From an uncultured bacterium (lineage in GTDB: Bacteria; Actinomycetota; Actinomycetes; S36-B12), in assembly GCA_963793105.1 (NCBI GenBank), contig CAWBZB010000015.1:6168-70167 (forward strand): DNA of 64,000 nucleotides, read 5' to 3'. Below are positions 1-64,000 of this stretch, in pieces. Every line of letters starts with the position of its first letter. Within the stretch, counting starts at the first letter, position 1. The notes under the pieces are model-generated. The model saw only the letters and a program-made list of their open reading frames with translations, searched no databases and was not told the origin of the DNA. The translations under genes and the position numbers were made by a program.

Positions 1-1
1 C

Positions 2-610
2 TGCCGGCGGCAGCTGCGCTGGGACCCGAGCCTGCCCTCGCGGGTCGTCACGGCCTCGCGGGCGGTCGGCGTGTTCACGACCCCGCCGCTGGGCGTCCTC
101 GTCTTCGTCGCCGTGCCCACCGCGGAGCCGATCACGGACGCAGTCGATGCGATCGTGCCACTGGGGCAGCTGGCCGACGCGCTGCGCGAGTGCGGCCCGT
201 CAGGGCTCGACGTCGACGCCCTTCCCCGCGCGCTGGTGCCCCTCGGGGCCAACCCCTCGCTGCATCACCTGCCGCCGACGGATGGCTGGCAGCTGCCGAT
301 CAACGCGGTGTCCGGCGACCTCGTGCCCATGGTCGACGAGGCCACCGCCGAGTTCGACGGGCGCAAGGCCGGACTGCCGCCTCGCGCCCAGGAGTCCGTG
401 GCGGAGGAGATCTGGGACCGCCCCGGCTTCGGCGGCCTGCCGCTGCGCACCCTGCATGCGGCCCGGCAGCTCGGGATGATCGCCAACGACCGGGCGAAGG
501 TGTCGGCGGCCACCGCCGGACCGTGGAAGCGACTCAGCACCCCGCGCGGACAGGTCTTCGTCTACGCCTCCGGGCCGGCAGCGCGACTCGCGCTCCACGT
601 CGTGCGCTGA
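2..610 (+). CDS. hypothetical protein, 5-prime end outside window
   Basis: ORF 71..610 stays stop-free back to base 2 in the same frame, with almost uniform G/C at codon position 3. No family recognised. Confidence 0.5.
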   Translation, partial: CRRQLRWDPSLPSRVVTASRAVGVFTTPPLGVLVFVAVPTAEPITDAVDAIVPLGQLADALRECGPSGLDVDALPRALVPLGANPSLHHLPPTDGWQLPINAVSGDLVPMVDEATAEFDGRKAGLPPRAQESVAEEIWDRPGFGGLPLRTLHAARQLGMIANDRAKVSAATAGPWKRLSTPRGQVFVYASGPAARLALHVVR

Positions 611-629
611 CGGTTTCGGCCGGTCGGCG

Positions 630-1844
630 TCAGGTCGAATCGGCCACGGCCGCCAGCGCGCAGCCGGCCAGCACGGTCGCCCCGATACCGATCGCCCGCT
701 CGTCGACGTCGAAGGTCGCTGAATGCAGGTCCTGGCGGGGGTCGCCGTTCGAGGGATCGTGCGTGCCGAGCCGGACGTAGGTGCCCGGGATCCGCTCGGT
801 GTACCAGGCGAACGAGTCCCCGCCCATCGACTGCGGCGTCGCCACCGCCGCGTCGGGGCCGAACTCCCTCGTGACCACGCGCTCGACCAGCGCGGTGGTG
901 CCAGCATCGTTGACCACTGGGGGCAGGCCGCGGACGTACTCGAGTCGCCAGTCGGGAGCCGGGCCGATGTCGTCGGCGGCCATCAGGTGCGCGAGGGATT
1001 CCAGCATGACCTTCTCGCCGTGCGCCCAGGCGGTGCGGTCCGACGTCCGGAACGAGCCGCGCAGGACACCGGCGGCCGGGATCACGTTGGCCGCCACCCC
1101 CGCGTTGACGGAGCCGAAGACCATGGTCACCGGGGCCTCGGACCGCAGGGTGATCTCGTCCCACAGCCGGTCGGCGATCCGTGCGGTCCAGCGGACGAGG
1201 TCCACCGTCTCCCGCGGCCGGGCCGTGTGGCCCCCCGGGCCCTCGAGGGTGAGGTCGAACTGGTCTGCCGCGGACGTCAGCGGGCCGACCCGCAGGCCCA
1301 GGCTCCCGATGTCGAGCTTCGGGTCGCAGTGCACCCCGAAGATCGCCCGGACATGCTCCAGCCACCCCTCCTCGATGATGTCGACGGCGCCGCCGGGCAC
1401 CGCTTCCTCCGCGGGCTCGAACAGGAGGCGGACCATGGCCGGACGCGGATGATTGCGACGGGTCTCCAGGAGCGTGAGGGCCGCGCCGACGACCGCGGCC
1501 GCGTGGACGTCGTGGCCGCACGCGTGCGCGAACCCCGGGAACCGGGAGCGGTACGGCACGTCGGAGAGCTCGAACATGGCCAGTGCGTCGATGTCCGCCC
1601 TGAGCGCCACCACCGGCATCGTGAGCGGGTCAGGGGGCAGTTCCGGATCCAGGGACAGGTCGCACACCAGGCCGGTGCCGGACGCGAGGACCACCGGATC
1701 CAGGCCTTCGACGGTGAGCCGCTCGACCAGGATCTCGGTGGTGAGGTGCTCCGCACGGGATGGCTCGGGCTGGGCGTGGAGCAGGCGCCGCAGCGCGACG
1801 AGCTCATGGTCGTGGGAGGCGACGATGGCGGCCAGGTCGCTCAC
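630..1844 (-). CDS. M20-family amidohydrolase (N-acyl-L-amino-acid amidohydrolase / hippurate-hydrolase-like)
   Basis: Last 404 codons of ORF 630..2612. Metal-site motifs HACGHDVH and EPAEE. The GTG at 1844 overlaps the upstream stop as GTGA. Confidence 0.85.
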   Translation of the reverse strand: MSDLAAIVASHDHELVALRRLLHAQPEPSRAEHLTTEILVERLTVEGLDPVVLASGTGLVCDLSLDPELPPDPLTMPVVALRADIDALAMFELSDVPYRSRFPGFAHACGHDVHAAAVVGAALTLLETRRNHPRPAMVRLLFEPAEEAVPGGAVDIIEEGWLEHVRAIFGVHCDPKLDIGSLGLRVGPLTSAADQFDLTLEGPGGHTARPRETVDLVRWTARIADRLWDEITLRSEAPVTMVFGSVNAGVAANVIPAAGVLRGSFRTSDRTAWAHGEKVMLESLAHLMAADDIGPAPDWRLEYVRGLPPVVNDAGTTALVERVVTREFGPDAAVATPQSMGGDSFAWYTERIPGTYVRLGTHDPSNGDPRQDLHSATFDVDERAIGIGATVLAGCALAAVADST

Positions 1845-2989
1845 GGGCCGCTCGTCCCGGGCGCGTCGGCCGACAGCTCGGCGCGCAAGGAGGTCACGAC
1901 GTCCTCGAGGGATCCGCGGTCCGCGAGCACGCGTCGCTGGCGGGTGGAGCTGGTGCCGGAGGCCAGGATGCCGTGGATGGACTCCAGCTCGTCCACGCAG
2001 CCGAGGCGTCGCGCGAACGGGGTGAGCTCCTCCACCGCCTCGGCGATGAGGGTGGAGATGGACCGGGTCCTCCCGGAGTCGTCGATCACCATGTCCGCAT
2101 CGAGTCCGTAGCGGGCGGCACGCCACTTGTTCTCGCGCAGCACCCAGTCCCGGTCCGTGGGCAGGCGGTAGCCGCGGTCGAGGAGTTCGTCGTACCGCTC
2201 GACGGCGCACTGGGCGAGGGCGGCCAAGGCGCACGTCTCGGTCAGCGTGGGCATGGCGTCGCACATCCGCAGTTCGATGGTCCCGAAGTTCGGGTGCGGA
2301 CGGATGTCCCACCAGACCTCGCGGATGGTCGTGATCGTGCCGGCGTTGATGAGCGACGTCATGAAGCGCTCGAACTCCGCCCAGTTCTCCAGGTGCGGGG
2401 GCAGCCCCGTCGACGGCAGCGCCTCGAAGACCTTCGTGCGGGCACTGGCGAGCCCGGTGTCCATCCCGTGCCAGTAGGGGCTGGACGAGGACAGTGCGAG
2501 GAACAGCGGCAGCATCGTCGCGAGGGCGTTCGTGATGGCGATGGACTTCTCTGCCGACCGCACGCCCACGTGGTAGTGCACCCCGTGCGTGATGAGCCGC
2601 CGCGCCGGCCACTGGATCCGCTCCACGATCGCCTCGTAGCGCTCGCCCTCGGACTGGGCCTGCGACCGCCAGGAGGAGAACGGGTGCAGGCCCGCACTGA
2701 TGAGGTCGATCCCGTGGAGCGCGGCGATGTCGCGGATCTCATCGATCCCCGTCTGCAGGTCGTGACGGGCGTCCGCGACGGTGCCGCAGATCCCGGTGAT
2801 CACCTCGAGCGTGCACTGGTACAGCTCGGCCTTGATGCGCGGATGGTCGAGCCCCTCGTTGCGCGCCGCGAGCTCGGCCAGGATCATCGGCGCGACGCCG
2901 GCCAGTTCCCCCGACGCCACATCGACCAGGCCGAGCTCGATCTCCACACCGAGACTGCTGCGCTCGGACGGGTTGAACGGGACCTCCAC
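1841..2989 (-). CDS. glutamate--cysteine ligase family 2 protein (YbdK-type carboxylate-amine ligase)
   Basis: ORF 1841..2989. LGVEIEL near the N-terminus, HYHVGV, and WWDIRPHPNFGTIELRMCD, all typical of the GCS2 family. Confidence 0.85.
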   Translation of the reverse strand: MEVPFNPSERSSLGVEIELGLVDVASGELAGVAPMILAELAARNEGLDHPRIKAELYQCTLEVITGICGTVADARHDLQTGIDEIRDIAALHGIDLISAGLHPFSSWRSQAQSEGERYEAIVERIQWPARRLITHGVHYHVGVRSAEKSIAITNALATMLPLFLALSSSSPYWHGMDTGLASARTKVFEALPSTGLPPHLENWAEFERFMTSLINAGTITTIREVWWDIRPHPNFGTIELRMCDAMPTLTETCALAALAQCAVERYDELLDRGYRLPTDRDWVLRENKWRAARYGLDADMVIDDSGRTRSISTLIAEAVEELTPFARRLGCVDELESIHGILASGTSSTRQRRVLADRGSLEDVVTSLRAELSADAPGTSGP

Positions 2990-2998
2990 GCGCTCAGA

Positions 2999-4738
2999 CT
3001 AGGACGTGGCCCTCAGCCATACCGCCGTTTCCGGTCCGATCGCCAAAGTGGCGGTCGGTGCGGTGTCTGGGTGGTCGCTCGACGACGCGTCGTCGGTGGA
3101 CAGCGAGGCGACATCGGGACCCGAGGCGATGAGCACGTCGGTGCCCCACTCGGCCGGGAGCCGCACGCTCCGGTCGGTGAGGTTGATGGCCGAGATGACG
3201 GTCGCGCCGTCCGTTCCGGTCCGCCGGATGGCGAGCAGGTCGGAGGACTCCGTCAGCCACTCCATCGGGCCCTCGCCCATCGCCGACGAGTCGCGACGCT
3301 GGCGCAGGGCCTCGCGGTACATCTCGAGCGTCGAGCCCTCGACGCCGCGCTCGCTGTCGACCGAGAGGCGCGCCCATTCGGCAGGCTGCGGCAGCCAGGA
3401 GGCCGAACCCGGGCCGAAGCCGTACGACGGCGAGTCGCCAGCCCAGGGAATCGGCACCCGGCAGCCGTCGCGGAAGCCGTCGCGGCCGCCGCTGCGGTGC
3501 CATGCCGGGTCCTGGCGAGCCTCATCGGGCAGGTCCGTCACCTCGGGCAGGCCCAGCTCCTCACCCTGGTACACGTACATGGAGCCGGGGAGGGACAGCG
3601 TGAACAGGGTGGCCGCCCGGGCGCGATGCAGCCCACGCTCGAGATCGCGGACCCCGTCGACGACGGGAGCCATCCGGGTGCGGTGCCGGATGACGTCGTG
3701 GTTCGACAGCACCCACGTGGGCGGGGCTCCCACCTTGGCGTGGTTCGCGATGGTCTCGTCGATGGTCCTGCGCATCTCGGCGCCGTCCCACCCGGCCTCG
3801 AAGTAGATGAAGTTGAACGACGTGTGGAGCTCGTCGGGCCGCTGGTAGCGGGCGAGCCGCTCGGCGTTCGGAACCCAGGTCTCCCCGCAGAACACCCGCG
3901 GCGGGTCGTACTCGTCGGCGACCGCTCGCCATTCGCGGTAGATGTCGTGGACGCCGTCCTGGTCCCAGAACGGCGCGTGCGCCTCATCCTCGTCGAACAT
4001 CGGCGGAGTCGCGTCGGCCTCGGCCTCGTCGGCCACTGCGGGGTAGTCGAAGTCGGGCAGGCCCGCCTCCTTGACCAGCCCGTGGGCGACGTCGATGCGG
4101 AAGCCGTCGATGCCCCGGTCGAACCAGAAGCGCAGGATGTCGCGGAACTCGGCGCGGACCTCGGCGTTGTCCCAGTTGAGGTCCGGCTGCGTGGTGTCGA
4201 ACAGGTGGAGGTACCAGTGGCCGGAGGGCTCGCCCGCGGCGGTCTGCAGCTGCGACCAGCCGGCGCCGTGGAAGACACTCCGCCAGTTGTTCGGGGGCGC
4301 CTGCCGGTCGGGCCCCGCGCCTTCGCGGACGATGTACCGGTCCCACGCCGGGGAGCCGGGTTCGGCCGCCAGCAGCTCCTGGAACCAGGGATGCTCGCTG
4401 CTGGTGTGGTTGGGGACGATGTCCATGAGGATGCGGATCCCGTGGGCATGCGCGCGGGAGATCAGCTCGTCGACGTCGTCCATCGTCCCGAGCCGGGGGT
4501 CGATGGACCGGTAGTCGGTGACGTCGTAGCCGCCGTCGCGCAGCGGAGAGGTGTAGTACGGGGAGATCCAGACGGCGTCGACGCCGAGGTCGACGAGGTA
4601 GTCCAGGCGGGAGATCAGCCCCGGGATGTCACCGAGCCCGTCGCCGTCGATGTCGGCGAACGATCGCGGGTACACCTGGTAGACCACGGCATGCCGCCAC
4701 CAGTCGTCGTACCGTCCGGATGGCTCGGCTCCGCGTTC
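2999..4738 (-). CDS. GH13 alpha-glucosidase / oligo-1,6-glucosidase; start codon unresolved
   Basis: Part of ORF 2999..5071. WWRHAVVYQVYPRSFAD, DAVWISPYY, ILMDIVPNHTS, GFRIDVAH. There is no in-frame ATG/GTG/TTG between the glbO stop and the conserved WW. The ATG at 4740 is one base out of frame. Confidence 0.8.
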   Translation of the reverse strand, partial: ERGAEPSGRYDDWWRHAVVYQVYPRSFADIDGDGLGDIPGLISRLDYLVDLGVDAVWISPYYTSPLRDGGYDVTDYRSIDPRLGTMDDVDELISRAHAHGIRILMDIVPNHTSSEHPWFQELLAAEPGSPAWDRYIVREGAGPDRQAPPNNWRSVFHGAGWSQLQTAAGEPSGHWYLHLFDTTQPDLNWDNAEVRAEFRDILRFWFDRGIDGFRIDVAHGLVKEAGLPDFDYPAVADEAEADATPPMFDEDEAHAPFWDQDGVHDIYREWRAVADEYDPPRVFCGETWVPNAERLARYQRPDELHTSFNFIYFEAGWDGAEMRRTIDETIANHAKVGAPPTWVLSNHDVIRHRTRMAPVVDGVRDLERGLHRARAATLFTLSLPGSMYVYQGEELGLPEVTDLPDEARQDPAWHRSGGRDGFRDGCRVPIPWAGDSPSYGFGPGSASWLPQPAEWARLSVDSERGVEGSTLEMYREALRQRRDSSAMGEGPMEWLTESSDLLAIRRTGTDGATVISAINLTDRSVRLPAEWGTDVLIASGPDVASLSTDDASSSDHPDTAPTATLAIGPETAVWLRATS

Positions 4739-4739
4739 A

Positions 4740-5192
4740 TCACGCCTCCTCGGTGGGTAGGGGGGTGCCGTACGGCTCGTCCGGCACGTTCTGCATGCCG
4801 AACGCGGCGCTGACCAGGTACACCCAGAGTCGCTTCTCCTGCTCGTCCGTGAGGCCCTGCTCGACCATGGCGTCGTGCATGAGGCTGAGCCAGCGGTCGC
4901 GTGCGGTGGCGTCGATGTGGAAGCCGACGTGGCGCCTGCGGAGCCGGGGATGGCCGCGCTCCTCGCTGTAGGTCTGCGGACCGCCCCAGTACTGCATGAG
5001 GAACAGGCGTAGCCGACGCTCGGCCGGGCCGAGGTCGCCGCCGGGGTACATCGGACGCAGGATCGGGTCATGGGCCACTCGCGCGTAGAACGCGCCGACG
5101 AGCCGCGTGAAGAACGCCTCGCCGCCGAAGTCCTCGTAGGGAGTCGGCGCCTCGTCGGTCGTCTGCTCGTCGGTCGTCTGCTCGTCGGTCAC
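4740..5192 (-). CDS. glbO: group II truncated haemoglobin
   Basis: Last 150 codons of ORF 4740..5630. MQYWGGPQTYSEERGHPRLRRRH matches the GlbO-type signature. The GTG at 5192 overlaps the upstream stop (GTGA). Confidence 0.85.
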   Translation of the reverse strand: MTDEQTTDEQTTDEAPTPYEDFGGEAFFTRLVGAFYARVAHDPILRPMYPGGDLGPAERRLRLFLMQYWGGPQTYSEERGHPRLRRRHVGFHIDATARDRWLSLMHDAMVEQGLTDEQEKRLWVYLVSAAFGMQNVPDEPYGTPLPTEEA

Positions 5193-6685
5193 GAGGCCAT
5201 TGTGGTGGACTCGACTTCGCGGCTCTCGGCCCGCTGGACGATGTGACGGGCCATCGGCGGAAACACGAACGCGTGGAACGGCGCCACGACCCACCAGTAG
5301 GCATGCCCGGCCAGCCCGCGGGGGAAGAACACCGCGCGCTGCCGGAGGACCGAGCCGGCGCCCTCCTCGTCCACGGAGAACTCCAGCCACGCCAGGCCGG
5401 GGTTCCGCATCTCGGCCCGCAGCCGCAGCAGGCGGGGAGCCAGTCGCTCCTCCACGCGCCAGAAGTCGACGACGTCGCCAACGGCCAGCACGTCCGGATC
5501 GCGGCGACCGCGCCGTAGCCCCACGCCGCCGACCAGCCGGTCGAGCAGGCCGCGGATCTCCCACAGGAAGTCCGACGAGTACCAGCCGTGCTCGCCGCCG
5601 ATGCGCTCGACCGCGGCCCACAGCTCCCACTGCGACGCCGTCGAATGCACGACCCGGACGTCCTCGTAGAGCGTGCCGCCCGACCAGTCGGGGTCGCTCG
5701 GCAGCGGCTCGCTCGGGGCACCGGGCACCGAGGCACCCGTCCAGCGAGTGGTGACCTTGGCGTCACGGATGCGCGTGAGGGCGAGTTGCACTGCCGCGTC
5801 GAACGGGACGAGCCCCCCGACCGGATCGGGGATCCACTGGGCGATGTCGTGCTCGTGGCACACCGAAGGGTGCCGGAGCGACTGCACCAGCGGGCGGGCG
5901 ATCGCGCGGGGAACGGGCGTGACGACGTTGACCCAGTGGCTCGACAGCCCGGGGGTGAGCAGGTTGATGGGCAGGATCACGCGCGGGCGGAGCCCGGCCA
6001 CGGCCGCATACCGCTGCATCATCTGCTGGTACGTGAGCACCTCGGGGCCGCCGATCTCGAAGGGGCGGCTGACATCCGCGGGCAGCCCCGTGGCGGCGAC
6101 GAGGTAGCGCAGCACGTCGCGGATGGCGATCGGCTGGGTCTGCTGCCGGACCCACCGCGGCGTGATCATCGCCGGCAGGCGCTCGGTGAGGTAGCGCAGC
6201 ATCTCGAAGCTGGCGGAGCCGGACCCGATGATCACGGCCGCACGGAACTCGGCCACCGGCACGCCCGAGCCTCGTAGGACCTGCCCCACCTCGACCCGCG
6301 ATCGCATGTGCGGGGACATGCGAGTGATGGGGATCTCGGGGGCAAGGCCACCGAGGTACACGATGCGTCCCAGGCCGCTGGCCCGCGCCGCATCGGCGAA
6401 GGTCTGCGCCATCCGCCGCTCGGCGGCCTCGAGCCCGGGTCCCTCCTGGATCGAGTGCAGCAGGTAGTAGGCGACGTCCATGTCGGCCATGGCCGCCCGG
6501 ACGGCGTCCGGGTCGGTGGCGTCGCCCGCGACCACGTCGACGTCGGCCAGCCACGGCGCGTCGCGGAGCTTCTCGGGCTGGCGTGCCATGACACGCACCC
6601 GATGACCGGCGGCCAGGAGCTCCGGCACCAGCCGGCCTCCGACGTACCCGGTGGCGCCGGTCACGAGGCAGGCTGTCGCGGTCAT
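5189..6685 (-). CDS. NAD(P)H-binding SDR-like oxidoreductase with C-terminal DUF2867-like domain
   Basis: ORF 5189..6685. N-terminal Rossmann motif VTGATGYVGG and a long C-terminal extension of the DUF2867 type. Confidence 0.75.
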   Translation of the reverse strand: MTATACLVTGATGYVGGRLVPELLAAGHRVRVMARQPEKLRDAPWLADVDVVAGDATDPDAVRAAMADMDVAYYLLHSIQEGPGLEAAERRMAQTFADAARASGLGRIVYLGGLAPEIPITRMSPHMRSRVEVGQVLRGSGVPVAEFRAAVIIGSGSASFEMLRYLTERLPAMITPRWVRQQTQPIAIRDVLRYLVAATGLPADVSRPFEIGGPEVLTYQQMMQRYAAVAGLRPRVILPINLLTPGLSSHWVNVVTPVPRAIARPLVQSLRHPSVCHEHDIAQWIPDPVGGLVPFDAAVQLALTRIRDAKVTTRWTGASVPGAPSEPLPSDPDWSGGTLYEDVRVVHSTASQWELWAAVERIGGEHGWYSSDFLWEIRGLLDRLVGGVGLRRGRRDPDVLAVGDVVDFWRVEERLAPRLLRLRAEMRNPGLAWLEFSVDEEGAGSVLRQRAVFFPRGLAGHAYWWVVAPFHAFVFPPMARHIVQRAESREVESTTMAS

Positions 6686-7632
6686 GACTCCATCCTCGGG
6701 GAAGGGGGGCCTGCGTTGCCGGGCAGTGGGCGCACGAGGACCGGCACGCTGACGCCGGCCCGGTCGAACGCCAGCTTCATGCGTTCGCGGATCGCCCGGG
6801 CGACGGCGACCTGCTGTTCGGGCGCCGCCTTGGCCGTGATCCGGATGAACACGGCCTCCCCGGACACGGACTCGACCCCGGCGAATGCCGGCCGGCCGAG
6901 GAGCATGTCGTCGTAGTCGGGGTTCTCGTCCATGTCGGTGGCGACGTTCATCACGATCTCGCGCACGCGGTCGATGTCCTCGTCGTAGCCGATGGGGATG
7001 TCGACGATCGCCAGCGTCCAGCCCTGCGAGCGGTTGCCCACGCGGAGGACCTCGCCGTTGCGCACGTACCAGACCACGCCGGACAGGTCGCGCAGCCGCG
7101 TGAAGCGCAGCGCGACCTCCTCGACGGTGCCGACCACCTCGCCGAGGTCGACGAGGTCGCCGATGCCGTACTGGTCCTCGACGATCATGAAGATCCCGGA
7201 GAGGTAGTCCTTCACCAGGGTCTGCGCCCCGAAGCCGAGCGCGACGCCGATGACGCCGGCGCTCGCGAGCAGGGGGGCGATGTCGATGCCGAGCAGCGGC
7301 AGGATGGTCATCAGGGCGATCGCCCAGACGCCGATGGCCACCACGCTGCGCAGGAGCGTGCCGATCGCGTTGGCGCGCTGCTCCGTTCGCTGGGTGAGCA
7401 TGGCTTCGGACAGCTCGGCGGTGCGGGTGATCTTGCGCGCCTGGCCGAGGCGCTCATGCTGGGCCCTCTCCGTCGCCCGTCGGACCAGCCGGCGGATCAG
7501 CCAGGTGAGGACCAGCTGCGCGATCAGGGCGCCGACGAGGATGAACAGGATCTCCAGCGGCACGCCCAGCAGCCAGTCGCGGGCGGTCTCCCAGAACGGC
7601 GCGTCCTTCGCCGCGGACGGGATTCCGGTCAT
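6682..7632 (-). CDS. mechanosensitive ion channel family protein (MscS-like)
   Basis: ORF 6682..7632. TM helices followed by GFGAQTLVKDYLSGIFMIVEDQYGIGD, the MscS pore/beta-domain signature. Confidence 0.85.
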   Translation of the reverse strand: MTGIPSAAKDAPFWETARDWLLGVPLEILFILVGALIAQLVLTWLIRRLVRRATERAQHERLGQARKITRTAELSEAMLTQRTEQRANAIGTLLRSVVAIGVWAIALMTILPLLGIDIAPLLASAGVIGVALGFGAQTLVKDYLSGIFMIVEDQYGIGDLVDLGEVVGTVEEVALRFTRLRDLSGVVWYVRNGEVLRVGNRSQGWTLAIVDIPIGYDEDIDRVREIVMNVATDMDENPDYDDMLLGRPAFAGVESVSGEAVFIRITAKAAPEQQVAVARAIRERMKLAFDRAGVSVPVLVRPLPGNAGPPSPRMES

Positions 7633-9722
7633 TCCGTGAGCCCCGTCCAGTTGGCGAAGAAGGCGAGGGTGTCTGCGGTCTCCTCCACCGACTTCGACAG
7701 GCTGCGTGCACCATGACCCACGTCGCCCTCAGTGCGCAGGAGGATCGGTCGCGTGCCCGAGGTCGCCCGCTGCGCCGCGGCGCACATCTTCCGCCCGTGC
7801 ATCGGATCGGTGCGGGTGTCGTTGTCGAACACGGCGATCATCGTCGCCGGGTAGTCCGTTCCATCGACGACGTGGTGGTAGGGCGAGTAGTCGAACAGCC
7901 ACGCGAACTGCTCGGGATCCTCGGGGTCGCCGTACTCCACGGTCCACGTCGGACCGAGCTCGGACGTCGTGTACCGGATCATGTCGAGCAGGGGAGCGAC
8001 GCACACGATCGCGTTGAACAGGTCGGGCCGCTGCGTCATCGCGGCACCGACGAGCAGGCCGCCGTTCGAGCCTCCGTAGATGCCGAGCCGCTCCGGTGTC
8101 GTCCACCCCTGCGAGATCAGCCACTCGGCGGCAGCGTGGAAGTCGTCGAACACGTTCTGCTTCCGGCCGAGCATCCCCGCGCGGTGCCAGTCCTCGCCCT
8201 CCTCGCCGCCGCCGCGCAGGTTGGCGACCGCCCACACGCCGCCCGCCTCGACCCAGGCCAGGATCGCGGCCGAGTATCCCGGCGCGAGCGGGACGCCGAA
8301 GCCGCCGTACCCGTAGAGGATCGTCGGCCGGGGCCCCTCGGGGGTCGCGGTGGGGGACAGGACGAACATCCGCACCTCGGTGCCGTCGGCGGACGTGTAC
8401 GTCACCTGCTGCGAGTGCACGGTCGGCACCTCGACGGAGCCGGGCGGCCGGGCGTGCAGCGTGACGGCGTCGGTGCGGGCGTCGTAGGCGTAGATCGTCG
8501 GCACGGTCGTGTGGTCGGTGAAGACGAACCAGGTCACCGGGCCGCCGTCGATGTGCTCGACGGGCCCGCCGATGGTGCCGGCGCCCGGCAGCTCGACATC
8601 ATGCAGGGAGGAGCCGTCTTCGGCGCGGTGCAGCGACATCTGGGCCACGCCGTGGCTGGTTCTCACCACCAGCAGCAGGTCCTCGTCGAGCTCGGGGCCG
8701 TCGAGCACGGTCACCGACTCCAGTACCGCCTCCGGGTCCTCCGGCACGAGGTCGGTCCACTGTGCGGCCGACCATGCCCCGGGCCGGGTGATCGCGACGC
8801 GCCCGCGCGGGGCCTCGAGATCGGTGCTGACCAGGACCCGGCCGTCGCGCAGGAAGGTCAGCCCGGTCTGCGCGTCCACGTCGCCCTGCACGAGCGTGAA
8901 CGCCGGCGCCTCCGGGGGGCCGGCCGCGAGATCCGCGACCCAGAGGTCATTGCGCGGCTCGGTGCCCTCGGAGGCCGAGACCTGCAGCCATCGGCCGTCC
9001 CGGCTGACCTCGACCCCGTAGTAGTTGGTCATGGTCATGCCGGCGCCGAACACGAGATCGTCGGCGTCCGGCGCCGCTCCCACCCGGTGCAGGTACACGC
9101 GACGGTGGAAGTTCTGCTCGGACTCCGGCAGGAGCTCGGGGGCGATGCGTCGCACGTAGTAGTAGGCGTCGCCGCCGGGGAGCCAGGCCACCGGGGAGTA
9201 CCGGCAGCGGTCGATCGGACCCTCGATCGTCTCGCCGGTGGCGACGTCCATGACGTACAGGAGGGACTCCTCGTTGCCGCCCACCGAGAGCTGGTAGGCG
9301 AGCCGGTCACCCTCCTTGGAGGGCTGCCAGCTGTCGAGGGTCGTCACGCCGGACGGGTCCAGGGCCATGGGGTCGATGAGCACGCGCTCCGTGCCATCCG
9401 CGTCGACGGCATACAGGACGGCGAACTGCTGCCCCGGCTCGCGCCTGCTGAGGAAGTAGCGGCCGCCCCGCCAGTACGGCGGCGACACGGTGCCCGAGCC
9501 GAGAAGCTGGTCGACCCGCTCGGCGAACCGTTCACGGGTCGTCCAGGTGGCCCTCTCGGCGGACATGAGCGCGGCCTGCGACTCCAGCCAGGCCGCGGTG
9601 CGGGGGTCCTCCGACGACTCCAGCCAGCGGTACGGGTCGGGGACGGGGGTGCCGTGGAAGTCGTCGACGAGGTCGAGCCGGGGGGCGTCGGGGTACACGG
9701 GGGAATCTGCGGGTGACGTCAC
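7629..9722 (-). CDS. prolyl oligopeptidase family serine peptidase (S9A)
   Basis: ORF 7629..9722. N-terminal DPYRWLE, a beta-propeller region, a C-terminal catalytic domain with GGSNGGLL, and a terminal His region. Confidence 0.9.
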
Positions 9723-9744
9723 GCCGTCAGCCTAGGCTGACCGG

Positions 9745-11118
9745 ATGCAGCTGCATGACCTGACCGCCCTCGAGCAGGCGGCCGCGATCCGCCGCCGGGA
9801 GATCTCGTCCGTCGAGCTGACCCGGCACTACCTCGATCGCTCGCACGCCCTGAACGAGGCGGTGGGGGCCTTCGCCACCTTCACCGACGAGCTGGCCCTG
9901 GAGCAGGCGGCCGAGGCGGACCGCCTGGCGGCCGCCGACGAGTCGGTCCTGCCCGTGCTCCATGGCGTGGTCGTGCCGGTGAAGGACCTCAACCAGGTGC
10001 GCGGCGTGCGCACCCGATTCGGGACCCGGGTCGTCGACATCGTGTCCGACATCGACGACGACGTCGTCGGTGAGCTGCGACGTGGCAACACGGTCATGAC
10101 CGGGAAGACGACCACCCCGGAGTTCGGCCTCCCGGCCTACACCGAGAGCGACATCGGCCCCTACGCCCGGACTCCCTGGGACCTCACCCGTGGTGCCGGC
10201 GGGTCCAGCGGGGGAGCGGCGGCGGCAGTCGCCGCGGGGCTCGCGCCGGTCGCCCAGGGCTCCGACGGAGGCGGCTCCATCCGGATCCCGGCCAGCGTGT
10301 GCGGACTCGTCGGCGTGAAGCCCTCGCGGGGCCTGGTGTCGAACGGGCCGATGCCCGATGGCCCGGGGCGCCTGGGAGTCCAGGGCGTCCTGGCCCGCAC
10401 GGTCGAGGACGCGGCGGCCCTGCTGGGCGTGCTGACCGGCACCGACGACGCCTACCTGCGTGGCCTCCGCGAGCCGGGCTCCCTGCTGATCGGCCGCTAT
10501 CACCAGCCGGTCATCGCGGAGACCGACGTGCATCCGCAGGCCCTGGCTGCCTTCGAGGCGGCGTCGGCGCTGCTCGAATCGCTCGGCCACCGGCTCGTCG
10601 ACGTGGACGTCCCCGTGCCCCTCGACGCGGTGCCGTCCTTCGAGCTGGTCTGGGCGGCCGGCGCGGCGGGGATCCCGATCCCGTCGGACCGCGAGGCGGA
10701 CCTGCGCCCCCTCACCCGCTGGCTGCGGGAGCGGGGTCGAGCGCTGAGCGACGCGGACCTGCAGGATGCCCTCGACCACATGGCCCACCACGCGGAACGG
10801 GCGCTGGCGCAGTCGGCCCACCTCGACATCGTCCTCACGCCCACGTTGGCCGAGGTGCCGGCGCTGGTCGGGACGATCCGCGACGACGAGGACCCCGAGG
10901 CGGACTTCGAGGCCCAGAAGCGGTTCACCCCCTACACGTCGCCGTACAACATGACGGGGCAGCCGGCCGTTAGTCTGCCCCTGCACTGGACGGACGACGG
11001 CCTTCCCGTGGGGATCCAGCTGGCGTCCCGTCCGATGCACGAATCGATCCTCATGAGCCTGGCCGCGCAACTCGAACGCGCGCGGCCCTGGGCCCATCGA
11101 CACCCGGAGGTCTGGTGA
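9745..11118 (+). CDS. amidase (amidase-signature family)
   Basis: ORF 9745..11118. GGSSGGAAAAVAAG and GSDGGGSIRIPAS signature motifs. Confidence 0.85.
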   Translation: MQLHDLTALEQAAAIRRREISSVELTRHYLDRSHALNEAVGAFATFTDELALEQAAEADRLAAADESVLPVLHGVVVPVKDLNQVRGVRTRFGTRVVDIVSDIDDDVVGELRRGNTVMTGKTTTPEFGLPAYTESDIGPYARTPWDLTRGAGGSSGGAAAAVAAGLAPVAQGSDGGGSIRIPASVCGLVGVKPSRGLVSNGPMPDGPGRLGVQGVLARTVEDAAALLGVLTGTDDAYLRGLREPGSLLIGRYHQPVIAETDVHPQALAAFEAASALLESLGHRLVDVDVPVPLDAVPSFELVWAAGAAGIPIPSDREADLRPLTRWLRERGRALSDADLQDALDHMAHHAERALAQSAHLDIVLTPTLAEVPALVGTIRDDEDPEADFEAQKRFTPYTSPYNMTGQPAVSLPLHWTDDGLPVGIQLASRPMHESILMSLAAQLERARPWAHRHPEVW

Positions 11119-13265
11119 CCGTGCCCGAAGCACCCGAGTGGACTCCGGTGCCCGACGACCTTGGCCGGCTCGCGGCGGCCTACGGCGTGGCCACCGAGTA
11201 CTGGGACCAGGGCGGCAGTCTCGTCCAGGTAGGCAGTGCCACCGTCGCCGCCGTGCTGATGGCCCTCGGCCTGGACGTGTCGAGCAGCACGGCCATCGAG
11301 GCCGCCGTCGAGGAGAAGCGGCTGCGGGACTGGCGGCGCATGCTCCCTCCGGTGTTCGTCATGCGCCAGGGGGAGGACCAGCGGCTGTGGGTCCACGTGG
11401 CCGACGGTTCGCCGGCCAGGGCGTGGATCCGGACCGAGGCCGGCGACCGTGTCGACCTGCAGCAGATGGACCACTGGGTCGAGCCGGTCGAGGTGGATGG
11501 CCGCCTCGTCGGGGAGGCGAGCTTCCGGGTGCCTGCCGACTTCCCGCTCGGTTGGCACACCGCGCACGCGGAGTCCGGTGGCACGTCGTCCACGGCGCCG
11601 GTCGTCGTCGCTCCCCAGCGGCTGGACCCCGAGACGATCGCCGGGGAGCGTCAGTGGGGCTTCATGACCCAGGTCTATGCCATGCGGTCGGAAGGCTCGT
11701 GGGGCATCGGCGACCTACGCGACCTCGCGACCCTCGCGTCGTGGAGCGGTCGCAGCCTGGGCGCGGGCTTCGTCCTCATCAACCCGCTTCATGCGGCCTC
11801 CCCGGTGCCACCCATGTCACCGTCGCCCTACCTGCCCGTCACGCGGCGCTTCGCCAACCCGATGTACCTGCGGATCGAGGACATCCCCGAACTCGGCCGG
11901 ATGACGGCGGCGGTCGTCGATCAGATCGAGAGCCTGGCGACGCGACTTCGTCGGATGAACGGAACCGCGGACCTGCTGGAACGCGATGCGGTGTGGGCGG
12001 CGAAGCGCACGGCGCTGGAGGCGATCCACCGCGCGGGGACGACCGACGAGCGCCGCGAGGCCTTCCAGGCCTACCTCGAGCGCGAGGGCCAGGGCCTGAG
12101 CGACTTCGCCACCTGGTGCGCGCTCAGCGACGTGCACGGGGTGCGTCCGGAGGCCTGGCCCGCGGACCTCGCCCATCCGCGCGACCCCGCCGTGACCACC
12201 TTCCGCGAGGAGCACGCGGCACTGGTGGAGTTCCATGCCTGGCTGCAGTGGCTGCTGGACGAGCAGATGGCGGCGACCCAGGCGGCCGCGCGCGAGGCCG
12301 GCATGGCGATCGGCATCATGCACGACCTGGCCGTGGGCGTGCACCCGGAGGGCTCCGACGCCTGGGCACTCCAGGACGTGCTCGCCCGCGGAGTCAGCGT
12401 GGGAGCCCCGCCCGACATGTACAACCAGCAGGGCCAGGACTGGTCGCAGCCGCCGTGGCGCCCGGACGCGCTGGCGGAGGCGGCCTTCGTGCCGTTCCGC
12501 GACATGCTGCGCACGGTCCTCGGGCACGCGGGCGGCCTGCGGATCGATCATGTCCTCGGCCTGTTCCGGCTGTGGTGGGTGCCGCAGGGCCTGCCGGCGT
12601 ATGCCGGGACGTTCGTCCGGTTCGACTACGACGCCATGCTCAGCGTCCTCATGCTCGAGGCGTACCGGGCGGGGGCGCTGGTCGTGGGCGAGGATCTCGG
12701 CACGGTCGAGCCGTGGGTGCAGGACGTGCTGGGCGAACGCGGCATTCTCGGCACCAGCATCCTGTGGTTCGAGACGATGGAGGGCGTGATCCGGGAGCCG
12801 CACGACTGGCGCAAGGACGTGCTCGCCAGCGTGACCGTCCACGACCTTCCCCCGACCGCGGGCTACCTGCGCGACGAGCACGTGCGCATCCGGGCCGAAC
12901 TCGGTCTGCTGACGACTCCGGAGGAGACCGAACGCGCCCACGCCGATCGCGAGCGCCAGGCGTGGGCCGAGGTCCTGCGCCGGCACGGCTGGCTGGGAGC
13001 GGACGTCGATCTGGACTCGGACGAGGGCCTCGCGGAGATGGTCGTCGCGCTGCACCGGGCGGTCGCCGCTTCACCGGCCCGGCTCGTCGGGGTGTCCCTG
13101 CCCGATGCGGCGGGGGACCGTCGCGCGCAGAACCAGCCGGGCACCGACCAGGAGTACCCGAACTGGCGCGTGCCCATCACCGACGGCGAGGGGCGCCCGG
13201 TGCTCCTCGAGGAGCTCATGCAGGGCTCCTCTCTGCTCAACTCCCTCGTCGCCACGGTCCGTTAG
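11115..13265 (+). CDS. malQ: 4-alpha-glucanotransferase (GH77)
   Basis: ORF 11115..13265. The GTG start overlaps the amidase stop (GTGA). RIDHVLGLFRLWW, GEDLGTVEPW and HDLPP motifs. Confidence 0.9.
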   Translation: MTVPEAPEWTPVPDDLGRLAAAYGVATEYWDQGGSLVQVGSATVAAVLMALGLDVSSSTAIEAAVEEKRLRDWRRMLPPVFVMRQGEDQRLWVHVADGSPARAWIRTEAGDRVDLQQMDHWVEPVEVDGRLVGEASFRVPADFPLGWHTAHAESGGTSSTAPVVVAPQRLDPETIAGERQWGFMTQVYAMRSEGSWGIGDLRDLATLASWSGRSLGAGFVLINPLHAASPVPPMSPSPYLPVTRRFANPMYLRIEDIPELGRMTAAVVDQIESLATRLRRMNGTADLLERDAVWAAKRTALEAIHRAGTTDERREAFQAYLEREGQGLSDFATWCALSDVHGVRPEAWPADLAHPRDPAVTTFREEHAALVEFHAWLQWLLDEQMAATQAAAREAGMAIGIMHDLAVGVHPEGSDAWALQDVLARGVSVGAPPDMYNQQGQDWSQPPWRPDALAEAAFVPFRDMLRTVLGHAGGLRIDHVLGLFRLWWVPQGLPAYAGTFVRFDYDAMLSVLMLEAYRAGALVVGEDLGTVEPWVQDVLGERGILGTSILWFETMEGVIREPHDWRKDVLASVTVHDLPPTAGYLRDEHVRIRAELGLLTTPEETERAHADRERQAWAEVLRRHGWLGADVDLDSDEGLAEMVVALHRAVAASPARLVGVSLPDAAGDRRAQNQPGTDQEYPNWRVPITDGEGRPVLLEELMQGSSLLNSLVATVR

Positions 13266-13274
13266 GCTGGCGGC

Positions 13275-13514
13275 GTGAATCCCGTCCAGGCTCTTCTCGT
13301 CTTCCTCGGCATTCCCGTGGCGTTCTCGATCGTCATCGGCGTCCTCGTCTACGCGTCGTCATGGACGCGGTCGGGGCGCGCGAGCGGCGACTACGACTCG
13401 GGCCCGTTCATGGTCGTCAGCGACCCGGCCCTGCCGGACCCGTCGCGGCTGCCGAGTGAGCTGGCGGCAGCGACGACGACCGTGGCGGGAGGTGGCGTCA
13501 GTGCCCGCTGGTGA
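13275..13514 (+). CDS. small membrane protein, function unknown
   Basis: ORF 13275..13514. One N-terminal TM helix and high GC3. Overlaps the next gene by 14 nt. Confidence 0.5.
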   Translation: MNPVQALLVFLGIPVAFSIVIGVLVYASSWTRSGRASGDYDSGPFMVVSDPALPDPSRLPSELAAATTTVAGGGVSARW

Positions 13515-13929
13515 CACCAACGCCTACGAGCTCGGCTCCACCGGCGAGGTCAGTCCGCTGTCCGGCGCCCAGCGCACCGACCTGACCCGTCTGGTCGAGC
13601 GGGCCCGGGCCATCTGCGGCTACGGCTTCGGCGTGTACATCGGACCGCTGCCGTCCGGGCACGAGTCGGCAGTCGCCCAGCATGCGCTGCTGCCGGACCC
13701 TGCGTCGGCGGTGCTCGTCGCCGTGGACCCGTCGTCGCGGGCGATCGAGATCGTCACCGGCATCAACACGGTGGCCGCGCTCGACAACCGGGCGTGCGAG
13801 TTCGCTGCCCTGTCGATGAAGTCCTGCTTCGTCGCCGATGACCTCGTCGGCGGGGTGCGGGAGGGCGTGACGCTGCTGGCGCAGCACGCCCGTCATCCGC
13901 TCGTGATGCACCTCGACGAACCCGCCTAG
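13501..13929 (+). CDS. DUF5130-like conserved actinobacterial protein
   Basis: ORF 13456..13929 read from the GTG at 13501 (VPAGDTNAYELG...). Family assignment is from memory only. Confidence 0.55.
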   Translation: MPAGDTNAYELGSTGEVSPLSGAQRTDLTRLVERARAICGYGFGVYIGPLPSGHESAVAQHALLPDPASAVLVAVDPSSRAIEIVTGINTVAALDNRACEFAALSMKSCFVADDLVGGVREGVTLLAQHARHPLVMHLDEPA

Positions 13930-13940
13930 CTCCCGCCCGC

Positions 13941-14050
13941 CCGCACCCCGCACCCCCCGCCCCCCTCTTTTCTTCCGCGAGTGGCCACTTGTTGCTGCTC
14001 TGGCGGGCCTCCTGACCGCAAGGACTGGCCACTCGGCGTTCCTGGGGATG
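13941..14050. repeat. GC-rich palindromic intergenic repeat, copy A
   Basis: C-rich tract, then GAGTGGCCACTTGTTGCTGC ... GCAAGGACTGGCCACTC. The arms are inverted repeats. Confidence 0.8.
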
Positions 14051-14118
14051 GTGGTCAGCCGTCCACAGCCCAGGAATGACGACCGCGACCGAGGTCGTTC
14101 TCCTGACGTACTGGCCGA

Positions 14119-15031
14119 ATGTCGAATTCGAGCCGCGGCCACCTGCCGCATCCGCCGCCGTCACCCTTCCTCGTCTCTGCCGCGGGGGCGCCGGGCCTGT
14201 CGCCGGCGCAGGTGCGGCACTCGAGGTTCATCGCACCCTCCCGAGGCGTTCGGGTGTCCGCTGACGCTGCGGACCTTCCCGCAGATCTCGCGTCCGCAGC
14301 CCTGCTTGTCGCGCCTGCCGATGCGCATGCTCTGCGACCTGTCGGCCGCGACGTTCTGGAACCTTCCGCTCCCGCCCTGGATCGGTCTCTCCGACGACCT
14401 CCCGGTCGCGGTGGCGCGACCGGCCGGAGCCCAACGTCAGCGGCAGCGCCGCCGAGGAGTGCGTGGCCGGCGGCTCAGGCTCCCGTCAGAGCACGTCGTG
14501 ACGCGCGACGGACTGCTCGTCACGAGTCCGGCGCGCACGTGGTTGGACTGCGCCGAGTTCCTGCCGATCGAGCACGTGGTCGCCATGGGCGACGTGGTGC
14601 TTCGCCGTCGCCTCTGTGCCTGGGATGAGTGCGCGGCGATCGTCCGATGGGGTCGCGGTCGGCGCGGCGTGCTGGTCGCACGCCAGGCGCTGCCGCTGCT
14701 CGATGCGCGGGCCGAGTCGCCGTCGGAGTCACTCGTGCGCTGCCATCTCCTGCTCCAGGGGATACCCCGACCGGTCTGCAACCTCGACATCGTCGTCGAC
14801 GGGGAGTGGCTCGCCCGAGCCGACCTCGCCTGGCCCGAGTGCCGAGTCATCGTCGAGTACGACGGAAGCGTGCATCTGAGCGAAGCGCGGAGGCGATCCG
14901 ATGCGGCCCGGCGCAACCTCCTACAGGACGCCGGGTGGCTCGTCATCGTCTTCACGGCGTCCGACCTCGGGCGGCCGTGGGCGATGGCGAACCTCGTGCG
15001 CTCGGCCTTGAAGGCTCGCACCCCCCGGTGA
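14119..15031 (+). pseudogene. DUF559 / Vsr-like endonuclease-domain protein, one frame change near 14330
   Basis: The N-terminal part is in ORF 14119..14628 (GLSPAQVRHSRFIAPSRGVRV...AALLVAPADAHA). The remainder is in ORF 14048..15031 (CDLSAATFWNLPLP ... VIVEYDGSVHLSEARRRSDAARRNLLQDAGW). An intact ATG-initiated fragment starts at 14321. Confidence 0.7.
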
Positions 15032-15125
15032 GTGGCCAGTTGTCGCTGCTTGAACCGGCGTTCCGGCCGCAACAACTGGCCACTCGCGTGGGTGGTGGGT
15101 GGGGGGGTGCGGGGTACGCGGGGTC
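15021..15125. repeat. GC-rich palindromic intergenic repeat, copy B
   Basis: GAGTGGCCAGTTGTCGCTGC ... GCAACAACTGGCCACTC followed by a G-rich tract. Lies between the convergent DUF559 and pepN genes and supplies the DUF559 TGA stop. Confidence 0.8.
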
Positions 15126-15131
15126 GACGGG

Positions 15132-17707
15132 CTACGCGGCGTCGGCGTCCTTCGCCCTGGCCCGCAGCGCCCGCAGCACCCCGTCGCGACCTTCGCTCAC
15201 CAGTCGCCGGCACCCGGTCGGCAGGTCCTGCGCGAGGAAGGCGTCCGTCGCCGCGATGGTCCGGTCGTCGACGAGGAGGAACGGGTACAGGCCCATCGTG
15301 ATCGACTGGGCCATCTCCGACGTCCGCTCGCGCCACACCGAAGGAAGCACCTCGAAGTAGCGGTCGCGGTAGTGGGACAGCAGGTCGACCTGGTCCGGCT
15401 GGACGAAGCCGCCGATGGTCGCCTCCATGATCGCGTTCGGCACGTCGGTGCGGTCGATGATCTCCGCCCACGCGAGCTCCTTCGCGACGGCGGTCGGTCG
15501 CGCGGCGCGTGCCACGGCTGCCTGCCGGCGGCCCGTGGCGGTGTCGTCGGCATCCTGCTCCGCCTCGATGGCGTCGTCCTCGAGCCGCCCGGCGACGACG
15601 AGCCGCTGCAGCAGGAACCATCGCAGGTCGGTGTCGACGGCCAGGCCCTCCCAGACCAGCGAGCCGTCCAGGAGGGCGGCGACGGCGTCGAGCTGGGCGT
15701 CGGTCGTGGCGGACGACGCGAACGCGCGGGTGAAGGCCAGCTGGCGGTCGCTGGACTCCACGGCCGCCTCCGCGAGCTCGCGCATCGCGTCGGAGAGCTG
15801 GATCAGGTAGCCGGTGCGCTTGGCGGGGTCGGCGTACTGGTCCACGGCAGCTCGCAGTTGACGCAGCACCCCCTGCACGACCCCGATGTCGGTCTCGCGC
15901 CCGATTCCGGAGAGCACGAGCCGGACGAAGTCACCGGTCGAGGTCTCCGCATCCCGGGTCATGTCCCACGCGGCCCCCCACACGAGCGCCCGCGCCAGCG
16001 GGTCGTCGATATCGCCGAGGTGCTCGGTGGCCGTGGCCCAGGAGCGCTCGTCGAGGCGGATCTTCGCGAAGGTGAGGTCGTCGTCGTTCACCAGCAGCAG
16101 GTCCGGCTGGGCGACGCCGACGAGCTGCGGCACGTCGGTGCAGGGCCCCCTCGACGTCGATCTCGATCCGGTTCCGGCGCACCAGCGCCCCCTCGACGAG
16201 GTCGTACAGGCCCAGGGCGATCCGATGCGAACGCAGGGTCGGGGCCACGCCCACGGGCGCGGAGGGCGGCTCCTGCGCGACGGCCACGGACGCGTACGTC
16301 CCGTCCTCGCGGAGCTCGACCACCGGGCGGAGCAGGTTGACGCCGCTGGTCTGGAGCCAGTCGCGGGTCCAGCCCGACAGGTCGCGTCCGCTGGTGGCCT
16401 CCAGCTCGGACAGCAGGTCGGACAGCTGGGTGTTGCCCCAGGCGTGCTTGGCGAAGTAGTGGCGGACGCCGGCGAGGAACTGCTCCTCGCCGACCCAGGC
16501 GACGAGCTGCCGCAGGGCCGAGGCCCCCTTCGCGTAGGTGATGCCGTCGAAGTTCACCTCGACCGCGTCCAGGTCGACCATGTCCGCGGCGATCGGGTGC
16601 GTGGACGGCAGCTGGTCCTGACGGTACGCCCAGGCCTTGCGCTGGTTGGTGAACGTCGTCCAGGCGTTCGTGTACCGGGTCGCGTTGGCGTTCGACCAGT
16701 GCGCCGCCCACTCCGCGAACGACTCGTTCAGCCACAGGTCGTCCCACCACGTCATCGTGACCAGGTCGCCGAACCACATGTGCGCGAGCTCGTGGAGGAT
16801 CGTGTTGGCGCGCTGCTCGTAGGCCGCGTCGGTGACACGGGACCGGAAGACGTAGTCCTCGAGGATGGTCACGCACCCGGCGTTCTCCATCGCGCCGGCG
16901 TTGAACTCGGGGACGAAGAGCTGGTCGTACTTGGCGAAGGGGTAGGGGGTGCGGAACTGGTCCTCGTAGTAGGCGAACCCCTGCTTCGTGACGGTGAAGA
17001 TCTCCTCCGCGTCGAGGAACTTGGACAGCGACTCGCGGCAGTAGACGTCCAGCGGGTAGGTCCCGAACTGACCGGAGTAGGTGTCGCTCACCCGGTGGTA
17101 CGGGCCGGCAACCAGGGCGGTGATGTACGTGGACATCCGCGGGGTGGGGGCGAAGGCCCACGTCGCGGTGCCGTCACCGTGCACCGTCGGGCTCCGGCGT
17201 CGGCGAGTTGCTCACCACGTGCCAGTGCGACGGGGCCGTGACGGTCAGCTGGAAGGTGGCCTTCAGGTCAGGCTGCTCGAAGCTGGCGTACATGCGTCGG
17301 GAGTCGGCCGTCTCGAACTGGCTGTAGAGGTAGACCTCCTTGTCGACGGGGTCGACGAACCGGTGCAGCCCCTCGCCGGTGTTCACGAACGAGCAGTCCG
17401 CCACGACGACGAGGGTGTTGTCGGCCCGCAGGTCGGGCAGCGCGATGCGGTACCCCTGCACGACCGAGCTGACGTCCAGGTCGACGCCGTTCAGCGTGAC
17501 GGAGTGGACCGTGGCCGCGATGAGGTCGATCCAGGTACTCGACCCGGGGGCGGTTGACGTGAAGGCCACGGTGGTGGCGGACGAGAACGTCGCCCCGGTT
17601 CCCGTGACGTCGACGACGACGTCGTAGGACTGGACGGCGATGACCGACGAGCGTTCCTTGGTCTCGGCCCGGGTCATGTTCTCGGATGCGGTCATGCTGG
17701 AATCCAA
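15132..17707 (-). pseudogene. pepN: aminopeptidase N, split into three frames
   Basis: ORFs 17174..17707, 15931..17184 and 15132..16133 together give a colinear PepN. Motifs GAMEN, HELAHMWFGD and WLNESFAEW are present. Frame changes lie near 17180 and near 16145, the latter in a G5 run. Confidence 0.9.
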
Positions 17708-17712
17708 CCATC

Positions 17713-18117
17713 ATGGGTGCCATGGCTCGAACGGTGCTGGTCTTCGACGGCGACTGCGGCTTCTGCACGTGGAGTGCGGCGCGACTCGCCGACTGGTCGA
17801 GGGGCGCTCTCGTGACGGTCCCGTGGCAGCGGGCGGACCTGCCCGCCCTGGGCCTCGACGAGGCGCAGTGCGCCACCGCGGTGCAGTACGTCGATGCCTC
17901 GGGGACGCGGGCCGGCGGAAGGGCGGTCGCCGCGGCCCTGCGCTGCTGCCGGCAGCCGTGGCGCACGCTCGGGATCGTGCTGTCGAGCCCGGTGCTCGAG
18001 CCGCTGGTTGAGCGGGCCTACGTCCTGGTGGCGGCCAATCGGCACCGCCTGCCCGGGTCCACGCCGGCCTGTCGCCTAGATGACGATGCGCGGTTCGGCG
18101 TCGGCGTCGGCGGGTAG
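17713..18117 (+). CDS. DCC-family thiol-disulfide oxidoreductase (DUF393)
   Basis: ORF 17686..18117 from an internal ATG. VLVFDGDCGFC motif. Confidence 0.75.
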   Translation: MGAMARTVLVFDGDCGFCTWSAARLADWSRGALVTVPWQRADLPALGLDEAQCATAVQYVDASGTRAGGRAVAAALRCCRQPWRTLGIVLSSPVLEPLVERAYVLVAANRHRLPGSTPACRLDDDARFGVGVGG

Positions 18118-18746
18118 CGAGCGCGCACAGCCGTCCCGCCATCTCACGGCCGTCCACAGGGCGGCGAGCGCGTCGAGTGCGTCGTCGACCGGCACGTCGG
18201 TGGGTCGGCCGGCGACGATGTCGTCGACTCGGGAAGCCAGGCGCGCAGAGCGTCCAGTCGCGCGGCCACGCCCTCGGGCGACTTCTTGCGGGGCAGCACA
18301 CGCCCGGACATCTCGGCGAAGGACACCTCCGGGTGCACCTCGACGACGCGATGGTCCGGCGTGGCGGCGAGGAAGGCGTCCAGCGCCAGGATCCTGGGGG
18401 CCAGGTGCAGCGCCTGCCGGCTGACCCCCTTGCCCATCAGCCGGCGGCTCACGATCTGCGCATCGGAGTTCGGGGCCGAGGGGCCGAGCTCGAGTACTCC
18501 CCGCGGCGGCGTGGTGAACACGCGGGATGACGCCCCCGGCAGGGATTGACGGGCCAGCGCGTCGCACTTCCGCTCACCCGCGGCGAGCAGACCGATCGGC
18601 ATGTCGATGGCCGCCACAACGTCCGGCCCGAGCAGGCTGCCGACCTCGGGGATGCGAGCCGTCGACCAGTCGACCGCGGAGTCGGTGAGATTCGCGGCGA
18701 CCCAGCCTCCGCGGTATCCGTCGATCCCGATCGCGTTGCCGGACAC
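18076..18746 (-). pseudogene. DUF429 domain protein, frame change near 18235
   Basis: IGIDGYRGGWVAA ... in ORF 18144..19235 continues as VDDIVAGRPTDVPVDDALDALAALWTAVRW in ORF 18076..18567. Confidence 0.65.
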
Positions 18747-19235
18747 GGACGGGATGCCCGCACGTCTCGTCAGGGACTGAATCCGGTCGGCGATAACCGT
18801 GACGGGCAGCCGTCCGTCGATCTCCAGTGTCGACGTCTGGCGCAGCAGGGGTTCCACGACCTCGATGTCCGCCATGATGCGACGCATGTCCTCGGGGGAT
18901 TTCCCGAACGGGTTGTCGTTCCGGCTCGCCAACCTGCCGGCGAGCACCTCGAGGGGGGCGCTGAGCAGGACGACCGCGTCGAAGCGGTCGTAGAACCTTC
19001 CCTGGTTCGAGACGCACCCCGAGACAACCAGCGGCCCGGAACCGGCCGAGTCGAGCAGCCCGGATATGCGGTCCTCCCGCCACACCTGGTGCCAAGCGGT
19101 GCCGTCGGGCGTCAGGACCTCCTCGCTCCAGCCCTCGTCGTCGGTGTCCACGACCTGCATGCCGCGTCGGGCCAGTTCGATCAGGACGGTCGACTTGCCG
19201 GTCCCGGACATCCCGGTGACGAGGACTGTCCTCAC
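18747..19235 (-). CDS. P-loop NTPase (AAA / small-kinase-like) domain, reads in frame into the DUF429 segment
   Basis: N-terminus of ORF 18144..19235. Walker A GMSGTGKST. No stop codon before the DUF429 segment. Confidence 0.6.
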
Positions 19236-19275
19236 GGCCGGCAGCCTATGCGGGCTCGGGGCGGCGGTCGACGGG

Positions 19276-19932
19276 TCAGGTGCCTTCGCGGAGGGTGCGG
19301 GCGTACTTCTTCCACGGCCGGTCGATGAGGATCGGGTAGAGCAGGCGGACCGGGGCGGGCAGCTCGGCCTTCATGAAGGCGCGGTCGTCCTCGTTGAGGG
19401 GCTCCAGCAGCATCCCGAACGCGACCGGCATCTTGTCCCGGGGGATCGACGCGCGGGCATTCTCGCCCATGGCCGCCCATTCGGCCTGCGTGATCGTCGT
19501 CGCAGCCAGCGGGACGATCCGCTGCTCCTCATCGTCCAGATGCGGCTGGAGCGTGGCGTTGAGGTTCTGCAGCGATGCGGCCAGCGCCTCGCCCGTCTCG
19601 GCGGAGGGCTGGGCGCGCCAGGCGGCGCAGGCCGCCGATGCCGTATCGATCGTCGCGGTGACGTCCTGGTGCTGCTTCTCCACCTCCTCGATCATCGCGG
19701 CCTGCTCGGGCGCGCGCTCGATCATCTTCGGGTAGAGCAGCTCGTCCTCGCTCTCGTGGTGGTGGTGCAGCATGCCGACGCCGAAGTCGATGTGGTCCGC
19801 CAGGAAGGTGACCCGGGCGGGTGACGGGGTCGGGTTGCTGCGCACCAGCTGGGCCGCCTCCTCGTAGAGGGCGCGGAAGGTGGCATGGACGATCGCCATG
19901 TCGCGGACGTCGATCGGCTGGGCGTTCGCCAT
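19276..19932 (-). CDS. hemerythrin domain-containing protein
   Basis: ORF 19276..20046 from ATG 19932. His/Glu-rich HHHHESEDELLYP and repeated H/E metal-ligand spacing. Confidence 0.7.
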   Translation of the reverse strand: MANAQPIDVRDMAIVHATFRALYEEAAQLVRSNPTPSPARVTFLADHIDFGVGMLHHHHESEDELLYPKMIERAPEQAAMIEEVEKQHQDVTATIDTASAACAAWRAQPSAETGEALAASLQNLNATLQPHLDDEEQRIVPLAATTITQAEWAAMGENARASIPRDKMPVAFGMLLEPLNEDDRAFMKAELPAPVRLLYPILIDRPWKKYARTLREGT

Positions 19933-20108
19933 CGGTGGGCTCCTCGGTGTGTCGGTCCGCGGGCGTCTGATCGCCGCTCGTCGAACTCGGGAACAGGTAG
20001 TGATCGTAGGCGATCCGGGCATCAGGGAAGGCGGGTTCGTCGACATGACCGACGACGAACCGGCAGTCCGCTCGCCCTCCCGGAGCGCCCATGTCAGGAT
20101 GCGGGACC

Positions 20109-20918
20109 ATGCCCGAGGGAAACGTCGTCCACCACCAGGCTCGGCGCCTCGGCCGGGCGTTCAGCCGACGACCGGCGATGGTCGACAGCCCGCAGGGCCG
20201 GTTCGCCGATGGTGCCGCCCAGGTGTCGGGTCGCACCCTGCGCAGGGTCGAGGCGCACGGCAAGCACCTGTTCCTCGGCTTCGACAACCGGCTGTGGGTG
20301 CACGTGCACCTCGGGCTCTTCGGCAAGTGGCGGATCGGACGGGGCGAGGCACCGGAGCCGGTCGGCCAGGTGCGCATGCGCGTGCGCTCGGACACGGCGT
20401 ACGCCGAGCTGCGCGGGCCGACGGTGTGCGAGGTGCTCGATGACGACGCCAAGCGCGCTGCCGTCCGGCGGATCGGGCCGGATCCCATCCGCAAGGACGC
20501 CGATCCGGAGCGTGCCTGGTTGCGCGTGAGCCGCAGTTCCGCCCCGATCGGCGGCCTGCTCATGGACCAGGCGGTGTTCGCCGGCGTCGGCAACATCTAC
20601 CGGGCCGAAGTGCTGTTCCGGCACGGCATCTCGCCGTACCGGGAGGGCCGGCGGGTAACTCAGGACGAGTTCGACGCGATGTGGAGCGACCTCGTCGTGC
20701 TCATGACGGCCGGCACGAAGCGCGGTCGCATCGACACCGTGCGCGACGAGCACCTTCCGGAAGCGATGGGCCGGGAGCCGCGGGAGGACCGGCACGGGGG
20801 AGAGGTGTACGTCTACCGGCGTGATGGCCGCGCGTGCTACGTGTGCGACAGCGAGGTGCTCGTCGCGGATCTGCAGGGCCGCAAGCTGTACTGGTGCCCG
20901 TCGTGCCAGCGGGCGTGA
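20109..20918 (+). CDS. nei: Fpg/Nei-family DNA glycosylase (endonuclease VIII-like)
   Basis: ORF 20091..20918 from MPEGNVVH. H2TH region GVGNIYRAEVLF. C-terminal zinc finger CYVC...CPSCQ. Confidence 0.85.
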   Translation: MPEGNVVHHQARRLGRAFSRRPAMVDSPQGRFADGAAQVSGRTLRRVEAHGKHLFLGFDNRLWVHVHLGLFGKWRIGRGEAPEPVGQVRMRVRSDTAYAELRGPTVCEVLDDDAKRAAVRRIGPDPIRKDADPERAWLRVSRSSAPIGGLLMDQAVFAGVGNIYRAEVLFRHGISPYREGRRVTQDEFDAMWSDLVVLMTAGTKRGRIDTVRDEHLPEAMGREPREDRHGGEVYVYRRDGRACYVCDSEVLVADLQGRKLYWCPSCQRA

Positions 20919-20942
20919 GACCCGCTCAGGCGTGGGCGCCGG

Positions 20943-21635
20943 TCAACCGAGGGAGCCGGTCTCCGGGGCGTGGACCCGGGGATGGCGGATCCCGAGGTGG
21001 TCCGGTGGCAGCGATCGCTTGATCAGCGCCCACGAGACGGCGATGGTGACGATGGTGAGGCCGTAGAAGAACGCTCCCGACGCGGCCAGCGCCCACAGCT
21101 GGTTGCCGTCGATGAAGAAGATCAGCAGCACGGTTCGCACGAGGTTGAGCACGGCCCAGGGCCACGAGGCCCGCGTGTAGGCGCGCAGGAGATCGGGGTC
21201 GGTGCGCCACGTCATGCGGGTGCCGACGAGCGGTCCGAGGATCACGCCGATGAGCGGCCAGCCGATCAGGTTGGCGACGACGAAGGCGAGGGCCGACGCC
21301 GCGTTGAGCAGGACGCGCGGCCAGAAGAAGTCTGCGGCGCTGCCGGTCCGGCTGGCGATGTAGCCGCTGACCAGGACGAGCAGCATCGACCCGAGCGCCC
21401 GGGCCGGGTGCTTTCCCTCGACGAGGCGCCAGACGGTGAAGACCAGGGCGAGGGCCACGGCCGAGCCGATCGCCCAGGTGAGGGCCTGCGTCGACTCCCC
21501 GCCCAGTCCGAGGTAGACGGTGATGAATACCAGGGGCGGCAGGATGCTCTCGAGGGCTCCGCGCACGCCACCGAGCAGGGTGAGGAAGGGATGCGGGCGC
21601 GGCCGACCCGCGATCCTCTGCCGGCGGATGCGCAC
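20943..21635 (-). CDS. DUF3159-like integral membrane protein (start approximate)
   Basis: C-terminal roughly 230 codons of ORF 20943..21965. Multiple TM helices. A GTG start was chosen to avoid the divergent methyltransferase. Confidence 0.6.
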   Translation of the reverse strand: MRIRRQRIAGRPRPHPFLTLLGGVRGALESILPPLVFITVYLGLGGESTQALTWAIGSAVALALVFTVWRLVEGKHPARALGSMLLVLVSGYIASRTGSAADFFWPRVLLNAASALAFVVANLIGWPLIGVILGPLVGTRMTWRTDPDLLRAYTRASWPWAVLNLVRTVLLIFFIDGNQLWALAASGAFFYGLTIVTIAVSWALIKRSLPPDHLGIRHPRVHAPETGSLG

Positions 21636-21687
21636 CGGCCTCGTCCGTACGAGACACGCGACCACGGTAGCGGCTACCGTCGGGACC

Positions 21688-22515
21688 GTGACCGACGCCC
21701 AAGCCCCGAATGCGGAGTCCGCGGAGGCGCTGCTCGCGCGCTGGCGCGACGATCTCGCGTCGTGGGCGATTCCCGACGAGATCCTCGCACAGGCTCCCGA
21801 GCAGCCGTGGATCCACCCGGTCTCGATGTTCACCGTGGATGACGAGATCCCGGACTCGCATTCGCACCGGATCGCCCGCGAGGCCCTCCCGCCGGACGGC
21901 AGCGTGCTGGACGTCGGCAGCGGCGGCGGTCGCGCGTCGATGGCCCTGGTCCCGCCGGCCGGCATGGTCGTCGCGGTGGACCATCAGCAGGGCATGCTCG
22001 ACGCCCTGGCGGATGCCGCCATGCGTCGCGGCGTGCGGTCGCACGAGTTCCTCGGCGACTGGCCGGCCGTCGCCGACGCCGTTCCGGAGTGCGACGTGGT
22101 TGTCTGCCACCACGTCGCCTACAACGTCGCCGATATCGGGCCGTTCCTGGTCGCCCTGGACCGGCATGCGCGGGTGCGAGTCGTCCTGGAACTGCCGCAG
22201 CATCACCCGCTGTCGAACATGAACCCGCTGTGGAAGCAGTTCTGGAACCTCGACCGGCCGACGCGGCCCACGGCACAGGACCTCGCGGCCATCGCGCGGG
22301 CCCTGGGGTTCGACGCGCACCTGGACGAGTGGGAGGACGAGACCTGGGGACGTCGGGTCACCCTCCCCGATGACGAGCGGGTGCGGTTCGCGCGCATCCG
22401 GCTGTGCCTCACCGAGGACCGGGACGCCGAGGTGGCCGCTGCCCTGATCGCGATGTCGGACGCCCAGCCGCGCGCGGTCGCCACGGTCTGGTGGGACGTC
22501 GCCGGAGAGCGCTGA
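21688..22515 (+). CDS. class I SAM-dependent methyltransferase (start approximate)
   Basis: ORF 21520..22515. VLDVGSGGG motif. Confidence 0.7.
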   Translation: MTDAQAPNAESAEALLARWRDDLASWAIPDEILAQAPEQPWIHPVSMFTVDDEIPDSHSHRIAREALPPDGSVLDVGSGGGRASMALVPPAGMVVAVDHQQGMLDALADAAMRRGVRSHEFLGDWPAVADAVPECDVVVCHHVAYNVADIGPFLVALDRHARVRVVLELPQHHPLSNMNPLWKQFWNLDRPTRPTAQDLAAIARALGFDAHLDEWEDETWGRRVTLPDDERVRFARIRLCLTEDRDAEVAAALIAMSDAQPRAVATVWWDVAGER

Positions 22516-22532
22516 CGGGGTTAGATGGAGTC

Positions 22533-23747
22533 GTGACCTACGACGTCGATCGCATCCGCGCCCGCATTCCCGCCCTCGCCGATGGCACGGCGTACTTCGA
22601 CGGACCGGGCGGCACGCAGACGCCCGACGTCGTCGCCGACGCCATCGCGGACGCGCTGAAGTCCGGGTTGTCGAACCGGGGGCGGATCACCCAGGCGGAG
22701 CGCAACGCCGACGGCATCACCGTCGGGGCCCGGATGGCCGGCGCCGACCTGGTCAACGCGGACCCGTCGGGCATCGTGTTCGGGCGCAGCATGACCGAGC
22801 TGACCTTCCAGGTGGCCCGGACGCTGGCGCAGGAGTGGGGCCCGGGCGACGAGGTCGTGGTCAGTCGCCTGGACCACGACGCCAACGTGCGACCGTGGGT
22901 GACCTACGCCGAACGCACCGGCGCCACGCTGCGCTGGGCCGAGTTCGACCCGCGGACGGGCGCGATGACGGCCGACGACGTGCTCTCGCTGGTGAACGAC
23001 TCCACCCGGGTGGTCGCGGTGACGGGGGCGTCCAACCTCCTCGGCACGCGGCCCGACATCGCGGCGATCGGTGCGGCGCTGGTCGACGCCGACACCCTGC
23101 TGTACGTCGACGGGGTGCACCTGACGGCTCATGCGCCGATCGACATGCAGGCCCTCGGTGCCGACTTCTACGTCTGCAGTCCGTACAAGTTCCTCGGGCC
23201 GCACCTGGGGATGCTGGCGGCGTCGCCGGCCCTGCTCGAGACGCTGCACCCGGACAAGCTGCGCCCCAGCACCGACGAGGTCCCGGAGCGGTTCGAGCTC
23301 GGCACCCTTCCGTACGAGCTGCTGGCCGGGGTGACGGTCGCCGTCGACGTGCTCGCGGACCTCGTCCCTGGCGACGAGGAGGAGCTGACCCGACGCGACC
23401 GCATCGTGCGGTCGATGACCGCGCTGGAGGAGTACGAGGACGGCCTGGCGGCTCGGATGCGGCAGGGGCTGACCGCGATCCCCGGGGTGCACCTGCACGG
23501 GCACGCTCCGCTGCGCACCCCGACCGAGCTGTTCTCCGTCGACGGCGTCGAGGCGGACGACGTCTACCGCGGGCTCGCCGATCGTGGAGTCAATGCCCCG
23601 GCCGGGTCGTTCTACGCGATCGAGCCGTCCGAGTGGATCGGGCTGGGGGCCAAGGGGGCCGTGCGGGCTGGGCTGTCGCCGTACACGAACGCCGCGGACG
23701 TGGACCGGCTGATCGCGGGCGTGGCCGAGATCGCCGCGCGCGCCTAG
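22533..23747 (+). CDS. aminotransferase class V / cysteine-desulfurase-like PLP enzyme
   Basis: ORF 22404..23747 from GTG 22533. SPYKFLGPH contains the PLP lysine and the protein has a class V fold layout. Confidence 0.8.
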   Translation: MTYDVDRIRARIPALADGTAYFDGPGGTQTPDVVADAIADALKSGLSNRGRITQAERNADGITVGARMAGADLVNADPSGIVFGRSMTELTFQVARTLAQEWGPGDEVVVSRLDHDANVRPWVTYAERTGATLRWAEFDPRTGAMTADDVLSLVNDSTRVVAVTGASNLLGTRPDIAAIGAALVDADTLLYVDGVHLTAHAPIDMQALGADFYVCSPYKFLGPHLGMLAASPALLETLHPDKLRPSTDEVPERFELGTLPYELLAGVTVAVDVLADLVPGDEEELTRRDRIVRSMTALEEYEDGLAARMRQGLTAIPGVHLHGHAPLRTPTELFSVDGVEADDVYRGLADRGVNAPAGSFYAIEPSEWIGLGAKGAVRAGLSPYTNAADVDRLIAGVAEIAARA

Positions 23748-24439
23748 TTCCCCATCGATGGGTCGTCACTTGTGGCGGGTTCCGGCGTCGCCGAAGTGCC
23801 CACAAGTGACGAGGCATCGAGCTGTTCGGCGGACCAGGCGCCGTGCTCCCGCTCCGCCCAGCTCACCGGGACCGACCCGGTGCGCATGCCCTGACGTGCC
23901 GTGGCGTCGCTGAACGCCATGTAGATGTGCCCGAGGACCACGACGATCAGGGCGAACGAGAGCCAGTCGTGGACGAAGGTCGCGCCGGTGCGCAGCGCAT
24001 CCGGGAACAGGCTGCTGAAGAACATCATCGTGCCCGTCCCGAACATGACGATGATGGCGCCGAGCGTGAACGACGCGTTGAGCTTCTGGCCCGCGTTGAA
24101 CTTGCCCACCGGGATGCGTCCCGATCGCCGGTCACGGCTGCGCAGCCACTCCCAGTCGGTGGGCCGGAAGCGATTCAGCCGGCCCGCGTCGTCGCGGAAG
24201 GCCCGGGAGAGCACGGCCAGGAGCAGCGGGATCGGCAGCGCGAAGCCGGCGATCTCGTGGATCGTGCGCACGATCTGTCGGTTGCCGACCAGTCCGCCGA
24301 GGTCCGGGATGAACAGCAGCGCCGCCGTCACCATGAGCACGGCCATGAGGATCCCGAGAGTGCGGTGCACCCACCGTTCGCCGGTGCTGAAGCGCGTCAG
24401 TGTCGTGGGGGTGCCTGCCGGGTCAGAAGACTGGCTCAT
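23744..24439 (-). CDS. cytochrome b-type membrane subunit (partner of the Moco oxidoreductase)
   Basis: ORF 23744..24460. Four TM helices with conserved His residues. Overlaps the stop of the upstream Moco enzyme. Confidence 0.65.
   Translation of the reverse strand: MSQSSDPAGTPTTLTRFSTGERWVHRTLGILMAVLMVTAALLFIPDLGGLVGNRQIVRTIHEIAGFALPIPLLLAVLSRAFRDDAGRLNRFRPTDWEWLRSRDRRSGRIPVGKFNAGQKLNASFTLGAIIVMFGTGTMMFFSSLFPDALRTGATFVHDWLSFALIVVVLGHIYMAFSDATARQGMRTGSVPVSWAEREHGAWSAEQLDASSLVGTSATPEPATSDDPSMGN
23765..23810. repeat. 11-bp-stem hairpin at a convergent gene junction (REP-related or bidirectional terminator)
   Basis: GTCACTTGTGG (23765-23775) pairs perfectly with CCACAAGTGAC (23800-23810). The arm resembles the CCACTTGTTGC core of the repeat family. 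Confidence 0.5.
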
Positions 24440-25136
24440 CGCTGCGTCCGTTCGAGGCACCGATCCACGCGTCCACGTCGTATCCGAGCTGCTCCCAGTA
24501 GCCGGGCTGGACGGTCCGTCCGACCTCGATGCCGTCCATCCACTTCAGCGACTTGTATCCGTACATCGGCACCACGTAGAGCCGGACGGGAGCCCCGTGC
24601 TTCTTCTCGATCGGCGCCCCGAACATCGACGTGGCGACCAGGATGTCGTCGCGCATGCCCTGCTCCATCGTCAGCGACTCGGTGTAGGCGCCGTCGAACG
24701 AGGTGAAGCGCAGCGCGGCCGCATCGGGCTCGACACCGGCCACCTCGAGCACGTCGCGCAGCAGCACGCCGGACCAGGGGACGTTCTTCACCCGCCAGCC
24801 CGTGACGCACTGGAAGTCCTTCGTGAGCCCGGTCTGCGGCAGCTCGGCAAGGTCGGCGAGGCTCAGGGAGAGCTCGTTGTCGACCAGGCCCGTGACCGAG
24901 AGGCGGTACGTCTGCGGGTCGTGGTCCGGATAGCCGGGGGTGACCGTGTAGATGCGGAACCCGCCGGCCGCGGGGATGACCCCTGCGAGCGCCGGCGCGG
25001 TGGAGGCGACCACGTCGCTGACCCCGTCCGAGATCCAGCGACCGGCCGCGACTCCGGCGACGCCGAGCCCGACCATGCCGAGGACGAGGCGCCGTCCGAC
25101 CGGGGTCCCTCGTGAGGTGGTGTCCTGCTCGTCCAT
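24423..25136 (-). CDS. molybdopterin-dependent oxidoreductase (sulfite-oxidase family)
   Basis: ORF 24423..25172 from MDEQD. Tat-like RRLVLGMVGLG signal. DFQCVTGW Moco-binding motif. Confidence 0.8.
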   Translation of the reverse strand: MDEQDTTSRGTPVGRRLVLGMVGLGVAGVAAGRWISDGVSDVVASTAPALAGVIPAAGGFRIYTVTPGYPDHDPQTYRLSVTGLVDNELSLSLADLAELPQTGLTKDFQCVTGWRVKNVPWSGVLLRDVLEVAGVEPDAAALRFTSFDGAYTESLTMEQGMRDDILVATSMFGAPIEKKHGAPVRLYVVPMYGYKSLKWMDGIEVGRTVQPGYWEQLGYDVDAWIGASNGRSDEPVF

Positions 25137-25193
25137 GTGCCCATGGGACCACGGAAAGGCAGCTCCGGCCACCGGTGAGGTCTTACGGAAGGG

Positions 25194-25751
25194 TTACCTG
25201 CTCATCTCCAGGAGCGCGGTCATCGTCGCCCAGTTGCGCGCGGTGCCGTCCGCGAGCGGGCTCGTGCGGCCCGACATGAGGGCCTTGGCGAGGTCGCTGG
25301 TGCCGAACCCGTCGGGGGTGTGGAGGTACGCGGTGCGCCCGACGATCGTCACGGTGTCGCGGGACCCCTTCGCGGCGGACGCGGCCTGGCGTGCGGCGGC
25401 CGCGGCCGCCGCATCCGATCCCGGGGCGTGCGCGAGCACGATCGCGTGCACGCGCTTCGGATCGGGCTCGTCCGGATACGGGTTGGCCCGGATGACCTCG
25501 GCGAAGGAGTCGGCCCTCAGCGCGATGGCCGGCACGTCGAGTCCGAAGTCCCGGGCGACTGCCGAACGCACCTGGGCCCCCACGACCTCGGCCTCCTCGA
25601 CCGGCGCCGACAGCACGAGGTTGCCGCTCTGGATGTAGGTCCGCACGTCCGCGAGGCCGGCCGAGGTCAGCGCGGACCGCAGGTCGGCCATCGGAAGCCG
25701 GTTGCGGCCGCCCACGTTGATGCCCCGCAGCAGCACGACGAAGGTGCCCAC
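25194..25751 (-). CDS. DUF1697 domain-containing protein
   Basis: ORF 25194..25781 from a GTG. VVLLRGINVGG N-terminal signature. Confidence 0.7.
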   Translation of the reverse strand: MGTFVVLLRGINVGGRNRLPMADLRSALTSAGLADVRTYIQSGNLVLSAPVEEAEVVGAQVRSAVARDFGLDVPAIALRADSFAEVIRANPYPDEPDPKRVHAIVLAHAPGSDAAAAAAARQAASAAKGSRDTVTIVGRTAYLHTPDGFGTSDLAKALMSGRTSPLADGTARNWATMTALLEMSR

Positions 25752-25753
25752 GC

Positions 25754-26494
25754 CTAGCCGGCCTCGCGGCGAGCGATCCACGTCGCGCGCAAGGTGGTGT
25801 CGTCCGCCGGGACGAGGGTGTACTCGTCGGTGACCGCGGACAGCCGGAACCCGGCCTCGGCGAGGGCGTCAGCGACCTGGGCATCACTGTGGAAGTACTG
25901 GCGATGCTGCTCGGTGAAGGACTGGTCCGGCGTCGCCCCGATGAGGTCGATGGTCGTGTCACAGGCGCGGGTGTCCGGGTCGATGGTGTTGCGGATGTCG
26001 AACCGATGGCCGTGGTCCTCGCCGGAGACCACCGGGTTGTCGAGGAGGAAGGCCATCATGGCGTCGGTGTGGATGTCGAACACCAGCCACCCGTCCCGTC
26101 GCACATGAGCGGCGATGGCCGCGAAGGTGAGCCGGAGGTCGGGCAGCGGCAGGTAGTTCAGCCCGTCGAAGGTGGAGATGGCGGCATCGAAGGTCCCCTC
26201 CACGTCGAGGTCCGGCAGGACCTGCTGGGACACGGGCACGCGTGGACCCAGCAGCGCCCGCGCGCGATCCAGCATCTCGGCGGAGGCGTCGACGCCGACG
26301 AGGTCGAGGCCCGCGTCAGCGAGCTCCGCGGTGAGCAGGCCGGTGCCGCAGCACACGTCCAGCACCCTGTGCACACCACGCGGGTCGTCGGCCCACAGGT
26401 CGATCAGGAACCTGGCCCACAACGGATAGCAGGGGTCCACGACGATCTCGTCGTAGACCCCTGCCAGTCGGGAATAGGGCTCGGCCATGCTCAT
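25754..26494 (-). CDS. class I SAM-dependent methyltransferase
   Basis: ORF 25754..26494. VLDVCCGTG motif. Confidence 0.8.
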   Translation of the reverse strand: MSMAEPYSRLAGVYDEIVVDPCYPLWARFLIDLWADDPRGVHRVLDVCCGTGLLTAELADAGLDLVGVDASAEMLDRARALLGPRVPVSQQVLPDLDVEGTFDAAISTFDGLNYLPLPDLRLTFAAIAAHVRRDGWLVFDIHTDAMMAFLLDNPVVSGEDHGHRFDIRNTIDPDTRACDTTIDLIGATPDQSFTEQHRQYFHSDAQVADALAEAGFRLSAVTDEYTLVPADDTTLRATWIARREAG

Positions 26495-26520
26495 GGAACC
26501 GCGCCCCGGTTGCCCGTCGT

Positions 26521-26802
26521 TCAGATGCCGAGTGCCTTGGCCTTGGCGGCCGCGAACTCCTCGTCGGAGAGGATGCCCTTGGCGTGGAGCTCGGCGAGCT
26601 GCTCGAGCTTGGCCATCGAGTCGTCCTCGGCCGGCGCGGGTGCCGCAACCGGAGCGGGTGCTGCGGCGGCCTGCTGCTGGTCGTAGGCCTCCTGCTGCTT
26701 GGCGGCGTGCTTGTCAGCCTGGCGGTAGGCGACGCGGCTGGAGACGGCGGTGGCGGTTCCGGCCACGACGGCGGTGCGGGCTGCCATGCGTACGAGTCCC
26801 AT
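26521..26802 (-). CDS. SHOCT domain-containing protein
   Basis: ORF 26521..26802. C-terminal LAELHAKGILSDEEFAAAKAKAL. Confidence 0.7.
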   Translation of the reverse strand: MGLVRMAARTAVVAGTATAVSSRVAYRQADKHAAKQQEAYDQQQAAAAPAPVAAPAPAEDDSMAKLEQLAELHAKGILSDEEFAAAKAKALGI

Positions 26803-26844
26803 GGTGGTTCCTTTCGATGGTGGCGAGTGGGGAGGGAGGAGTGG

Positions 26845-27255
26845 TCAGGCTTCGATCACCATGTTGACGACGTCGGCCGGGATGCGGATCTGGTCGATGA
26901 CCACGGCATCGGCCCGGACGAAGGCGCCGACGAGATCCTGCATCCAGGTGTTCTCATAGGCGATGAGCAGGGCGGAACTGTTGGTGGGGATGTCCTCGGC
27001 AACCTCGTCGGCATCCTCCTCGTTCAGGGCGCCCGGCTGGGAGATCTCGAGATCGACGAACGCGGCGCCCTCGGGGCCGAGGTCCTCGATGGACAGGGTG
27101 GCGACGTTGTCGTCGGCGTCCTTCAGGACGAACAGGACGTCGAGGACGCGGATGATGCCCTTGTCGACCTGCTCCAGGATCGCCGGAACGATCTCGCCGC
27201 TGAACTTGTTGCCCGGGAAGCCGATGATGTAGACGTCGACGGGACCGAGTGGCAT
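26845..27255 (-). CDS. conserved hypothetical protein (DUF6325/DUF1269-like)
   Basis: ORF 26845..27342 from MPLGPVDVYIIGFPGNKF. Paired with a SHOCT gene, as is often seen. Confidence 0.55.
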   Translation of the reverse strand: MPLGPVDVYIIGFPGNKFSGEIVPAILEQVDKGIIRVLDVLFVLKDADDNVATLSIEDLGPEGAAFVDLEISQPGALNEEDADEVAEDIPTNSSALLIAYENTWMQDLVGAFVRADAVVIDQIRIPADVVNMVIEA

Positions 27256-27500
27256 GTTTCCTCCTTGTAGGGGCGACGGAATGGGTCGCGGTCGTCCGCG
27301 GGGCCACCGTCTCGCTCGCAGATTATCAGCGCCGTCCGGCATCCGCGCGTCCGCACGTGTGCCGGCTGCCTGGCAGGCATGAGCCTCCTCGACGTCCCCT
27401 CGCCCGAACGTGCGTCGCCGGTCGTGCGGTCGGTGCGCGCGTAAGCGGTTCGTAACGTCGGCAGGCCCTCAGGATCGTCCGGCAGGCCCATAGTGGTCGC

Positions 27501-28838
27501 GTGCTCACCCTCGTCGTCATCGGGCTCCTGTCCGGGGTCGTGACCGGGCTGTCGCCCTGCGTCCTGCCGGTGCTGCCGGGCGTCCTGGCCACGTCCGCGC
27601 TGCCGGCGGACCGATCGGGTGGCCAGGCTGCGCCGGACCGCCGGCGACCGTTCGTCATCGTCGCCGGGCTGGTCACGTCCTTCGCCGCCCTCACGCTCCT
27701 GGGCGGCGCCCTGCTGTCCGCGCTCGACCTCCCCGCCGACCTGTTGCGCAACCTTGGCATCGCGGTCCTGCTGGTCGTCGGCGTCGGCCTGCTCGTGCCG
27801 GCCGCGGGCCGTCTCCTCGAGCGACCGTTCGCCCGGTTCAGCCGGGTGTCCCCTCGGCGCGACGGCTCGGCCTTCGTCTTCGGCGCCACCTTCGGGCTGG
27901 TGTTCGTGCCCTGTGCCGGGCCCGTGCTGGCAGCGATCACCGTCCTGGGTGCCGCCAACGACATCCGATTCGGACTGGTCGTGCTGACGATCGCGTTCTC
28001 GATCGGCGTCGCCGTCCCCCTCCTGCTCATCGCCGTCGCGGGCCAGCGGATGACGGAACGGGTAGCGGCGGTCCGCCGCCACCTGCCGCTCCTGCGTCGG
28101 GCGGCCGGCGGCGTCCTCGTCGCGACGGCCCTGGCCATCACCTTCGGAGTCGCGGACCAGGCCCAGCGGCTGGTCCCGGACTACGTGGCGTCCGTGCAGA
28201 AGGCCATCGAGGACAGCGACGGCGCCCGGGCCGCCCTCGCGGACCTCACCGCGAGCGGCCCCACTCCGGCGCCCCCGGTCATCGAGGTCACTCCCGTCGA
28301 CGAGCTCGGCCCGGAGCTGTCGTTCAACGAGTGCGAGGAGAACCCGGCCCGCCTGGCGAACTGCGGCCAGGCCCGCCCGTTCGTCGGGATCCAGGAGTGG
28401 CTGAACACTCCGGGCAACGCGCCGCTGACCCTCGACGGACTGCGGGGCAACGTCGTCCTGGTCGACTTCTGGACGTTCGGCTGCATCAACTGCCAGCGGA
28501 CCCTTCCGTACCTGACCGCCTGGGACGCCGAGTACCGGGATGACGGCCTCGTGATCGTCGGCGTGCACTCTCCGGAGTTCGCCCATGAGAAGGAGGTGGG
28601 CAACGTGATCGAGAGGTCGGCCGAGCTGGGCGTGAAGTACCCGATCGCCATCGACAACGACTTCCGGACCTGGCGGGAGTACGACCAGCGCTACTGGCCC
28701 GCTCAGTACCTGATCGACCGGAACGGCGTCGTCCGCCAGGTCCACTACGGCGAGGGTGCCTACGAGGAGACCGAGGCGCTGATCCAGCGGCTGCTCACGC
28801 AGGTGCCCGCCGCCGCGTCCGCCGCCTCGACGTCCTGA
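27501..28838 (+). CDS. dipZ: cytochrome c biogenesis protein DipZ (CcdA-like membrane domain fused to a thioredoxin-like domain)
   Basis: ORF 27501..28838. N-terminal multi-TM domain with conserved Cys. C-terminal WTFGCINC redox motif. Confidence 0.85.
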   Translation: MLTLVVIGLLSGVVTGLSPCVLPVLPGVLATSALPADRSGGQAAPDRRRPFVIVAGLVTSFAALTLLGGALLSALDLPADLLRNLGIAVLLVVGVGLLVPAAGRLLERPFARFSRVSPRRDGSAFVFGATFGLVFVPCAGPVLAAITVLGAANDIRFGLVVLTIAFSIGVAVPLLLIAVAGQRMTERVAAVRRHLPLLRRAAGGVLVATALAITFGVADQAQRLVPDYVASVQKAIEDSDGARAALADLTASGPTPAPPVIEVTPVDELGPELSFNECEENPARLANCGQARPFVGIQEWLNTPGNAPLTLDGLRGNVVLVDFWTFGCINCQRTLPYLTAWDAEYRDDGLVIVGVHSPEFAHEKEVGNVIERSAELGVKYPIAIDNDFRTWREYDQRYWPAQYLIDRNGVVRQVHYGEGAYEETEALIQRLLTQVPAAASAASTS

Positions 28839-28927
28839 CGGGGGTCGTCGTCGCCGCGAGTCGGCTGGCACTCCGGTGGGATCATGGACGTGTTGCAGGA
28901 GCGCGTCCGCTCAGGGAGTGAGAGGCA

Positions 28928-29407
28928 ATGAGCAGCACACACCCGACGACCACGACGTCGCAGGCACCGCGGAAGTCCACCCCGAGCCTGGTCGGGCGCC
29001 GGGTCGGCTACGTGATCGCGATCATCGTCAATCTGGTCTTCTACTGGCTGATCAACGTGTGGCCCGGCTGGGAGGCCCTGCCCTTCCTGACGGCCGACAC
29101 CGCCGAGGTGGTGCCCTTGGTGAATGGCGCCATCGCCGTGACCGTCGTCGCCAACCTGGTCTACATCGTCGTCGACGGCACACGGGTCAAGGCCTTCGGG
29201 GAACTCGTGATCAACGCGGTCAGCATCGCCGTGACGGTGACCATCCTGGAGGTCTACCCCTTCGACTTCAGCGCCTACGCCTTCCCGTGGGACTGGCTGG
29301 TCCGGTTCATCCTCATCGTCGCCCTCGTGGGCGCCGCGATCTCCCTGCTGGTGAATCTCTTCCGGCTGGTCCGGGGACCGCGCCCCGGGGTGCCCGTGGA
29401 TGCCTGA
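28928..29407 (+). CDS. hypothetical membrane protein
   Basis: ORF 28928..29407. Four predicted TM helices and high GC3. Confidence 0.5.
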   Translation: MSSTHPTTTTSQAPRKSTPSLVGRRVGYVIAIIVNLVFYWLINVWPGWEALPFLTADTAEVVPLVNGAIAVTVVANLVYIVVDGTRVKAFGELVINAVSIAVTVTILEVYPFDFSAYAFPWDWLVRFILIVALVGAAISLLVNLFRLVRGPRPGVPVDA

Positions 29408-29413
29408 GCTGAC

Positions 29414-31136
29414 CTAGGCGGGGTCGGATGCCCGTCGGCTCTGCTTGTCGGCGTACATCGCGGCATCCGCCCGAGACAGCGCGGTGGCGGCGTCGGCATA
29501 CGCCTCCAGCGTGGTCGCTCCGAGGGAGACCGAGAGCGGCACGATGTCGTCGCCCACGGCGACCGGACCGCTGAGCTCGCTGCGAAGCCTCGACACCACG
29601 ACGGGGGCCGGGTCGAGTGAGCGTGCCGGGACGGTCGTGACGACCACGAACTCGTCGCCGCCCACGCGGGCCACGATGTCCTCGCCACGCGTGGCCGCGC
29701 GCAGCCGACGCGCCACCTCGCGCAGGAGGTCGTCGCCGGCGGCGTGCCCGACGGAGTCGTTCACCACCTTGAGGTCGTCCACGTCGGCGAAGACCACGAC
29801 CACGTCGTCTTCTCCTGCGTCGCGCACGCCTCGCATCGCCGCGATCTGCCGTTCGAGCCCCTCGCGGTTGAGCAGGCCGGTGAGCGAGTCACGCGTGGCC
29901 TGGTCGGCCAGGATGCGCTCAAGGTGCTTGCGGTCCGTGAGGTCGGCGCATTGCAGGATCATGTACGTCACCGTGCCGTTGCTGTCCCGCACCGGTGCCA
30001 GGTTGAGGTCCACCCACGTGCTCACGGAGGTGGGCCCGCGGAACCGCACGTCACGGCGGAAGCCCTCTCGGCCGGCCGCCACCTCGGCCACCGCCTCGGC
30101 GACCTTCGTCTGGTCTGCGTCGTTGGCGAGGTCCGACGCGAACAGGCCCACCAGGGTCTCGGCCGGCCGTTGGGCCAGTCGGGCCAGGGCCTCGTTCGCC
30201 GTGATGATCCGACCGTCCAGCGCGACCACGGCGGTCGCCGCCGGGGTGTGCTCGAACGCGTCCCACACCCGCTGGCGCTGCGACGTGACTTCGCGCCGCG
30301 CGCGGCTCTGCGCACCCCCCATGAAGGAGATGACGACGATGAGCAGCACGACGGTGACGAACTGCGCGATCGCGGTTGCCGTGGCCGGGTCGTCCACGAG
30401 TCGGTCGACCGTCCATTCGACGGCTGCCGGGATGAAGGGCGCGACGACGAGCATCGGCATGATGCGGCGCAGCAGTCCGCGGTCGTAGCGCTGGTCGAGC
30501 GAGACGCAGCGGCGGCTGGTCGGTTCGGGCGGACATCACCGCGGCGACCATGAGCACGCCGATCACCGCCGCGGGGAGAGAGGTCCCCGTGGACCCGAGC
30601 CCGAGGAAGAGCTGTTCGGATCCGTAGACGTAGGACAGCACCACGAGCAGCGAGACCAGTCCCGCACCGGCGGCGAGCCAGAATCTGATGCGCGCGATCG
30701 TCGGGCCGCCGAAGCTGATCATGAGCGTCGCCGCGGCGGTGGCCGTGGCGGCGACCGAGGGCAGGTAGGTGATCCAGCCGCCGTCGGCAGCGGTGGCGGG
30801 GTCGGAGCTCGGGAGCAGGCCGGCACTCACGGAGACGTCGACGCCGGCCCCGAGCAGCAGGGTGACACCGGCCAGGACGCGGGCCGACCAGATGGCGACC
30901 GTCCCCCCACGGCGCATGAGGGCCATGGAGGCGACGAGGGCGGCGGCGCCGGCGTCGGTGTAGGGGTAGATCTCGGGCCAGCTGGCGTTGACCCGGGTGA
31001 TCCACACCCAGCCGAAGGCGAGCCCGAGCGCCTCGGCGGCCAGCAGTACGGCGAGGCCGATGAGCAGGTGGACGTGCAGCCTGCGGATGTCGTCGGTCAC
31101 GGCCCGACGGGGCACGGAGAGGGAGGGCGGTGGCAT
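29414..31136 (-). pseudogene. membrane sensor PAS-GGDEF diguanylate cyclase, one frame change near 30500-30530
   Basis: The multi-TM N-terminal domain is in ORF 30051..31136. The last TM segments, PAS domain and GGDEF domain (RVGGDEF) are in ORF 29414..30460. The two are colinear if one base is corrected. Confidence 0.8.
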
Positions 31137-31356
31137 GGCGGCCCCCTCGTCTCCCGTTGGTCATCTCCGCGTGTGGTCGTCCCCACATGGCCGAACGCGC
31201 GCGCCGGCGGGCGGCACGTGTAGGAGGCTAGCCGCCATTCGCCGCGTCGCAGGCGGCTCGAGGCGAGGCGTAGCCGAATCGGAGCCTCGGCACGCAGCGG
31301 GCGGGCCGGATCGGTAGACGATTGGTGGCCACCGGATCGTGGCAGTCGAGCAGCGG

Positions 31357-31427
31357 AGCGGGTGACCGGGATCGAACCGGCATGGCCAGCTTGGAAGGCT
31401 GGGGCTCTGCCATTGAGCTACACCCGC
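31357..31427 (-). tRNA. tRNA-Gly (anticodon UCC)
   Basis: The reverse complement folds as a cloverleaf: acceptor GCGGGTG/CACCCGC, anticodon loop CTTCCAA, T-loop TTCGATC. CCA is not encoded. Confidence 0.9.
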
Positions 31428-31432
31428 GAGGT

Positions 31433-31499
31433 GCGTTCGTGCTGGGTACTGCGTTCGTGCTGGGTACTGCTTTCGTGCTGGGTACTGCGTTCTGGGCAC
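31433..31499. repeat. 18-bp tandem repeat, about 3.7 copies (GCGTTCGTGCTGGGTACT)
   Basis: Three consecutive 18-mers with one mismatch, plus a partial fourth. The array begins 6 nt from the 5-prime end of tRNA-Gly. Confidence 0.9.
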
Positions 31500-31517
31500 A
31501 GGATAGCCAACCCGCGC

Positions 31518-31600
31518 TCCCTCCCTCGCCGAGTGGCCAGTTGTTGCTGCTCGGATGGCCTCCCGGGCAGCAACAACTGGCCACTCGCGGGGAGGGGCGG
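31518..31600. repeat. GC-rich palindromic intergenic repeat, copy C
   Basis: CCCTCCCTCGCCGAGTGGCCAGTTGTTGCTGC ... GCAGCAACAACTGGCCACTCGCGGGGAGGGG. The arms are near-perfect over about 30 nt. Confidence 0.85.
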
Positions 31601-31625
31601 GCGTACCGGGGGGTAGGTTCCCCCT

Positions 31626-32921
31626 GTGCCCCAACCGCCCGCCGACCGCTCGGCCTCCGAGCCGCTGCGCATCGCCTGGCTTGTCTACCGAGGCAACCCG
31701 CACTGCGGGGGCCAGGGCGTGTACACCCGCTACGTCGCACGCGAGGTCGCGGCCATGGGCCACCGCATCGAGGTGCTGTCCGGTCAGCCGTGGCCGGAGA
31801 TGGACGACCCGGATCAGCTGGTCAAGGTGCCGGGGCTGGACCTGTACCGCTCGCCGGACCCCTTCCGCGTCCCGCACGTCCGCGAGTTCCGCAGCACCGT
31901 CGACATGCGCGAGTTCGCGATCATGTGCTCGGCCGGGTTCCCCGAGCCCTGGGCGTTCAGCCAACGGGCCCGGCGCGTCCTGCAGGCCCGGCGCGGCGAC
32001 TTCGACCTCGTGCACGACAACCAGTGCCTCGGCACCGGCATTGTCGGCATGATGCGCGACGGCTGGCCGGTGTCGGCGACGATCCACCACCCCATCACGG
32101 TCGACCGCGAGCTCGATCTGGCGCATGCGTCGACCCTTCGGCGCAAGCTGGCGCTGCGGCGCTGGTACGGCTTCCTGGGGATGCAGATGGGAGTGGCCCG
32201 CAGGATCCCGCGGATCGTGACGGTGTCCGAGTCGAGCCGGCGCGACATCGCCTCCCAGATGGGCGTGTCCGCGGAGCGCATGACCGTCGTCCCGATCGGC
32301 GCCGACGAGACCATCTTCCGCCCGCTGCCGCACGTCGAGCGCGTTCCCGGGCGGCTGATGACCACCGCCAGTGCGGACGTCCCGATGAAGGGCATGGCCC
32401 ACCTGCTGGAGGCCCTGGCCAAGCTGCGGGTGGAGCGGCCCGACGCCCATCTCGTGGTGATCGGCCGGCTCAAGGAGGACAGCGGGGTGCCGGCCCTGCT
32501 CGACCAGCTCGGACTCGAAGGCGCCGTGCAGTTCGTGTCGGGGGTGACCGACGAGCGGATCGTCGAGCTGTACGCCGAGGCGCAGGTCGCGGTGGTCCCC
32601 TCGCTGTACGAGGGCTTCTCGCTGCCGGCGGTCGAGGCGATGGCGTGCGGGGTGCCGGTGGTCGCGACCACCGGCGGCGCACTCCCGGAGGTCGTCGGTC
32701 CGGACCGGGAGGCCGCGCGCAGTGTCGCTCCCGGGGATCCGTCGGCCCTCGCCGCCGCGATCCTGGAGCTGCTGGGCGACGCCGACGAACGGTCGCGCAT
32801 CGGTCGCGCCGGCCGGGAGCGGGTGCTGGCCCGGTTCACCTGGCGCGCGCACGCCGAGGGTCTGGTCGACATGTGGCGCTCCCTCCTCGCAGACCGGGCC
32901 GAGGCGCATGCTCACCGTTGA
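31626..32921 (+). CDS. glycosyltransferase family 4
   Basis: ORF 31626..32921. GT-B fold with the EX7E region EGFSLPAVEAMACGVPVV. Confidence 0.85.
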   Translation: MPQPPADRSASEPLRIAWLVYRGNPHCGGQGVYTRYVAREVAAMGHRIEVLSGQPWPEMDDPDQLVKVPGLDLYRSPDPFRVPHVREFRSTVDMREFAIMCSAGFPEPWAFSQRARRVLQARRGDFDLVHDNQCLGTGIVGMMRDGWPVSATIHHPITVDRELDLAHASTLRRKLALRRWYGFLGMQMGVARRIPRIVTVSESSRRDIASQMGVSAERMTVVPIGADETIFRPLPHVERVPGRLMTTASADVPMKGMAHLLEALAKLRVERPDAHLVVIGRLKEDSGVPALLDQLGLEGAVQFVSGVTDERIVELYAEAQVAVVPSLYEGFSLPAVEAMACGVPVVATTGGALPEVVGPDREAARSVAPGDPSALAAAILELLGDADERSRIGRAGRERVLARFTWRAHAEGLVDMWRSLLADRAEAHAHR

Positions 32922-33621
32922 CCTGGACCTGCTGGGCGTCGATCCGGGCAGCACCGTCCTCGACATGGGGTGCGGCGGCGGCCGGCATGCCTTCGCGGTG
33001 CTGCGTCGCGGCGTGGACGTCGTGGCGTTCGACGCCGACGAGACCGAGCTGAAGAACGTGCATGGCGTCATGACCGCGATGGCGGAGGCCGGCGAGGTGC
33101 CTCCGGGCGCCACCGGGACGCCGGTGCAGGGGGACGCGCTCGCGCTCCCGTTCGCCGACGGCGCCTTCGACCGGATCATCGCGGCCGAGGTGCTGGAGCA
33201 CATCCCCGACGACGTCACCGCGATCGGGGAACTGGCGCGGGTGCTGGCCCCGGGCGGGCGCATTGCCGTGACCGTGCCGGCCCGCTTCCCCGAGCGCATC
33301 AACTGGGCGCTTGACGACGAGTACCACGACTTCCCGGGAGGTCACATCCGCATCTACTCGCAGACCGTGCTCGAGGCGCGGCTCGCCGACGCCGGCCTGT
33401 GGGTGCGGGGCTCCCGGCGGGCGCACGCGCTGCACTCGCCCTACTGGTGGCTCAGGTGTGCCGGCGGCGTGAACGAGCCGGACCGCCTCCTCGCGCGGAA
33501 GTACCACGACGTGCTGGTGTGGCAGATCATGAAGAACCCCCCGGTGCTGCGGGCGATCGATCGCGCGCTGAACCCGGTCATCGGCAAGAGCCTCATCGTG
33601 TACGCGGAGAAGCCGTCGTGA
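32908..33621 (+). CDS. class I SAM-dependent methyltransferase
   Basis: ORF 32722..33621 from ATG 32908. VLDMGCGGG motif. Overlaps the GT4 stop by 14 nt. Confidence 0.8.
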   Translation: MLTVDLDLLGVDPGSTVLDMGCGGGRHAFAVLRRGVDVVAFDADETELKNVHGVMTAMAEAGEVPPGATGTPVQGDALALPFADGAFDRIIAAEVLEHIPDDVTAIGELARVLAPGGRIAVTVPARFPERINWALDDEYHDFPGGHIRIYSQTVLEARLADAGLWVRGSRRAHALHSPYWWLRCAGGVNEPDRLLARKYHDVLVWQIMKNPPVLRAIDRALNPVIGKSLIVYAEKPS

Positions 33622-34697
33622 GCCTGACGCGCGCCGAGCTCGAGCAGACGGTCTCGGCGATCGCCTCGGTGCAGGCGGCCGACGGCCACATCGCGTGGGT
33701 GCCGGCCGGCAAGGCCGACCCCTGGAACATGGTCGAGGCCGCCATGGCGCTGGACGTCGGTGGACGGCACGATGCGGCGTCCCGCGTGTACGCCTGGCTG
33801 TGGGACCGGCAGCTGCCGCACGGTGGCTGGTACTCGTACTACGTCGGCGACGAGGTGATGGACCGGACGCTCGACACAAACATCTCGGCGTACGTCGCCA
33901 CGGGCGTCTGGCACCACTTCCTCTGCACTGACGATGATGCGTTCCTCCGCGGGCTGTGGCCGATGGTGGACTCGGCGGTCGAGCACGTGCTGGAGTTCCA
34001 GACGCCGACGGGGGAGATTGCCTGGCGGGCGGATGACCCGGCCGACGGCGCCCTGCTCACCGGCTGCTCGAGCGTGCACCTCAGCCTGCTCTGCGCCGTC
34101 GCGATCGCCGAACGGCTCGGGCACTCGCGCCCCGACTGGGAGCTGTCGCTCGGCCTGCTGGCCAGCGCGATCGCCCACCGGCCCGATGCGTTCCTCGACA
34201 AGTCGCGCTGGGCGATGGACTGGTACTACCCGATCCTCGGCGGCGTCCTGCGCGGTGACGCCGCGCGCCGGCGCATCGACGCCGGCTGGGACACGTTCGT
34301 CGTGGCGGGCCTGGGAGTGCGTTGCGTCTCGGACCGGCCGTGGATCACGGCGGCGGAGACCTGTGAGCTGGTGATGGCGCTGGACGCGATCGGAGAGACG
34401 GACCGGGCGCGGGAACTGTTCGGCTGGGCGCAGTTCCTCCGGCACGACGACGGCTCGTACTGGTGCGGCATGAACTTCGAGGGCGAGCGGTTCGACCGCC
34501 CGGGCCAGTACTTCACGGCCGACCAGCCGACCTGGAACTCGGCGGCGGTCGTCCTCGCGGCGCATGCCCTCGACGGCGAGGGCCCGTCGGCCGGCCTCTT
34601 CCGCGGCGAGACCCTGCCGCCCATTCACCTCCCCACCTCCATGCACCTACCCACCTCGCCGAGTGGCCGGTTGTTGCGGTCCGATCGACCCATCTAG
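33618..34697 (+). CDS. prenyltransferase / terpene-cyclase-like alpha-alpha toroid repeat protein
   Basis: ORF 33399..34697 from GTG 33618 (GTGA overlap). Repeated aromatic/Gly motifs HGGWYSY and DDGSYWC. The last roughly 13 codons lie inside repeat copy D. Confidence 0.65.
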   Translation: MSLTRAELEQTVSAIASVQAADGHIAWVPAGKADPWNMVEAAMALDVGGRHDAASRVYAWLWDRQLPHGGWYSYYVGDEVMDRTLDTNISAYVATGVWHHFLCTDDDAFLRGLWPMVDSAVEHVLEFQTPTGEIAWRADDPADGALLTGCSSVHLSLLCAVAIAERLGHSRPDWELSLGLLASAIAHRPDAFLDKSRWAMDWYYPILGGVLRGDAARRRIDAGWDTFVVAGLGVRCVSDRPWITAAETCELVMALDAIGETDRARELFGWAQFLRHDDGSYWCGMNFEGERFDRPGQYFTADQPTWNSAAVVLAAHALDGEGPSAGLFRGETLPPIHLPTSMHLPTSPSGRLLRSDRPI

Positions 34698-34795
34698 CAG
34701 CAACGAGTGGCCACTCGCGGATGGGGGAGGGGAGGCGGAGGCGGACGGGCCACTCGCGGATGGGGGGAGGGGGAGGCGGACGCGCCACTCGTCAG
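34628..34795. repeat. GC-rich palindromic intergenic repeat, copy D, with the right arm tandemly reiterated
   Basis: CCCACCTCGCCGAGTGGCCGGTTGTTGC ... GCAGCAACGAGTGGCCACTCGCGGATGGGGGAGGGG. Two further partial right arms follow (GGGCCACTCGCGGATGGGGGGAGGGGG and GCGCCACTCG). Confidence 0.85.
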
Positions 34796-35409
34796 CGGCG
34801 CAGGATGCGCAGACTCCCGGTCGTCGCGTACGGAGTGAACCCGTCGGACACGGCCCGCTGCCACACCTCGTACGGCGCCTGCCCCCCGTCGGCCGGATCC
34901 TCGAACACGTCGTGGATGGCCAGCAGCCCCCCCGGCAGCACGTGCTGCGCCCACGCGTCGTAGTCGGCCATCGCGACGTCGAGGGCGTGCCCCCCGTCGA
35001 TGAAGAGCAGGCCCAGGCCGGTGCTCCAGTGCCGGGCGACGGTGGGGGAGTCGCCGACGACCGCGACCACGACGTGCTCCAGGCCGGCCCGCTCGATGGT
35101 GCGGCGCAGGAAGGGCAGGGTGTCCATGCGACCGGTCAGGGGGTCGACGACCTCCGGGTCGTGGTGCTCCCAGCCGGCCTGGTTCTCCTCCGACCCGCGG
35201 TGATGATCGACCGTGAACAGCACCGTTCCGTTGGCACGGGCAGCGGTGCCGAGGTAGACCGCGGACTTCCCGCAGTAGGAGCCGATCTCGACGAGGGGTC
35301 CCAGGCTGCCACCGTCGAGCCCCGCGTCATGCAGCGCGAGACCCTCGATCTCCGGCATGAAACCCTTGGTATCGCTGGCGACTGCCCGGGCTTCGCCGTC
35401 CATGGCCAC
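34792..35409 (-). CDS. class I SAM-dependent methyltransferase (O-methyltransferase-like)
   Basis: ORF 34792..35409. EIGSYCGKS and FIDGGH motifs. Confidence 0.75.
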   Translation of the reverse strand: MAMDGEARAVASDTKGFMPEIEGLALHDAGLDGGSLGPLVEIGSYCGKSAVYLGTAARANGTVLFTVDHHRGSEENQAGWEHHDPEVVDPLTGRMDTLPFLRRTIERAGLEHVVVAVVGDSPTVARHWSTGLGLLFIDGGHALDVAMADYDAWAQHVLPGGLLAIHDVFEDPADGGQAPYEVWQRAVSDGFTPYATTGSLRILRR

Positions 35410-35505
35410 CGGCGCTCCTCCCCTCGATGACGCCCGCCGCGCGGACCGCTCCCACCACTGTGAGAATGAGGCTAGACCGATCCGCTCCGACCTCGAAGGA
35501 CGACC

Positions 35506-36108
35506 ATGAAGAAGCTCGCCGCCGCCGCGGCCATCGCGGGACTGCTGCTCGCGGCCTGCAGTTCGACGTCGGATGCCACGGACACCGCTTCGCCCGCAGC
35601 GACTGCCGCGGCGCCGAGTGCCGTCGCCAGCGCGTCAGGCGATGCCGACCCGGAGTTGACGGCCTGGGCGGGCGAGGTGTGCGATGCCACGGCTGCCCTC
35701 CAGGAGTCGGTGACCGGTATGGCGTCGGCGGTTGCTGCCGGCGGCACGGACGTTGCGGCAAGCGCGTCGAACCAGATCGCCGTCGTCCGGGAGTCTGCGT
35801 CCAGCCTCGCCGCCACCGTTGCCGCGATCCCGGCCGACGGCAGTAGCCCGGAGGCCGACGCGCTTCGGGAATCGGCGCAGGCGACGCAGGAGTCGATCAC
35901 CGCGCTCGAGGACAGCGTCACCGAACTGACGCAGGCGTCGGGGCTGGAGGCACTCCCGGCACTGGGTGCGGTGGGCTCTGCGGCGTCGGAGGCGCTCGCG
36001 TCCATCGGTGGCACCGTCGACGACATCCAGACCACGCTTGCGAGCGGCCGTGGAGCGATCGCCGATGCCTTCGCCGCGAGCCCGTCGTGCGCGGCTCTGC
36101 AGCAGTAG
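35506..36108 (+). CDS. Ala/Ser-rich lipoprotein, function unknown
   Basis: ORF 35506..36108. Signal peptide with lipobox LLAAC. Confidence 0.6.
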   Translation: MKKLAAAAAIAGLLLAACSSTSDATDTASPAATAAAPSAVASASGDADPELTAWAGEVCDATAALQESVTGMASAVAAGGTDVAASASNQIAVVRESASSLAATVAAIPADGSSPEADALRESAQATQESITALEDSVTELTQASGLEALPALGAVGSAASEALASIGGTVDDIQTTLASGRGAIADAFAASPSCAALQQ

Positions 36109-36156
36109 CCGAGCCGATCAGAAGTCGGGTCGATCAGGAGCCCGGTCGATCAGGAG

Positions 36157-36636
36157 CTAGCTCGACTTGGCTGAACGCGACTTCTTCGTCTTGCGCAGGG
36201 AGGCGGCCTGGTCGTACATGGCCAGGAACTCGTCGAGGCTGACGGCCGAGACGGCGTCGGCCACGACGTCGAGGGGCAGGTCGTCGAGCCGACGGAACCG
36301 CACGCACGACTTGCCGATGTCCATGCGCTTGCCGGTGGCCCGGTAGGCCTCCTCGAACTCGGTGCGGAGCGACTCGCTGCCGTAGATCCCCATCAGGTAC
36401 AGGGCCATGTGGTTCTTCTGCGAGGCGAGCGCCGCGTAGAGCAGGGGCTGCTTGTTGTAGGTGTCGGGGTAGCGCTCGAGCGGCACCTGGTAGGCCACCA
36501 TCCCCCAGTTCATCGTCTCCTCCAGTCCGCTGGGGAGCTGGGCCAGAACCACGTCGCGAACGGCGGACATGGCCCGCTGACGGTCCTCGGGAAGAGACGC
36601 GAGGTAGTCCTCGACGGTGTCGGCGTCGCTGTGCAC
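36157..36636 (-). CDS. DUF1801 domain-containing protein
   Basis: ORF 36157..36636. YdhG-like layout (DTVEDYLASLPEDRQ ... KSCVRF). Confidence 0.7.
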   Translation of the reverse strand: MHSDADTVEDYLASLPEDRQRAMSAVRDVVLAQLPSGLEETMNWGMVAYQVPLERYPDTYNKQPLLYAALASQKNHMALYLMGIYGSESLRTEFEEAYRATGKRMDIGKSCVRFRRLDDLPLDVVADAVSAVSLDEFLAMYDQAASLRKTKKSRSAKSS

Positions 36637-36746
36637 GGGACCACGCTACGCCGGATCGCCCGCCGCGTGGACGCCCGCCGCCAGTTCAGGCTACCCTCAC
36701 TTAGGCAAGCCTTACCTGAAGTGGTGAGGCGGACAGAGGAGAGCGC

Positions 36747-37610
36747 GTGTTCAGCAACTACCTGATCGGCCTGCGCGAGGGCCTGGAGGCGGCGCTCATC
36801 GTCGCGATCCTCGTCGCCTACCTCGTGCGGACCAGCAACGGTCACGCGTTGTCGCGACTGTGGCTCGGAGTAGGCGCGGCCCTGGCGCTGTCCGTGCTGC
36901 TCGGCCTCGCCCTGGTGTTCGTCGACGAGTCGCTGTCCGAGCAGGCGGCGGAGGCCTTCGCCGGCGTCACGTCCGTCCTGGCCGTCGTCCTGATCACCTG
37001 GATGATCTTCTGGATGGCCTCGCACGCCCGCTACATCAAGGCGCACCTGCACGGCGAGGTCGACAAGGCCCTGGAGACCAGCACGATTGCGGTCGCGATG
37101 GTCGCCTTCCTCGCCGTCGTGCGTGAGGGCCTGGAGACCGCGCTCTTCCTCTACGCGGGCATCCGCTCCAGTGGCGAGACGGCCGCCCCGCTCGTCGGCG
37201 CCCTGCTGGGCCTGGCCACCGCGGTGCTGCTCGGCGTGCTGATGTACCGCGGCGCGGTGCGCCTGAACCTCACCGCGCTGTTCACCTGGACGGGTGCCGC
37301 TCTCGTCATCGTGGCCGGCGGCGTGCTGCGCTACGCGGTGCACGAGTTCCAGGAGCTCGGCTGGCTGCCCGGCGAGGACAATGTCGCCATCGACGTGTCG
37401 GGGACGTTCGCGCCCGACGGCGTGCCGGCGACCCTCGTCCGCGGCCTGGTCAACCTCACGCCGACGATGACCTGGCTCGAGGTGGTCGTGTGGGTCGCGT
37501 ATGTCGTGCCCACTCTCATCCTCTTCTTCTGGGTGATCAACCGCCGCAAGGCGCCGGACGCAGTGGCTCCCGCGCCGACCGAGGCAGTGGCGACGACGCC
37601 CGGCTCGTAG
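36747..37610 (+). CDS. efeU: FTR1-family high-affinity iron permease
   Basis: ORF 36747..37610 with a GTG start after AGAGGAGAG. Two REGLE motifs (LREGLEAAL, VREGLETAL) in TM helices. Confidence 0.85.
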   Translation: MFSNYLIGLREGLEAALIVAILVAYLVRTSNGHALSRLWLGVGAALALSVLLGLALVFVDESLSEQAAEAFAGVTSVLAVVLITWMIFWMASHARYIKAHLHGEVDKALETSTIAVAMVAFLAVVREGLETALFLYAGIRSSGETAAPLVGALLGLATAVLLGVLMYRGAVRLNLTALFTWTGAALVIVAGGVLRYAVHEFQELGWLPGEDNVAIDVSGTFAPDGVPATLVRGLVNLTPTMTWLEVVVWVAYVVPTLILFFWVINRRKAPDAVAPAPTEAVATTPGS

Positions 37611-37627
37611 GCACGTGGCGCAGGGCG

Positions 37628-38566
37628 CTACGACCAGTACACGTAGACCCGCGTCCCGATGTCGACCTTCTCGAACAGCCGGGTTGCCAGTTCCATGTCC
37701 CGGATGCCGACGCAGCCGTGCGACCCGTGGGCGTAGCCGTAGGTGGCGAAGTCGGGGGAGTAGTGCACGGCCTCGTCGCCGTTGAAGAACATCGCCCTGG
37801 GCATCCACGAACCGTAGAGCGACGAGGTGTGGTTGAAGCTCTTCTCCTTCACGGCGAAGACGCCCTCGTCGGTCTCCATGCCCGGCTGGCCGAAGCGGGC
37901 GTCGGTGATCATCTTCACCTTCCCCTTGACGACGTATCGCAGGGTCCGGCTGGTCTTGTCGATGCACAGGGATCGCTTGACCTCCGTGCAGCGAAGAGGG
38001 AGGACCCCGACGGGCTCGGCCTGCTTCTTCAGCATCCGCCACGTGCGCTTGTTCACCTTGCCCGTCGCCGGCAGCCAGTTCTTCGACTGGAACGCCTTGA
38101 CCGCGCCCTTGGTGGACCGACCGAAGGCGTCGAGTGCGACGTTGCTCGTGGACACGTCGAAGCCGATCCACGACAGCCGGTCCTGCAGCGTCGCGACCTT
38201 GGAGCCGTAGTGCCCCTTGCGCAGCGGCAGCTTCGCGCGCGGCATCCGGACCGAGGGCGTGGCTCCTTCACCGAGGGCGGTCCCGGCCATCACGACGTTG
38301 ACCGAGAGCAGCTCGTCCGGCCGGGCGCTCTGCTCGGGGTGGTCGTCGAACGGTGACGGCTCGTCGGTGAACGGCGAGCCTTCGGATGTGAACGGCGAGG
38401 GCTCCGTGCCGAACGGCGAGCCGCCGGATGCGAACGGTGACGGCGACGCGGAGGCCTCGACGGGCGCGGGAGCGGTGTCGTCCTCGGCCCATGCAGGAGC
38501 GGGCGCCATGAAGGAGCCGGCAAGGCACGTCGCCAAGACAAGCAACGTGGGGGAAGCACGATGCAC
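37628..38566 (-). CDS. L,D-transpeptidase family protein with a peptidoglycan-binding domain
   Basis: ORF 37628..38566. Signal peptide, a PG-binding repeat, and a YkuD catalytic domain with HGSHGCVG. Confidence 0.85.
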   Translation of the reverse strand: MHRASPTLLVLATCLAGSFMAPAPAWAEDDTAPAPVEASASPSPFASGGSPFGTEPSPFTSEGSPFTDEPSPFDDHPEQSARPDELLSVNVVMAGTALGEGATPSVRMPRAKLPLRKGHYGSKVATLQDRLSWIGFDVSTSNVALDAFGRSTKGAVKAFQSKNWLPATGKVNKRTWRMLKKQAEPVGVLPLRCTEVKRSLCIDKTSRTLRYVVKGKVKMITDARFGQPGMETDEGVFAVKEKSFNHTSSLYGSWMPRAMFFNGDEAVHYSPDFATYGYAHGSHGCVGIRDMELATRLFEKVDIGTRVYVYWS

Positions 38567-38667
38567 GCATTCACGGTACGGCCGTCACTGCGATCCGCCC
38601 CGTAGGTGCGCCGCGACACGCGGGCGTGGCATCGCCGCCTGCGGCAGGCGAGTGCGAGCGATCTCCG

Positions 38668-39960
38668 TCAGCGCAGGTAGTTCAGGAACCACGACTGCGC
38701 GAGGCGAGCCGCTTGCGCCAGCGTCCCTGGCTCCTCGAACAGGTGGGTTGCCCCGGGCACGATCTCCAGCAGGTTCGGGCAGCGCATCTGCCGCTGGGCG
38801 TCCCGATTGAGATCGATGACCGTGAGGTCGTGGCCGCCGACGATGAGGAGCGTCGGTGCCTGCACGCGGCCCAGCCAGTCGCCGGCCAGGTCGGGGCGTC
38901 CGCCGCGGGACACCACTGCCGAGACGTCGTCGGGCTTGCGGGCGGCGGCCACCAGGGCGGCGGCAGCGCCGGTCGAGGCTCCGAAGTAGCCGATGGGCAG
39001 GGCGCCGACGTCGCGGCGCTCCTTCAGCCAGGCCGTCGCATGCGAGAGCCGGTCGGCCAGCAGCTCGATGTCGAAGACGTTGGTGCGGTTGTCCGCCTCG
39101 TCGGGGGTGAGCAGGTCGAAGAGCAGCGTGCCGAGGCCCGCGCACGTCAGCACGTTCGACACCGCCATGTTCCGCGGGCTCGTGCGGCTGCTGCCGCTGC
39201 CGTGGGCGAAGACCACGAGGCCGTGCGGCTTCTCGGGAACGGTCAGGTGCCCGGGCAGGGCCATGCGGTCGAATGAGACGCGGACGTCCTCGTCGATGGC
39301 CGACGTGCACGGGTCCGCTGCGAGGTCGCGGCGCGGATGCGCGTGCAGGATGCGCACGACCTGGTCGTCGCTGACCTGGGTGAAGTCGATGAAGTGCTGT
39401 CCGACGGCGTAGAAGGGCTCGGGGGTCTGCAGGCAGATGACGTCGTTCGCCATGGTGCCCAGCCACCGGACCGCCTGCACCGAACCGACGGGCACGGCGA
39501 GGGTCACGTGGGCGGCGCCGAGGTGCTTGACGACGCCGACGGCCGCGGCCGCAGTCGAGCCCGTCGCGAGCCCGTCGTCCACGATGATCACGTTGCGGCC
39601 GGCGATCTCGAGGCGGTCCCGCCCTCCGCGGTACGTCTCGACGCGTCGGGCGATCTCCTTGCGCTGCTGTGCGGCGATCGCGTCGACCTGTTCGGGTGTC
39701 ACGTGGACCTGTCGGCGGACCGCGTGGTCGACGATGGTGACGCCGTCCTCGCCGACGGCGCCCATGGCGAACTCGGGGTTGCCGGGGACGCCGAGCTTGC
39801 GCACGACCAGCACGTCGAGGTCGGCTCCGAGAGCCTCGGCCACTTCGACCGCTACTGGCACGCCGCCGCGCGGAAGGGCCAGGATCAGGGGTTGCGGCCG
39901 TTGGTATCCGACGAGGCGGGCGGCCAGCTGTCGCCCGGCGTCGGTGCGGTTCTGGAACAT
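38668..39960 (-). CDS. phosphoribosyltransferase domain fused to a dienelactone-hydrolase-like alpha/beta hydrolase
   Basis: ORF 38668..40116 from MFQNRTDAG. PRTase motif VIIVDDGLATGST. The C-terminal hydrolase domain has GASTGAAAAL. Confidence 0.75.
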   Translation of the reverse strand: MFQNRTDAGRQLAARLVGYQRPQPLILALPRGGVPVAVEVAEALGADLDVLVVRKLGVPGNPEFAMGAVGEDGVTIVDHAVRRQVHVTPEQVDAIAAQQRKEIARRVETYRGGRDRLEIAGRNVIIVDDGLATGSTAAAAVGVVKHLGAAHVTLAVPVGSVQAVRWLGTMANDVICLQTPEPFYAVGQHFIDFTQVSDDQVVRILHAHPRRDLAADPCTSAIDEDVRVSFDRMALPGHLTVPEKPHGLVVFAHGSGSSRTSPRNMAVSNVLTCAGLGTLLFDLLTPDEADNRTNVFDIELLADRLSHATAWLKERRDVGALPIGYFGASTGAAAALVAAARKPDDVSAVVSRGGRPDLAGDWLGRVQAPTLLIVGGHDLTVIDLNRDAQRQMRCPNLLEIVPGATHLFEEPGTLAQAARLAQSWFLNYLR

Positions 39961-40093
39961 GCTGCCCACCTCCATTGCGGGCACCCGCGCGCACTCGGCC
40001 CGCATGACCATGATGGCATCGCTCGGCTGCCGACGGAACCGCTGGGACTTTCGTCCGTGGCCGAAGCACCTTCCGAGCGAGCACAGTGGTGGT

Positions 40094-41398
40094 GTGATCG
40101 GCGTCACGCCCGTCACGGGCGAGCACAGCGACTACGACGGCCTGCTCGATCGGGTCGGTGACCGCCGCTTCGTGCTCATCGGTGAGGCATCGCACGGCAG
40201 CCACGAGTTCTACCGCGAGCGGGCCCGCATCACGCGGAGGCTGATCGACGAGAAGGGCTTCACCGCCGTCGCCGTCGAGGCCGACTGGCCGGACACCTAC
40301 CGCGTCAACCGCTGGGTGCGTGGGCAGTCGCACGACGAGGATGCGACGGCGGCCCTCTCCGACTTCCAGCGCTTCCCCGCGTGGATGTGGCGCAACATGG
40401 ACGTGGTCGCGTTTCTGCAGTGGCTCCGGGCCTTCAACGACGCGCAGGCCTTCGACGAGGCGAAGGTCGGGTTCTACGGACTTGACCTGTACAGCATGCG
40501 AGCCTCGATGGACGCGGTGATCGACTACCTCGACCGGCACGAGCCGGCGGCCGCCGACGAGGCGCGGGAGCGGTACTCCTGCTTCGACATGTTCGCCGGC
40601 GAGGGGCAGCGCTACGGCCACGCGGTGACGATGAACTACGCCGCACCGTGCGAGGAGGAGGTCGTCCAGCAGCTGGTGGACCTGCGCGACCGCCGGCAGC
40701 AGCTGCTGTCCCAGGACGGCTGGCTGGCTCAGGACGACTTCTTCTACGCGGAGCAGAATGCCCGGCTCGTGCTGAACGCCGAGCACTACTACCGGCAGAT
40801 GTACCGAGGCAACGTGTCGTCGTGGAACCTGCGCGACTCGCACATGGGGCAGACGCTGCAGGCGCTGGTCGCCCACCTCGGCGTCCGGCGGGCCCCGACG
40901 AAGGTGGTCGTCTGGGCGCACAACTCACACGTGGGCGATGCCCGGCATACCCAGATGGGCTGGCACGGCGAGCACAACATCGGGCAGCTCGTCCGCGAGG
41001 CGGTCGGCGACGACTGCGTCAACGTGGGCTTCACCACCTACGACGGCACCGTCACTGCCGCCAGCGAGTGGGGCGGCCCGGCCGAGCGCAAGCGCGTGCG
41101 CCCCGCCCTGCCGGAGAGCTACGAGGAGCTGCTGCATGGGCTGACGCCGCAGCACGGGGAGATGCTCCTGGTGGACTGCGGCACGGCCGACTGGCTGCCC
41201 GCCAACATGCTCGAACGGGCGATCGGGGTCATCTACCGCCCGGAGACCGAGCGGACGAGCCACTGGTTCCACGCCAATCTCCCGCAGCAGTTCGACGTGG
41301 TGATCCACGTCGACCGCACGCACGCACTGCACCCGCTGGAGCGGACCCCGCTGTGGGACATGGGGGAGCCCCCGGAGACGTACCCCAGCGGCCTCTAG
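40094..41398 (+). CDS. erythromycin esterase family protein
   Basis: ORF 39437..41398 from an in-frame GTG at 40094. FVLIGEASHGSHEFY and WAHNSHVGD motifs. Confidence 0.8.
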   Translation: MIGVTPVTGEHSDYDGLLDRVGDRRFVLIGEASHGSHEFYRERARITRRLIDEKGFTAVAVEADWPDTYRVNRWVRGQSHDEDATAALSDFQRFPAWMWRNMDVVAFLQWLRAFNDAQAFDEAKVGFYGLDLYSMRASMDAVIDYLDRHEPAAADEARERYSCFDMFAGEGQRYGHAVTMNYAAPCEEEVVQQLVDLRDRRQQLLSQDGWLAQDDFFYAEQNARLVLNAEHYYRQMYRGNVSSWNLRDSHMGQTLQALVAHLGVRRAPTKVVVWAHNSHVGDARHTQMGWHGEHNIGQLVREAVGDDCVNVGFTTYDGTVTAASEWGGPAERKRVRPALPESYEELLHGLTPQHGEMLLVDCGTADWLPANMLERAIGVIYRPETERTSHWFHANLPQQFDVVIHVDRTHALHPLERTPLWDMGEPPETYPSGL

Positions 41399-41399
41399 T

Positions 41400-41535
41400 C
41401 GCCGCCCCTTCGTTGTGCGAGCCCCCGAACCTTCGCTGCGTGAGCGCTCCCCCCCTCGTTGAGTGGGCGCTCCCGCACGTCCCTGCGCCCCGCGGGACGT
41501 TCGCCGCCGCCCACTCAACGGAACGAGGGGCGTCT
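41400..41535. repeat. degenerate direct repeats plus a nested inverted repeat upstream of tRNA-Pro
   Basis: Three roughly 18-nt units (CTTCGTTGTGCGAGC / CTTCGCTGCGTGAGCGC / CTCGTTGAGTGGGCGC). CCCCTCGTTGAGTGGGCG pairs with CGCCCACTCAACGGAACGAGGGG and encloses the inner hairpin ACGTCCC..GGGACGT. Confidence 0.7.
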
Positions 41536-41645
41536 CGTGTGCCCGTGTTCGGCCGGCGGCCCGCACACCCTAGACTCTCCTAGGCCTGATGGCCGAGCGC
41601 GAGGAGTGAGCGAAGCGAGCCCCGCAGCGATCGGCCCGATTCACT

Positions 41646-41721
41646 CGGGGCGTAGCGTAGTGGCTAGCGCGCCTGCTTTGGGAGCAGGAGATCGGGAGTT
41701 CGAGTCTCCCCGCCCCGACCA
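41646..41721 (+). tRNA. tRNA-Pro (anticodon UGG), CCA encoded
   Basis: Cloverleaf: acceptor CGGGGCG/CGCCCCG, D-arm GCGT..GCGC, anticodon loop TTTGGGA, T-loop TTCGAGT, 3-prime ACCA. Confidence 0.9.
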
Positions 41722-41771
41722 CTCAGGGAAGCTGCCCTGGCGTGACACGACTACCTGGAGAGTGACCTGCC

Positions 41772-43178
41772 GTGAAGAGTGCCGTCGAGACCCTGTCCCC
41801 GACCCGCGTGAAGCTGACGGTCGAGGTGCCCTTCGACGAGCTGAAGCCCAGCATGGACGCCGCCTACGGCCGGATCGCCCAGAGCGTGAACGTGCCCGGG
41901 TTCCGCAAGGGCAAGGTGCCAGCCAGGGTGATCGAGCAGCGGTTCGGCCGCGGCGCGGTCCTCGAGGAGGCCGTCAACGACGCGCTGCCGAAGGCGTACG
42001 ACGAGGCGCTGCGTGAGAACAGCATCGTGCCCGTGGGTCGCCCCGAGCTCGACGTGACGGAGCTGCAGGACGGCGAGGCACTGACCTTCACCGCCGAGGT
42101 CGAGGTGCGGCCGGAGTTCGAGCTCCCCGACTACTCGTCCCTCACGGTCGCGGTGGCCAACGCGGTGCCGGACGAGGCGGACGTCGACGAGCAGCTCGAC
42201 GGACTGCGCGGGCGATTCGCCAACCTCAAGGAGGTCGAGCGCCCGGCGGCGGACGGCGACGTCCTGCTGGTCGACATCGCGGGCGCCACGGCCGAGGGCG
42301 ACGCGGTCGAGGACCTGGTCGGCAACGCGATGTCCTACGAGCTCGGAACCGACGGGATGCTGCCCGGGTTCGACGACGCGGTGCGCGGCGCGGTGAAGGA
42401 CGAGGTGCGCACCTTCGAGTTCGTGCCCGAGAACGGCGACTGGGCGGGCGTCACGCTGGTGGTCACTGCGACCGTGAAGGCCGTGCGCGAGCGTGAGCTG
42501 CCGGCCCTGGACGACGACTTCGCCCAGCTGGCGAGCGAGTTCGACACCGTCGAGGAGCTGCGCAACGACATCCGCGAGCGCCTGACGCAGGGCAAGCGGC
42601 TCGAGCAGGGCGCCGAGGCGCGCAACAACGTCCTGCAGGTGCTGCTCGACTCGATCGACATCCCGCTGCCCGAGGGTGTCATCGCGGCGGAGGTGGAGGA
42701 GCACTTCACCGACGGCCACGACAGCGGCGAGGAGCATCGCGCGGAGGTCGAGCAGCAGGCCCGTGAGTCGCTCAAGAGCCAGTTCGTGCTCGACAAGATC
42801 GCCGAGAAGGAGGAGGTCGCGGTCGGCGAGACCGAGCTCTCCGCCTGGCTGATCCAGCAGGCCCCCCGCTACGGGATGAGCCCCGACGCGTTCGCGAAGG
42901 CGCTCGTCGAGGCCGGCCAGGTGCAGATGGCGATCCAGGACATCCGTCGAGCCAAGGCGCTGGCCGTGGTGCTCGAGTCGGCCACGGTGGTCGACGCCGA
43001 CGGCAACCCGGTGGACCTGAAGGCCCTGGACGAGGAGATGAACCGCCTCCAGGCCATGCAGATGATGCAGGGGATGACCGACGTCGAGGTCGACGAGGAG
43101 GTCGACGTCTACACCGATGAGGACGGCAACGTCGTCGAGGTAGACGTGACCGAGGAGATCATCGAGACGCGGGCCTGA
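41772..43178 (+). CDS. tig: trigger factor
   Basis: ORF 41772..43178. N-terminal ribosome-binding domain (GFRKGKVP), a PPIase-like middle domain and an acidic C-terminus. Confidence 0.95.
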   Translation: MKSAVETLSPTRVKLTVEVPFDELKPSMDAAYGRIAQSVNVPGFRKGKVPARVIEQRFGRGAVLEEAVNDALPKAYDEALRENSIVPVGRPELDVTELQDGEALTFTAEVEVRPEFELPDYSSLTVAVANAVPDEADVDEQLDGLRGRFANLKEVERPAADGDVLLVDIAGATAEGDAVEDLVGNAMSYELGTDGMLPGFDDAVRGAVKDEVRTFEFVPENGDWAGVTLVVTATVKAVRERELPALDDDFAQLASEFDTVEELRNDIRERLTQGKRLEQGAEARNNVLQVLLDSIDIPLPEGVIAAEVEEHFTDGHDSGEEHRAEVEQQARESLKSQFVLDKIAEKEEVAVGETELSAWLIQQAPRYGMSPDAFAKALVEAGQVQMAIQDIRRAKALAVVLESATVVDADGNPVDLKALDEEMNRLQAMQMMQGMTDVEVDEEVDVYTDEDGNVVEVDVTEEIIETRA

Positions 43179-43209
43179 TCCTGCGTCAACGGAGGGGTTG
43201 ACGGGTCTA

Positions 43210-43234
43210 CCCTCGAGGTGTCAGCACTCGAGGG
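43210..43234 (+). terminator. possible tig terminator hairpin
   Basis: CCCTCGAG-N9-CTCGAGGG, 32 nt after the tig stop. No T-tract. The right arm overlaps the SD of the next small ORF. Confidence 0.35.
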
Positions 43235-43241
43235 AGGCGTC

Positions 43242-43430
43242 ATGGCGGGCAACAACAACGCGGCGGCCGGCGGTGCCGGTGCCGTCTACGGGCTCGGGTT
43301 CCTGGGGGCCCTGGTCTGGAACTGGCAGCAGGCCGACACCTTCTGGGGCTATCCCTGGGGCGTCATCGAGTCCTTCTTCTGGCCCGGGTTCCTGGTCTAC
43401 GAGCTGTTCAAGGTGTCGGCCGGCGTCTGA
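43242..43430 (+). CDS. small membrane protein (62 aa), function unknown
   Basis: ORF 43218..43430 from the ATG preceded by GGAGG. Very high GC3 and two hydrophobic segments. Confidence 0.55.
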   Translation: MAGNNNAAAGGAGAVYGLGFLGALVWNWQQADTFWGYPWGVIESFFWPGFLVYELFKVSAGV

Positions 43431-43530
43431 CGGCTTCCGCCCCTGCAGAGTCCAGAATGGGGCCGTGACGCGAAGAGCCCTGGGCCGCACGTCTTACCGA
43501 CGAGGCGATCTCCCAGACGCTCGGCACCTG

Positions 43531-44535
43531 ATGGTGACGTCGGCCGCGAACGCAGCAGCACCCCGCAGGCCGCGAGTGACCGTGGTCGTGGCCACCTACA
43601 ACCGCTCCAACGTTCTGCGTTACGCACTCGACAGCCTGGTCGCTCAGAGTCACTCTGACTGGGAGGCGGTGATCGTCGGTGACCGGTGCACCGACGACAG
43701 CGAGGCCGTCGTGGCCTCCTTCGGGGACGCGCGGATGACGTGGGTGAACCTGCCCCGCAATCTGGGTGAGCAGTCCGGGCCCAACAGCGTCGGGGCCCGG
43801 ATGTCCCGCGGATCCTTCATCGCGTGGCTCAACCACGACGACATGTGGTCCCCTGTGCATCTCGAACACCTGCTCGAGGTCGCGCAGCGTCATGAGGCGG
43901 ACTTCGTGGTCAGTGCATGGCTGGCCGTCGGACCGCACTCCCGGCAGGATCTCGACGCGGGAAGGCTGACAGCGGAAGTCTGGAACGCCACCCCACGTGA
44001 TCGTCTCGATCCAAGGGGTGTCTACCCCGCGTCGACCTGGTTGGTCGACGCCCGGCTGGTACGCCGGATCGGAGACTGGCGACCCGCAAGCACGCTGAGA
44101 GCGGCGCCATCTCAGGACTTCGTCTACCGCTGCTGGGCGAGCGGGGCGCGAATGCGATTGACCGGAAGGCCCAGCGTCGTCGCGATTCAGTCCGGCAGGT
44201 TCGAGGGCGCCTACGCGACGCGACGGGCGAGCGAGCACGAGGCGTTCGCTCCACTCGTGGCGTCGAACAGCCCCGAAGGCCTGATGTCGGAACTCCACGC
44301 CACTGTGCCGCCTCCGCCCGACCTGGATGAGCCTCCATGGCGGCACGCTGGCGCGGTTCAGACCTACGCGTGGCGACAGGCCTACTCAGCATTCTCGCGC
44401 TCGGCCGTGCCGATGGCGGCGCGGCTCGGATGGGGTCCGAACGAACTCAAGGCGTGGGCCAAAGGACGTTCGGCGGGCGCCTTCATGGCCGAGTTACACG
44501 CACAACGGGGCATCGAGCGCAGAGGTTCTGGGTAG
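43531..44535 (+). CDS. glycosyltransferase family 2
   Basis: ORF 43198..44535 from ATG 43531. VVVATYNRS, VGDRCTDDS and WLNHDDMW motifs. Confidence 0.75.
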   Translation: MVTSAANAAAPRRPRVTVVVATYNRSNVLRYALDSLVAQSHSDWEAVIVGDRCTDDSEAVVASFGDARMTWVNLPRNLGEQSGPNSVGARMSRGSFIAWLNHDDMWSPVHLEHLLEVAQRHEADFVVSAWLAVGPHSRQDLDAGRLTAEVWNATPRDRLDPRGVYPASTWLVDARLVRRIGDWRPASTLRAAPSQDFVYRCWASGARMRLTGRPSVVAIQSGRFEGAYATRRASEHEAFAPLVASNSPEGLMSELHATVPPPPDLDEPPWRHAGAVQTYAWRQAYSAFSRSAVPMAARLGWGPNELKAWAKGRSAGAFMAELHAQRGIERRGSG

Positions 44536-44544
44536 GTTGGGGGT

Positions 44545-45081
44545 GTGGCAGATGACGGCTGGCTTCTGGACGGTGTGCAGGACGACGTGTCCATCACGGC
44601 CGATTGGCAGCCGGTCGCGGCACAGGCCATCGATGGCGTGCAGATCCAGGAAGTGCGGAACGTCCCCACCGGCTATGGGCACCTGACCGAGTTCTTCCGC
44701 GCGGACTGGGGCTTCGTCCCGTCTGAGGTGGGGCAGGTCTTCCAGTCGGTCCTGCTGCCCGGCCGATTGTCAGCGTGGCACGCGCATGGCGAGACCACCG
44801 ATCGGCTGTTCGTCGCTTCGGGGGCGTTGCTGGTGGCGTTGTACGACGCCCGCGAGGCCTCGCCCACGCGCGGTCAGCTGCAGGTGGTCCGAAGCTCGAT
44901 CCTGCGACCGCAACTGGTCGTGGTGCCGCCGCGCGTGTGGCACGGGGTCAAGAACGTCGGCAACGAAGCCGCGACCTTGGTCAACATGGTGGACCTTGCG
45001 TACCGCTACGAGGGCCCGGACCACTATCGGCTCCCCCCTGATGCATCCAGCATCCCGTTCGACATCGTGGCCGCCCTGTAG
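44545..45081 (+). CDS. RmlC-like cupin (dTDP-4-dehydrorhamnose 3,5-epimerase family)
   Basis: ORF 44545..45081. Cupin beta-barrel with WHAH and PPRVWHGVKN motifs. Confidence 0.65.
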   Translation: MADDGWLLDGVQDDVSITADWQPVAAQAIDGVQIQEVRNVPTGYGHLTEFFRADWGFVPSEVGQVFQSVLLPGRLSAWHAHGETTDRLFVASGALLVALYDAREASPTRGQLQVVRSSILRPQLVVVPPRVWHGVKNVGNEAATLVNMVDLAYRYEGPDHYRLPPDASSIPFDIVAAL

Positions 45082-45110
45082 TCACCCTCGAGTACGACGT
45101 CGGCATTCGG

Positions 45111-45133
45111 CCCACGGCGAACTCCGCCGTGGG
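45111..45133 (+). terminator. possible terminator hairpin between the cupin gene and clpP1
   Basis: CCCACGGCG-AACTC-CGCCGTGGG, a 9-bp perfect stem. No T-tract. Confidence 0.4.
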
Positions 45134-45206
45134 TGGGGAAGCCGCATGGTGGCCGCCGCGTTAGGGTCAGACAACAGTCACCGAACGGCGACGGCAACAG
45201 GAGGCT

Positions 45207-45848
45207 TTGGTGGGCGACATCTACGTGCCCGACTCTCGCGGTGCGGGCGGCGGCATGACCGGCTTCGGCGACATGCTCGACGAGCGGCTGCTCCGCGAGC
45301 GGATCATCTGGCTCGAGGGCGAGGTGCGGGACGAGAACTCCAACCGCATCGCCAAGCAGCTCCAGGTGCTGGCCGCCGAGGATCCCGAGCGCGACATCAC
45401 CCTCTACATCAACTCGCCCGGCGGCTCGATCAGCGCTGGCATGGTCGTGTACGACACGATGCAGCTGATCCCCAACGACATCACGACGGTGGCGATGGGC
45501 CTGGCCGCCAGCATGGGCCAGTTCCTCCTGTGCGCCGGGGCTGCGGGCAAGCGATACGCCACCCCGAACACGCGCGTGATGATGCACCAGCCGTCAGGCG
45601 GGCTGGGCGGCACGGCGTCGGACATCAAGATCCAGGCCGAGCAGATGCTGTTCATCAAGAAGCGCATGGCCGTGCTCATCGCCGAGCACACCGGCCAGAC
45701 GCTCGAGCAGATCGAGAAGGACTCCGACCGCGACCGCTGGTTCGACGCGGAGGCCGCACGCGAGTACGGAATCATCGACCACGTCTACAGCACGGCCGCT
45801 GACTCGCCCGAGGCGAAGGCCACCAAGGGCAAGGGAGACTCCAAGTGA
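45207..45848 (+). CDS. clpP1: ATP-dependent Clp protease proteolytic subunit
   Basis: ORF 45207..45848 with GTG after AGGAGG. INSPGGS, catalytic Ser in GLAASMG, His in MMHQP. Confidence 0.9.
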
Positions 45849-46471
45849 GCGCCAGCGCGAGCAACCTGACCGGCCCCACGGGCCGCTACATCCTGCCGGA
45901 GTTCCGGGAGCGCAGCGCCAATGGCGAGCGCATCCACAACCCGTACACCAAGCTGTTCGAGGAGCGCATCATCTTCCTCGGCGTGCAGATCGACGATGCC
46001 AGCGCGGACGACGTCATGGCCCAGCTGCTCACGCTGGAGTCCCTCGACCCCGATCGCGACATCCAGATCTACATCAACTCGCCCGGTGGCTCGTACACGG
46101 CGATGACGGCGATCTACGACACGATGCAGTTCGTCAAGCCGCAGGTGCAGACGGTGTGCCTGGGCCAGGCAGCGAGCGCCGCGGCGGTCCTGCTCGGTGC
46201 CGGCAGCCCGGGCAAGCGTTTCGCCCTGCCGCACGCGCGGATCCTCATCCACCAGCCCTACACCGAGGGCGGCGGCCAGGGGTCGGACATCGAGATCCAG
46301 GCGAACGAGATCATCCGGATGCGCACCGAGATGGAGGGCATCATCGCCAAGCACACCGGCCGGAGCCCCGAGCAGGTGGCGGAGGACATCGAGCGCGACA
46401 AGATCCTCACGGCGGCAGATGCCAAGGAGTACGGCCTCATCGACGCGGTCATCTCCAGCCGCAAGGCCTGA
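45845..46471 (+). CDS. clpP2: ATP-dependent Clp protease proteolytic subunit
   Basis: ORF 45845..46471. GTGA overlap with clpP1. INSPGGS, GQAASAA and LIHQP motifs. Confidence 0.9.
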
Positions 46472-46482
46472 GAACCAGCAGC

Positions 46483-48321
46483 ATGCGATCAGGGACGGTC
46501 CCGCTGGGGCCGTCCCTTCGCGCATCCCTGGACCTGATCGGCCAGCGCGCCCGGCGCCGGTACATCGTGGTCGTCATGGCCCAGATGGCCACCTCCCTGC
46601 TGGATCTGGCCGGCGTCCTGCTCATCGGCATGACCGTGGTATTCGCCTACTCGGTTCCGGCGGGCGTTGAGGTCCCGGCGACCGTCCAGACCGCGATCGA
46701 CACCCTCGGCCTCGAGGATGTTCCGCTGACGACCCTGGCCGTGGCCTGTGGCCTGATCGCCGCGGCGCTCCTGCTCACCAAGAGCGCTGTGAGCGCGATC
46801 ATGCTCCAGCGCATCTTCCGCTTCCTGGCCCGGCGTCAGGCCCAGGTGGCTTCGCAGCTGAGCCGCGGGTGGTTCGGCGCTGACGTGCGCGCCGTCCATT
46901 CGCGGACGGACATCGAGATCGAGCAGGCGGTGACGACTTCCGCGTACTTCGCGACCACGGGGCTGCTCGGCTCGCTGGCCGTCGTCGCGACCGAGCTCTC
47001 GCTTCTGGTCGTGCTGTCCGTGGCCCTGGTGTTCGTCGACCCGGTCGCCACGCTGCTGGCGGCGGCGTGCTTCGTCGTGGTGTCTGTCGTGGTGCACCGC
47101 GCGCTCAGTGGGTGGGCAGGACGGCTCGGCCGTGAGCTCACGGAGCGCAGCGTGGCGGGCCGGGCCGATGTCCGGCAGGCCATGGACTCCTTCCGTGAGC
47201 TTCGCACGGCCCGCCGGCTGGGCTACCCGCTCGAACGCTTCGAAGGCAACGTCGAGCGAATCTCGTCGAACAACGCCAACCTGCTCTTCATCAACAACGT
47301 GCCGAAGATCGCCTACGAGGCGGCGCTGGTCGTCGGCGCGCTCCTGCTCGTCGGCTGGCGGGTCGTGACGGGTGACGTGGCGGAAGCCCTGGCCTTCCTC
47401 GCGGTGTTCCTGACTGCGGCCGCGCGCCTGCTGCCGTCCATGGTCCGACTGCAGGGGCAGCTGGTGAGCATGCGGGCCGCCGCCGGCCAGGCGAGGCTCA
47501 CCTTCGAGTTGGCTGATGAGGAGCGCGAGCGCGGCGCGCCGCCGAGTCTGGACGACCTGGGCCGGCGACTCCCACTGTCCGGAGATGAGACCGCTGACTT
47601 CGACCCGACTGTCGAGGTCACGGACGTCACCGTGACGTACCGGGGCAACGTTGAGCCGACGCTGCAGAACGTGACGCTGAGAATCGCGGCGGGGGAGTCC
47701 CTGGTCCTGGTGGGTCCGACAGGGGTGGGGAAGTCGACTCTGGTCGACGTGATCCTGGGGGCCACGGAGCCGGAGAGCGGCAGCGTCCGCATCGGCGGGC
47801 TCGACCCCCGCGAGTGCCAGGAGCGCTGGCCCGGCGCGATCGCGTACATGCCGCAGGACTGCCCGATCTGGAGCGGCACGGTTCGGGACAACGTGGCCTT
47901 GGGGATTCCTGCCGACCAGATCGACGAAGATGCGGCGTGGCGTGCCCTCGAGCAGGCGCACCTGGCCTCGGACGTCCGGGAGCGTGGCGGTATCGACGCG
48001 CAGGTCGGGCAGGCCGGTCGGCAGTTGAGCGGTGGGCAGCGGCAGCGCCTGGGCATCGCCCGGGCCCTGTACTCCCAGCCGCGGCTGCTGGTCCTCGACG
48101 AAGCGACCAGTGCCCTAGACGAGGAGACGGAGGCGCTCATCGGCGGCGTGATCGAGGAGCTGCGCGGAACCGTCACCGTGATCGCCGTCGCGCACCGGCG
48201 GTCCACCATCGAGCGGGCCACGCGGATCGACGTGGTCGCCGATGCCGGCATCGCCTTCCTCGGCTCGCGGAGTACTCGTCTTCAGCCAGCAGGAGGGACG
48301 GCTCTCGCCCCACTACCGTGA
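46483..48321 (+). CDS. ABC exporter, fused permease/ATP-binding protein
   Basis: ORF 46156..48321 from ATG 46483. Six-TM domain. Walker A GPTGVGKST, signature LSGGQRQR, Walker B LLVLDEATSALD. Confidence 0.85.
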   Translation: MRSGTVPLGPSLRASLDLIGQRARRRYIVVVMAQMATSLLDLAGVLLIGMTVVFAYSVPAGVEVPATVQTAIDTLGLEDVPLTTLAVACGLIAAALLLTKSAVSAIMLQRIFRFLARRQAQVASQLSRGWFGADVRAVHSRTDIEIEQAVTTSAYFATTGLLGSLAVVATELSLLVVLSVALVFVDPVATLLAAACFVVVSVVVHRALSGWAGRLGRELTERSVAGRADVRQAMDSFRELRTARRLGYPLERFEGNVERISSNNANLLFINNVPKIAYEAALVVGALLLVGWRVVTGDVAEALAFLAVFLTAAARLLPSMVRLQGQLVSMRAAAGQARLTFELADEERERGAPPSLDDLGRRLPLSGDETADFDPTVEVTDVTVTYRGNVEPTLQNVTLRIAAGESLVLVGPTGVGKSTLVDVILGATEPESGSVRIGGLDPRECQERWPGAIAYMPQDCPIWSGTVRDNVALGIPADQIDEDAAWRALEQAHLASDVRERGGIDAQVGQAGRQLSGGQRQRLGIARALYSQPRLLVLDEATSALDEETEALIGGVIEELRGTVTVIAVAHRRSTIERATRIDVVADAGIAFLGSRSTRLQPAGGTALAPLP

Positions 48322-48357
48322 CTGGCGCAGGGCTGCCTCGATGCCGGCGCGCTGGTC

Positions 48358-49100
48358 GTGGAGAAGAACGTCTTCGCCCTCCCGTCGGCCTATCGGCCCG
48401 TGCATCCGCGATATGTGCATGCGCTGATGTCGGTTGACGGTGCGCATCGCCTTGCCTGGCGTTCGGGGCTGGCCGGCTGTCGGCCGCCAGCGGAGTACCT
48501 GCTTCTCCCGAACCCGCTGCTCGCGTCGTCATCGGAGATGTGGGAGCGCCGACATCGGGATTCGAATCGATTGAGGTTCCTGCGCGCGGGGCGCCCGGAC
48601 GCCGTCAAGTGGAGCGATTGGGAGCAGCGTCTGGCCCAGGCGATCGCCCGGTCTCGGCCGGGGCTGTCGATCGAACTGACCTTGGTGGGGCTCCCAGACG
48701 AGTGCCGGCTGGACACGCTGTCCCTGCCCCCCAACCTCAGTGTGACGATCCGGCGATGCTGAGCATGGAGCAACTCCGGCAGGCGTATCTCGAATCCGAT
48801 GTCTACGTGCACTTCAGTCGCATTGGAGAGACCTTCGGGAACACGATCGCGGAGGCGCAGGCGGCCGGATGCGTGTGCGTGGTTGCCCTGGATCCGGCCT
48901 GGGACTGCGCCCCACTTGAGTTCCTGGCCGTCGGTCGCTCGCTTGCTGCGAGTCCTGCGACGCTGCTCAGGAGAGTCGACGAACTCGTGGACGGGATCGA
49001 GCGCGCGGGACGGTTCGGTCCAGAAGTCGTTCCCCCTCTGATGAGCGTCGATGCCTACCTTGACCAGTTGCTGGGCCTGGCTGACGGGTTGACTCGCCGG
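48358..49100 (+). pseudogene. glycosyltransferase (GT4-like C-terminal domain) remnant in two frames; 3-prime end approximate
   Basis: ORF 48358..48762 (...LTLVGLPDE..LPPNLSVTI) continues in ORF 48540..49415 from 48756 (MLSMEQLRQAYLESDVYVHFSRIGETFGNTIAEAQAAG). The N-terminal GT-B domain is largely missing. Confidence 0.5.
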
Positions 49101-49277
49101 CGGACTCTTCCCAGCCGCTGTGCGGCCGGTGGTTACCTGGCGTCGGTGGGAACAGGCTCGCAGGCAGGCGTGGCGCGGTGCGTGCGCCGTCACTCGAGGA
49201 GCGCGTGCAGTGAAGAATCGCGTGGTGCGACGACGTGTGGAGTTGGTGTGAGCAATCCCATCCGCAGGCAGGCGGTC

Positions 49278-49637
49278 CTAGGAGACACGGGCCGTGGATT
49301 CCCGGTCCGTGTCAAGAGGCTTCCACAGGAGCCGCGTCGCCGTGGTCCGGGCGATCACGTGGAATCCGTGGCGGAGGTAGAACCCGCCCGCGTCGCGCTT
49401 GCCGGAGGATTCTGAGGGGTACAGGTCGCTGTTGGCCACCACGATCGCGCGGTACTGGATCGTGAGCGTCGACATGAGGAATCCGAGTAGGTGGCCTCCC
49501 GAGGTGGCCGCGAAGGCCAGTGCGTCCGCAGCGTGTGTATGGAGGCGCGTTCTCTGGGGGAGGCGCTCGAGAAGTTCGCAGTGCATCTCGGTGATTCCCG
49601 GAAGGTCCGCTTCCACCGCCGGGCCAATGTCGACCAT
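49278..49637 (-). CDS. short GNAT-like acetyltransferase fragment or hypothetical protein
   Basis: ORF 49278..49637. The terminal FYLRHGF resembles the GNAT C-terminus, but the acetyl-CoA-binding motif is not evident. Confidence 0.3.
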   Translation of the reverse strand: MVDIGPAVEADLPGITEMHCELLERLPQRTRLHTHAADALAFAATSGGHLLGFLMSTLTIQYRAIVVANSDLYPSESSGKRDAGGFYLRHGFHVIARTTATRLLWKPLDTDRESTARVS

Positions 49638-49696
49638 GATCCGATGCTAGCGATCGACCGCACGGCCTTCGTCGTCTGCATGACTACACTCCCGTC

Positions 49697-50511
49697 GTGA
49701 TCTCTGTCGTCGTGGCCGCCCGAGACGAGGAGCCGCGGATCGCGGATTGCATTGGGTCGGTGGTGGCCTGGGCGGACGAGGTCGTTGTCGTGGACGATCA
49801 CAGCACGGATCGCACGGCAGCGGTGGCGGAGGAGTGCGGTGCCCGGGTCGTCCGACTCGAGGGCAGCCTTCTCGAGATCGATGAGGTCCGGGGTCGTCCA
49901 GACCTGGTCTTCCGCGAGGGGTTTCTCGCGGCCCGGGGCGACTGGATCCTGCGGATGGATGCGGACGAGCGCCCGAGCCCGGACCTGCTCACCCGTCTCG
50001 GCGAGGTCGCAGCGGAGGGTGGTTACTCGGGGGTGAGGTTCGCCCGCCGCTACTACTACTTCGGGGACTGGCTGCGCCACGGCGGGTGGTTCCGCTCGGA
50101 GCAACTCGGCTTCTTCCGGGCCGATGCGTGGGATAGATCGTGGCCGCGGGCGATCCACCAGCACGTGTCGGTGGCCGGCCGGGTGCTCGCTCTTCCGGCC
50201 GACGAGTCGCTGAGCATGGCGCACCTGGAGTATGACGACGTCACGCAGTTCGTGACCCGTGCCCTGCTGTCCTACGCGCGTGCGGACGGGCGCGGGCGGG
50301 CGCGGGCCGGTGGACCCGCCCGGCGCCCGTCACTGTTCGCGAGGCCAGCGCGTCGCGCGCTCGGGCGTTACGTGCTGCGGGGTGGCTTTCGGGATGGGAC
50401 CAGGGAGCGGTGGCCGCCGCCCTGCTGGGGGCCTACGAGGTGTGCGCCGAGGCGTACGCCTGGGAGGCGACCCGGTCCGCTTCTCAGTCGGCGTGGAGCA
50501 GCTCGGAGTAG
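49697..50511 (+). pseudogene. glycosyltransferase family 2, frame change near 50395
   Basis: ORF 49697..50548 (ISVVVAARDEE, DDHSTD, RMDADE ... YVLRGGFRDG) continues in another frame as QGAVAAALLGAYEVCAEAYAWE up to the TAG at 50509-50511. Confidence 0.7.
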
Positions 50512-51623
50512 GCGCCCTCGATGGTCGAACGCCATTGCGCCTCGCTGAATTCGGCCTCGAAGGCACTGCGGGCGGTGTTTCGGAGGGCCTGGCCGCCGCG
50601 GCCGACATCCTCGAGCGCTGATGCCAGGGATGCCGCGGAGCTGTAGATCCTCCCGGCGCCGGTCGACTCGATGTACGCGGCGAGCCCGCTGCCCGCCCGG
50701 GCGATGACGGGAACCGAGCCCTCCCATGCCTCGACCGCCACGAGTGGAACGGCGCCCTCGGGGCCGACGCTCGGCACGATCATCGCGGAGTACTCCCACA
50801 GGCGTGCGCGCCATCGGGCGTTGTCGATCGCGCCGAGCAGAGTGACGTCCGGATGCGCGGGCAACCGGACGGTCGCGTCCTCTGACGCGCCTCCGATGAT
50901 GTCGAGCCGCCGACCAGGTGGCCACTGCTCGACGAGCTCCGCGAAGCCCTTCTCGGCACTGAGCCGTCCGACCGCGAGGTACCGAGGCAGTGGGGGCGGC
51001 AGTGTGGTGCTCCCATGGATGTCGGTGGTGAAGTTGGGCACCAGGCGCATGCGGTCGGAGGGGATGCCGAAGCGCAGGAACAGGTCCCGCGCCACCGGCG
51101 ACAGCACGATGACCCGGTCGGCCCGGGCGACGACGGGGTGCGCGGCGATGCCGTGCCGGTTGGCGATGGCCAGGGGCAGGCTCGCTACGGCGGACCCTCG
51201 GTAGCACGCATGCCGCACACCGGCGAGACGGTCGCCGTCGGGACATTCCGTGCACCAGGCGTTGTCGCGCAGCAGGAGCGCGTTGACGCACGCGTACCGG
51301 TAGTTGTGGAGTGTGGTGACGAGCGGTCCGGACCAGGTCTTGAGCCATCGGGTGCCGAAGTTCGGGAAGAGGTTGTGCACGTGGACGAGGTCCGGCCGAA
51401 AGGCATGGAGCTCGGCGACCGGGCTGGCGCCTCGGCCCGACGCGACGCGCACCGCCGACTGGAGCGGGTACAGCGCCCGGCGGGACTCGTCGTCGGTGTG
51501 CCGCGCGACGACGAGCACGTCGTGGCCGGCCTCGGCGAGCGAGCGGACCTGCTCCAGGACGGTCGCGTTCTCCCCGCTGGGGTTGCTTGATGCGTAGAAG
51601 CTGTGGACGATCCCGATGCGCAC
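50484..51623 (-). CDS. glycosyltransferase family 4
   Basis: ORF 50484..51623. GT-B fold with N-terminal IGIVHSFY and the EX7E-like region GPEGAVPLVAVEAWEGSVPVI. Confidence 0.85.
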   Translation of the reverse strand: MRIGIVHSFYASSNPSGENATVLEQVRSLAEAGHDVLVVARHTDDESRRALYPLQSAVRVASGRGASPVAELHAFRPDLVHVHNLFPNFGTRWLKTWSGPLVTTLHNYRYACVNALLLRDNAWCTECPDGDRLAGVRHACYRGSAVASLPLAIANRHGIAAHPVVARADRVIVLSPVARDLFLRFGIPSDRMRLVPNFTTDIHGSTTLPPPLPRYLAVGRLSAEKGFAELVEQWPPGRRLDIIGGASEDATVRLPAHPDVTLLGAIDNARWRARLWEYSAMIVPSVGPEGAVPLVAVEAWEGSVPVIARAGSGLAAYIESTGAGRIYSSAASLASALEDVGRGGQALRNTARSAFEAEFSEAQWRSTIEGAYSELLHAD

Positions 51624-51629
51624 AGGCGG

Positions 51630-52028
51630 CTACCCGTCGTGCTTGCCGGCGGGGAGGTCGACGATCTTGCAGGGGATCGCCGTGTTGTCGGCGAGGTGGT
51701 ACGACGCGCAGACGCGGTGGTAGCCGTCGGCGATGGTCAGCGGCACGCCCCGGTGGAGGTCGCCGCGCACGAGCAGGACGGGCGACAGCTTGGTCCCCTT
51801 GATCACCTTCGCGAGGTCCTCGGCCACGTGCGCGTCGCTGAACGGCAGCAGCTCGAGCCCGGACGCCCGCAGGAGGTCCTTGGCCTGGTAGGTCGTGATG
51901 GGGGCCTTCTTCAGCGCCTTGACCACGGAGTCGACGTCGCGCTTGGTCAGGTGCAGGCTCAGGTAGGTGGCGGCGGCCGGGTAGTCGTGCGCGTCGGGCT
52001 TCTCGTCCCACAGGGGCGTCTCGGTCAT
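51630..52028 (-). CDS. small ParB/sulfiredoxin-fold (DGxHR) protein, function unknown
   Basis: ORF 51630..52142 from MTETPLW. LSPVLLVRG...PLTIADGYHRVCA resembles the ParB N-terminal domain core. The stop is 6 nt from the GT4 start. Confidence 0.45.
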   Translation of the reverse strand: MTETPLWDEKPDAHDYPAAATYLSLHLTKRDVDSVVKALKKAPITTYQAKDLLRASGLELLPFSDAHVAEDLAKVIKGTKLSPVLLVRGDLHRGVPLTIADGYHRVCASYHLADNTAIPCKIVDLPAGKHDG

Positions 52029-52183
52029 GATCTGCACGGCGGTCTCCGCTTCGCGAGGTGAGGGCGTGCCCCTCACCCTAGCGACGGGGTGTCCGCGCGG
52101 GGTCCTCATCGACAGCGCTGCGTTGGTAGGTTCCGGTGGCATGAGCGCCGAACAGCGTTGCCGAGCTGACCGACTTCGACAAC

Positions 52184-52915
52184 ATGGCCTATGAGGGCCA
52201 CCGCTGGGCGTCCGAGGCGATCGGCACGTTCTTCCTCGTCATCGTCGCGGCCGGCGCTCCGATGATGAACCAGGCGTTCGACCAGTCGGTCGGTCGGGTC
52301 GCGGCGGTGGTCGCGCCGGGCGTCATGGTGATGGCCATGATCATGTACATGGGCAAGGTGTCCGGCGCCCACTTCAACCCGGGCGTCACGCTGGCGTTCA
52401 GCCTGCGCGGGGACTTCCCGTGGCGACGGGTCCCCGGCTACCTCGTCGCCCAGCTCGTCGGCGCGACCCTCGCGGTCCTGGTCGCGCAGGCGATCATCGG
52501 GGTCTCCGGGTCCTACGGGGCGACCTTCCCGGCGGACACGAGCACGCCGATGGCCGCGTTCTGGATGGAGCTCATCCTCACCTTCGGGCTGCTGAGCGTG
52601 ATCCTCGGGACGGCGTCGGGGGCGCAGAACATCGGCATCATCGGAGCGATCGGCGTCGGCGGCTACATCGCGCTCGCGGGGCTGTGGGCCAGCCCGCTGT
52701 CGGGGGCGTCCATGAACACCTTCCGCAGCCTGGGCCCCGCGATCGTCGCCAACGACTACTCGTCGATCTGGGTCTACGTCGCCGGACCGCTCATCGGGGC
52801 GGTGCTTGCCGTCGGCGCGGCGATGGCGCTGCGAGGCGCCGGGGGCGGACGCACCGGGTCGCTGGCCGCGCAGGGTGCCTACGCCCCCGAGGTGCGCAAG
52901 CCCGACAAGGCGTAG
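52184..52915 (+). CDS. MIP/aquaporin family channel with deviant NPA boxes
   Basis: ORF 52184..52915. Six TM helices. SGAHFNPGVTLA and SGASMNTFRSLGP occupy the two NPA positions. Confidence 0.85.
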   Translation: MAYEGHRWASEAIGTFFLVIVAAGAPMMNQAFDQSVGRVAAVVAPGVMVMAMIMYMGKVSGAHFNPGVTLAFSLRGDFPWRRVPGYLVAQLVGATLAVLVAQAIIGVSGSYGATFPADTSTPMAAFWMELILTFGLLSVILGTASGAQNIGIIGAIGVGGYIALAGLWASPLSGASMNTFRSLGPAIVANDYSSIWVYVAGPLIGAVLAVGAAMALRGAGGGRTGSLAAQGAYAPEVRKPDKA

Positions 52916-52919
52916 CCGA

Positions 52920-53342
52920 TCAGAGCGCGAACGCCGCCGAGTCGGGCAGGAAGTAGTGGTACGGGTTGATGTACAGGGCGATCTTCAACCCGGCTGCGGT
53001 GCGCTGCACGATCCAGTCCTCGCCGACGACCACCTTGATGACCCCTTCTGCGCCGACCACCCGGCCCTCCCAGTAGACCGCGCCGACCGCGCGTGCCCGC
53101 TCCGGCTCGGACGACAGCGGGGTGATCTCCCACGGGTCGAGGGGAATGTGCTTCTCGTCGGTGAGCCGCTGGTGGATCTCGTAGTTGCCCTGCATCGTGA
53201 TGTCCTCCCCGTGCGGCACGACGATGACGGGCGAGGGGTGCACGAAGTAGGCCGACTGCGCGGCGGCGTCGCCCTTGTCGATCATGACGGTCTCGTGGAA
53301 CCGGTTCATGAGGTCGAGGACCTCGTCGATCGTGATGGCCAT
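52920..53342 (-). CDS. NTF2/SnoaL-like fold protein (tentative)
   Basis: ORF 52920..53342 with SD AGGAG 6 nt upstream. Size and alpha+beta pattern only. Confidence 0.45.
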   Translation of the reverse strand: MAITIDEVLDLMNRFHETVMIDKGDAAAQSAYFVHPSPVIVVPHGEDITMQGNYEIHQRLTDEKHIPLDPWEITPLSSEPERARAVGAVYWEGRVVGAEGVIKVVVGEDWIVQRTAAGLKIALYINPYHYFLPDSAAFAL

Positions 53343-53424
53343 GCGGGGCTCCTGAGTGTCGGGGCGTGGTGACGAGGGTCGAGCCGACCGTGCACCGTCC
53401 GGTCAGCGCTGTGCGCTCGCGCGC

Positions 53425-53694
53425 TCAGGAATCCGACGCGGTGAGGATCCCGATCGTCGTCATCTTCGCCAGGAACGGCTCGACGTCCGCGCGGCACCGC
53501 TCGTCGCTGACGTCGAACTCCTCCCGCAGTGACGAGACCAGGGCGTCGACCGTCGCCGGCTCCGCCAGCAGCGCCCAGACGCGCGCCCCCACACGGTCGA
53601 GCGAGTGGTAGCTGAAGTCGGCAGGAGAGAGCAGGACGACCTGGCCGTCGACGACAGCGTCGACGGCTCCGGTGGCGCGTGAGTACACGGTCAT
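53425..53694 (-). CDS. PqqD-family peptide chaperone (RiPP recognition element)
   Basis: ORF 53425..53763 from ATG 53694, with ATGA overlap on the kinase stop. VVLLSPADFSYHSLDRVGARVWALL...TVDALVSSLREEFDV...DVEPFL is the typical PqqD pattern. Confidence 0.8.
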   Translation of the reverse strand: MTVYSRATGAVDAVVDGQVVLLSPADFSYHSLDRVGARVWALLAEPATVDALVSSLREEFDVSDERCRADVEPFLAKMTTIGILTASDS

Positions 53695-54562
53695 GGCGGC
53701 GTGGTGCTCCCTTGGTCGACGATGATCGAGGCGATGTGGTCCAGGACGATGTCGAGGTGCCACCCTTCGGGCGGTCGGGTGACGCGGTGCACCTCGACGC
53801 TGGAGGCCAGCCGGGTGGCCCAGGCGAAGAACGAGTGAGCGCGACCGTCGGCAGCAGAGATGCCGGCGGAGTTGGAGTTGTTCAGGATCGCCTGGATCCG
53901 CTCGGCGCCCGACGAGCGGCGCGGCAGGCGACGTCGGTGGCAGTGCTCTCGTCGATCATCAGCTCGACGGCGACGCGGAGCGGCCGGGCGCCGTCGACCC
54001 ACGGGCACGCTCGCGCTGATCTTGCTGAGCTCGGACGTCCCGACGCGGGCCGTGTCGGGCACCTCGAAGTGCGCCGCGGCCTGGTCGGTGAGGTGCACGG
54101 GACGCTCCCAGCCGAAGACGATACGGCTGGTCGTCGACGAAGTCGACCGGGACGACGTCGTCGATGATCAGGTGCGTGCCCGCGGCGGCTCGAGTGCGGT
54201 GACGGTGGTGGACTTGCCGGCGCCGGAGAAGCCCATGACGGCCAGGGCGCCGGCGTCGATGACGACGGCGGACGCGTGCAGCGTGTACTCCTGCCGCAGG
54301 ACGCGGATCCAGCGCGGCGCCCACCCGTAGACCAGGTAGTCCATGTCGTGGACCGTGCGGCCGGGGCTCCGGCTCGAGGGTGACGCTCTGGGCGGTGACG
54401 TGCATGCGCCCGACGCCGTCGATCAGGGCGAGGAACTCACCGGGCGCCATCTGCATGAAGCCCTCGTCGCGGGTGACGCCCTCGAGGCTCTCGGCGATGG
54501 GCGCCGACGACCACGTCGACCCCCCATTCGCGCGCGGGGAAGCCGGCGGCGATGGAGGTCAT
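53691..54562 (-). pseudogene. HprK-related P-loop serine kinase (lasso/RiPP-associated type), at least six frame changes
   Basis: Seven colinear segments in three frames rebuild about 283 aa, including LHASAVVIDAGALAVMGFSGAGKSTTVTAL and HLIIDDVVPV. Frame changes lie near 54500, 54362, 54185, 54120, 53995 and 53915. Confidence 0.7.
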
Positions 54563-54569
54563 GGAGGGC

Positions 54570-54575
54570 AGGCTA
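54570..54575 (-). promoter_or_regulatory. -10-like hexamer TAGCCT, 7 nt upstream of the kinase ATG (possible leaderless start)
   Basis: The minus strand reads CAACTAGCCTgccctccATG and fits TANNNT. Confidence 0.3.
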
Positions 54576-54684
54576 GTTGACGGGTCCTGCCGCCGGCCTG
54601 CCTGAAGCCGGCCTCGACTTCGCGACCGCGAGTGGCCTGCGGTGCGGCTCAGCCGCTCGACGTCAGGGGTCGGCATTATGGAGC

Positions 54685-54813
54685 CTACGCTGGGTGGGGC
54701 TGGGACTGGGGGTGCCGTTGCGGATGCGGGCGTGACGGGTGCCCGGACGCGCCGTCGGCGTCGCTGAGGGGCGTGACCTCGGGGGCCTGCCAGTCGAGCT
54801 TCTCGCTAGTCAT
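54685..54813 (-). CDS. putative RiPP precursor peptide P1 (42 aa as written; tail frame uncertain)
   Basis: MTSEKLDWQAPEVTPLSDADGASGHPS... It is a DNA-level tandem paralogue of P2. Relative to P2 it has a 1-nt insertion near 54735 and lacks one AACGGC unit. Confidence 0.5.
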   Translation of the reverse strand: MTSEKLDWQAPEVTPLSDADGASGHPSRPHPQRHPQSQPHPA

Positions 54814-54822
54814 TGTCGGGTC

Positions 54823-54957
54823 CTAGGTTCGGGTGGGGCTGGGACTGGGGGTGCCGTTGCCGTTGCGGATGCGGGCGGACGGGTGCCCGGATGCGCCGTC
54901 GGCCTCGGTGATAGAGGTGACGTGCGGCGCGGTCCACTCGCTCTTGTCAGGAGTCAT
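54823..54957 (-). CDS. putative RiPP precursor peptide P2 (44 aa)
   Basis: MTPDKSEWTAPHVTSITEADGASGHPSARIRNGNGTPSPSPTRT, within ORF 54823..55008. GC3 is very high. Has the W-x-A-P-x-V leader-like motif. Confidence 0.55.
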   Translation of the reverse strand: MTPDKSEWTAPHVTSITEADGASGHPSARIRNGNGTPSPSPTRT

Positions 54958-54964
54958 GCGGGGG

Positions 54965-54970
54965 AGTCTA
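54965..54970 (-). promoter_or_regulatory. -10-like hexamer TAGACT, 7 nt upstream of the P2 ATG (possible leaderless start)
   Basis: The minus strand reads GCCTAGACTcccccgcATG. Confidence 0.3.
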
Positions 54971-55060
54971 GGCGGGCTCCGGCCTCCGGACAAGGACTTT
55001 TCCCGCAATTTCGGGCATGAGTGGATTCCGATTCGCCTACAGTCGGGCGCGGGAGGTTCG

Positions 55061-56104
55061 ATGCCAACACTGCGCCGCTACCTGTCGGCCGGGCGCGACG
55101 TCGCGCGTGACGCGGTGACCTGGCGCCCGGGTCGGCAGACCAGCGAGGACACCTACCTGGCCGTCCGCACCCTGCATCGCAAGACCGGAGGAGTCTCGAG
55201 CAGGGCCGCGCTCGCGGTGGTGCGGGCACGTGCACGACCGGGGCGGGGCTGACGCCGCGGGCGCGCTGGACGCCCGCGTGGCAGCCGGCGCTCGCGGACG
55301 GTGAGCAGGGACGGCGTCGAGCGTGACGCCGCCGCTGCTCGACGACGGCGGCCGCTGGCGCGGATCCGCGACTTCGCGGCGACGGCCCCGGCCATCCTGT
55401 CGCAGCGTCGACGGCAGCGACGCAGGCGCGGGACCCTGCAGGATCGGGACGCCGGACACGGCCGGGGTGCGCATCGTCGAGCGGTTCGTCCTCGACCAGC
55501 CCGACATCCAGGGCGTCATCGCCAGCCCGCAGGTGCGCGACTTCGCGCGCGGCCTACTTCCACGCGACCCCCGTGATGCACCCGCCGCAGCTGTACTGGT
55601 CGCTGCGCCGGCGCCCGGCTGATCGGGCGAGGCGGCGGCCGTCGAGCGCGCGTCGGTTCCACTGGGACTACGACGGCCTGGCCGGCCTGCGGCTGCACAT
55701 GTACCTGACCGACGTGGACGAGGGCGCGGCGCCGATGAGCTACGTCCTGGGCAGTCACGCCCAGGGCGGGCTTCGGTCACCGGCACTGCGGCAACGCGGA
55801 CATGGGCGTCGCCGACGAGGAGCTGTACGCGCAGTACCCGGCCTCGGCGGTGCGGGCCATCACCGGCCCGGCCGGCACGACGTTCATCAGCGACTCCCGG
55901 GGCCTGCACCGCGGCAACGACGCCATCAGCGCGGACCGGCTCTTCCTCGTCATGCCGATGCAGGCCACCGGGTTCGGCGGCTACCAGCTGCGCCCGCGGC
56001 TGGTGACCCCGAAGGACCCGGGGCTGAAGGCCGGGATCGAGCAGGGCCGGGTGGAGCTCAGCCTCTTCCGGCCCCGCCCCGAGGGGTCGGCCGGAACGCG
56101 CTGA
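55061..56104 (+). pseudogene. PhyH-like Fe(II)/2-oxoglutarate dioxygenase, at least three frame changes
   Basis: ATG 55061 follows GGGAGG. Colinear pieces lie in ORFs 54833..55252, 55323..55622, 55573..56433 and 55802..56104. FHWDYD...YVLGSH and GLHRG give a His-x-Asp...His triad. Confidence 0.6.
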
Positions 56105-56512
56105 CGGCCGTGAACCCGTCGCTTGCCGGTCCGCCGACCACGGTGCCGGTGCTGCCCGACCAGCCAGGCGTGGGCGTCCCAGCCATCGGTGCGGCGCAGG
56201 CCGATGATCGCCGTGCCGGGCCGTCGGCGCAGCCGCAGCATGACCTGTGCGGCCAGGGCCTGGTCGAGGCAGTTCGCCTGCCACGGCACGCGACGGACGG
56301 CACGGCCCACCGCCGCCTGCACGGACGCCTCGACTGCCGGTGGGCGAGGAGCCGTCCGGCCCGGCGTCGGGGGCGGGCACGGGGCTCCCGAGCAGGCGGT
56401 GCCAATGCCGCGTCGACAGGGTCCGGCGGGTGACGGATGCGACGGCGAGGACGGTCCATGCCTCGGCGAGCATCGCAAGGTCCATCGCCCGCACGCGCGC
56501 CCGCTCAGCCAC
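56058..56512 (-). pseudogene. lasso-peptide B2-type transglutaminase-like cysteine peptidase, two frame changes
   Basis: The N-terminus AMLAEAWTVLAVASVTRR is in ORF 55037..56512. The core RRVPWQANCLDQALAAQVMLRLRR...DAHAWLVG is in ORF 55981..56985. The tail STGTVVGGPASDGFTAV is in ORF 56058..56459. Confidence 0.7.
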
Positions 56513-56518
56513 GAGGTG

Positions 56519-56524
56519 ACTCTA
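56519..56524 (-). promoter_or_regulatory. -10-like hexamer TAGAGT, 6 nt upstream of the B2 GTG (possible leaderless start)
   Basis: The minus strand reads GCCTAGAGTcacctcGTG. Confidence 0.3.
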
Positions 56525-56558
56525 GGCCGACCTCCCCGCGAGGACCTAGGACGGCCGC

Positions 56559-56564
56559 TAGGGT
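56559..56564 (+). promoter_or_regulatory. -10-like hexamer TAGGGT, 7 nt upstream of the P3 ATG (possible leaderless start)
   Basis: The plus strand reads GCTAGGGTgacgcccATG. Confidence 0.3.
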
Positions 56565-56571
56565 GACGCCC

Positions 56572-56673
56572 ATGACGAATCCCAGCACCCCCGAGGCCCG
56601 CGAGCCCTGGCAGTCCCCGTCCGTCGAGCAGATCGCCGTGACCGACGACGCGCAGTCCATTTCCTTCGCCTGA
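56572..56673 (+). CDS. putative RiPP precursor peptide P3 (33 aa)
   Basis: MTNPSTPEAREPWQSPSVEQIAVTDDAQSISFA, the end of ORF 56437..56673. 31 of 33 codons end in G/C. Shares W-x-S-P-x-V-x-x-I with P1 and P2. Confidence 0.55.
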   Translation: MTNPSTPEAREPWQSPSVEQIAVTDDAQSISFA

Positions 56674-56684
56674 CCGATCCGGTC

Positions 56685-57827
56685 CTAGCCGCGAAGCGGC
56701 AGTCGGCCTCCTCGCGTGAGCGCGAGCCAGCGGGCGAGGTCGCGGGCCTCCCGGTAGGTCAGCCGCGCATCCCCTCGATGCGCGTGCCGCCACGTGCGCC
56801 GCACGCTCAGCAGTTCCGCGGCCAGTCGCGGATCCGTCTGGATCGCGCCCATGATCGTCCGCGACAGGTTCGTGGTCGTCGTTGGGGCGGGGCCTGAACC
56901 AGGGGCCGGCAGCGGCTCGCCCGCCCGGATGGCGCGCAGCGCGGGCAGGAGCGGGTACCCGAGCCGGTGCTGGTAGGCGTGCCACACGTTGGGCCGCAGG
57001 TCCACCTCGAACACCGCGTGCGTCCCGTTCGGGCGCCTTATGGCGGACAGGTTGCCGAACCAGCGACCGCCCAGCGCCGCGGCGATGCGGTCGAGGTCGG
57101 CAAGCAGGCGGCGATCGGTCAGCGGGACGAACTGCCGCGTCACCGAGACCCCGTAGGGGCCGAGCGACCGGAGCACGCGGGAGTAGGGGGCGGTGGCGAC
57201 CCGGCCGTCACTGACGAGGATGTCGATGGACACCAGGAACCCGTCGACGAGTTCCTCGACGAGGTAGGGCCCCTCGTTCCCGCGTCGCGGCACCACCACG
57301 TCGCCGGGAGATCGCAGCACTGTGGTGCCGGCGCCCGCGCCGCTGCGGTCCGCCTTGACGATCACCGGGTACCCGAGGGTCGCGGCTGCGTGCGGCAGGT
57401 CCCCGGGGGAGGGGGCCACCGTCCAGCGGGGCTGGTCGACGCCGAGGTCGCGCAGGAGTGCGGCCATCCCGGTCTTGGTGCCGACGGCGTCGAGGTGCGC
57501 GGCGGGTACCGGCAGCAGGGCCAGTGCACGCGGGTGGTGCTCGGCGGCCGCGAGCACGTCCCAGACGTCTGCATCGGAGCCGAGGATCACCCAGTCGCCG
57601 GGTCCGACCGAGTCGGCGATCGTCGCGAGGATGGCGTGCCGCTGCTCGAGGTCGTCGGGCAGCGTGGCGCATCGGCGGGGGTGGCGGCTGTAGCCCAGGC
57701 GGCTCCCCGGAGCCGACCACACGTCGACGGTGAGGCCGGCGGCGGTCAACATCGGCAGGAGGCGAGCAACGGCGGACGGGTGCGGGGAAATGACGACAAC
57801 GCGGTCGACGCCGGCGCCCGTGGTCAT
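56685..57827 (-). CDS. ATP-grasp domain ligase
   Basis: Last 380 codons of ORF 56685..58922 from ATG 57827. GYPVIVKADRSGAGAG, YLVEELVDG and FEVDLRPN are typical ATP-grasp motifs. Confidence 0.8.
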   Translation of the reverse strand: MTTGAGVDRVVVISPHPSAVARLLPMLTAAGLTVDVWSAPGSRLGYSRHPRRCATLPDDLEQRHAILATIADSVGPGDWVILGSDADVWDVLAAAEHHPRALALLPVPAAHLDAVGTKTGMAALLRDLGVDQPRWTVAPSPGDLPHAAATLGYPVIVKADRSGAGAGTTVLRSPGDVVVPRRGNEGPYLVEELVDGFLVSIDILVSDGRVATAPYSRVLRSLGPYGVSVTRQFVPLTDRRLLADLDRIAAALGGRWFGNLSAIRRPNGTHAVFEVDLRPNVWHAYQHRLGYPLLPALRAIRAGEPLPAPGSGPAPTTTTNLSRTIMGAIQTDPRLAAELLSVRRTWRHAHRGDARLTYREARDLARWLALTRGGRLPLRG

Positions 57828-57859
57828 GACGTTGGACGATATCCGGCGGCGTCCACGGA

Positions 57860-58604
57860 CTACAGCAGCCCGAGCCGCGCTGGCCCGCGCGACGGCCTCC
57901 TGCCTCGTGGAAACGCCGAGGACCCTCAGGGCCCGCTGGAGGTCGGCCTTGACGGTGTCGCGGGAGCACCCGAGCTCCAGGGCGATCGACGCGTTGCCGA
58001 GCCCCCGTTCGACGCCCTGCAGGATGCTCGCCTGCCGTGGGGTGAGGGCGAGCCCGGGGCTCCAGGATCGCGGGAGGTCGGGGGGCGCTGGCCGGCTCGG
58101 GTGCGTCAACCACAGTCCCAGGGCGGCCGACAGGCCGAGCAGGGCCGGCTGGGCGTCGACGGATGCGGCGGCGGGGTCGGCGGCGAGGAAGCCGTAGGCC
58201 CCGACGGCCGTGCCGTCGAGCGCGATCGGGACGCTCATGAGCACCCCGTCGGGCAGGTCCGCGAGCAGCGAGGTCCACATCCCGGCATCGATCTCGAGCA
58301 GCGGGTACTCGTCCAGCAGTGTGCGCAGCGACGTGGCCACCGGCATTCCCTGCTGCACGGCGAGCACGAAGGGCAGGTGGCCGCGCATCGGGATCGCCCG
58401 GTACCGGGCAAGCTCGTCGGTCGGGTAGCCGTCGCTCGCCAGCGTGAGCAGTTCGTCGCCGACCAGGCGCACGATGCTGCCGGCGGTCGCCCCGAAGGCG
58501 GCGAGCGGACCGTGCACGAGCGCGGGGACGACGATCGCCGGGGAGGGTAGGGAGGCGAGGAGGCGCAGGAACGGGCCGAGCGCCGGCAGGTGGAGGCCGG
58601 TCAC
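57860..58604 (-). pseudogene. GAF-like + LuxR-type HTH regulator, paralogue 1; frame change near 57885 removes the stop
   Basis: GTG 58604 overlaps the paralogue-2 stop (GTGA). A one-base correction gives the typical C-terminus ARLGLL followed by TAG at 57860-57862. As written it reads through into the ATP-grasp gene. Confidence 0.7.
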
Positions 58605-59338
58605 GAGGGGAGCTGCCCGAGGGCGGTGGCCCGTTCGATCGCCGAGGCGCGCGTGGCGACGCCCAGGGCGGCGTAGATGCGGCGCAGCTCCGCCTTCACC
58701 GTCGAGTCCGAGATCGAGAGGGCGGCGGCGATGGCGGTGTTGGACCTCCCGGCCGCCACCATGCCCAGGATGTCGACCTGCCGGGCTGTCAGCGACCCTG
58801 CGACGACGTCCGGAGCGAGGTCGGCCGCGGGACCCGGGTGGCTCAGCCACAGGCCCAGGGCGGCGCCGTACGCCTCGAGCCCGGCGATCTCCGTGGTGCT
58901 CCACTGCCGTTCGTCGCGGCAACTGAATCCGAAGGCGCCGATCGCGCGGCCCTGCAGCACGATGGGCGCGGTCACCAGCGACCCGTACCCCTCACTGGCA
59001 ATGGCCCGGTCCCAGAGGTCGTCGTCCCGCTCGAGCCCGGCATTCTCCGGCAGCACCTCCAGGGCACCGGAGATGATGACGGCCTGCTCGCGGAAGGCCC
59101 GCGTCATCGGGTAGTCGCCGGCGTTGGGCATCACCCGGTAGGGCTCGACCATCTCGGCCGGGTATCCGTAGTCCCCGACGATCACCTGGTCTCTGCTCAC
59201 CGCGGTGCTGAGGACGCCGGCGTGCGCGCCGAACTCGGCCAGCGGCCCCGTGACCAGGGCGGTGATCACCGTCGTCGGGTCCGGCCGGGTGCCGAGCAGG
59301 AGCAGGATCTCGGCGATCCCCGCCCGGTCGCCGCTCAT
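58601..59338 (-). CDS. GAF-like + LuxR-type HTH regulator, paralogue 2
   Basis: ORF 58601..59338. C-terminal LTARQVDILGMVAAGRSNTAIAAALSISDSTVKAELRRIY. Confidence 0.8.
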   Translation of the reverse strand: MSGDRAGIAEILLLLGTRPDPTTVITALVTGPLAEFGAHAGVLSTAVSRDQVIVGDYGYPAEMVEPYRVMPNAGDYPMTRAFREQAVIISGALEVLPENAGLERDDDLWDRAIASEGYGSLVTAPIVLQGRAIGAFGFSCRDERQWSTTEIAGLEAYGAALGLWLSHPGPAADLAPDVVAGSLTARQVDILGMVAAGRSNTAIAAALSISDSTVKAELRRIYAALGVATRASAIERATALGQLPS

Positions 59339-60117
59339 CGGGCCAGCTCCGCGGCCTGCTGCGCGTCGTCGAGGAGTCCGAGCGCTCGCGCCCGCGCGAC
59401 GGCGACGTCGCGGTCATCGGTGCGCAGCATCCGCATGATCTGGCCCAGGTCGGTCTTGACGGTGGATGCCGAGTAGCGAAGGAGGTGGGCGATCAGCTCG
59501 GTCGGCAGGCCCTGCTCGACCATCAGCAGGATGAGCTCCTGACGGTGGGTGAGGGCGACGGGTGTCTCGTCGGACTGGACGGCCGTCGGCGTGACCTTGA
59601 CCCGTCGCGGGTGCGTCAGCCACAGGCCGAGGGCCGCACCGATCGCGAGAAGCGCGGTCTCGTCGGCGTCGGTCCAGTCGACCTTGCGGTCGCAGATGAA
59701 TCCGTATGCGCCGACGACGCGCCCGTCGTACCGGATCGGCACGTTGCCGATGGACTCTGCCCCGAGCCGCTCGACGATCGCCTGCCACAGCGCCTCGTCG
59801 AGGGCGGCCGCGCGGTAGTCGCGCGCGTTGGTGGCCGCCTCGGCGGGCTGGAACGAGTCGTCCCGGGCGGCCCGGGTGATCGCGAAGTCGAGGCGTAGCG
59901 GGATCCGGCCGTGCCGGGAGGTCTCGTCCGCGGTGTGCCCGTACATGGCCAGCCGGTCCAGGTGATCGCCGTCGATCAGCTTCCAGATCCCGCCGGCGCG
60001 CGCGCCGTAGTGGCTCAGCGGTCCGTGCACCAGGGCAGCGAGGGTGCCTTCCGGGGCGGGCAGGGTCGACAGGTACTGCAGCCATGACGACTGTCCGGGC
60101 AACGCTGCGGACGGCAT
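59335..60117 (-). CDS. GAF-like + LuxR-type HTH regulator, paralogue 3
   Basis: ORF 59335..60555 from ATG 60117 after GGAGGTGGAGG. C-terminal LTHRQELILLMVEQGLPTELIAHLLRYSASTVKTDL. Confidence 0.8.
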   Translation of the reverse strand: MPSAALPGQSSWLQYLSTLPAPEGTLAALVHGPLSHYGARAGGIWKLIDGDHLDRLAMYGHTADETSRHGRIPLRLDFAITRAARDDSFQPAEAATNARDYRAAALDEALWQAIVERLGAESIGNVPIRYDGRVVGAYGFICDRKVDWTDADETALLAIGAALGLWLTHPRRVKVTPTAVQSDETPVALTHRQELILLMVEQGLPTELIAHLLRYSASTVKTDLGQIMRMLRTDDRDVAVARARALGLLDDAQQAAELAR

Positions 60118-60437
60118 CGCCTCCACCTCCCCCGAGGTCCCCCGCCTGCGCAGATGCAGGACGTGATGCTCACCGTATCTCCCAGTTGCGCCATCGGCCC
60201 GGGGATCCGCGCGAGCGGCGCCGTGGCGGGTATGACCAGGGCATGGTCGCCATGGCGTCGACCGGGGAACGGGCGCGTGAACTAATGGCTCCCGGCACCG
60301 GATACGCGCGGTGCCGCGCGCGCCGATGGGGGTGCTGCAGCCGAGCGGGGGACGGCTCCAGCGCCCCCGTTCGGTCTGGACGGTCACACCGCCCGCTGGG
60401 CCGGTCATGAGGCAGTCGTGCGGCGGACACTGGAAGC

Positions 60438-61487
60438 ATGAGGCGGGTTCCCGCGGTCGCGACGGCACTCCTGGTGGTTCTTGCGTTGGCGGGCTGCACC
60501 GCGCAGGCGGTCGTCCTTCCCCCCGCAGAGCCCGTCCCGGCACCGTCGGCGGCAACCGGGGATGCGGACCCCTTCGTGACGGGCCTGACGGTGCCGTGGG
60601 CGATCGGCGGCATGCGCATCGAGCGGGACGGCCGGCTGCGCTACTTCGCGGGGGAGTGGCCCACCGTGCCCGTCGCCGCGCTGCGGCTGTGGGACACCCG
60701 CACGGCCTGGCTCAACATCGAGCCCGCGGACGACCGGTGGGACTTCGCCCGGCTGGATGCCTTCGTCGACAAGGCGATCGCGCGCGGCACGACGGACATC
60801 TCCCTGACCCTGGCCGGGACACCGAAGTGGGCTGCCACCACGGTGTCCGACTCGGACGCTCCCTGGCTCGGCCCGGGCTCGGCCTCGCCGCCGAGGCGGA
60901 CCGCCGAGTGGCGGGAGTTCGTCACGAAGGTGGCCACCCGGTACCGCGGCCGGATCACCTCCTACGAGATCGGCAACGAGCCGAACCTCAGGGCCTTCTG
61001 GAGCGGCACGCCGGGCCAGTACGGGACGTTCGTGCGCACCGCCGCCGAGGCGATCCGCGCGGCCGATCCGCAGGCGGTCATCGTCGCCGCGGTGGGGCTG
61101 GTGCGCGGCCGGAAGGACCTCGACGGCCTGGCCCCGTGGATCGACGCGGCGACCTCCAGCTTCGAGGTGGACGCCGTCTCCGTGCACGTCTACCCCAAGG
61201 CGTCGGCGATGGACGCCGCGCCGACGCTGCTTGCGGGCGTGCGGCGGCACGTCGCTGCCGGGGCGCCGGAGGAGAAGCACCTGTGGGCCACCGAGGTGAA
61301 CGTCCACGGCGGCAGCGACCTGTCCAGGTGGCGGCAGGAGTCGGCGGTCCTGGACCTGACGGAGTCGGCCGAGGCGGCGGGGTTCTCCCGCGTCTACTGG
61401 TACGCGTGGACGGACCTCGGCCCGGAGGACCTGATCCAGCTGGCGCCCGGGACGCCCGGCGCCGGGGCGCTGGCCGCGATCAGCTGA
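60438..61487 (+). CDS. clan GH-A TIM-barrel glycoside-hydrolase-like lipoprotein
   Basis: ORF 60438..61487. Lipobox LALAGC. YEIGNEPN (acid/base Glu) and WATEVN (nucleophile Glu). Confidence 0.7.
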   Translation: MRRVPAVATALLVVLALAGCTAQAVVLPPAEPVPAPSAATGDADPFVTGLTVPWAIGGMRIERDGRLRYFAGEWPTVPVAALRLWDTRTAWLNIEPADDRWDFARLDAFVDKAIARGTTDISLTLAGTPKWAATTVSDSDAPWLGPGSASPPRRTAEWREFVTKVATRYRGRITSYEIGNEPNLRAFWSGTPGQYGTFVRTAAEAIRAADPQAVIVAAVGLVRGRKDLDGLAPWIDAATSSFEVDAVSVHVYPKASAMDAAPTLLAGVRRHVAAGAPEEKHLWATEVNVHGGSDLSRWRQESAVLDLTESAEAAGFSRVYWYAWTDLGPEDLIQLAPGTPGAGALAAIS

Positions 61488-63420
61488 GCCGGATGGGCCG
61501 GATGCCCACCGTCACCGTGCCGCCGGAGATCGGCGAGCACCGGCCGTCCATGTCGCACTGCTGCGACAGCCCGGCGGGCACCCGAACGTCGACAGGCTCC
61601 CCGGAGGACGAGTACGCCAGGGCGTAGCGGGACGCACCCCGCGCGAACCCGCACACCACGGCCGGCCCGTCGGAGCCGCAGGACGTGAGCGAGGCGCCGA
61701 CGAGCTGGTCGTGGGTCCACTTCCACGCGGCGATCGTCTCGGGCGTGCCGGGGTTCGTCTGGATGCCGAGGAGCCGGTAGTAGCCGGCGAACCACAGGTA
61801 CCAGTCCACCTGCTCGACGCCGTAGCGGGCGGCGTCGATGAAGGTCTGGGCCAGGTACCCCTGGGCCTGCGCCCCGTTGATCTCCCGTCGGGTCTCGTCG
61901 AGGCCGCCGAGGCCGTAGTTGATCTCGGTGTCCCAGATCGGCTTGGTCGGGGCCTTGGCCAGGGCCAGCATCTCCTTGAACAGGGCGATGGACTGGGCGC
62001 GCTGCTCCGGCCCGCCGGCGGCCCGGGGGTAGGTGTGGAAGGTGTAGCCGTCGACCGGCCAGCCCCGCTCGGCCAGCCGGACGAGGTACTCGCTGAAGAA
62101 CGGATACACCGCGGTCCCGGTGCGCATGGTGGTCGACGGGGTGAGCACGAGGGACGACAGGCCGCGGTCCTTCACGGCGGAGTGGACGATCTCGGTCATG
62201 TCGACGAGGTCGGCCAGGGACTCGGAGACCTTGACGAACAGGTTCGGCTCGTTCCACACCTCGTAGGCGTCGATCCGGTTCCCGTACCGCGACACGACCG
62301 CGTTCACGTACCTGCGGAACTCGGCGATGTCGCTCGGCGGGTAGGCCGGGCTCGGCCCGGCCCAGCCGGGGGTGTCCCCGAACACATACGTGACCTTCTT
62401 GCCGTTCGCCTCGGCGTAGGCGACGGCGTCGTCGATCCACTTCCAGTAGTAGATGCCGCGGTTCTGCTCCAGGGGCTCCCACCCCGTCTTGGCGTCCCAC
62501 AGGCGCAGCCACTCGTACTGCATCTCCGGCAGCGGCCCGCCCACGTCGGGCACGTGCAGGCCGAAGAAGGACGGCGGGATCGCCGCGCCGGCCGGGGCGT
62601 CCAGCACGGCCGTCGTGGACCACGGCCGCGCGGCCGTGCCCGGGGCGAGGAAGGGGTTGCCGGTCTCGGTGGCGGGCACCGGGTTGATGCGGTTCAGGGG
62701 CTTGACGCTCACCCGCCCGGAGCACGAGTCGACCTTGGCCTGCATCGCGGCCGCCGCCGAAGGCTCCACGGACAGTCCCCAGGACGCGAGGATCGACGTG
62801 ACCCCGGCGATCTCGCCGCAGGTGGGCCTCCAGGACCGCTGCGTGGTGAGGTCGGTGACCTGCGCGGTCAGGCGGGCGTTGGACTGCAGGACGTAGCCGC
62901 ACCCCGCGCCGGAGCGCCCGCCGCTGCCGATCGCGCACTCCCGCGGCGCCTTCTGGTACCAGCGAAGGAACGAGCGGCGCTGGGCGTTCGACCAGCCGTA
63001 GGCACCCTGGTTCCACGCCGTCTTGGCGGAGACCAGCGGCACGACGTCGACGCGCGAGGCGCCGCGGACGGTGCGCCTGCCCCCGTCGACGAGCCAGGAC
63101 CCGCCGGTCAGCCTGCACCCGGCGCCCACCCGGGGCTTCGACGAGGCGCTGGCGATGAGCACCCGCTCGCGCTTGAGGCAGCCGCGGGAGTCCTTGCGGT
63201 TCACCGGCGGCACCGCGAAGGAGGCGTAGGTGTAGCCGTTGTCGATCTGGGGGACCACGGGCAGGCGGTCGAGGACGGTGGCGATGTCGGCGCGGGCGCG
63301 ATCGATGCCGGGGGAGAGGGGCTGAGGGGCGGCCACTGCCGCCGAACCCAGGGCCCCGATCGTCATGGCCGCCAGTGCCAGGCCGATGGGCACGGTCGTT
63401 CCCCAGCGGGCAGTTCGCAT
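61480..63420 (-). CDS. secreted two-domain protein: degenerate DUF1524/HNH-nuclease-like N-domain plus clan GH-A TIM-barrel domain
   Basis: ORF 61480..63786 from ATG 63420 after GGGGGAAG. Signal peptide. VDVVPLVSAKTAWNQGAYGW resembles the DUF1524 core but lacks the His. YEVWNEPN and WDTEINYG are present. Confidence 0.65.
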   Translation of the reverse strand: MRTARWGTTVPIGLALAAMTIGALGSAAVAAPQPLSPGIDRARADIATVLDRLPVVPQIDNGYTYASFAVPPVNRKDSRGCLKRERVLIASASSKPRVGAGCRLTGGSWLVDGGRRTVRGASRVDVVPLVSAKTAWNQGAYGWSNAQRRSFLRWYQKAPRECAIGSGGRSGAGCGYVLQSNARLTAQVTDLTTQRSWRPTCGEIAGVTSILASWGLSVEPSAAAAMQAKVDSCSGRVSVKPLNRINPVPATETGNPFLAPGTAARPWSTTAVLDAPAGAAIPPSFFGLHVPDVGGPLPEMQYEWLRLWDAKTGWEPLEQNRGIYYWKWIDDAVAYAEANGKKVTYVFGDTPGWAGPSPAYPPSDIAEFRRYVNAVVSRYGNRIDAYEVWNEPNLFVKVSESLADLVDMTEIVHSAVKDRGLSSLVLTPSTTMRTGTAVYPFFSEYLVRLAERGWPVDGYTFHTYPRAAGGPEQRAQSIALFKEMLALAKAPTKPIWDTEINYGLGGLDETRREINGAQAQGYLAQTFIDAARYGVEQVDWYLWFAGYYRLLGIQTNPGTPETIAAWKWTHDQLVGASLTSCGSDGPAVVCGFARGASRYALAYSSSGEPVDVRVPAGLSQQCDMDGRCSPISGGTVTVGIRPIRLS

Positions 63421-63446
63421 GCTTCCCCCGTCGATTCCTCGGTCGT

Positions 63447-64000
63447 TCAGACCTCTTGGCGCTGCTGGAATGCGTCGAACTCGGCCTGGAGCTCGTCCAG
63501 GTTCTTCACCAGGTCCCAGTCGCCACTGGACACCTGCTTCTCGGTGACCGTGGAGACATCGGCGGGGGCGACGCCGAGTGAGTCGAAGACCCGGGCGCAG
63601 GTGCCGGGAACGTCGCCGACGAGCTGGTCGTAGTGCACGTCCAGGTAGTTCGGCCCGGCGAAGCGGAGCGCGAAGTAGGCATCGGCCCGGTACATGTCGT
63701 CGAAGAAGGCCCGGGCGCGGTCCGGTTCGATCTCGAACGGCTCCACGGTGGCCCGGGACTGAGGGTCGTGCGACCAGTTGACCCACTGCCGGCTGCGGGT
63801 CGCGAACTCCAGGGAGATCAGGACGCTGAGGTAGTCATCGCGCCGCATGTGCAGGAGATGGGCGGTGGGGTAGTGCGCCCGAATGCGCCTGAAGAGGTGC
63901 GTCGCGCCGCCGGTGGACACGTGGTCAGCGAAGATCTTGACGCCCACGACGTCCACCTCGCGGCCCAGGTAGTCGGTACGCACGCCGAAGACGTGCTCGT
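63447..64000 (-). CDS. Stf0-like sulfotransferase family protein, 5-prime end outside window
   Basis: ORF 63447..63983 stays open to the window edge. The general Stf0-type layout is present (...LHMRRDDYLSVLISLEFA ... YLDVHYDQLVGD). Confidence 0.55.
   Translation of the reverse strand, partial: EHVFGVRTDYLGREVDVVGVKIFADHVSTGGATHLFRRIRAHYPTAHLLHMRRDDYLSVLISLEFATRSRQWVNWSHDPQSRATVEPFEIEPDRARAFFDDMYRADAYFALRFAGPNYLDVHYDQLVGDVPGTCARVFDSLGVAPADVSTVTEKQVSSGDWDLVKNLDELQAEFDAFQQRQEV

Follow-up and report, generated by a model that had tools for sequence, protein, structure and literature searches.

Paeninodin and pseudomycoidin clusters encode an HPr-kinase homologue, which phosphorylates a serine of the precursor, and an NTP transferase, which attaches a sugar to this phosphate (PMC8498205; Zhu 2016 and Zyubko 2019, cited there). 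LPP clusters of Bacillota are described as cyclase-less, are located in capsule loci and yield linear polyphosphorylated peptides (Popov, Dubiley et al., Nat Commun 2026, PMC13381572); according to these authors, neither LPPs nor paeninodins occur outside Bacillota (PMC13381572). A precedent for an actinobacterial ATP-grasp enzyme acting on a ribosomal peptide is PGM1 of the pheganomycin pathway, which acylates the N-terminus of its substrate (PMC8939145).

We analyzed a 64-kb stretch of DNA (hereafter the window) in which a first-pass annotation had seen an ATP-grasp ligase in the place of a lasso cyclase, and had suggested that it either replaces the cyclase or ligates an amino acid to the peptide. 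Since the ATP-grasp gene travels with lasso-type genes and two kinds of peptides and no lasso cyclase, we consider the enzyme more likely to be a new tailoring ligase in a pathway of the linear, phosphorylated-peptide type than a cyclase stand-in. Putative ligation of a further group to the peptide is the likelier of the two options. We give roughly an even chance to the fuller proposal that the enzyme is a functional ligase of an orphan subfamily and a conserved accessory to a RiPP-like gene set that derives from lasso clusters, has no cyclase and is located in envelope glycan loci of high-GC Actinobacteria. Such a set would comprise a discrete PqqD-type RRE, a lasso-type B2 leader peptidase, an HprK-like kinase, an NTP_transf_5 protein and two precursor-like peptides, pepA and pepB, with W-x-x-P-x-V leaders.

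An intact ATP-grasp gene in a damaged gene set

The reading frame starts with an ATG at 57827-57825, stops with a TAG at 56687-56685, and is a real gene for an ATP-grasp-fold protein. This conclusion is drawn because GC3 is about 0.9 in its own frame, full-length homologues of 374-378 aa are found with E-values of 1e-89 to 1e-102, the AF2 model is confident (pLDDT 87, pTM 0.86) and Foldseek matches the model to ATP-grasp enzymes with E-values of about 1e-14 to 1e-16. In total, 508 PDB entries matched at E<=0.001, and the best 50 listed are all ATP-grasp enzymes. The Pfam model PF02222 scores marginally, with 26.5 bits just under its threshold of 27. The three-domain fold, the conserved ATP-binding lysines and the Mg-binding acidic and Asn residues place the protein in the superfamily: K118, K158, E274, D276 and N280 are invariant in an alignment of nine homologues, and the nucleotide- and metal-binding residues are intact. 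A C-terminal helical extension, about residues 320-372, is specific to the subfamily. The earlier view of the protein as apparently intact holds. In the database, the upstream GAF-LuxR regulator 1 and the ATP-grasp are called as one fused gene of 639 aa. A 1-nt frameshift near the C-terminus of the regulator removes its stop and creates this ORF (58604-56685) spanning both genes; in the other frame the regulator ends canonically with ARLGLL, followed by a TAG at 57862-57860.

Profile matches and ORF coordinates revealed that the B2, the PqqD-type RRE and the three peptides P1-P3 named in the first-pass annotation do exist at this locus (Table 1). The B2 scores 48.9 bits with NF033537 (cutoff 33), and its frame changes were found by comparison with the uninterrupted, contig-truncated B2 genes of loci L001 and L012. 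The best NCBIfam match of the PqqD protein is lasso_PqqD_Bac, under cutoff, and the protein is 60% identical to its L012 counterpart and 99% to that of the sister strain (L017). The interruptions in the kinase gene were located by tblastn with the intact L012 kinase; its P-loop fragment weakly matches TIGR04355 and TIGR04352, and intact homologues are found in L012 and L021. NTP_transf_5 is absent from the window set. Between pepA and B2 lies a possible PhyH-like remnant. GC3 reaches 0.96 at 55739-56104, a hand-stitched translation matches PF05721 under cutoff (E 0.015, 16 bits), and the gene is also broken in L017. Around the peptide-processing set lie glycosyltransferases, a cupin and an ABC exporter. 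An ABC_tran gene was also seen in the L001 island, and a Sulfotransfer_3 gene lies at 63.4-64.0 kb of the window.

Table 1. Features of the peptide-processing locus and its surroundings (window coordinates).
Feature	Position	Strand	Evidence and remarks
Cupin / sugar-epimerase-like protein	44536..45081	+	70%-identical homologue directly upstream of the L001 ATP-grasp
MsbA/PglK/bacteriocin-type ABC exporter, candidate exporter	46156..48321	+	True start downstream of 46156
GNAT-like fragment	49278..49637	-	Homologue directly upstream of the L002 ATP-grasp
PqqD-type RRE, discrete, intact	53425..53763	-	PF05402, E 2.8e-16; probable 89-aa product 53425-53694
HprK-like peptide kinase	53691..54540	-	Interrupted by 3 or more frameshifts and by one in-frame stop (54168-54170)
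pepA precursor-like peptide P2	54685..54813	-	Frameshifted tail; family motif HARIRNGTPSPSPTQ reappears in the other frame
pepA precursor-like peptide P1, MTPDKSEWTAPHVTSITEADGASGHPSARIRNGNGTPSPSPTRT	54823..54957	-	pepA family alignment
PhyH-like Fe/2OG dioxygenase remnant, possible	55300..56104	+	Weak assignment; between pepA and B2; split over three frames
Lasso-type B2 leader peptidase (transglutaminase-like Cys protease)	56060..56512	-	PF13471, NF033537; split over three frames
pepB precursor-like peptide (P3), MTNPSTPEAREPWQSPSVEQIAVTDDAQSISFA	56572..56673	+	Convergent with ATP-grasp, 11 nt between stops
ATP-grasp ligase, orphan subfamily, 380 aa	56685..57827	-	ORF, homologues, AF2, Foldseek; intact
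GAF-LuxR regulator 1	57860..58604	-	GerE match; start GTG at 58604 overlaps the stop of regulator 2
GAF-LuxR regulator 2	58601..59338	-	
GAF-LuxR regulator 3	59335..60117	-	

The set is damaged. The kinase, the B2, one pepA and the weakly assigned PhyH-like gene are frameshifted; the ATP-grasp, PqqD and pepB genes read intact. For the large housekeeping genes that were scanned in the window, the Pfam alignments cover practically the whole model. The frameshifts in the kinase, B2 and PhyH-like genes may be assembly errors in strain-variable regions, as the L017 contig is interrupted at positions other than those of the window. When the ATP-grasp genes of the window and L017 were compared, the first 720 aligned nucleotides were identical and all 17 differences fell into the last ~46 codons. 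We rejected purifying selection as an explanation of this codon count, which combines an identical stretch with a variable end; the pattern reflects a hypervariable island whose edge lies here, and not a dN/dS signal.

A rare branch of the ATP-grasp superfamily

Relatives of the enzyme are scarce. Only about ten rise above the generic ATP-grasp level among ~15 billion proteins, and only three close homologues plus about six further ones do so among 1.84 billion cluster representatives. Word-indexed homologue searches returned three relatives with the window protein as query and two with P0009. A scan of GTDB genomes yielded only generic ATP-grasps, 25-30% identical to the window protein, and a metagenome scan only loci of the P0005 type. 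Because these searches gave so few relatives, the co-occurrence statistics given below rest on few loci.

None of the curated families accepts the protein. Likewise, sequence searches against PDB, Pfam and NCBIfam gave matches at superfamily level only. The protein stays under every model cutoff for the primary-metabolism ATP-grasps PurK, PurT, CPSase, Ddl, RimK, LysX and AccC: it reaches 21.8 bits at most, where 143-1027 bits are required, and the matches are limited to the ATP-binding sub-domain. Membership in a primary-metabolism family, named in the first-pass annotation as an outcome against its idea, was therefore not found, all curated models being far under their cutoffs. The top Foldseek matches listed were the L-amino-acid ligases RizA (4wd3) and BL00235 (3vot), followed by PurK, PylC, biotin carboxylase and PurT; PGM1 was absent among the matches listed. 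Identities are 12-18%, and the E-values and TM scores of the two ligases are about those of PurK, biotin carboxylase and PurT (TM 0.5-0.65). This likeness says little about the substrate, since it is no stronger than that to PurK or biotin carboxylase. The L-amino-acid ligases (RizA, BL00235, YwfE/BacD) share the three-domain fold with the window enzyme, but they lack its C-terminal helical extension.

In a neighbor-joining tree, the peptide-associated ATP-grasps form one clade. The sister-clade enzymes P0005, P0007 and P0008 adjoin Wzy_C, WecG, DUF4012 and ABC-2 genes and are free of peptides; pepB-like ORFs were looked for beside them and none were found. The 57-kb P0007 contig holds an NTP_transf_5 gene near the ATP-grasp. 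More remote relatives are fusions, with an ABC exporter (P0048) or with a PlsC-type acyltransferase (P0093).

Precursor-like peptides and the absence of a lasso cyclase

Alignments of both peptide families revealed conserved leaders and hypervariable, Ser/Thr-rich tails, the usual layout of RiPP precursors. The pepA family follows the pattern W.xP.V.PL[ST][DE].[DE]GAS...A[RN][IFL]RN[G], and all eight pepA peptides share a Ser/Thr at W+9, an acidic residue at each of W+10 and W+12, and a Gly at W+13. The pepB peptides are 29-39 aa long, carry a PWQxPxV leader (pattern PW[QS]xPxVxx[IV]) and have tails of only 4-13 residues. Conserved acidic residues are confined to pepA.

Compared with a canonical lasso cluster, the window has the RRE and a (frameshifted) B2 as well as a WxxPxV motif at the place of the [Y/W]xxPxL leader, but neither an Asn-synthetase-like C protein, nor a conserved Thr at -2, nor a conserved Asp/Glu at core position 7-9. 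The SGGxDS PP-loop is missing from all six frames of the window, and no large window ORF scanned matched PF00733, the asparagine-synthetase-type cyclase family, in line with the absence of a cyclase noted earlier. A cyclase was not seen in L001, L012, L017, L018 and L021 as far as the contigs reach, nor in any peptide-associated ATP-grasp locus or in the further PqqD/HprK loci examined. Within the window, the ATP-grasp is indeed the only carboxylate-activating enzyme near B2 and RRE, as had been stated. Neither pepA nor pepB has Thr at -2 in the alignments, and the tails of both lack a conserved Asp/Glu at core position 7-9. Judged by their sequences, the predicted peptides cannot form a lasso ring.

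These data bear directly on the idea that the ATP-grasp substitutes for the cyclase, closing a macrolactam with the new N-terminus after B2 cleavage, either lasso-like or head-to-tail. In every locus seen, B2 and RRE are present and a cyclase is absent, the acyl phosphate and amine chemistry of ATP-grasp enzymes could in principle suffice, and the C-terminal carboxylate is the sole carboxylate common to all variable pepA and pepB tails. Nevertheless, we regard this substitution as improbable. The missing Thr at -2, the missing ring acid and the short pepB tails argue against it, as do LPP clusters, which as described by their authors work with the same enzyme set and no cyclization. The predicted fold is of a type found in small-substrate ligases. 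To our knowledge there is no precedent for head-to-tail or lasso cyclization by an ATP-grasp enzyme. Closure of short cores head-to-tail may occur and would represent an ATP-grasp route to macrolactams.

The conserved pepA motif raises a further option, a graspetide-like cross-link in which the ATP-grasp bridges Ser/Thr and Asp/Glu of the [ST][DE]x[DE]G segment that follows WxxPxV. Such a conserved donor and acceptor pair is typical for graspetides, and the microviridin-type macrocyclases are likewise ATP-grasps encoded beside small ribosomal peptides. Yet pepB, the constant companion of the ATP-grasp, has no conserved Ser/Thr-acid pair (the L012 pepB reads VVSRAQ where pepA has it), and an i to i+3 ring would be unusually small. 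Unlike graspetide systems, the window locus has an RRE and a B2. Graspetide ligases bind their leaders directly and are not known to do so via a PqqD RRE. The relation in sequence and profile is at superfamily level only: at E<=1, graspetide maturase models of NCBIfam (MdnB/C and SAV_5884 type) were not among the best 25 of 27 families matched by the window protein, nor among the 25 of 56 families that most of nine family members matched. Graspetide ligases were also absent from all 38 PDB sequence matches up to E=10, and from the best 60 profile matches and best 50 fold matches listed. A cross-link of this kind is therefore very improbable.

Of the first-pass interpretation, the intact ATP-grasp, its position as sole carboxylate activator and the cyclase-less locus hold. 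Its role in place of the cyclase is not supported, given the lack of a lasso-competent core, the cyclase-less working of LPP systems as described, the missing relation to graspetide macrocyclases and a sister clade in peptide-free polysaccharide loci.

Recurrence of the gene set, a proposed pathway and known systems

About six lineages could be inspected, most of them on short contigs. The ATP-grasp gene is followed by a convergent pepB in five independent lineages out of the six with a visible 3' flank (window/L017, L001, L003, L012 and L022); the L002 locus has no pepB. The ATP-grasps of the pepB-bearing loci are only 38-53% identical. Relative to the ATP-grasp stop, pepB overlaps by 4 nt or lies within ~20 nt, and in L022 at ~200 nt. 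In L003, pepA and the ATP-grasp share a strand, with pepA 8-20 nt upstream, placing the ATP-grasp between pepA and pepB. L012 has seven contiguous genes, ATP-grasp, pepB, NTP_transf_5, HprK, pepA, PqqD and B2, the last cut by the contig end. In L001 a B2 follows pepB (53.6 bits with NF033537) and keeps a single frame until the contig ends. L018 has some members of the discrete RRE/HprK/NTP transferase set. Co-occurrence in other genomes, which the first-pass annotation had asked about for PqqD/B2 genes, was found with PqqD, B2 and the same peptides in L012, L001, L003 and L022 and in the sister strain L017. As judged from gene order, the association of the ATP-grasp with RRE and B2 is more than a chance feature of this one locus.

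The upstream side looks different. Here, the co-directional partner of the ATP-grasp is often a glycan gene: a GT2 (L009, L023), a GT2 with a cupin (L001) or a GNAT (L002). The enzyme might thus be a glycan-pathway ligase that serves an envelope polysaccharide or teichuronic-type locus, for example by amidating a uronic acid with an amino acid or amine, and merely neighbours the RiPP-like genes. Since peptide clusters of this kind usually sit within capsule loci, the adjacency would be incidental. In the synthesis of the Campylobacter capsule, glucuronate is a substrate of ATP-dependent amidoligases. The translational coupling or adjacency to GT2 (L009, L023) and GT2-cupin genes (L001), the return of the cupin and GNAT in the glycan island of the window, the peptide-free sister clade among polysaccharide genes, the fusions of P0048 and P0093, and TupA-like ATP-grasps in the same island of L017 all agree with a glycan substrate. 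The ATP-grasp is conserved in the window and B2 and HprK are broken, which fits a function independent of both. We nonetheless consider a pure glycan role rather unlikely. Of the six lineages with visible flank, five have pepB directly downstream while the surrounding glycan genes vary by locus, the L003 ATP-grasp sits between both peptide genes, and in L012 no glycosyltransferase lies between the ATP-grasp and the RiPP genes. Against a tailoring ligase one must also count that the ATP-grasp is convergent to pepB rather than transcribed along with it, together with the upstream glycan genes, L002 and the peptide-less sister clade.

For the favoured tailoring ligase we envisage the following pathway, by analogy with paeninodin and LPPs. 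The RRE would bind the WxxPxV leader, the HprK-like kinase would phosphorylate a Ser in the variable tail, the NTP transferase and glycosyltransferases would decorate the phospho-Ser peptide, and B2 would cut off the leader. The ATP-grasp would convert a carboxylate to an acyl phosphate and form one amide bond at a peptide terminus. It could add an amino acid or amine onto the C-terminal carboxylate of the peptide or acylate the N-terminus freed by B2, as in L-amino-acid ligases and PGM1. The peptide would stay linear, and the ATP-grasp would tie no lasso. A variant that joins peptide and glycan is quite unlikely in our view: the ATP-grasp would link the two halves of the island, coupling the N-terminus released by B2, or the C-terminus, of the short pepA or pepB cores by an amide to a carboxylate or amine of the locus-specific envelope glycan or of a sugar on the phospho-Ser, giving a peptide-glycopolymer conjugate, and the peptide-less sister enzymes would then amidate glycans with free amino acids.

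Cyclase-less lasso relatives, the LPPs, were described only in 2026 and as confined to Bacillota; our data indicate that Actinobacteria carry a parallel version, which keeps the lasso B2, has precursors of two families and includes, in addition, an ATP-grasp that is nearly absent elsewhere. Should the ATP-grasp act on the peptides, this would be a new RiPP tailoring reaction and a handle on why peptide pathways of this kind are always tied to glycan loci of the capsule or envelope. The L012-type gene set, at ~5 kb, is small enough to reconstitute.

With paeninodin and pseudomycoidin clusters the actinobacterial set shares B1 (PqqD), B2, the HPr-kinase homologue, the NTP transferase, the WxxP leader and the ABC exporter, and the sulfotransferase of some clusters has a counterpart in the Sulfotransfer_3 gene of the window. 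It differs in having an ATP-grasp and neither an Asn-synthetase-type cyclase nor a lasso-competent core. The closest known system, as its authors describe it, is the LPP family. The leader peptidase of LPP clusters is a SipW-like archaeal-type signal peptidase I, whereas the window, L001 and L012 have a lasso B2, and none of the window ORFs covered by a non-exhaustive scan matched a signal-peptidase family. The LPP leader YxxPxVLxHQxIxFETxxS is replaced by a Trp-initial one continuing into PL[ST][DE]x[DE]GAS...ARIRNG. The actinobacterial set has two distinct precursor families, belongs to high-GC hosts rather than Bacillota, and includes an ATP-grasp, which the main text of the LPP paper (PMC13381572) does not mention. 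On the other hand, L012 shows the combination given for LPP clusters, namely a discrete RRE, a kinase resembling HprK and an NTP transferase with no cyclase in a polysaccharide locus. In both systems, moreover, the precursors number one to three, share a conserved [Y/W]xxPxV leader and vary strongly at their C-termini, and the genes are embedded in capsule or envelope loci rich in glycosyltransferases, close to an MsbA-like exporter.

The ATP-grasp gene and its neighbourhood

The first-pass annotation had placed an ATP-grasp protein beside lasso-type genes, and this placement holds. GC at third codon positions is ~0.9 in the frame of the ORF, three homologues align with its product end to end (374-378 aa, 48-54% identity, E 1e-89 to 1e-102), and an AlphaFold2 model built with nine homologues as input (mean pLDDT 87, pTM 0.86) is matched by PDB ATP-grasp enzymes at E 1e-14 to 1e-16. 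Invariant positions of the homologue alignment include the lysines that bind ATP and the metal-binding cluster E274/D276/N280. Thus, despite a Pfam match that by itself is slightly sub-threshold (26.5 vs 27 bits), the ORF is a real and intact gene for an ATP-grasp protein.

No stop codon separates this gene from the GAF-LuxR gene upstream. In the database the two are called together as a 639-aa fusion (58604-56685), which gene callers accept as a single protein. In the DNA, the canonical LuxR C-terminus ARLGLL and a following TAG (57862-57860) sit in the adjacent frame (junction 57860-57880), indicating that a 1-nt indel joined the two ORFs. The ancestral start of ATP-grasp is ATG 57827, the codon opposite Met1 of the homologues in the alignment. 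Three GAF-LuxR genes lie here in tandem, the GTG start of LuxR1 overlapping the stop of LuxR2 (GTGA at 58604-58601). Since a LuxR gene also lies immediately upstream of pepA and ATP-grasp in locus L003, these proteins may be regulators of the pathway.

The neighbours that the first-pass annotation named, a PqqD-type recognition element (RRE), a lasso-type leader peptidase (B2) and three small peptides, are all present. The cyclase noted as missing is indeed absent: an SGGxDS PP-loop occurs in no frame of the 64-kb window, and none of the ~40 larger window ORFs scanned matched PF00733. A cupin gene is inserted between trigger factor and clpP1-clpP2, and its homologue in locus L001 (70% identical) is directly upstream of ATP-grasp, so island genes are dispersed over ~14 kb in the window. 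Two well-coding ORFs without a match in Pfam or NCBIfam flank the aquaporin gene adjoining PqqD, and conservation in the sister strain (L017) is seen for the 140-aa ORF at least. Besides the Sulfotransfer_3 gene of the window, a sulfotransferase is faintly matched on the contig of the relative P0007, and such enzymes recur in paeninodin-type lasso clusters.

Features of the window and of compared loci
Feature	Position	Strand	Remarks
Cupin / sugar-epimerase-like	44536-45081		between trigger factor and clpP1-clpP2 (region 41766-46471)
MsbA/PglK-type exporter	46156-48321
170-aa ORF	51630-52142	minus	GC3 0.87-0.92 (both ORFs)
140-aa ORF	52920-53342	minus	GC3 0.87-0.92 (both ORFs)
PqqD RRE	53425-53763	minus	PF05402, E 2.8e-16
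HprK-like kinase	53691-54540		in-frame stop 54168-54170
Lasso-type B2	~56.06-56.51 kb	minus	NF033537, 48.9 bits vs cutoff 33
ATP-grasp ORF	57827-56685	minus	380 aa
Three tandem GAF-LuxR regulators	57860-60117	minus
Sulfotransfer_3	63447-63998	minus	E 1e-8; cut by window end
pepB-like ORFs, L022	1636-1755, 2507-2625	minus	downstream of P0006-type ATP-grasp
Lsr2, L001	7907-8281		in/beside island
Lsr2, L018	1699-2049		in/beside island

Broken genes and the sister strain

Several genes around the ATP-grasp are interrupted. The HprK-like kinase gene has at least three frame changes besides its in-frame stop, B2 is distributed over three frames (after HAWLVG, STGTVVGGPASDGF continues in another frame), and a weakly PhyH-like gene between pepA and B2 is divided among three as well. 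The tail of P2, a pepA peptide, is shifted, its family motif HARIRNGTPSPSPTQ being recovered in another frame, and an NTP_transf_5 gene was not detectable in the window. The damage is local, since scanned housekeeping genes of large size, among them those for alpha-amylase, prolyl oligopeptidase, MalQ, amidase, trigger factor, ClpP1/P2 and erythromycin esterase, match their Pfam models nearly from end to end.

L017 is 99% identical to the window in PqqD and 99.7% in the ClpP/ABC region. The first 720 aligned nt of ATP-grasp are identical, and all 17 differences fall in its last ~46 codons. The pepB-B2-PhyH segment is 81% identical with 72 gap openings, and the HprK region and glycosyltransferase block are gap-rich. 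L017 breaks at other positions: the N-terminal 130 residues of HprK lie in one frame, and the GT block is broken where the window copy is intact. The breaks may reflect genuine gene decay, replacement of alleles within a hypervariable island, or errors of the consensus where strains vary, and the window copy of the gene set may be defective. Mismatches and indels form sharply bounded islands (49.75-51.25, 53.75-54.6 and 55.05-56.85 kb). In the L017 segment bounded by the MIP gene and the ABC exporter lie TupA-like and ATPgrasp_ST genes without a window counterpart; the L017 copy of the GT2/GT4 block is aligned, gap-ridden and without gene calls.

A rare ATP-grasp clade and its peptides

When 1.84 billion cluster representatives were searched by profile, the matches fell into three tiers: P0002 and P0003 (E ~1e-190), five proteins, P0005-P0009 (E 1e-57 to 1e-77), and ~1,500 generic ATP-grasps about 400 aa long. 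In a neighbour-joining tree the window protein and P0002-4 cluster with P0006/P0028 and P0009, with P0005/P0007/P0008 as sister to this clade. The window ATP-grasp belongs to a rare clade.

Within it, pepB consistently follows ATP-grasp, with RRE, B2, kinase and NTP-transferase genes adjoining. L012 (P0009, 38-40% identical to the window protein) is contiguous: ATP-grasp, convergent pepB (4-nt overlap), NTP_transf_5, HprK-like, pepA, PqqD and B2, the last cut by the contig end. L001 (P0003) reads GT2, cupin, ATP-grasp, convergent pepB, B2; L003 (P0002) LuxR end, pepA, ATP-grasp, pepB; L022 (P0028) ATP-grasp and two convergent pepB-like ORFs. L017 keeps the order of the window, and L002 (P0004) has GNAT, ATP-grasp and IspD-like genes without a peptide. 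Two loci found via PqqD contain HprK, PqqD, NTP_transf_5 and Lsr2 (L018) or HprK, PqqD and pepA (L021). A cyclase was seen neither in these two nor in the ATP-grasp-clade loci. The presence in two loci of Lsr2, a nucleoid-associated xenogeneic silencer, fits DNA that was acquired horizontally and is kept silent.

Within the clade of the window protein, GT2 also abuts the ATP-grasp start in L009 and L023 (5' side only in view). The sister clade shows Wzy_C, ATP-grasp, DUF4012 (P0005; L008, L014, L015) or WecG, ATP-grasp, ABC-2 (P0007), with no pepB-like ORF beside either; NTP_transf_5 lies two genes from ATP-grasp on the 57-kb P0007 contig. Coupling to GT2, a sister clade without peptides and a conserved ATP-grasp in the window while B2 and HprK are broken all favour a glycan-pathway ligase, the main rival reading, which we consider rather unlikely. 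Remote relatives include fusions to an MsbA-type ABC exporter (P0048, 952 aa) and an N-terminal PlsC-type acyltransferase (P0093, ~600 aa), and P0111 and P0149 (~600 aa) have N-terminal extensions of ~240-260 residues, a hint that substrates of the wider family are exported or linked to the membrane.

The peptides show the RiPP precursor layout of conserved leader and variable core. Eight pepA sequences share M..D...W.xP.V.PL[ST][DE].[DE]GAS....A[RN][IFL]RN[G] and end in 8-16 hypervariable residues rich in Ser, Thr and Pro, and seven pepB sequences share ..(E/Q)PW(Q/S)xPxVxx(I/V)x.V(D/E/A/S)(D/R)A with a variable tail of 4-13 residues, Ser occurring in most. Lasso-type RREs bind a WxxPxV motif (PMC13381572). 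In one L022 pepB-like ORF Thr replaces the motif Pro (TWSATSV), and both have a common tail, VDASL[LM]LSA, in contrast to the hypervariable tails of other loci. Neither family has Thr at -2, and wherever cleavage might plausibly occur, no Asp/Glu is conserved at the distance needed for a ring. Lasso macrolactams are thus not what these families make in general. Conserved acidic residues are confined to the pepA segment [ST][DE]x[DE]G, with no equivalent in pepB. While the proposed association with RRE/B2 genes is real, the suggestion that the ATP-grasp replaces the cyclase fits the peptides poorly and is improbable; a graspetide-like cross-linker suffers from the same poor fit, and we think it very improbable.

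Proposed ligase function and relation to LPP clusters

A primary-metabolism enzyme that does not co-occur with PqqD/B2 had been the counter-scenario; instead, none of nine family members reached a curated-model cutoff, and the clade does co-occur with these genes, as in L012 (PqqD and B2) and L001 (B2). Weak PurT, PurK, CPSase, Ddl, RimK, LysX and AccC matches were restricted to the ATP-binding sub-domain. Graspetide ligases and PGM1 were absent from all 38 single-sequence PDB matches to E = 10 and from the best 60 profile PDB matches. The fold search ranked the L-amino-acid ligases RizA and BL00235 as the top two, followed by PurK, PylC, biotin carboxylase, PurT and YwfE (TM 0.5-0.65, identity 12-18%). 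The predicted fold is thus of the three-domain, small-substrate type, but these matches do not identify the substrate. The reading we favour, giving it an even chance, is that the enzyme tailors linear peptides in a pathway of LPP type; as a ligase it would form one amide bond, either at a terminus of the peptide or on the glycan that the peptide carries.

Linear polyphosphorylated peptide (LPP) clusters were described in Bacillota by Popov et al. (Nat Commun 2026, PMC13381572); they lack a cyclase and sit inside capsular polysaccharide loci. Their precursors have YxxPxV... leaders and variable C-termini, and the kinase polyphosphorylates core Ser3; final product and biological role are unknown according to this paper, which states that only Bacillota have LPPs and paeninodins. 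Our full-text searches of the literature turned up no description of the actinobacterial RRE/B2/kinase/NTP-transferase/ATP-grasp set. This rare system is conserved between divergent lineages and lends itself to experiments. Like LPP clusters, it combines RRE, kinase and NTP transferase in a glycan-locus setting without a cyclase. Unlike them, it has B2 as peptidase, W-type leaders, two precursor families and an ATP-grasp, which the main text of that paper does not mention, and it lies in a different phylum, Actinobacteria. The set is a variant of LPP/paeninodin-type clusters.
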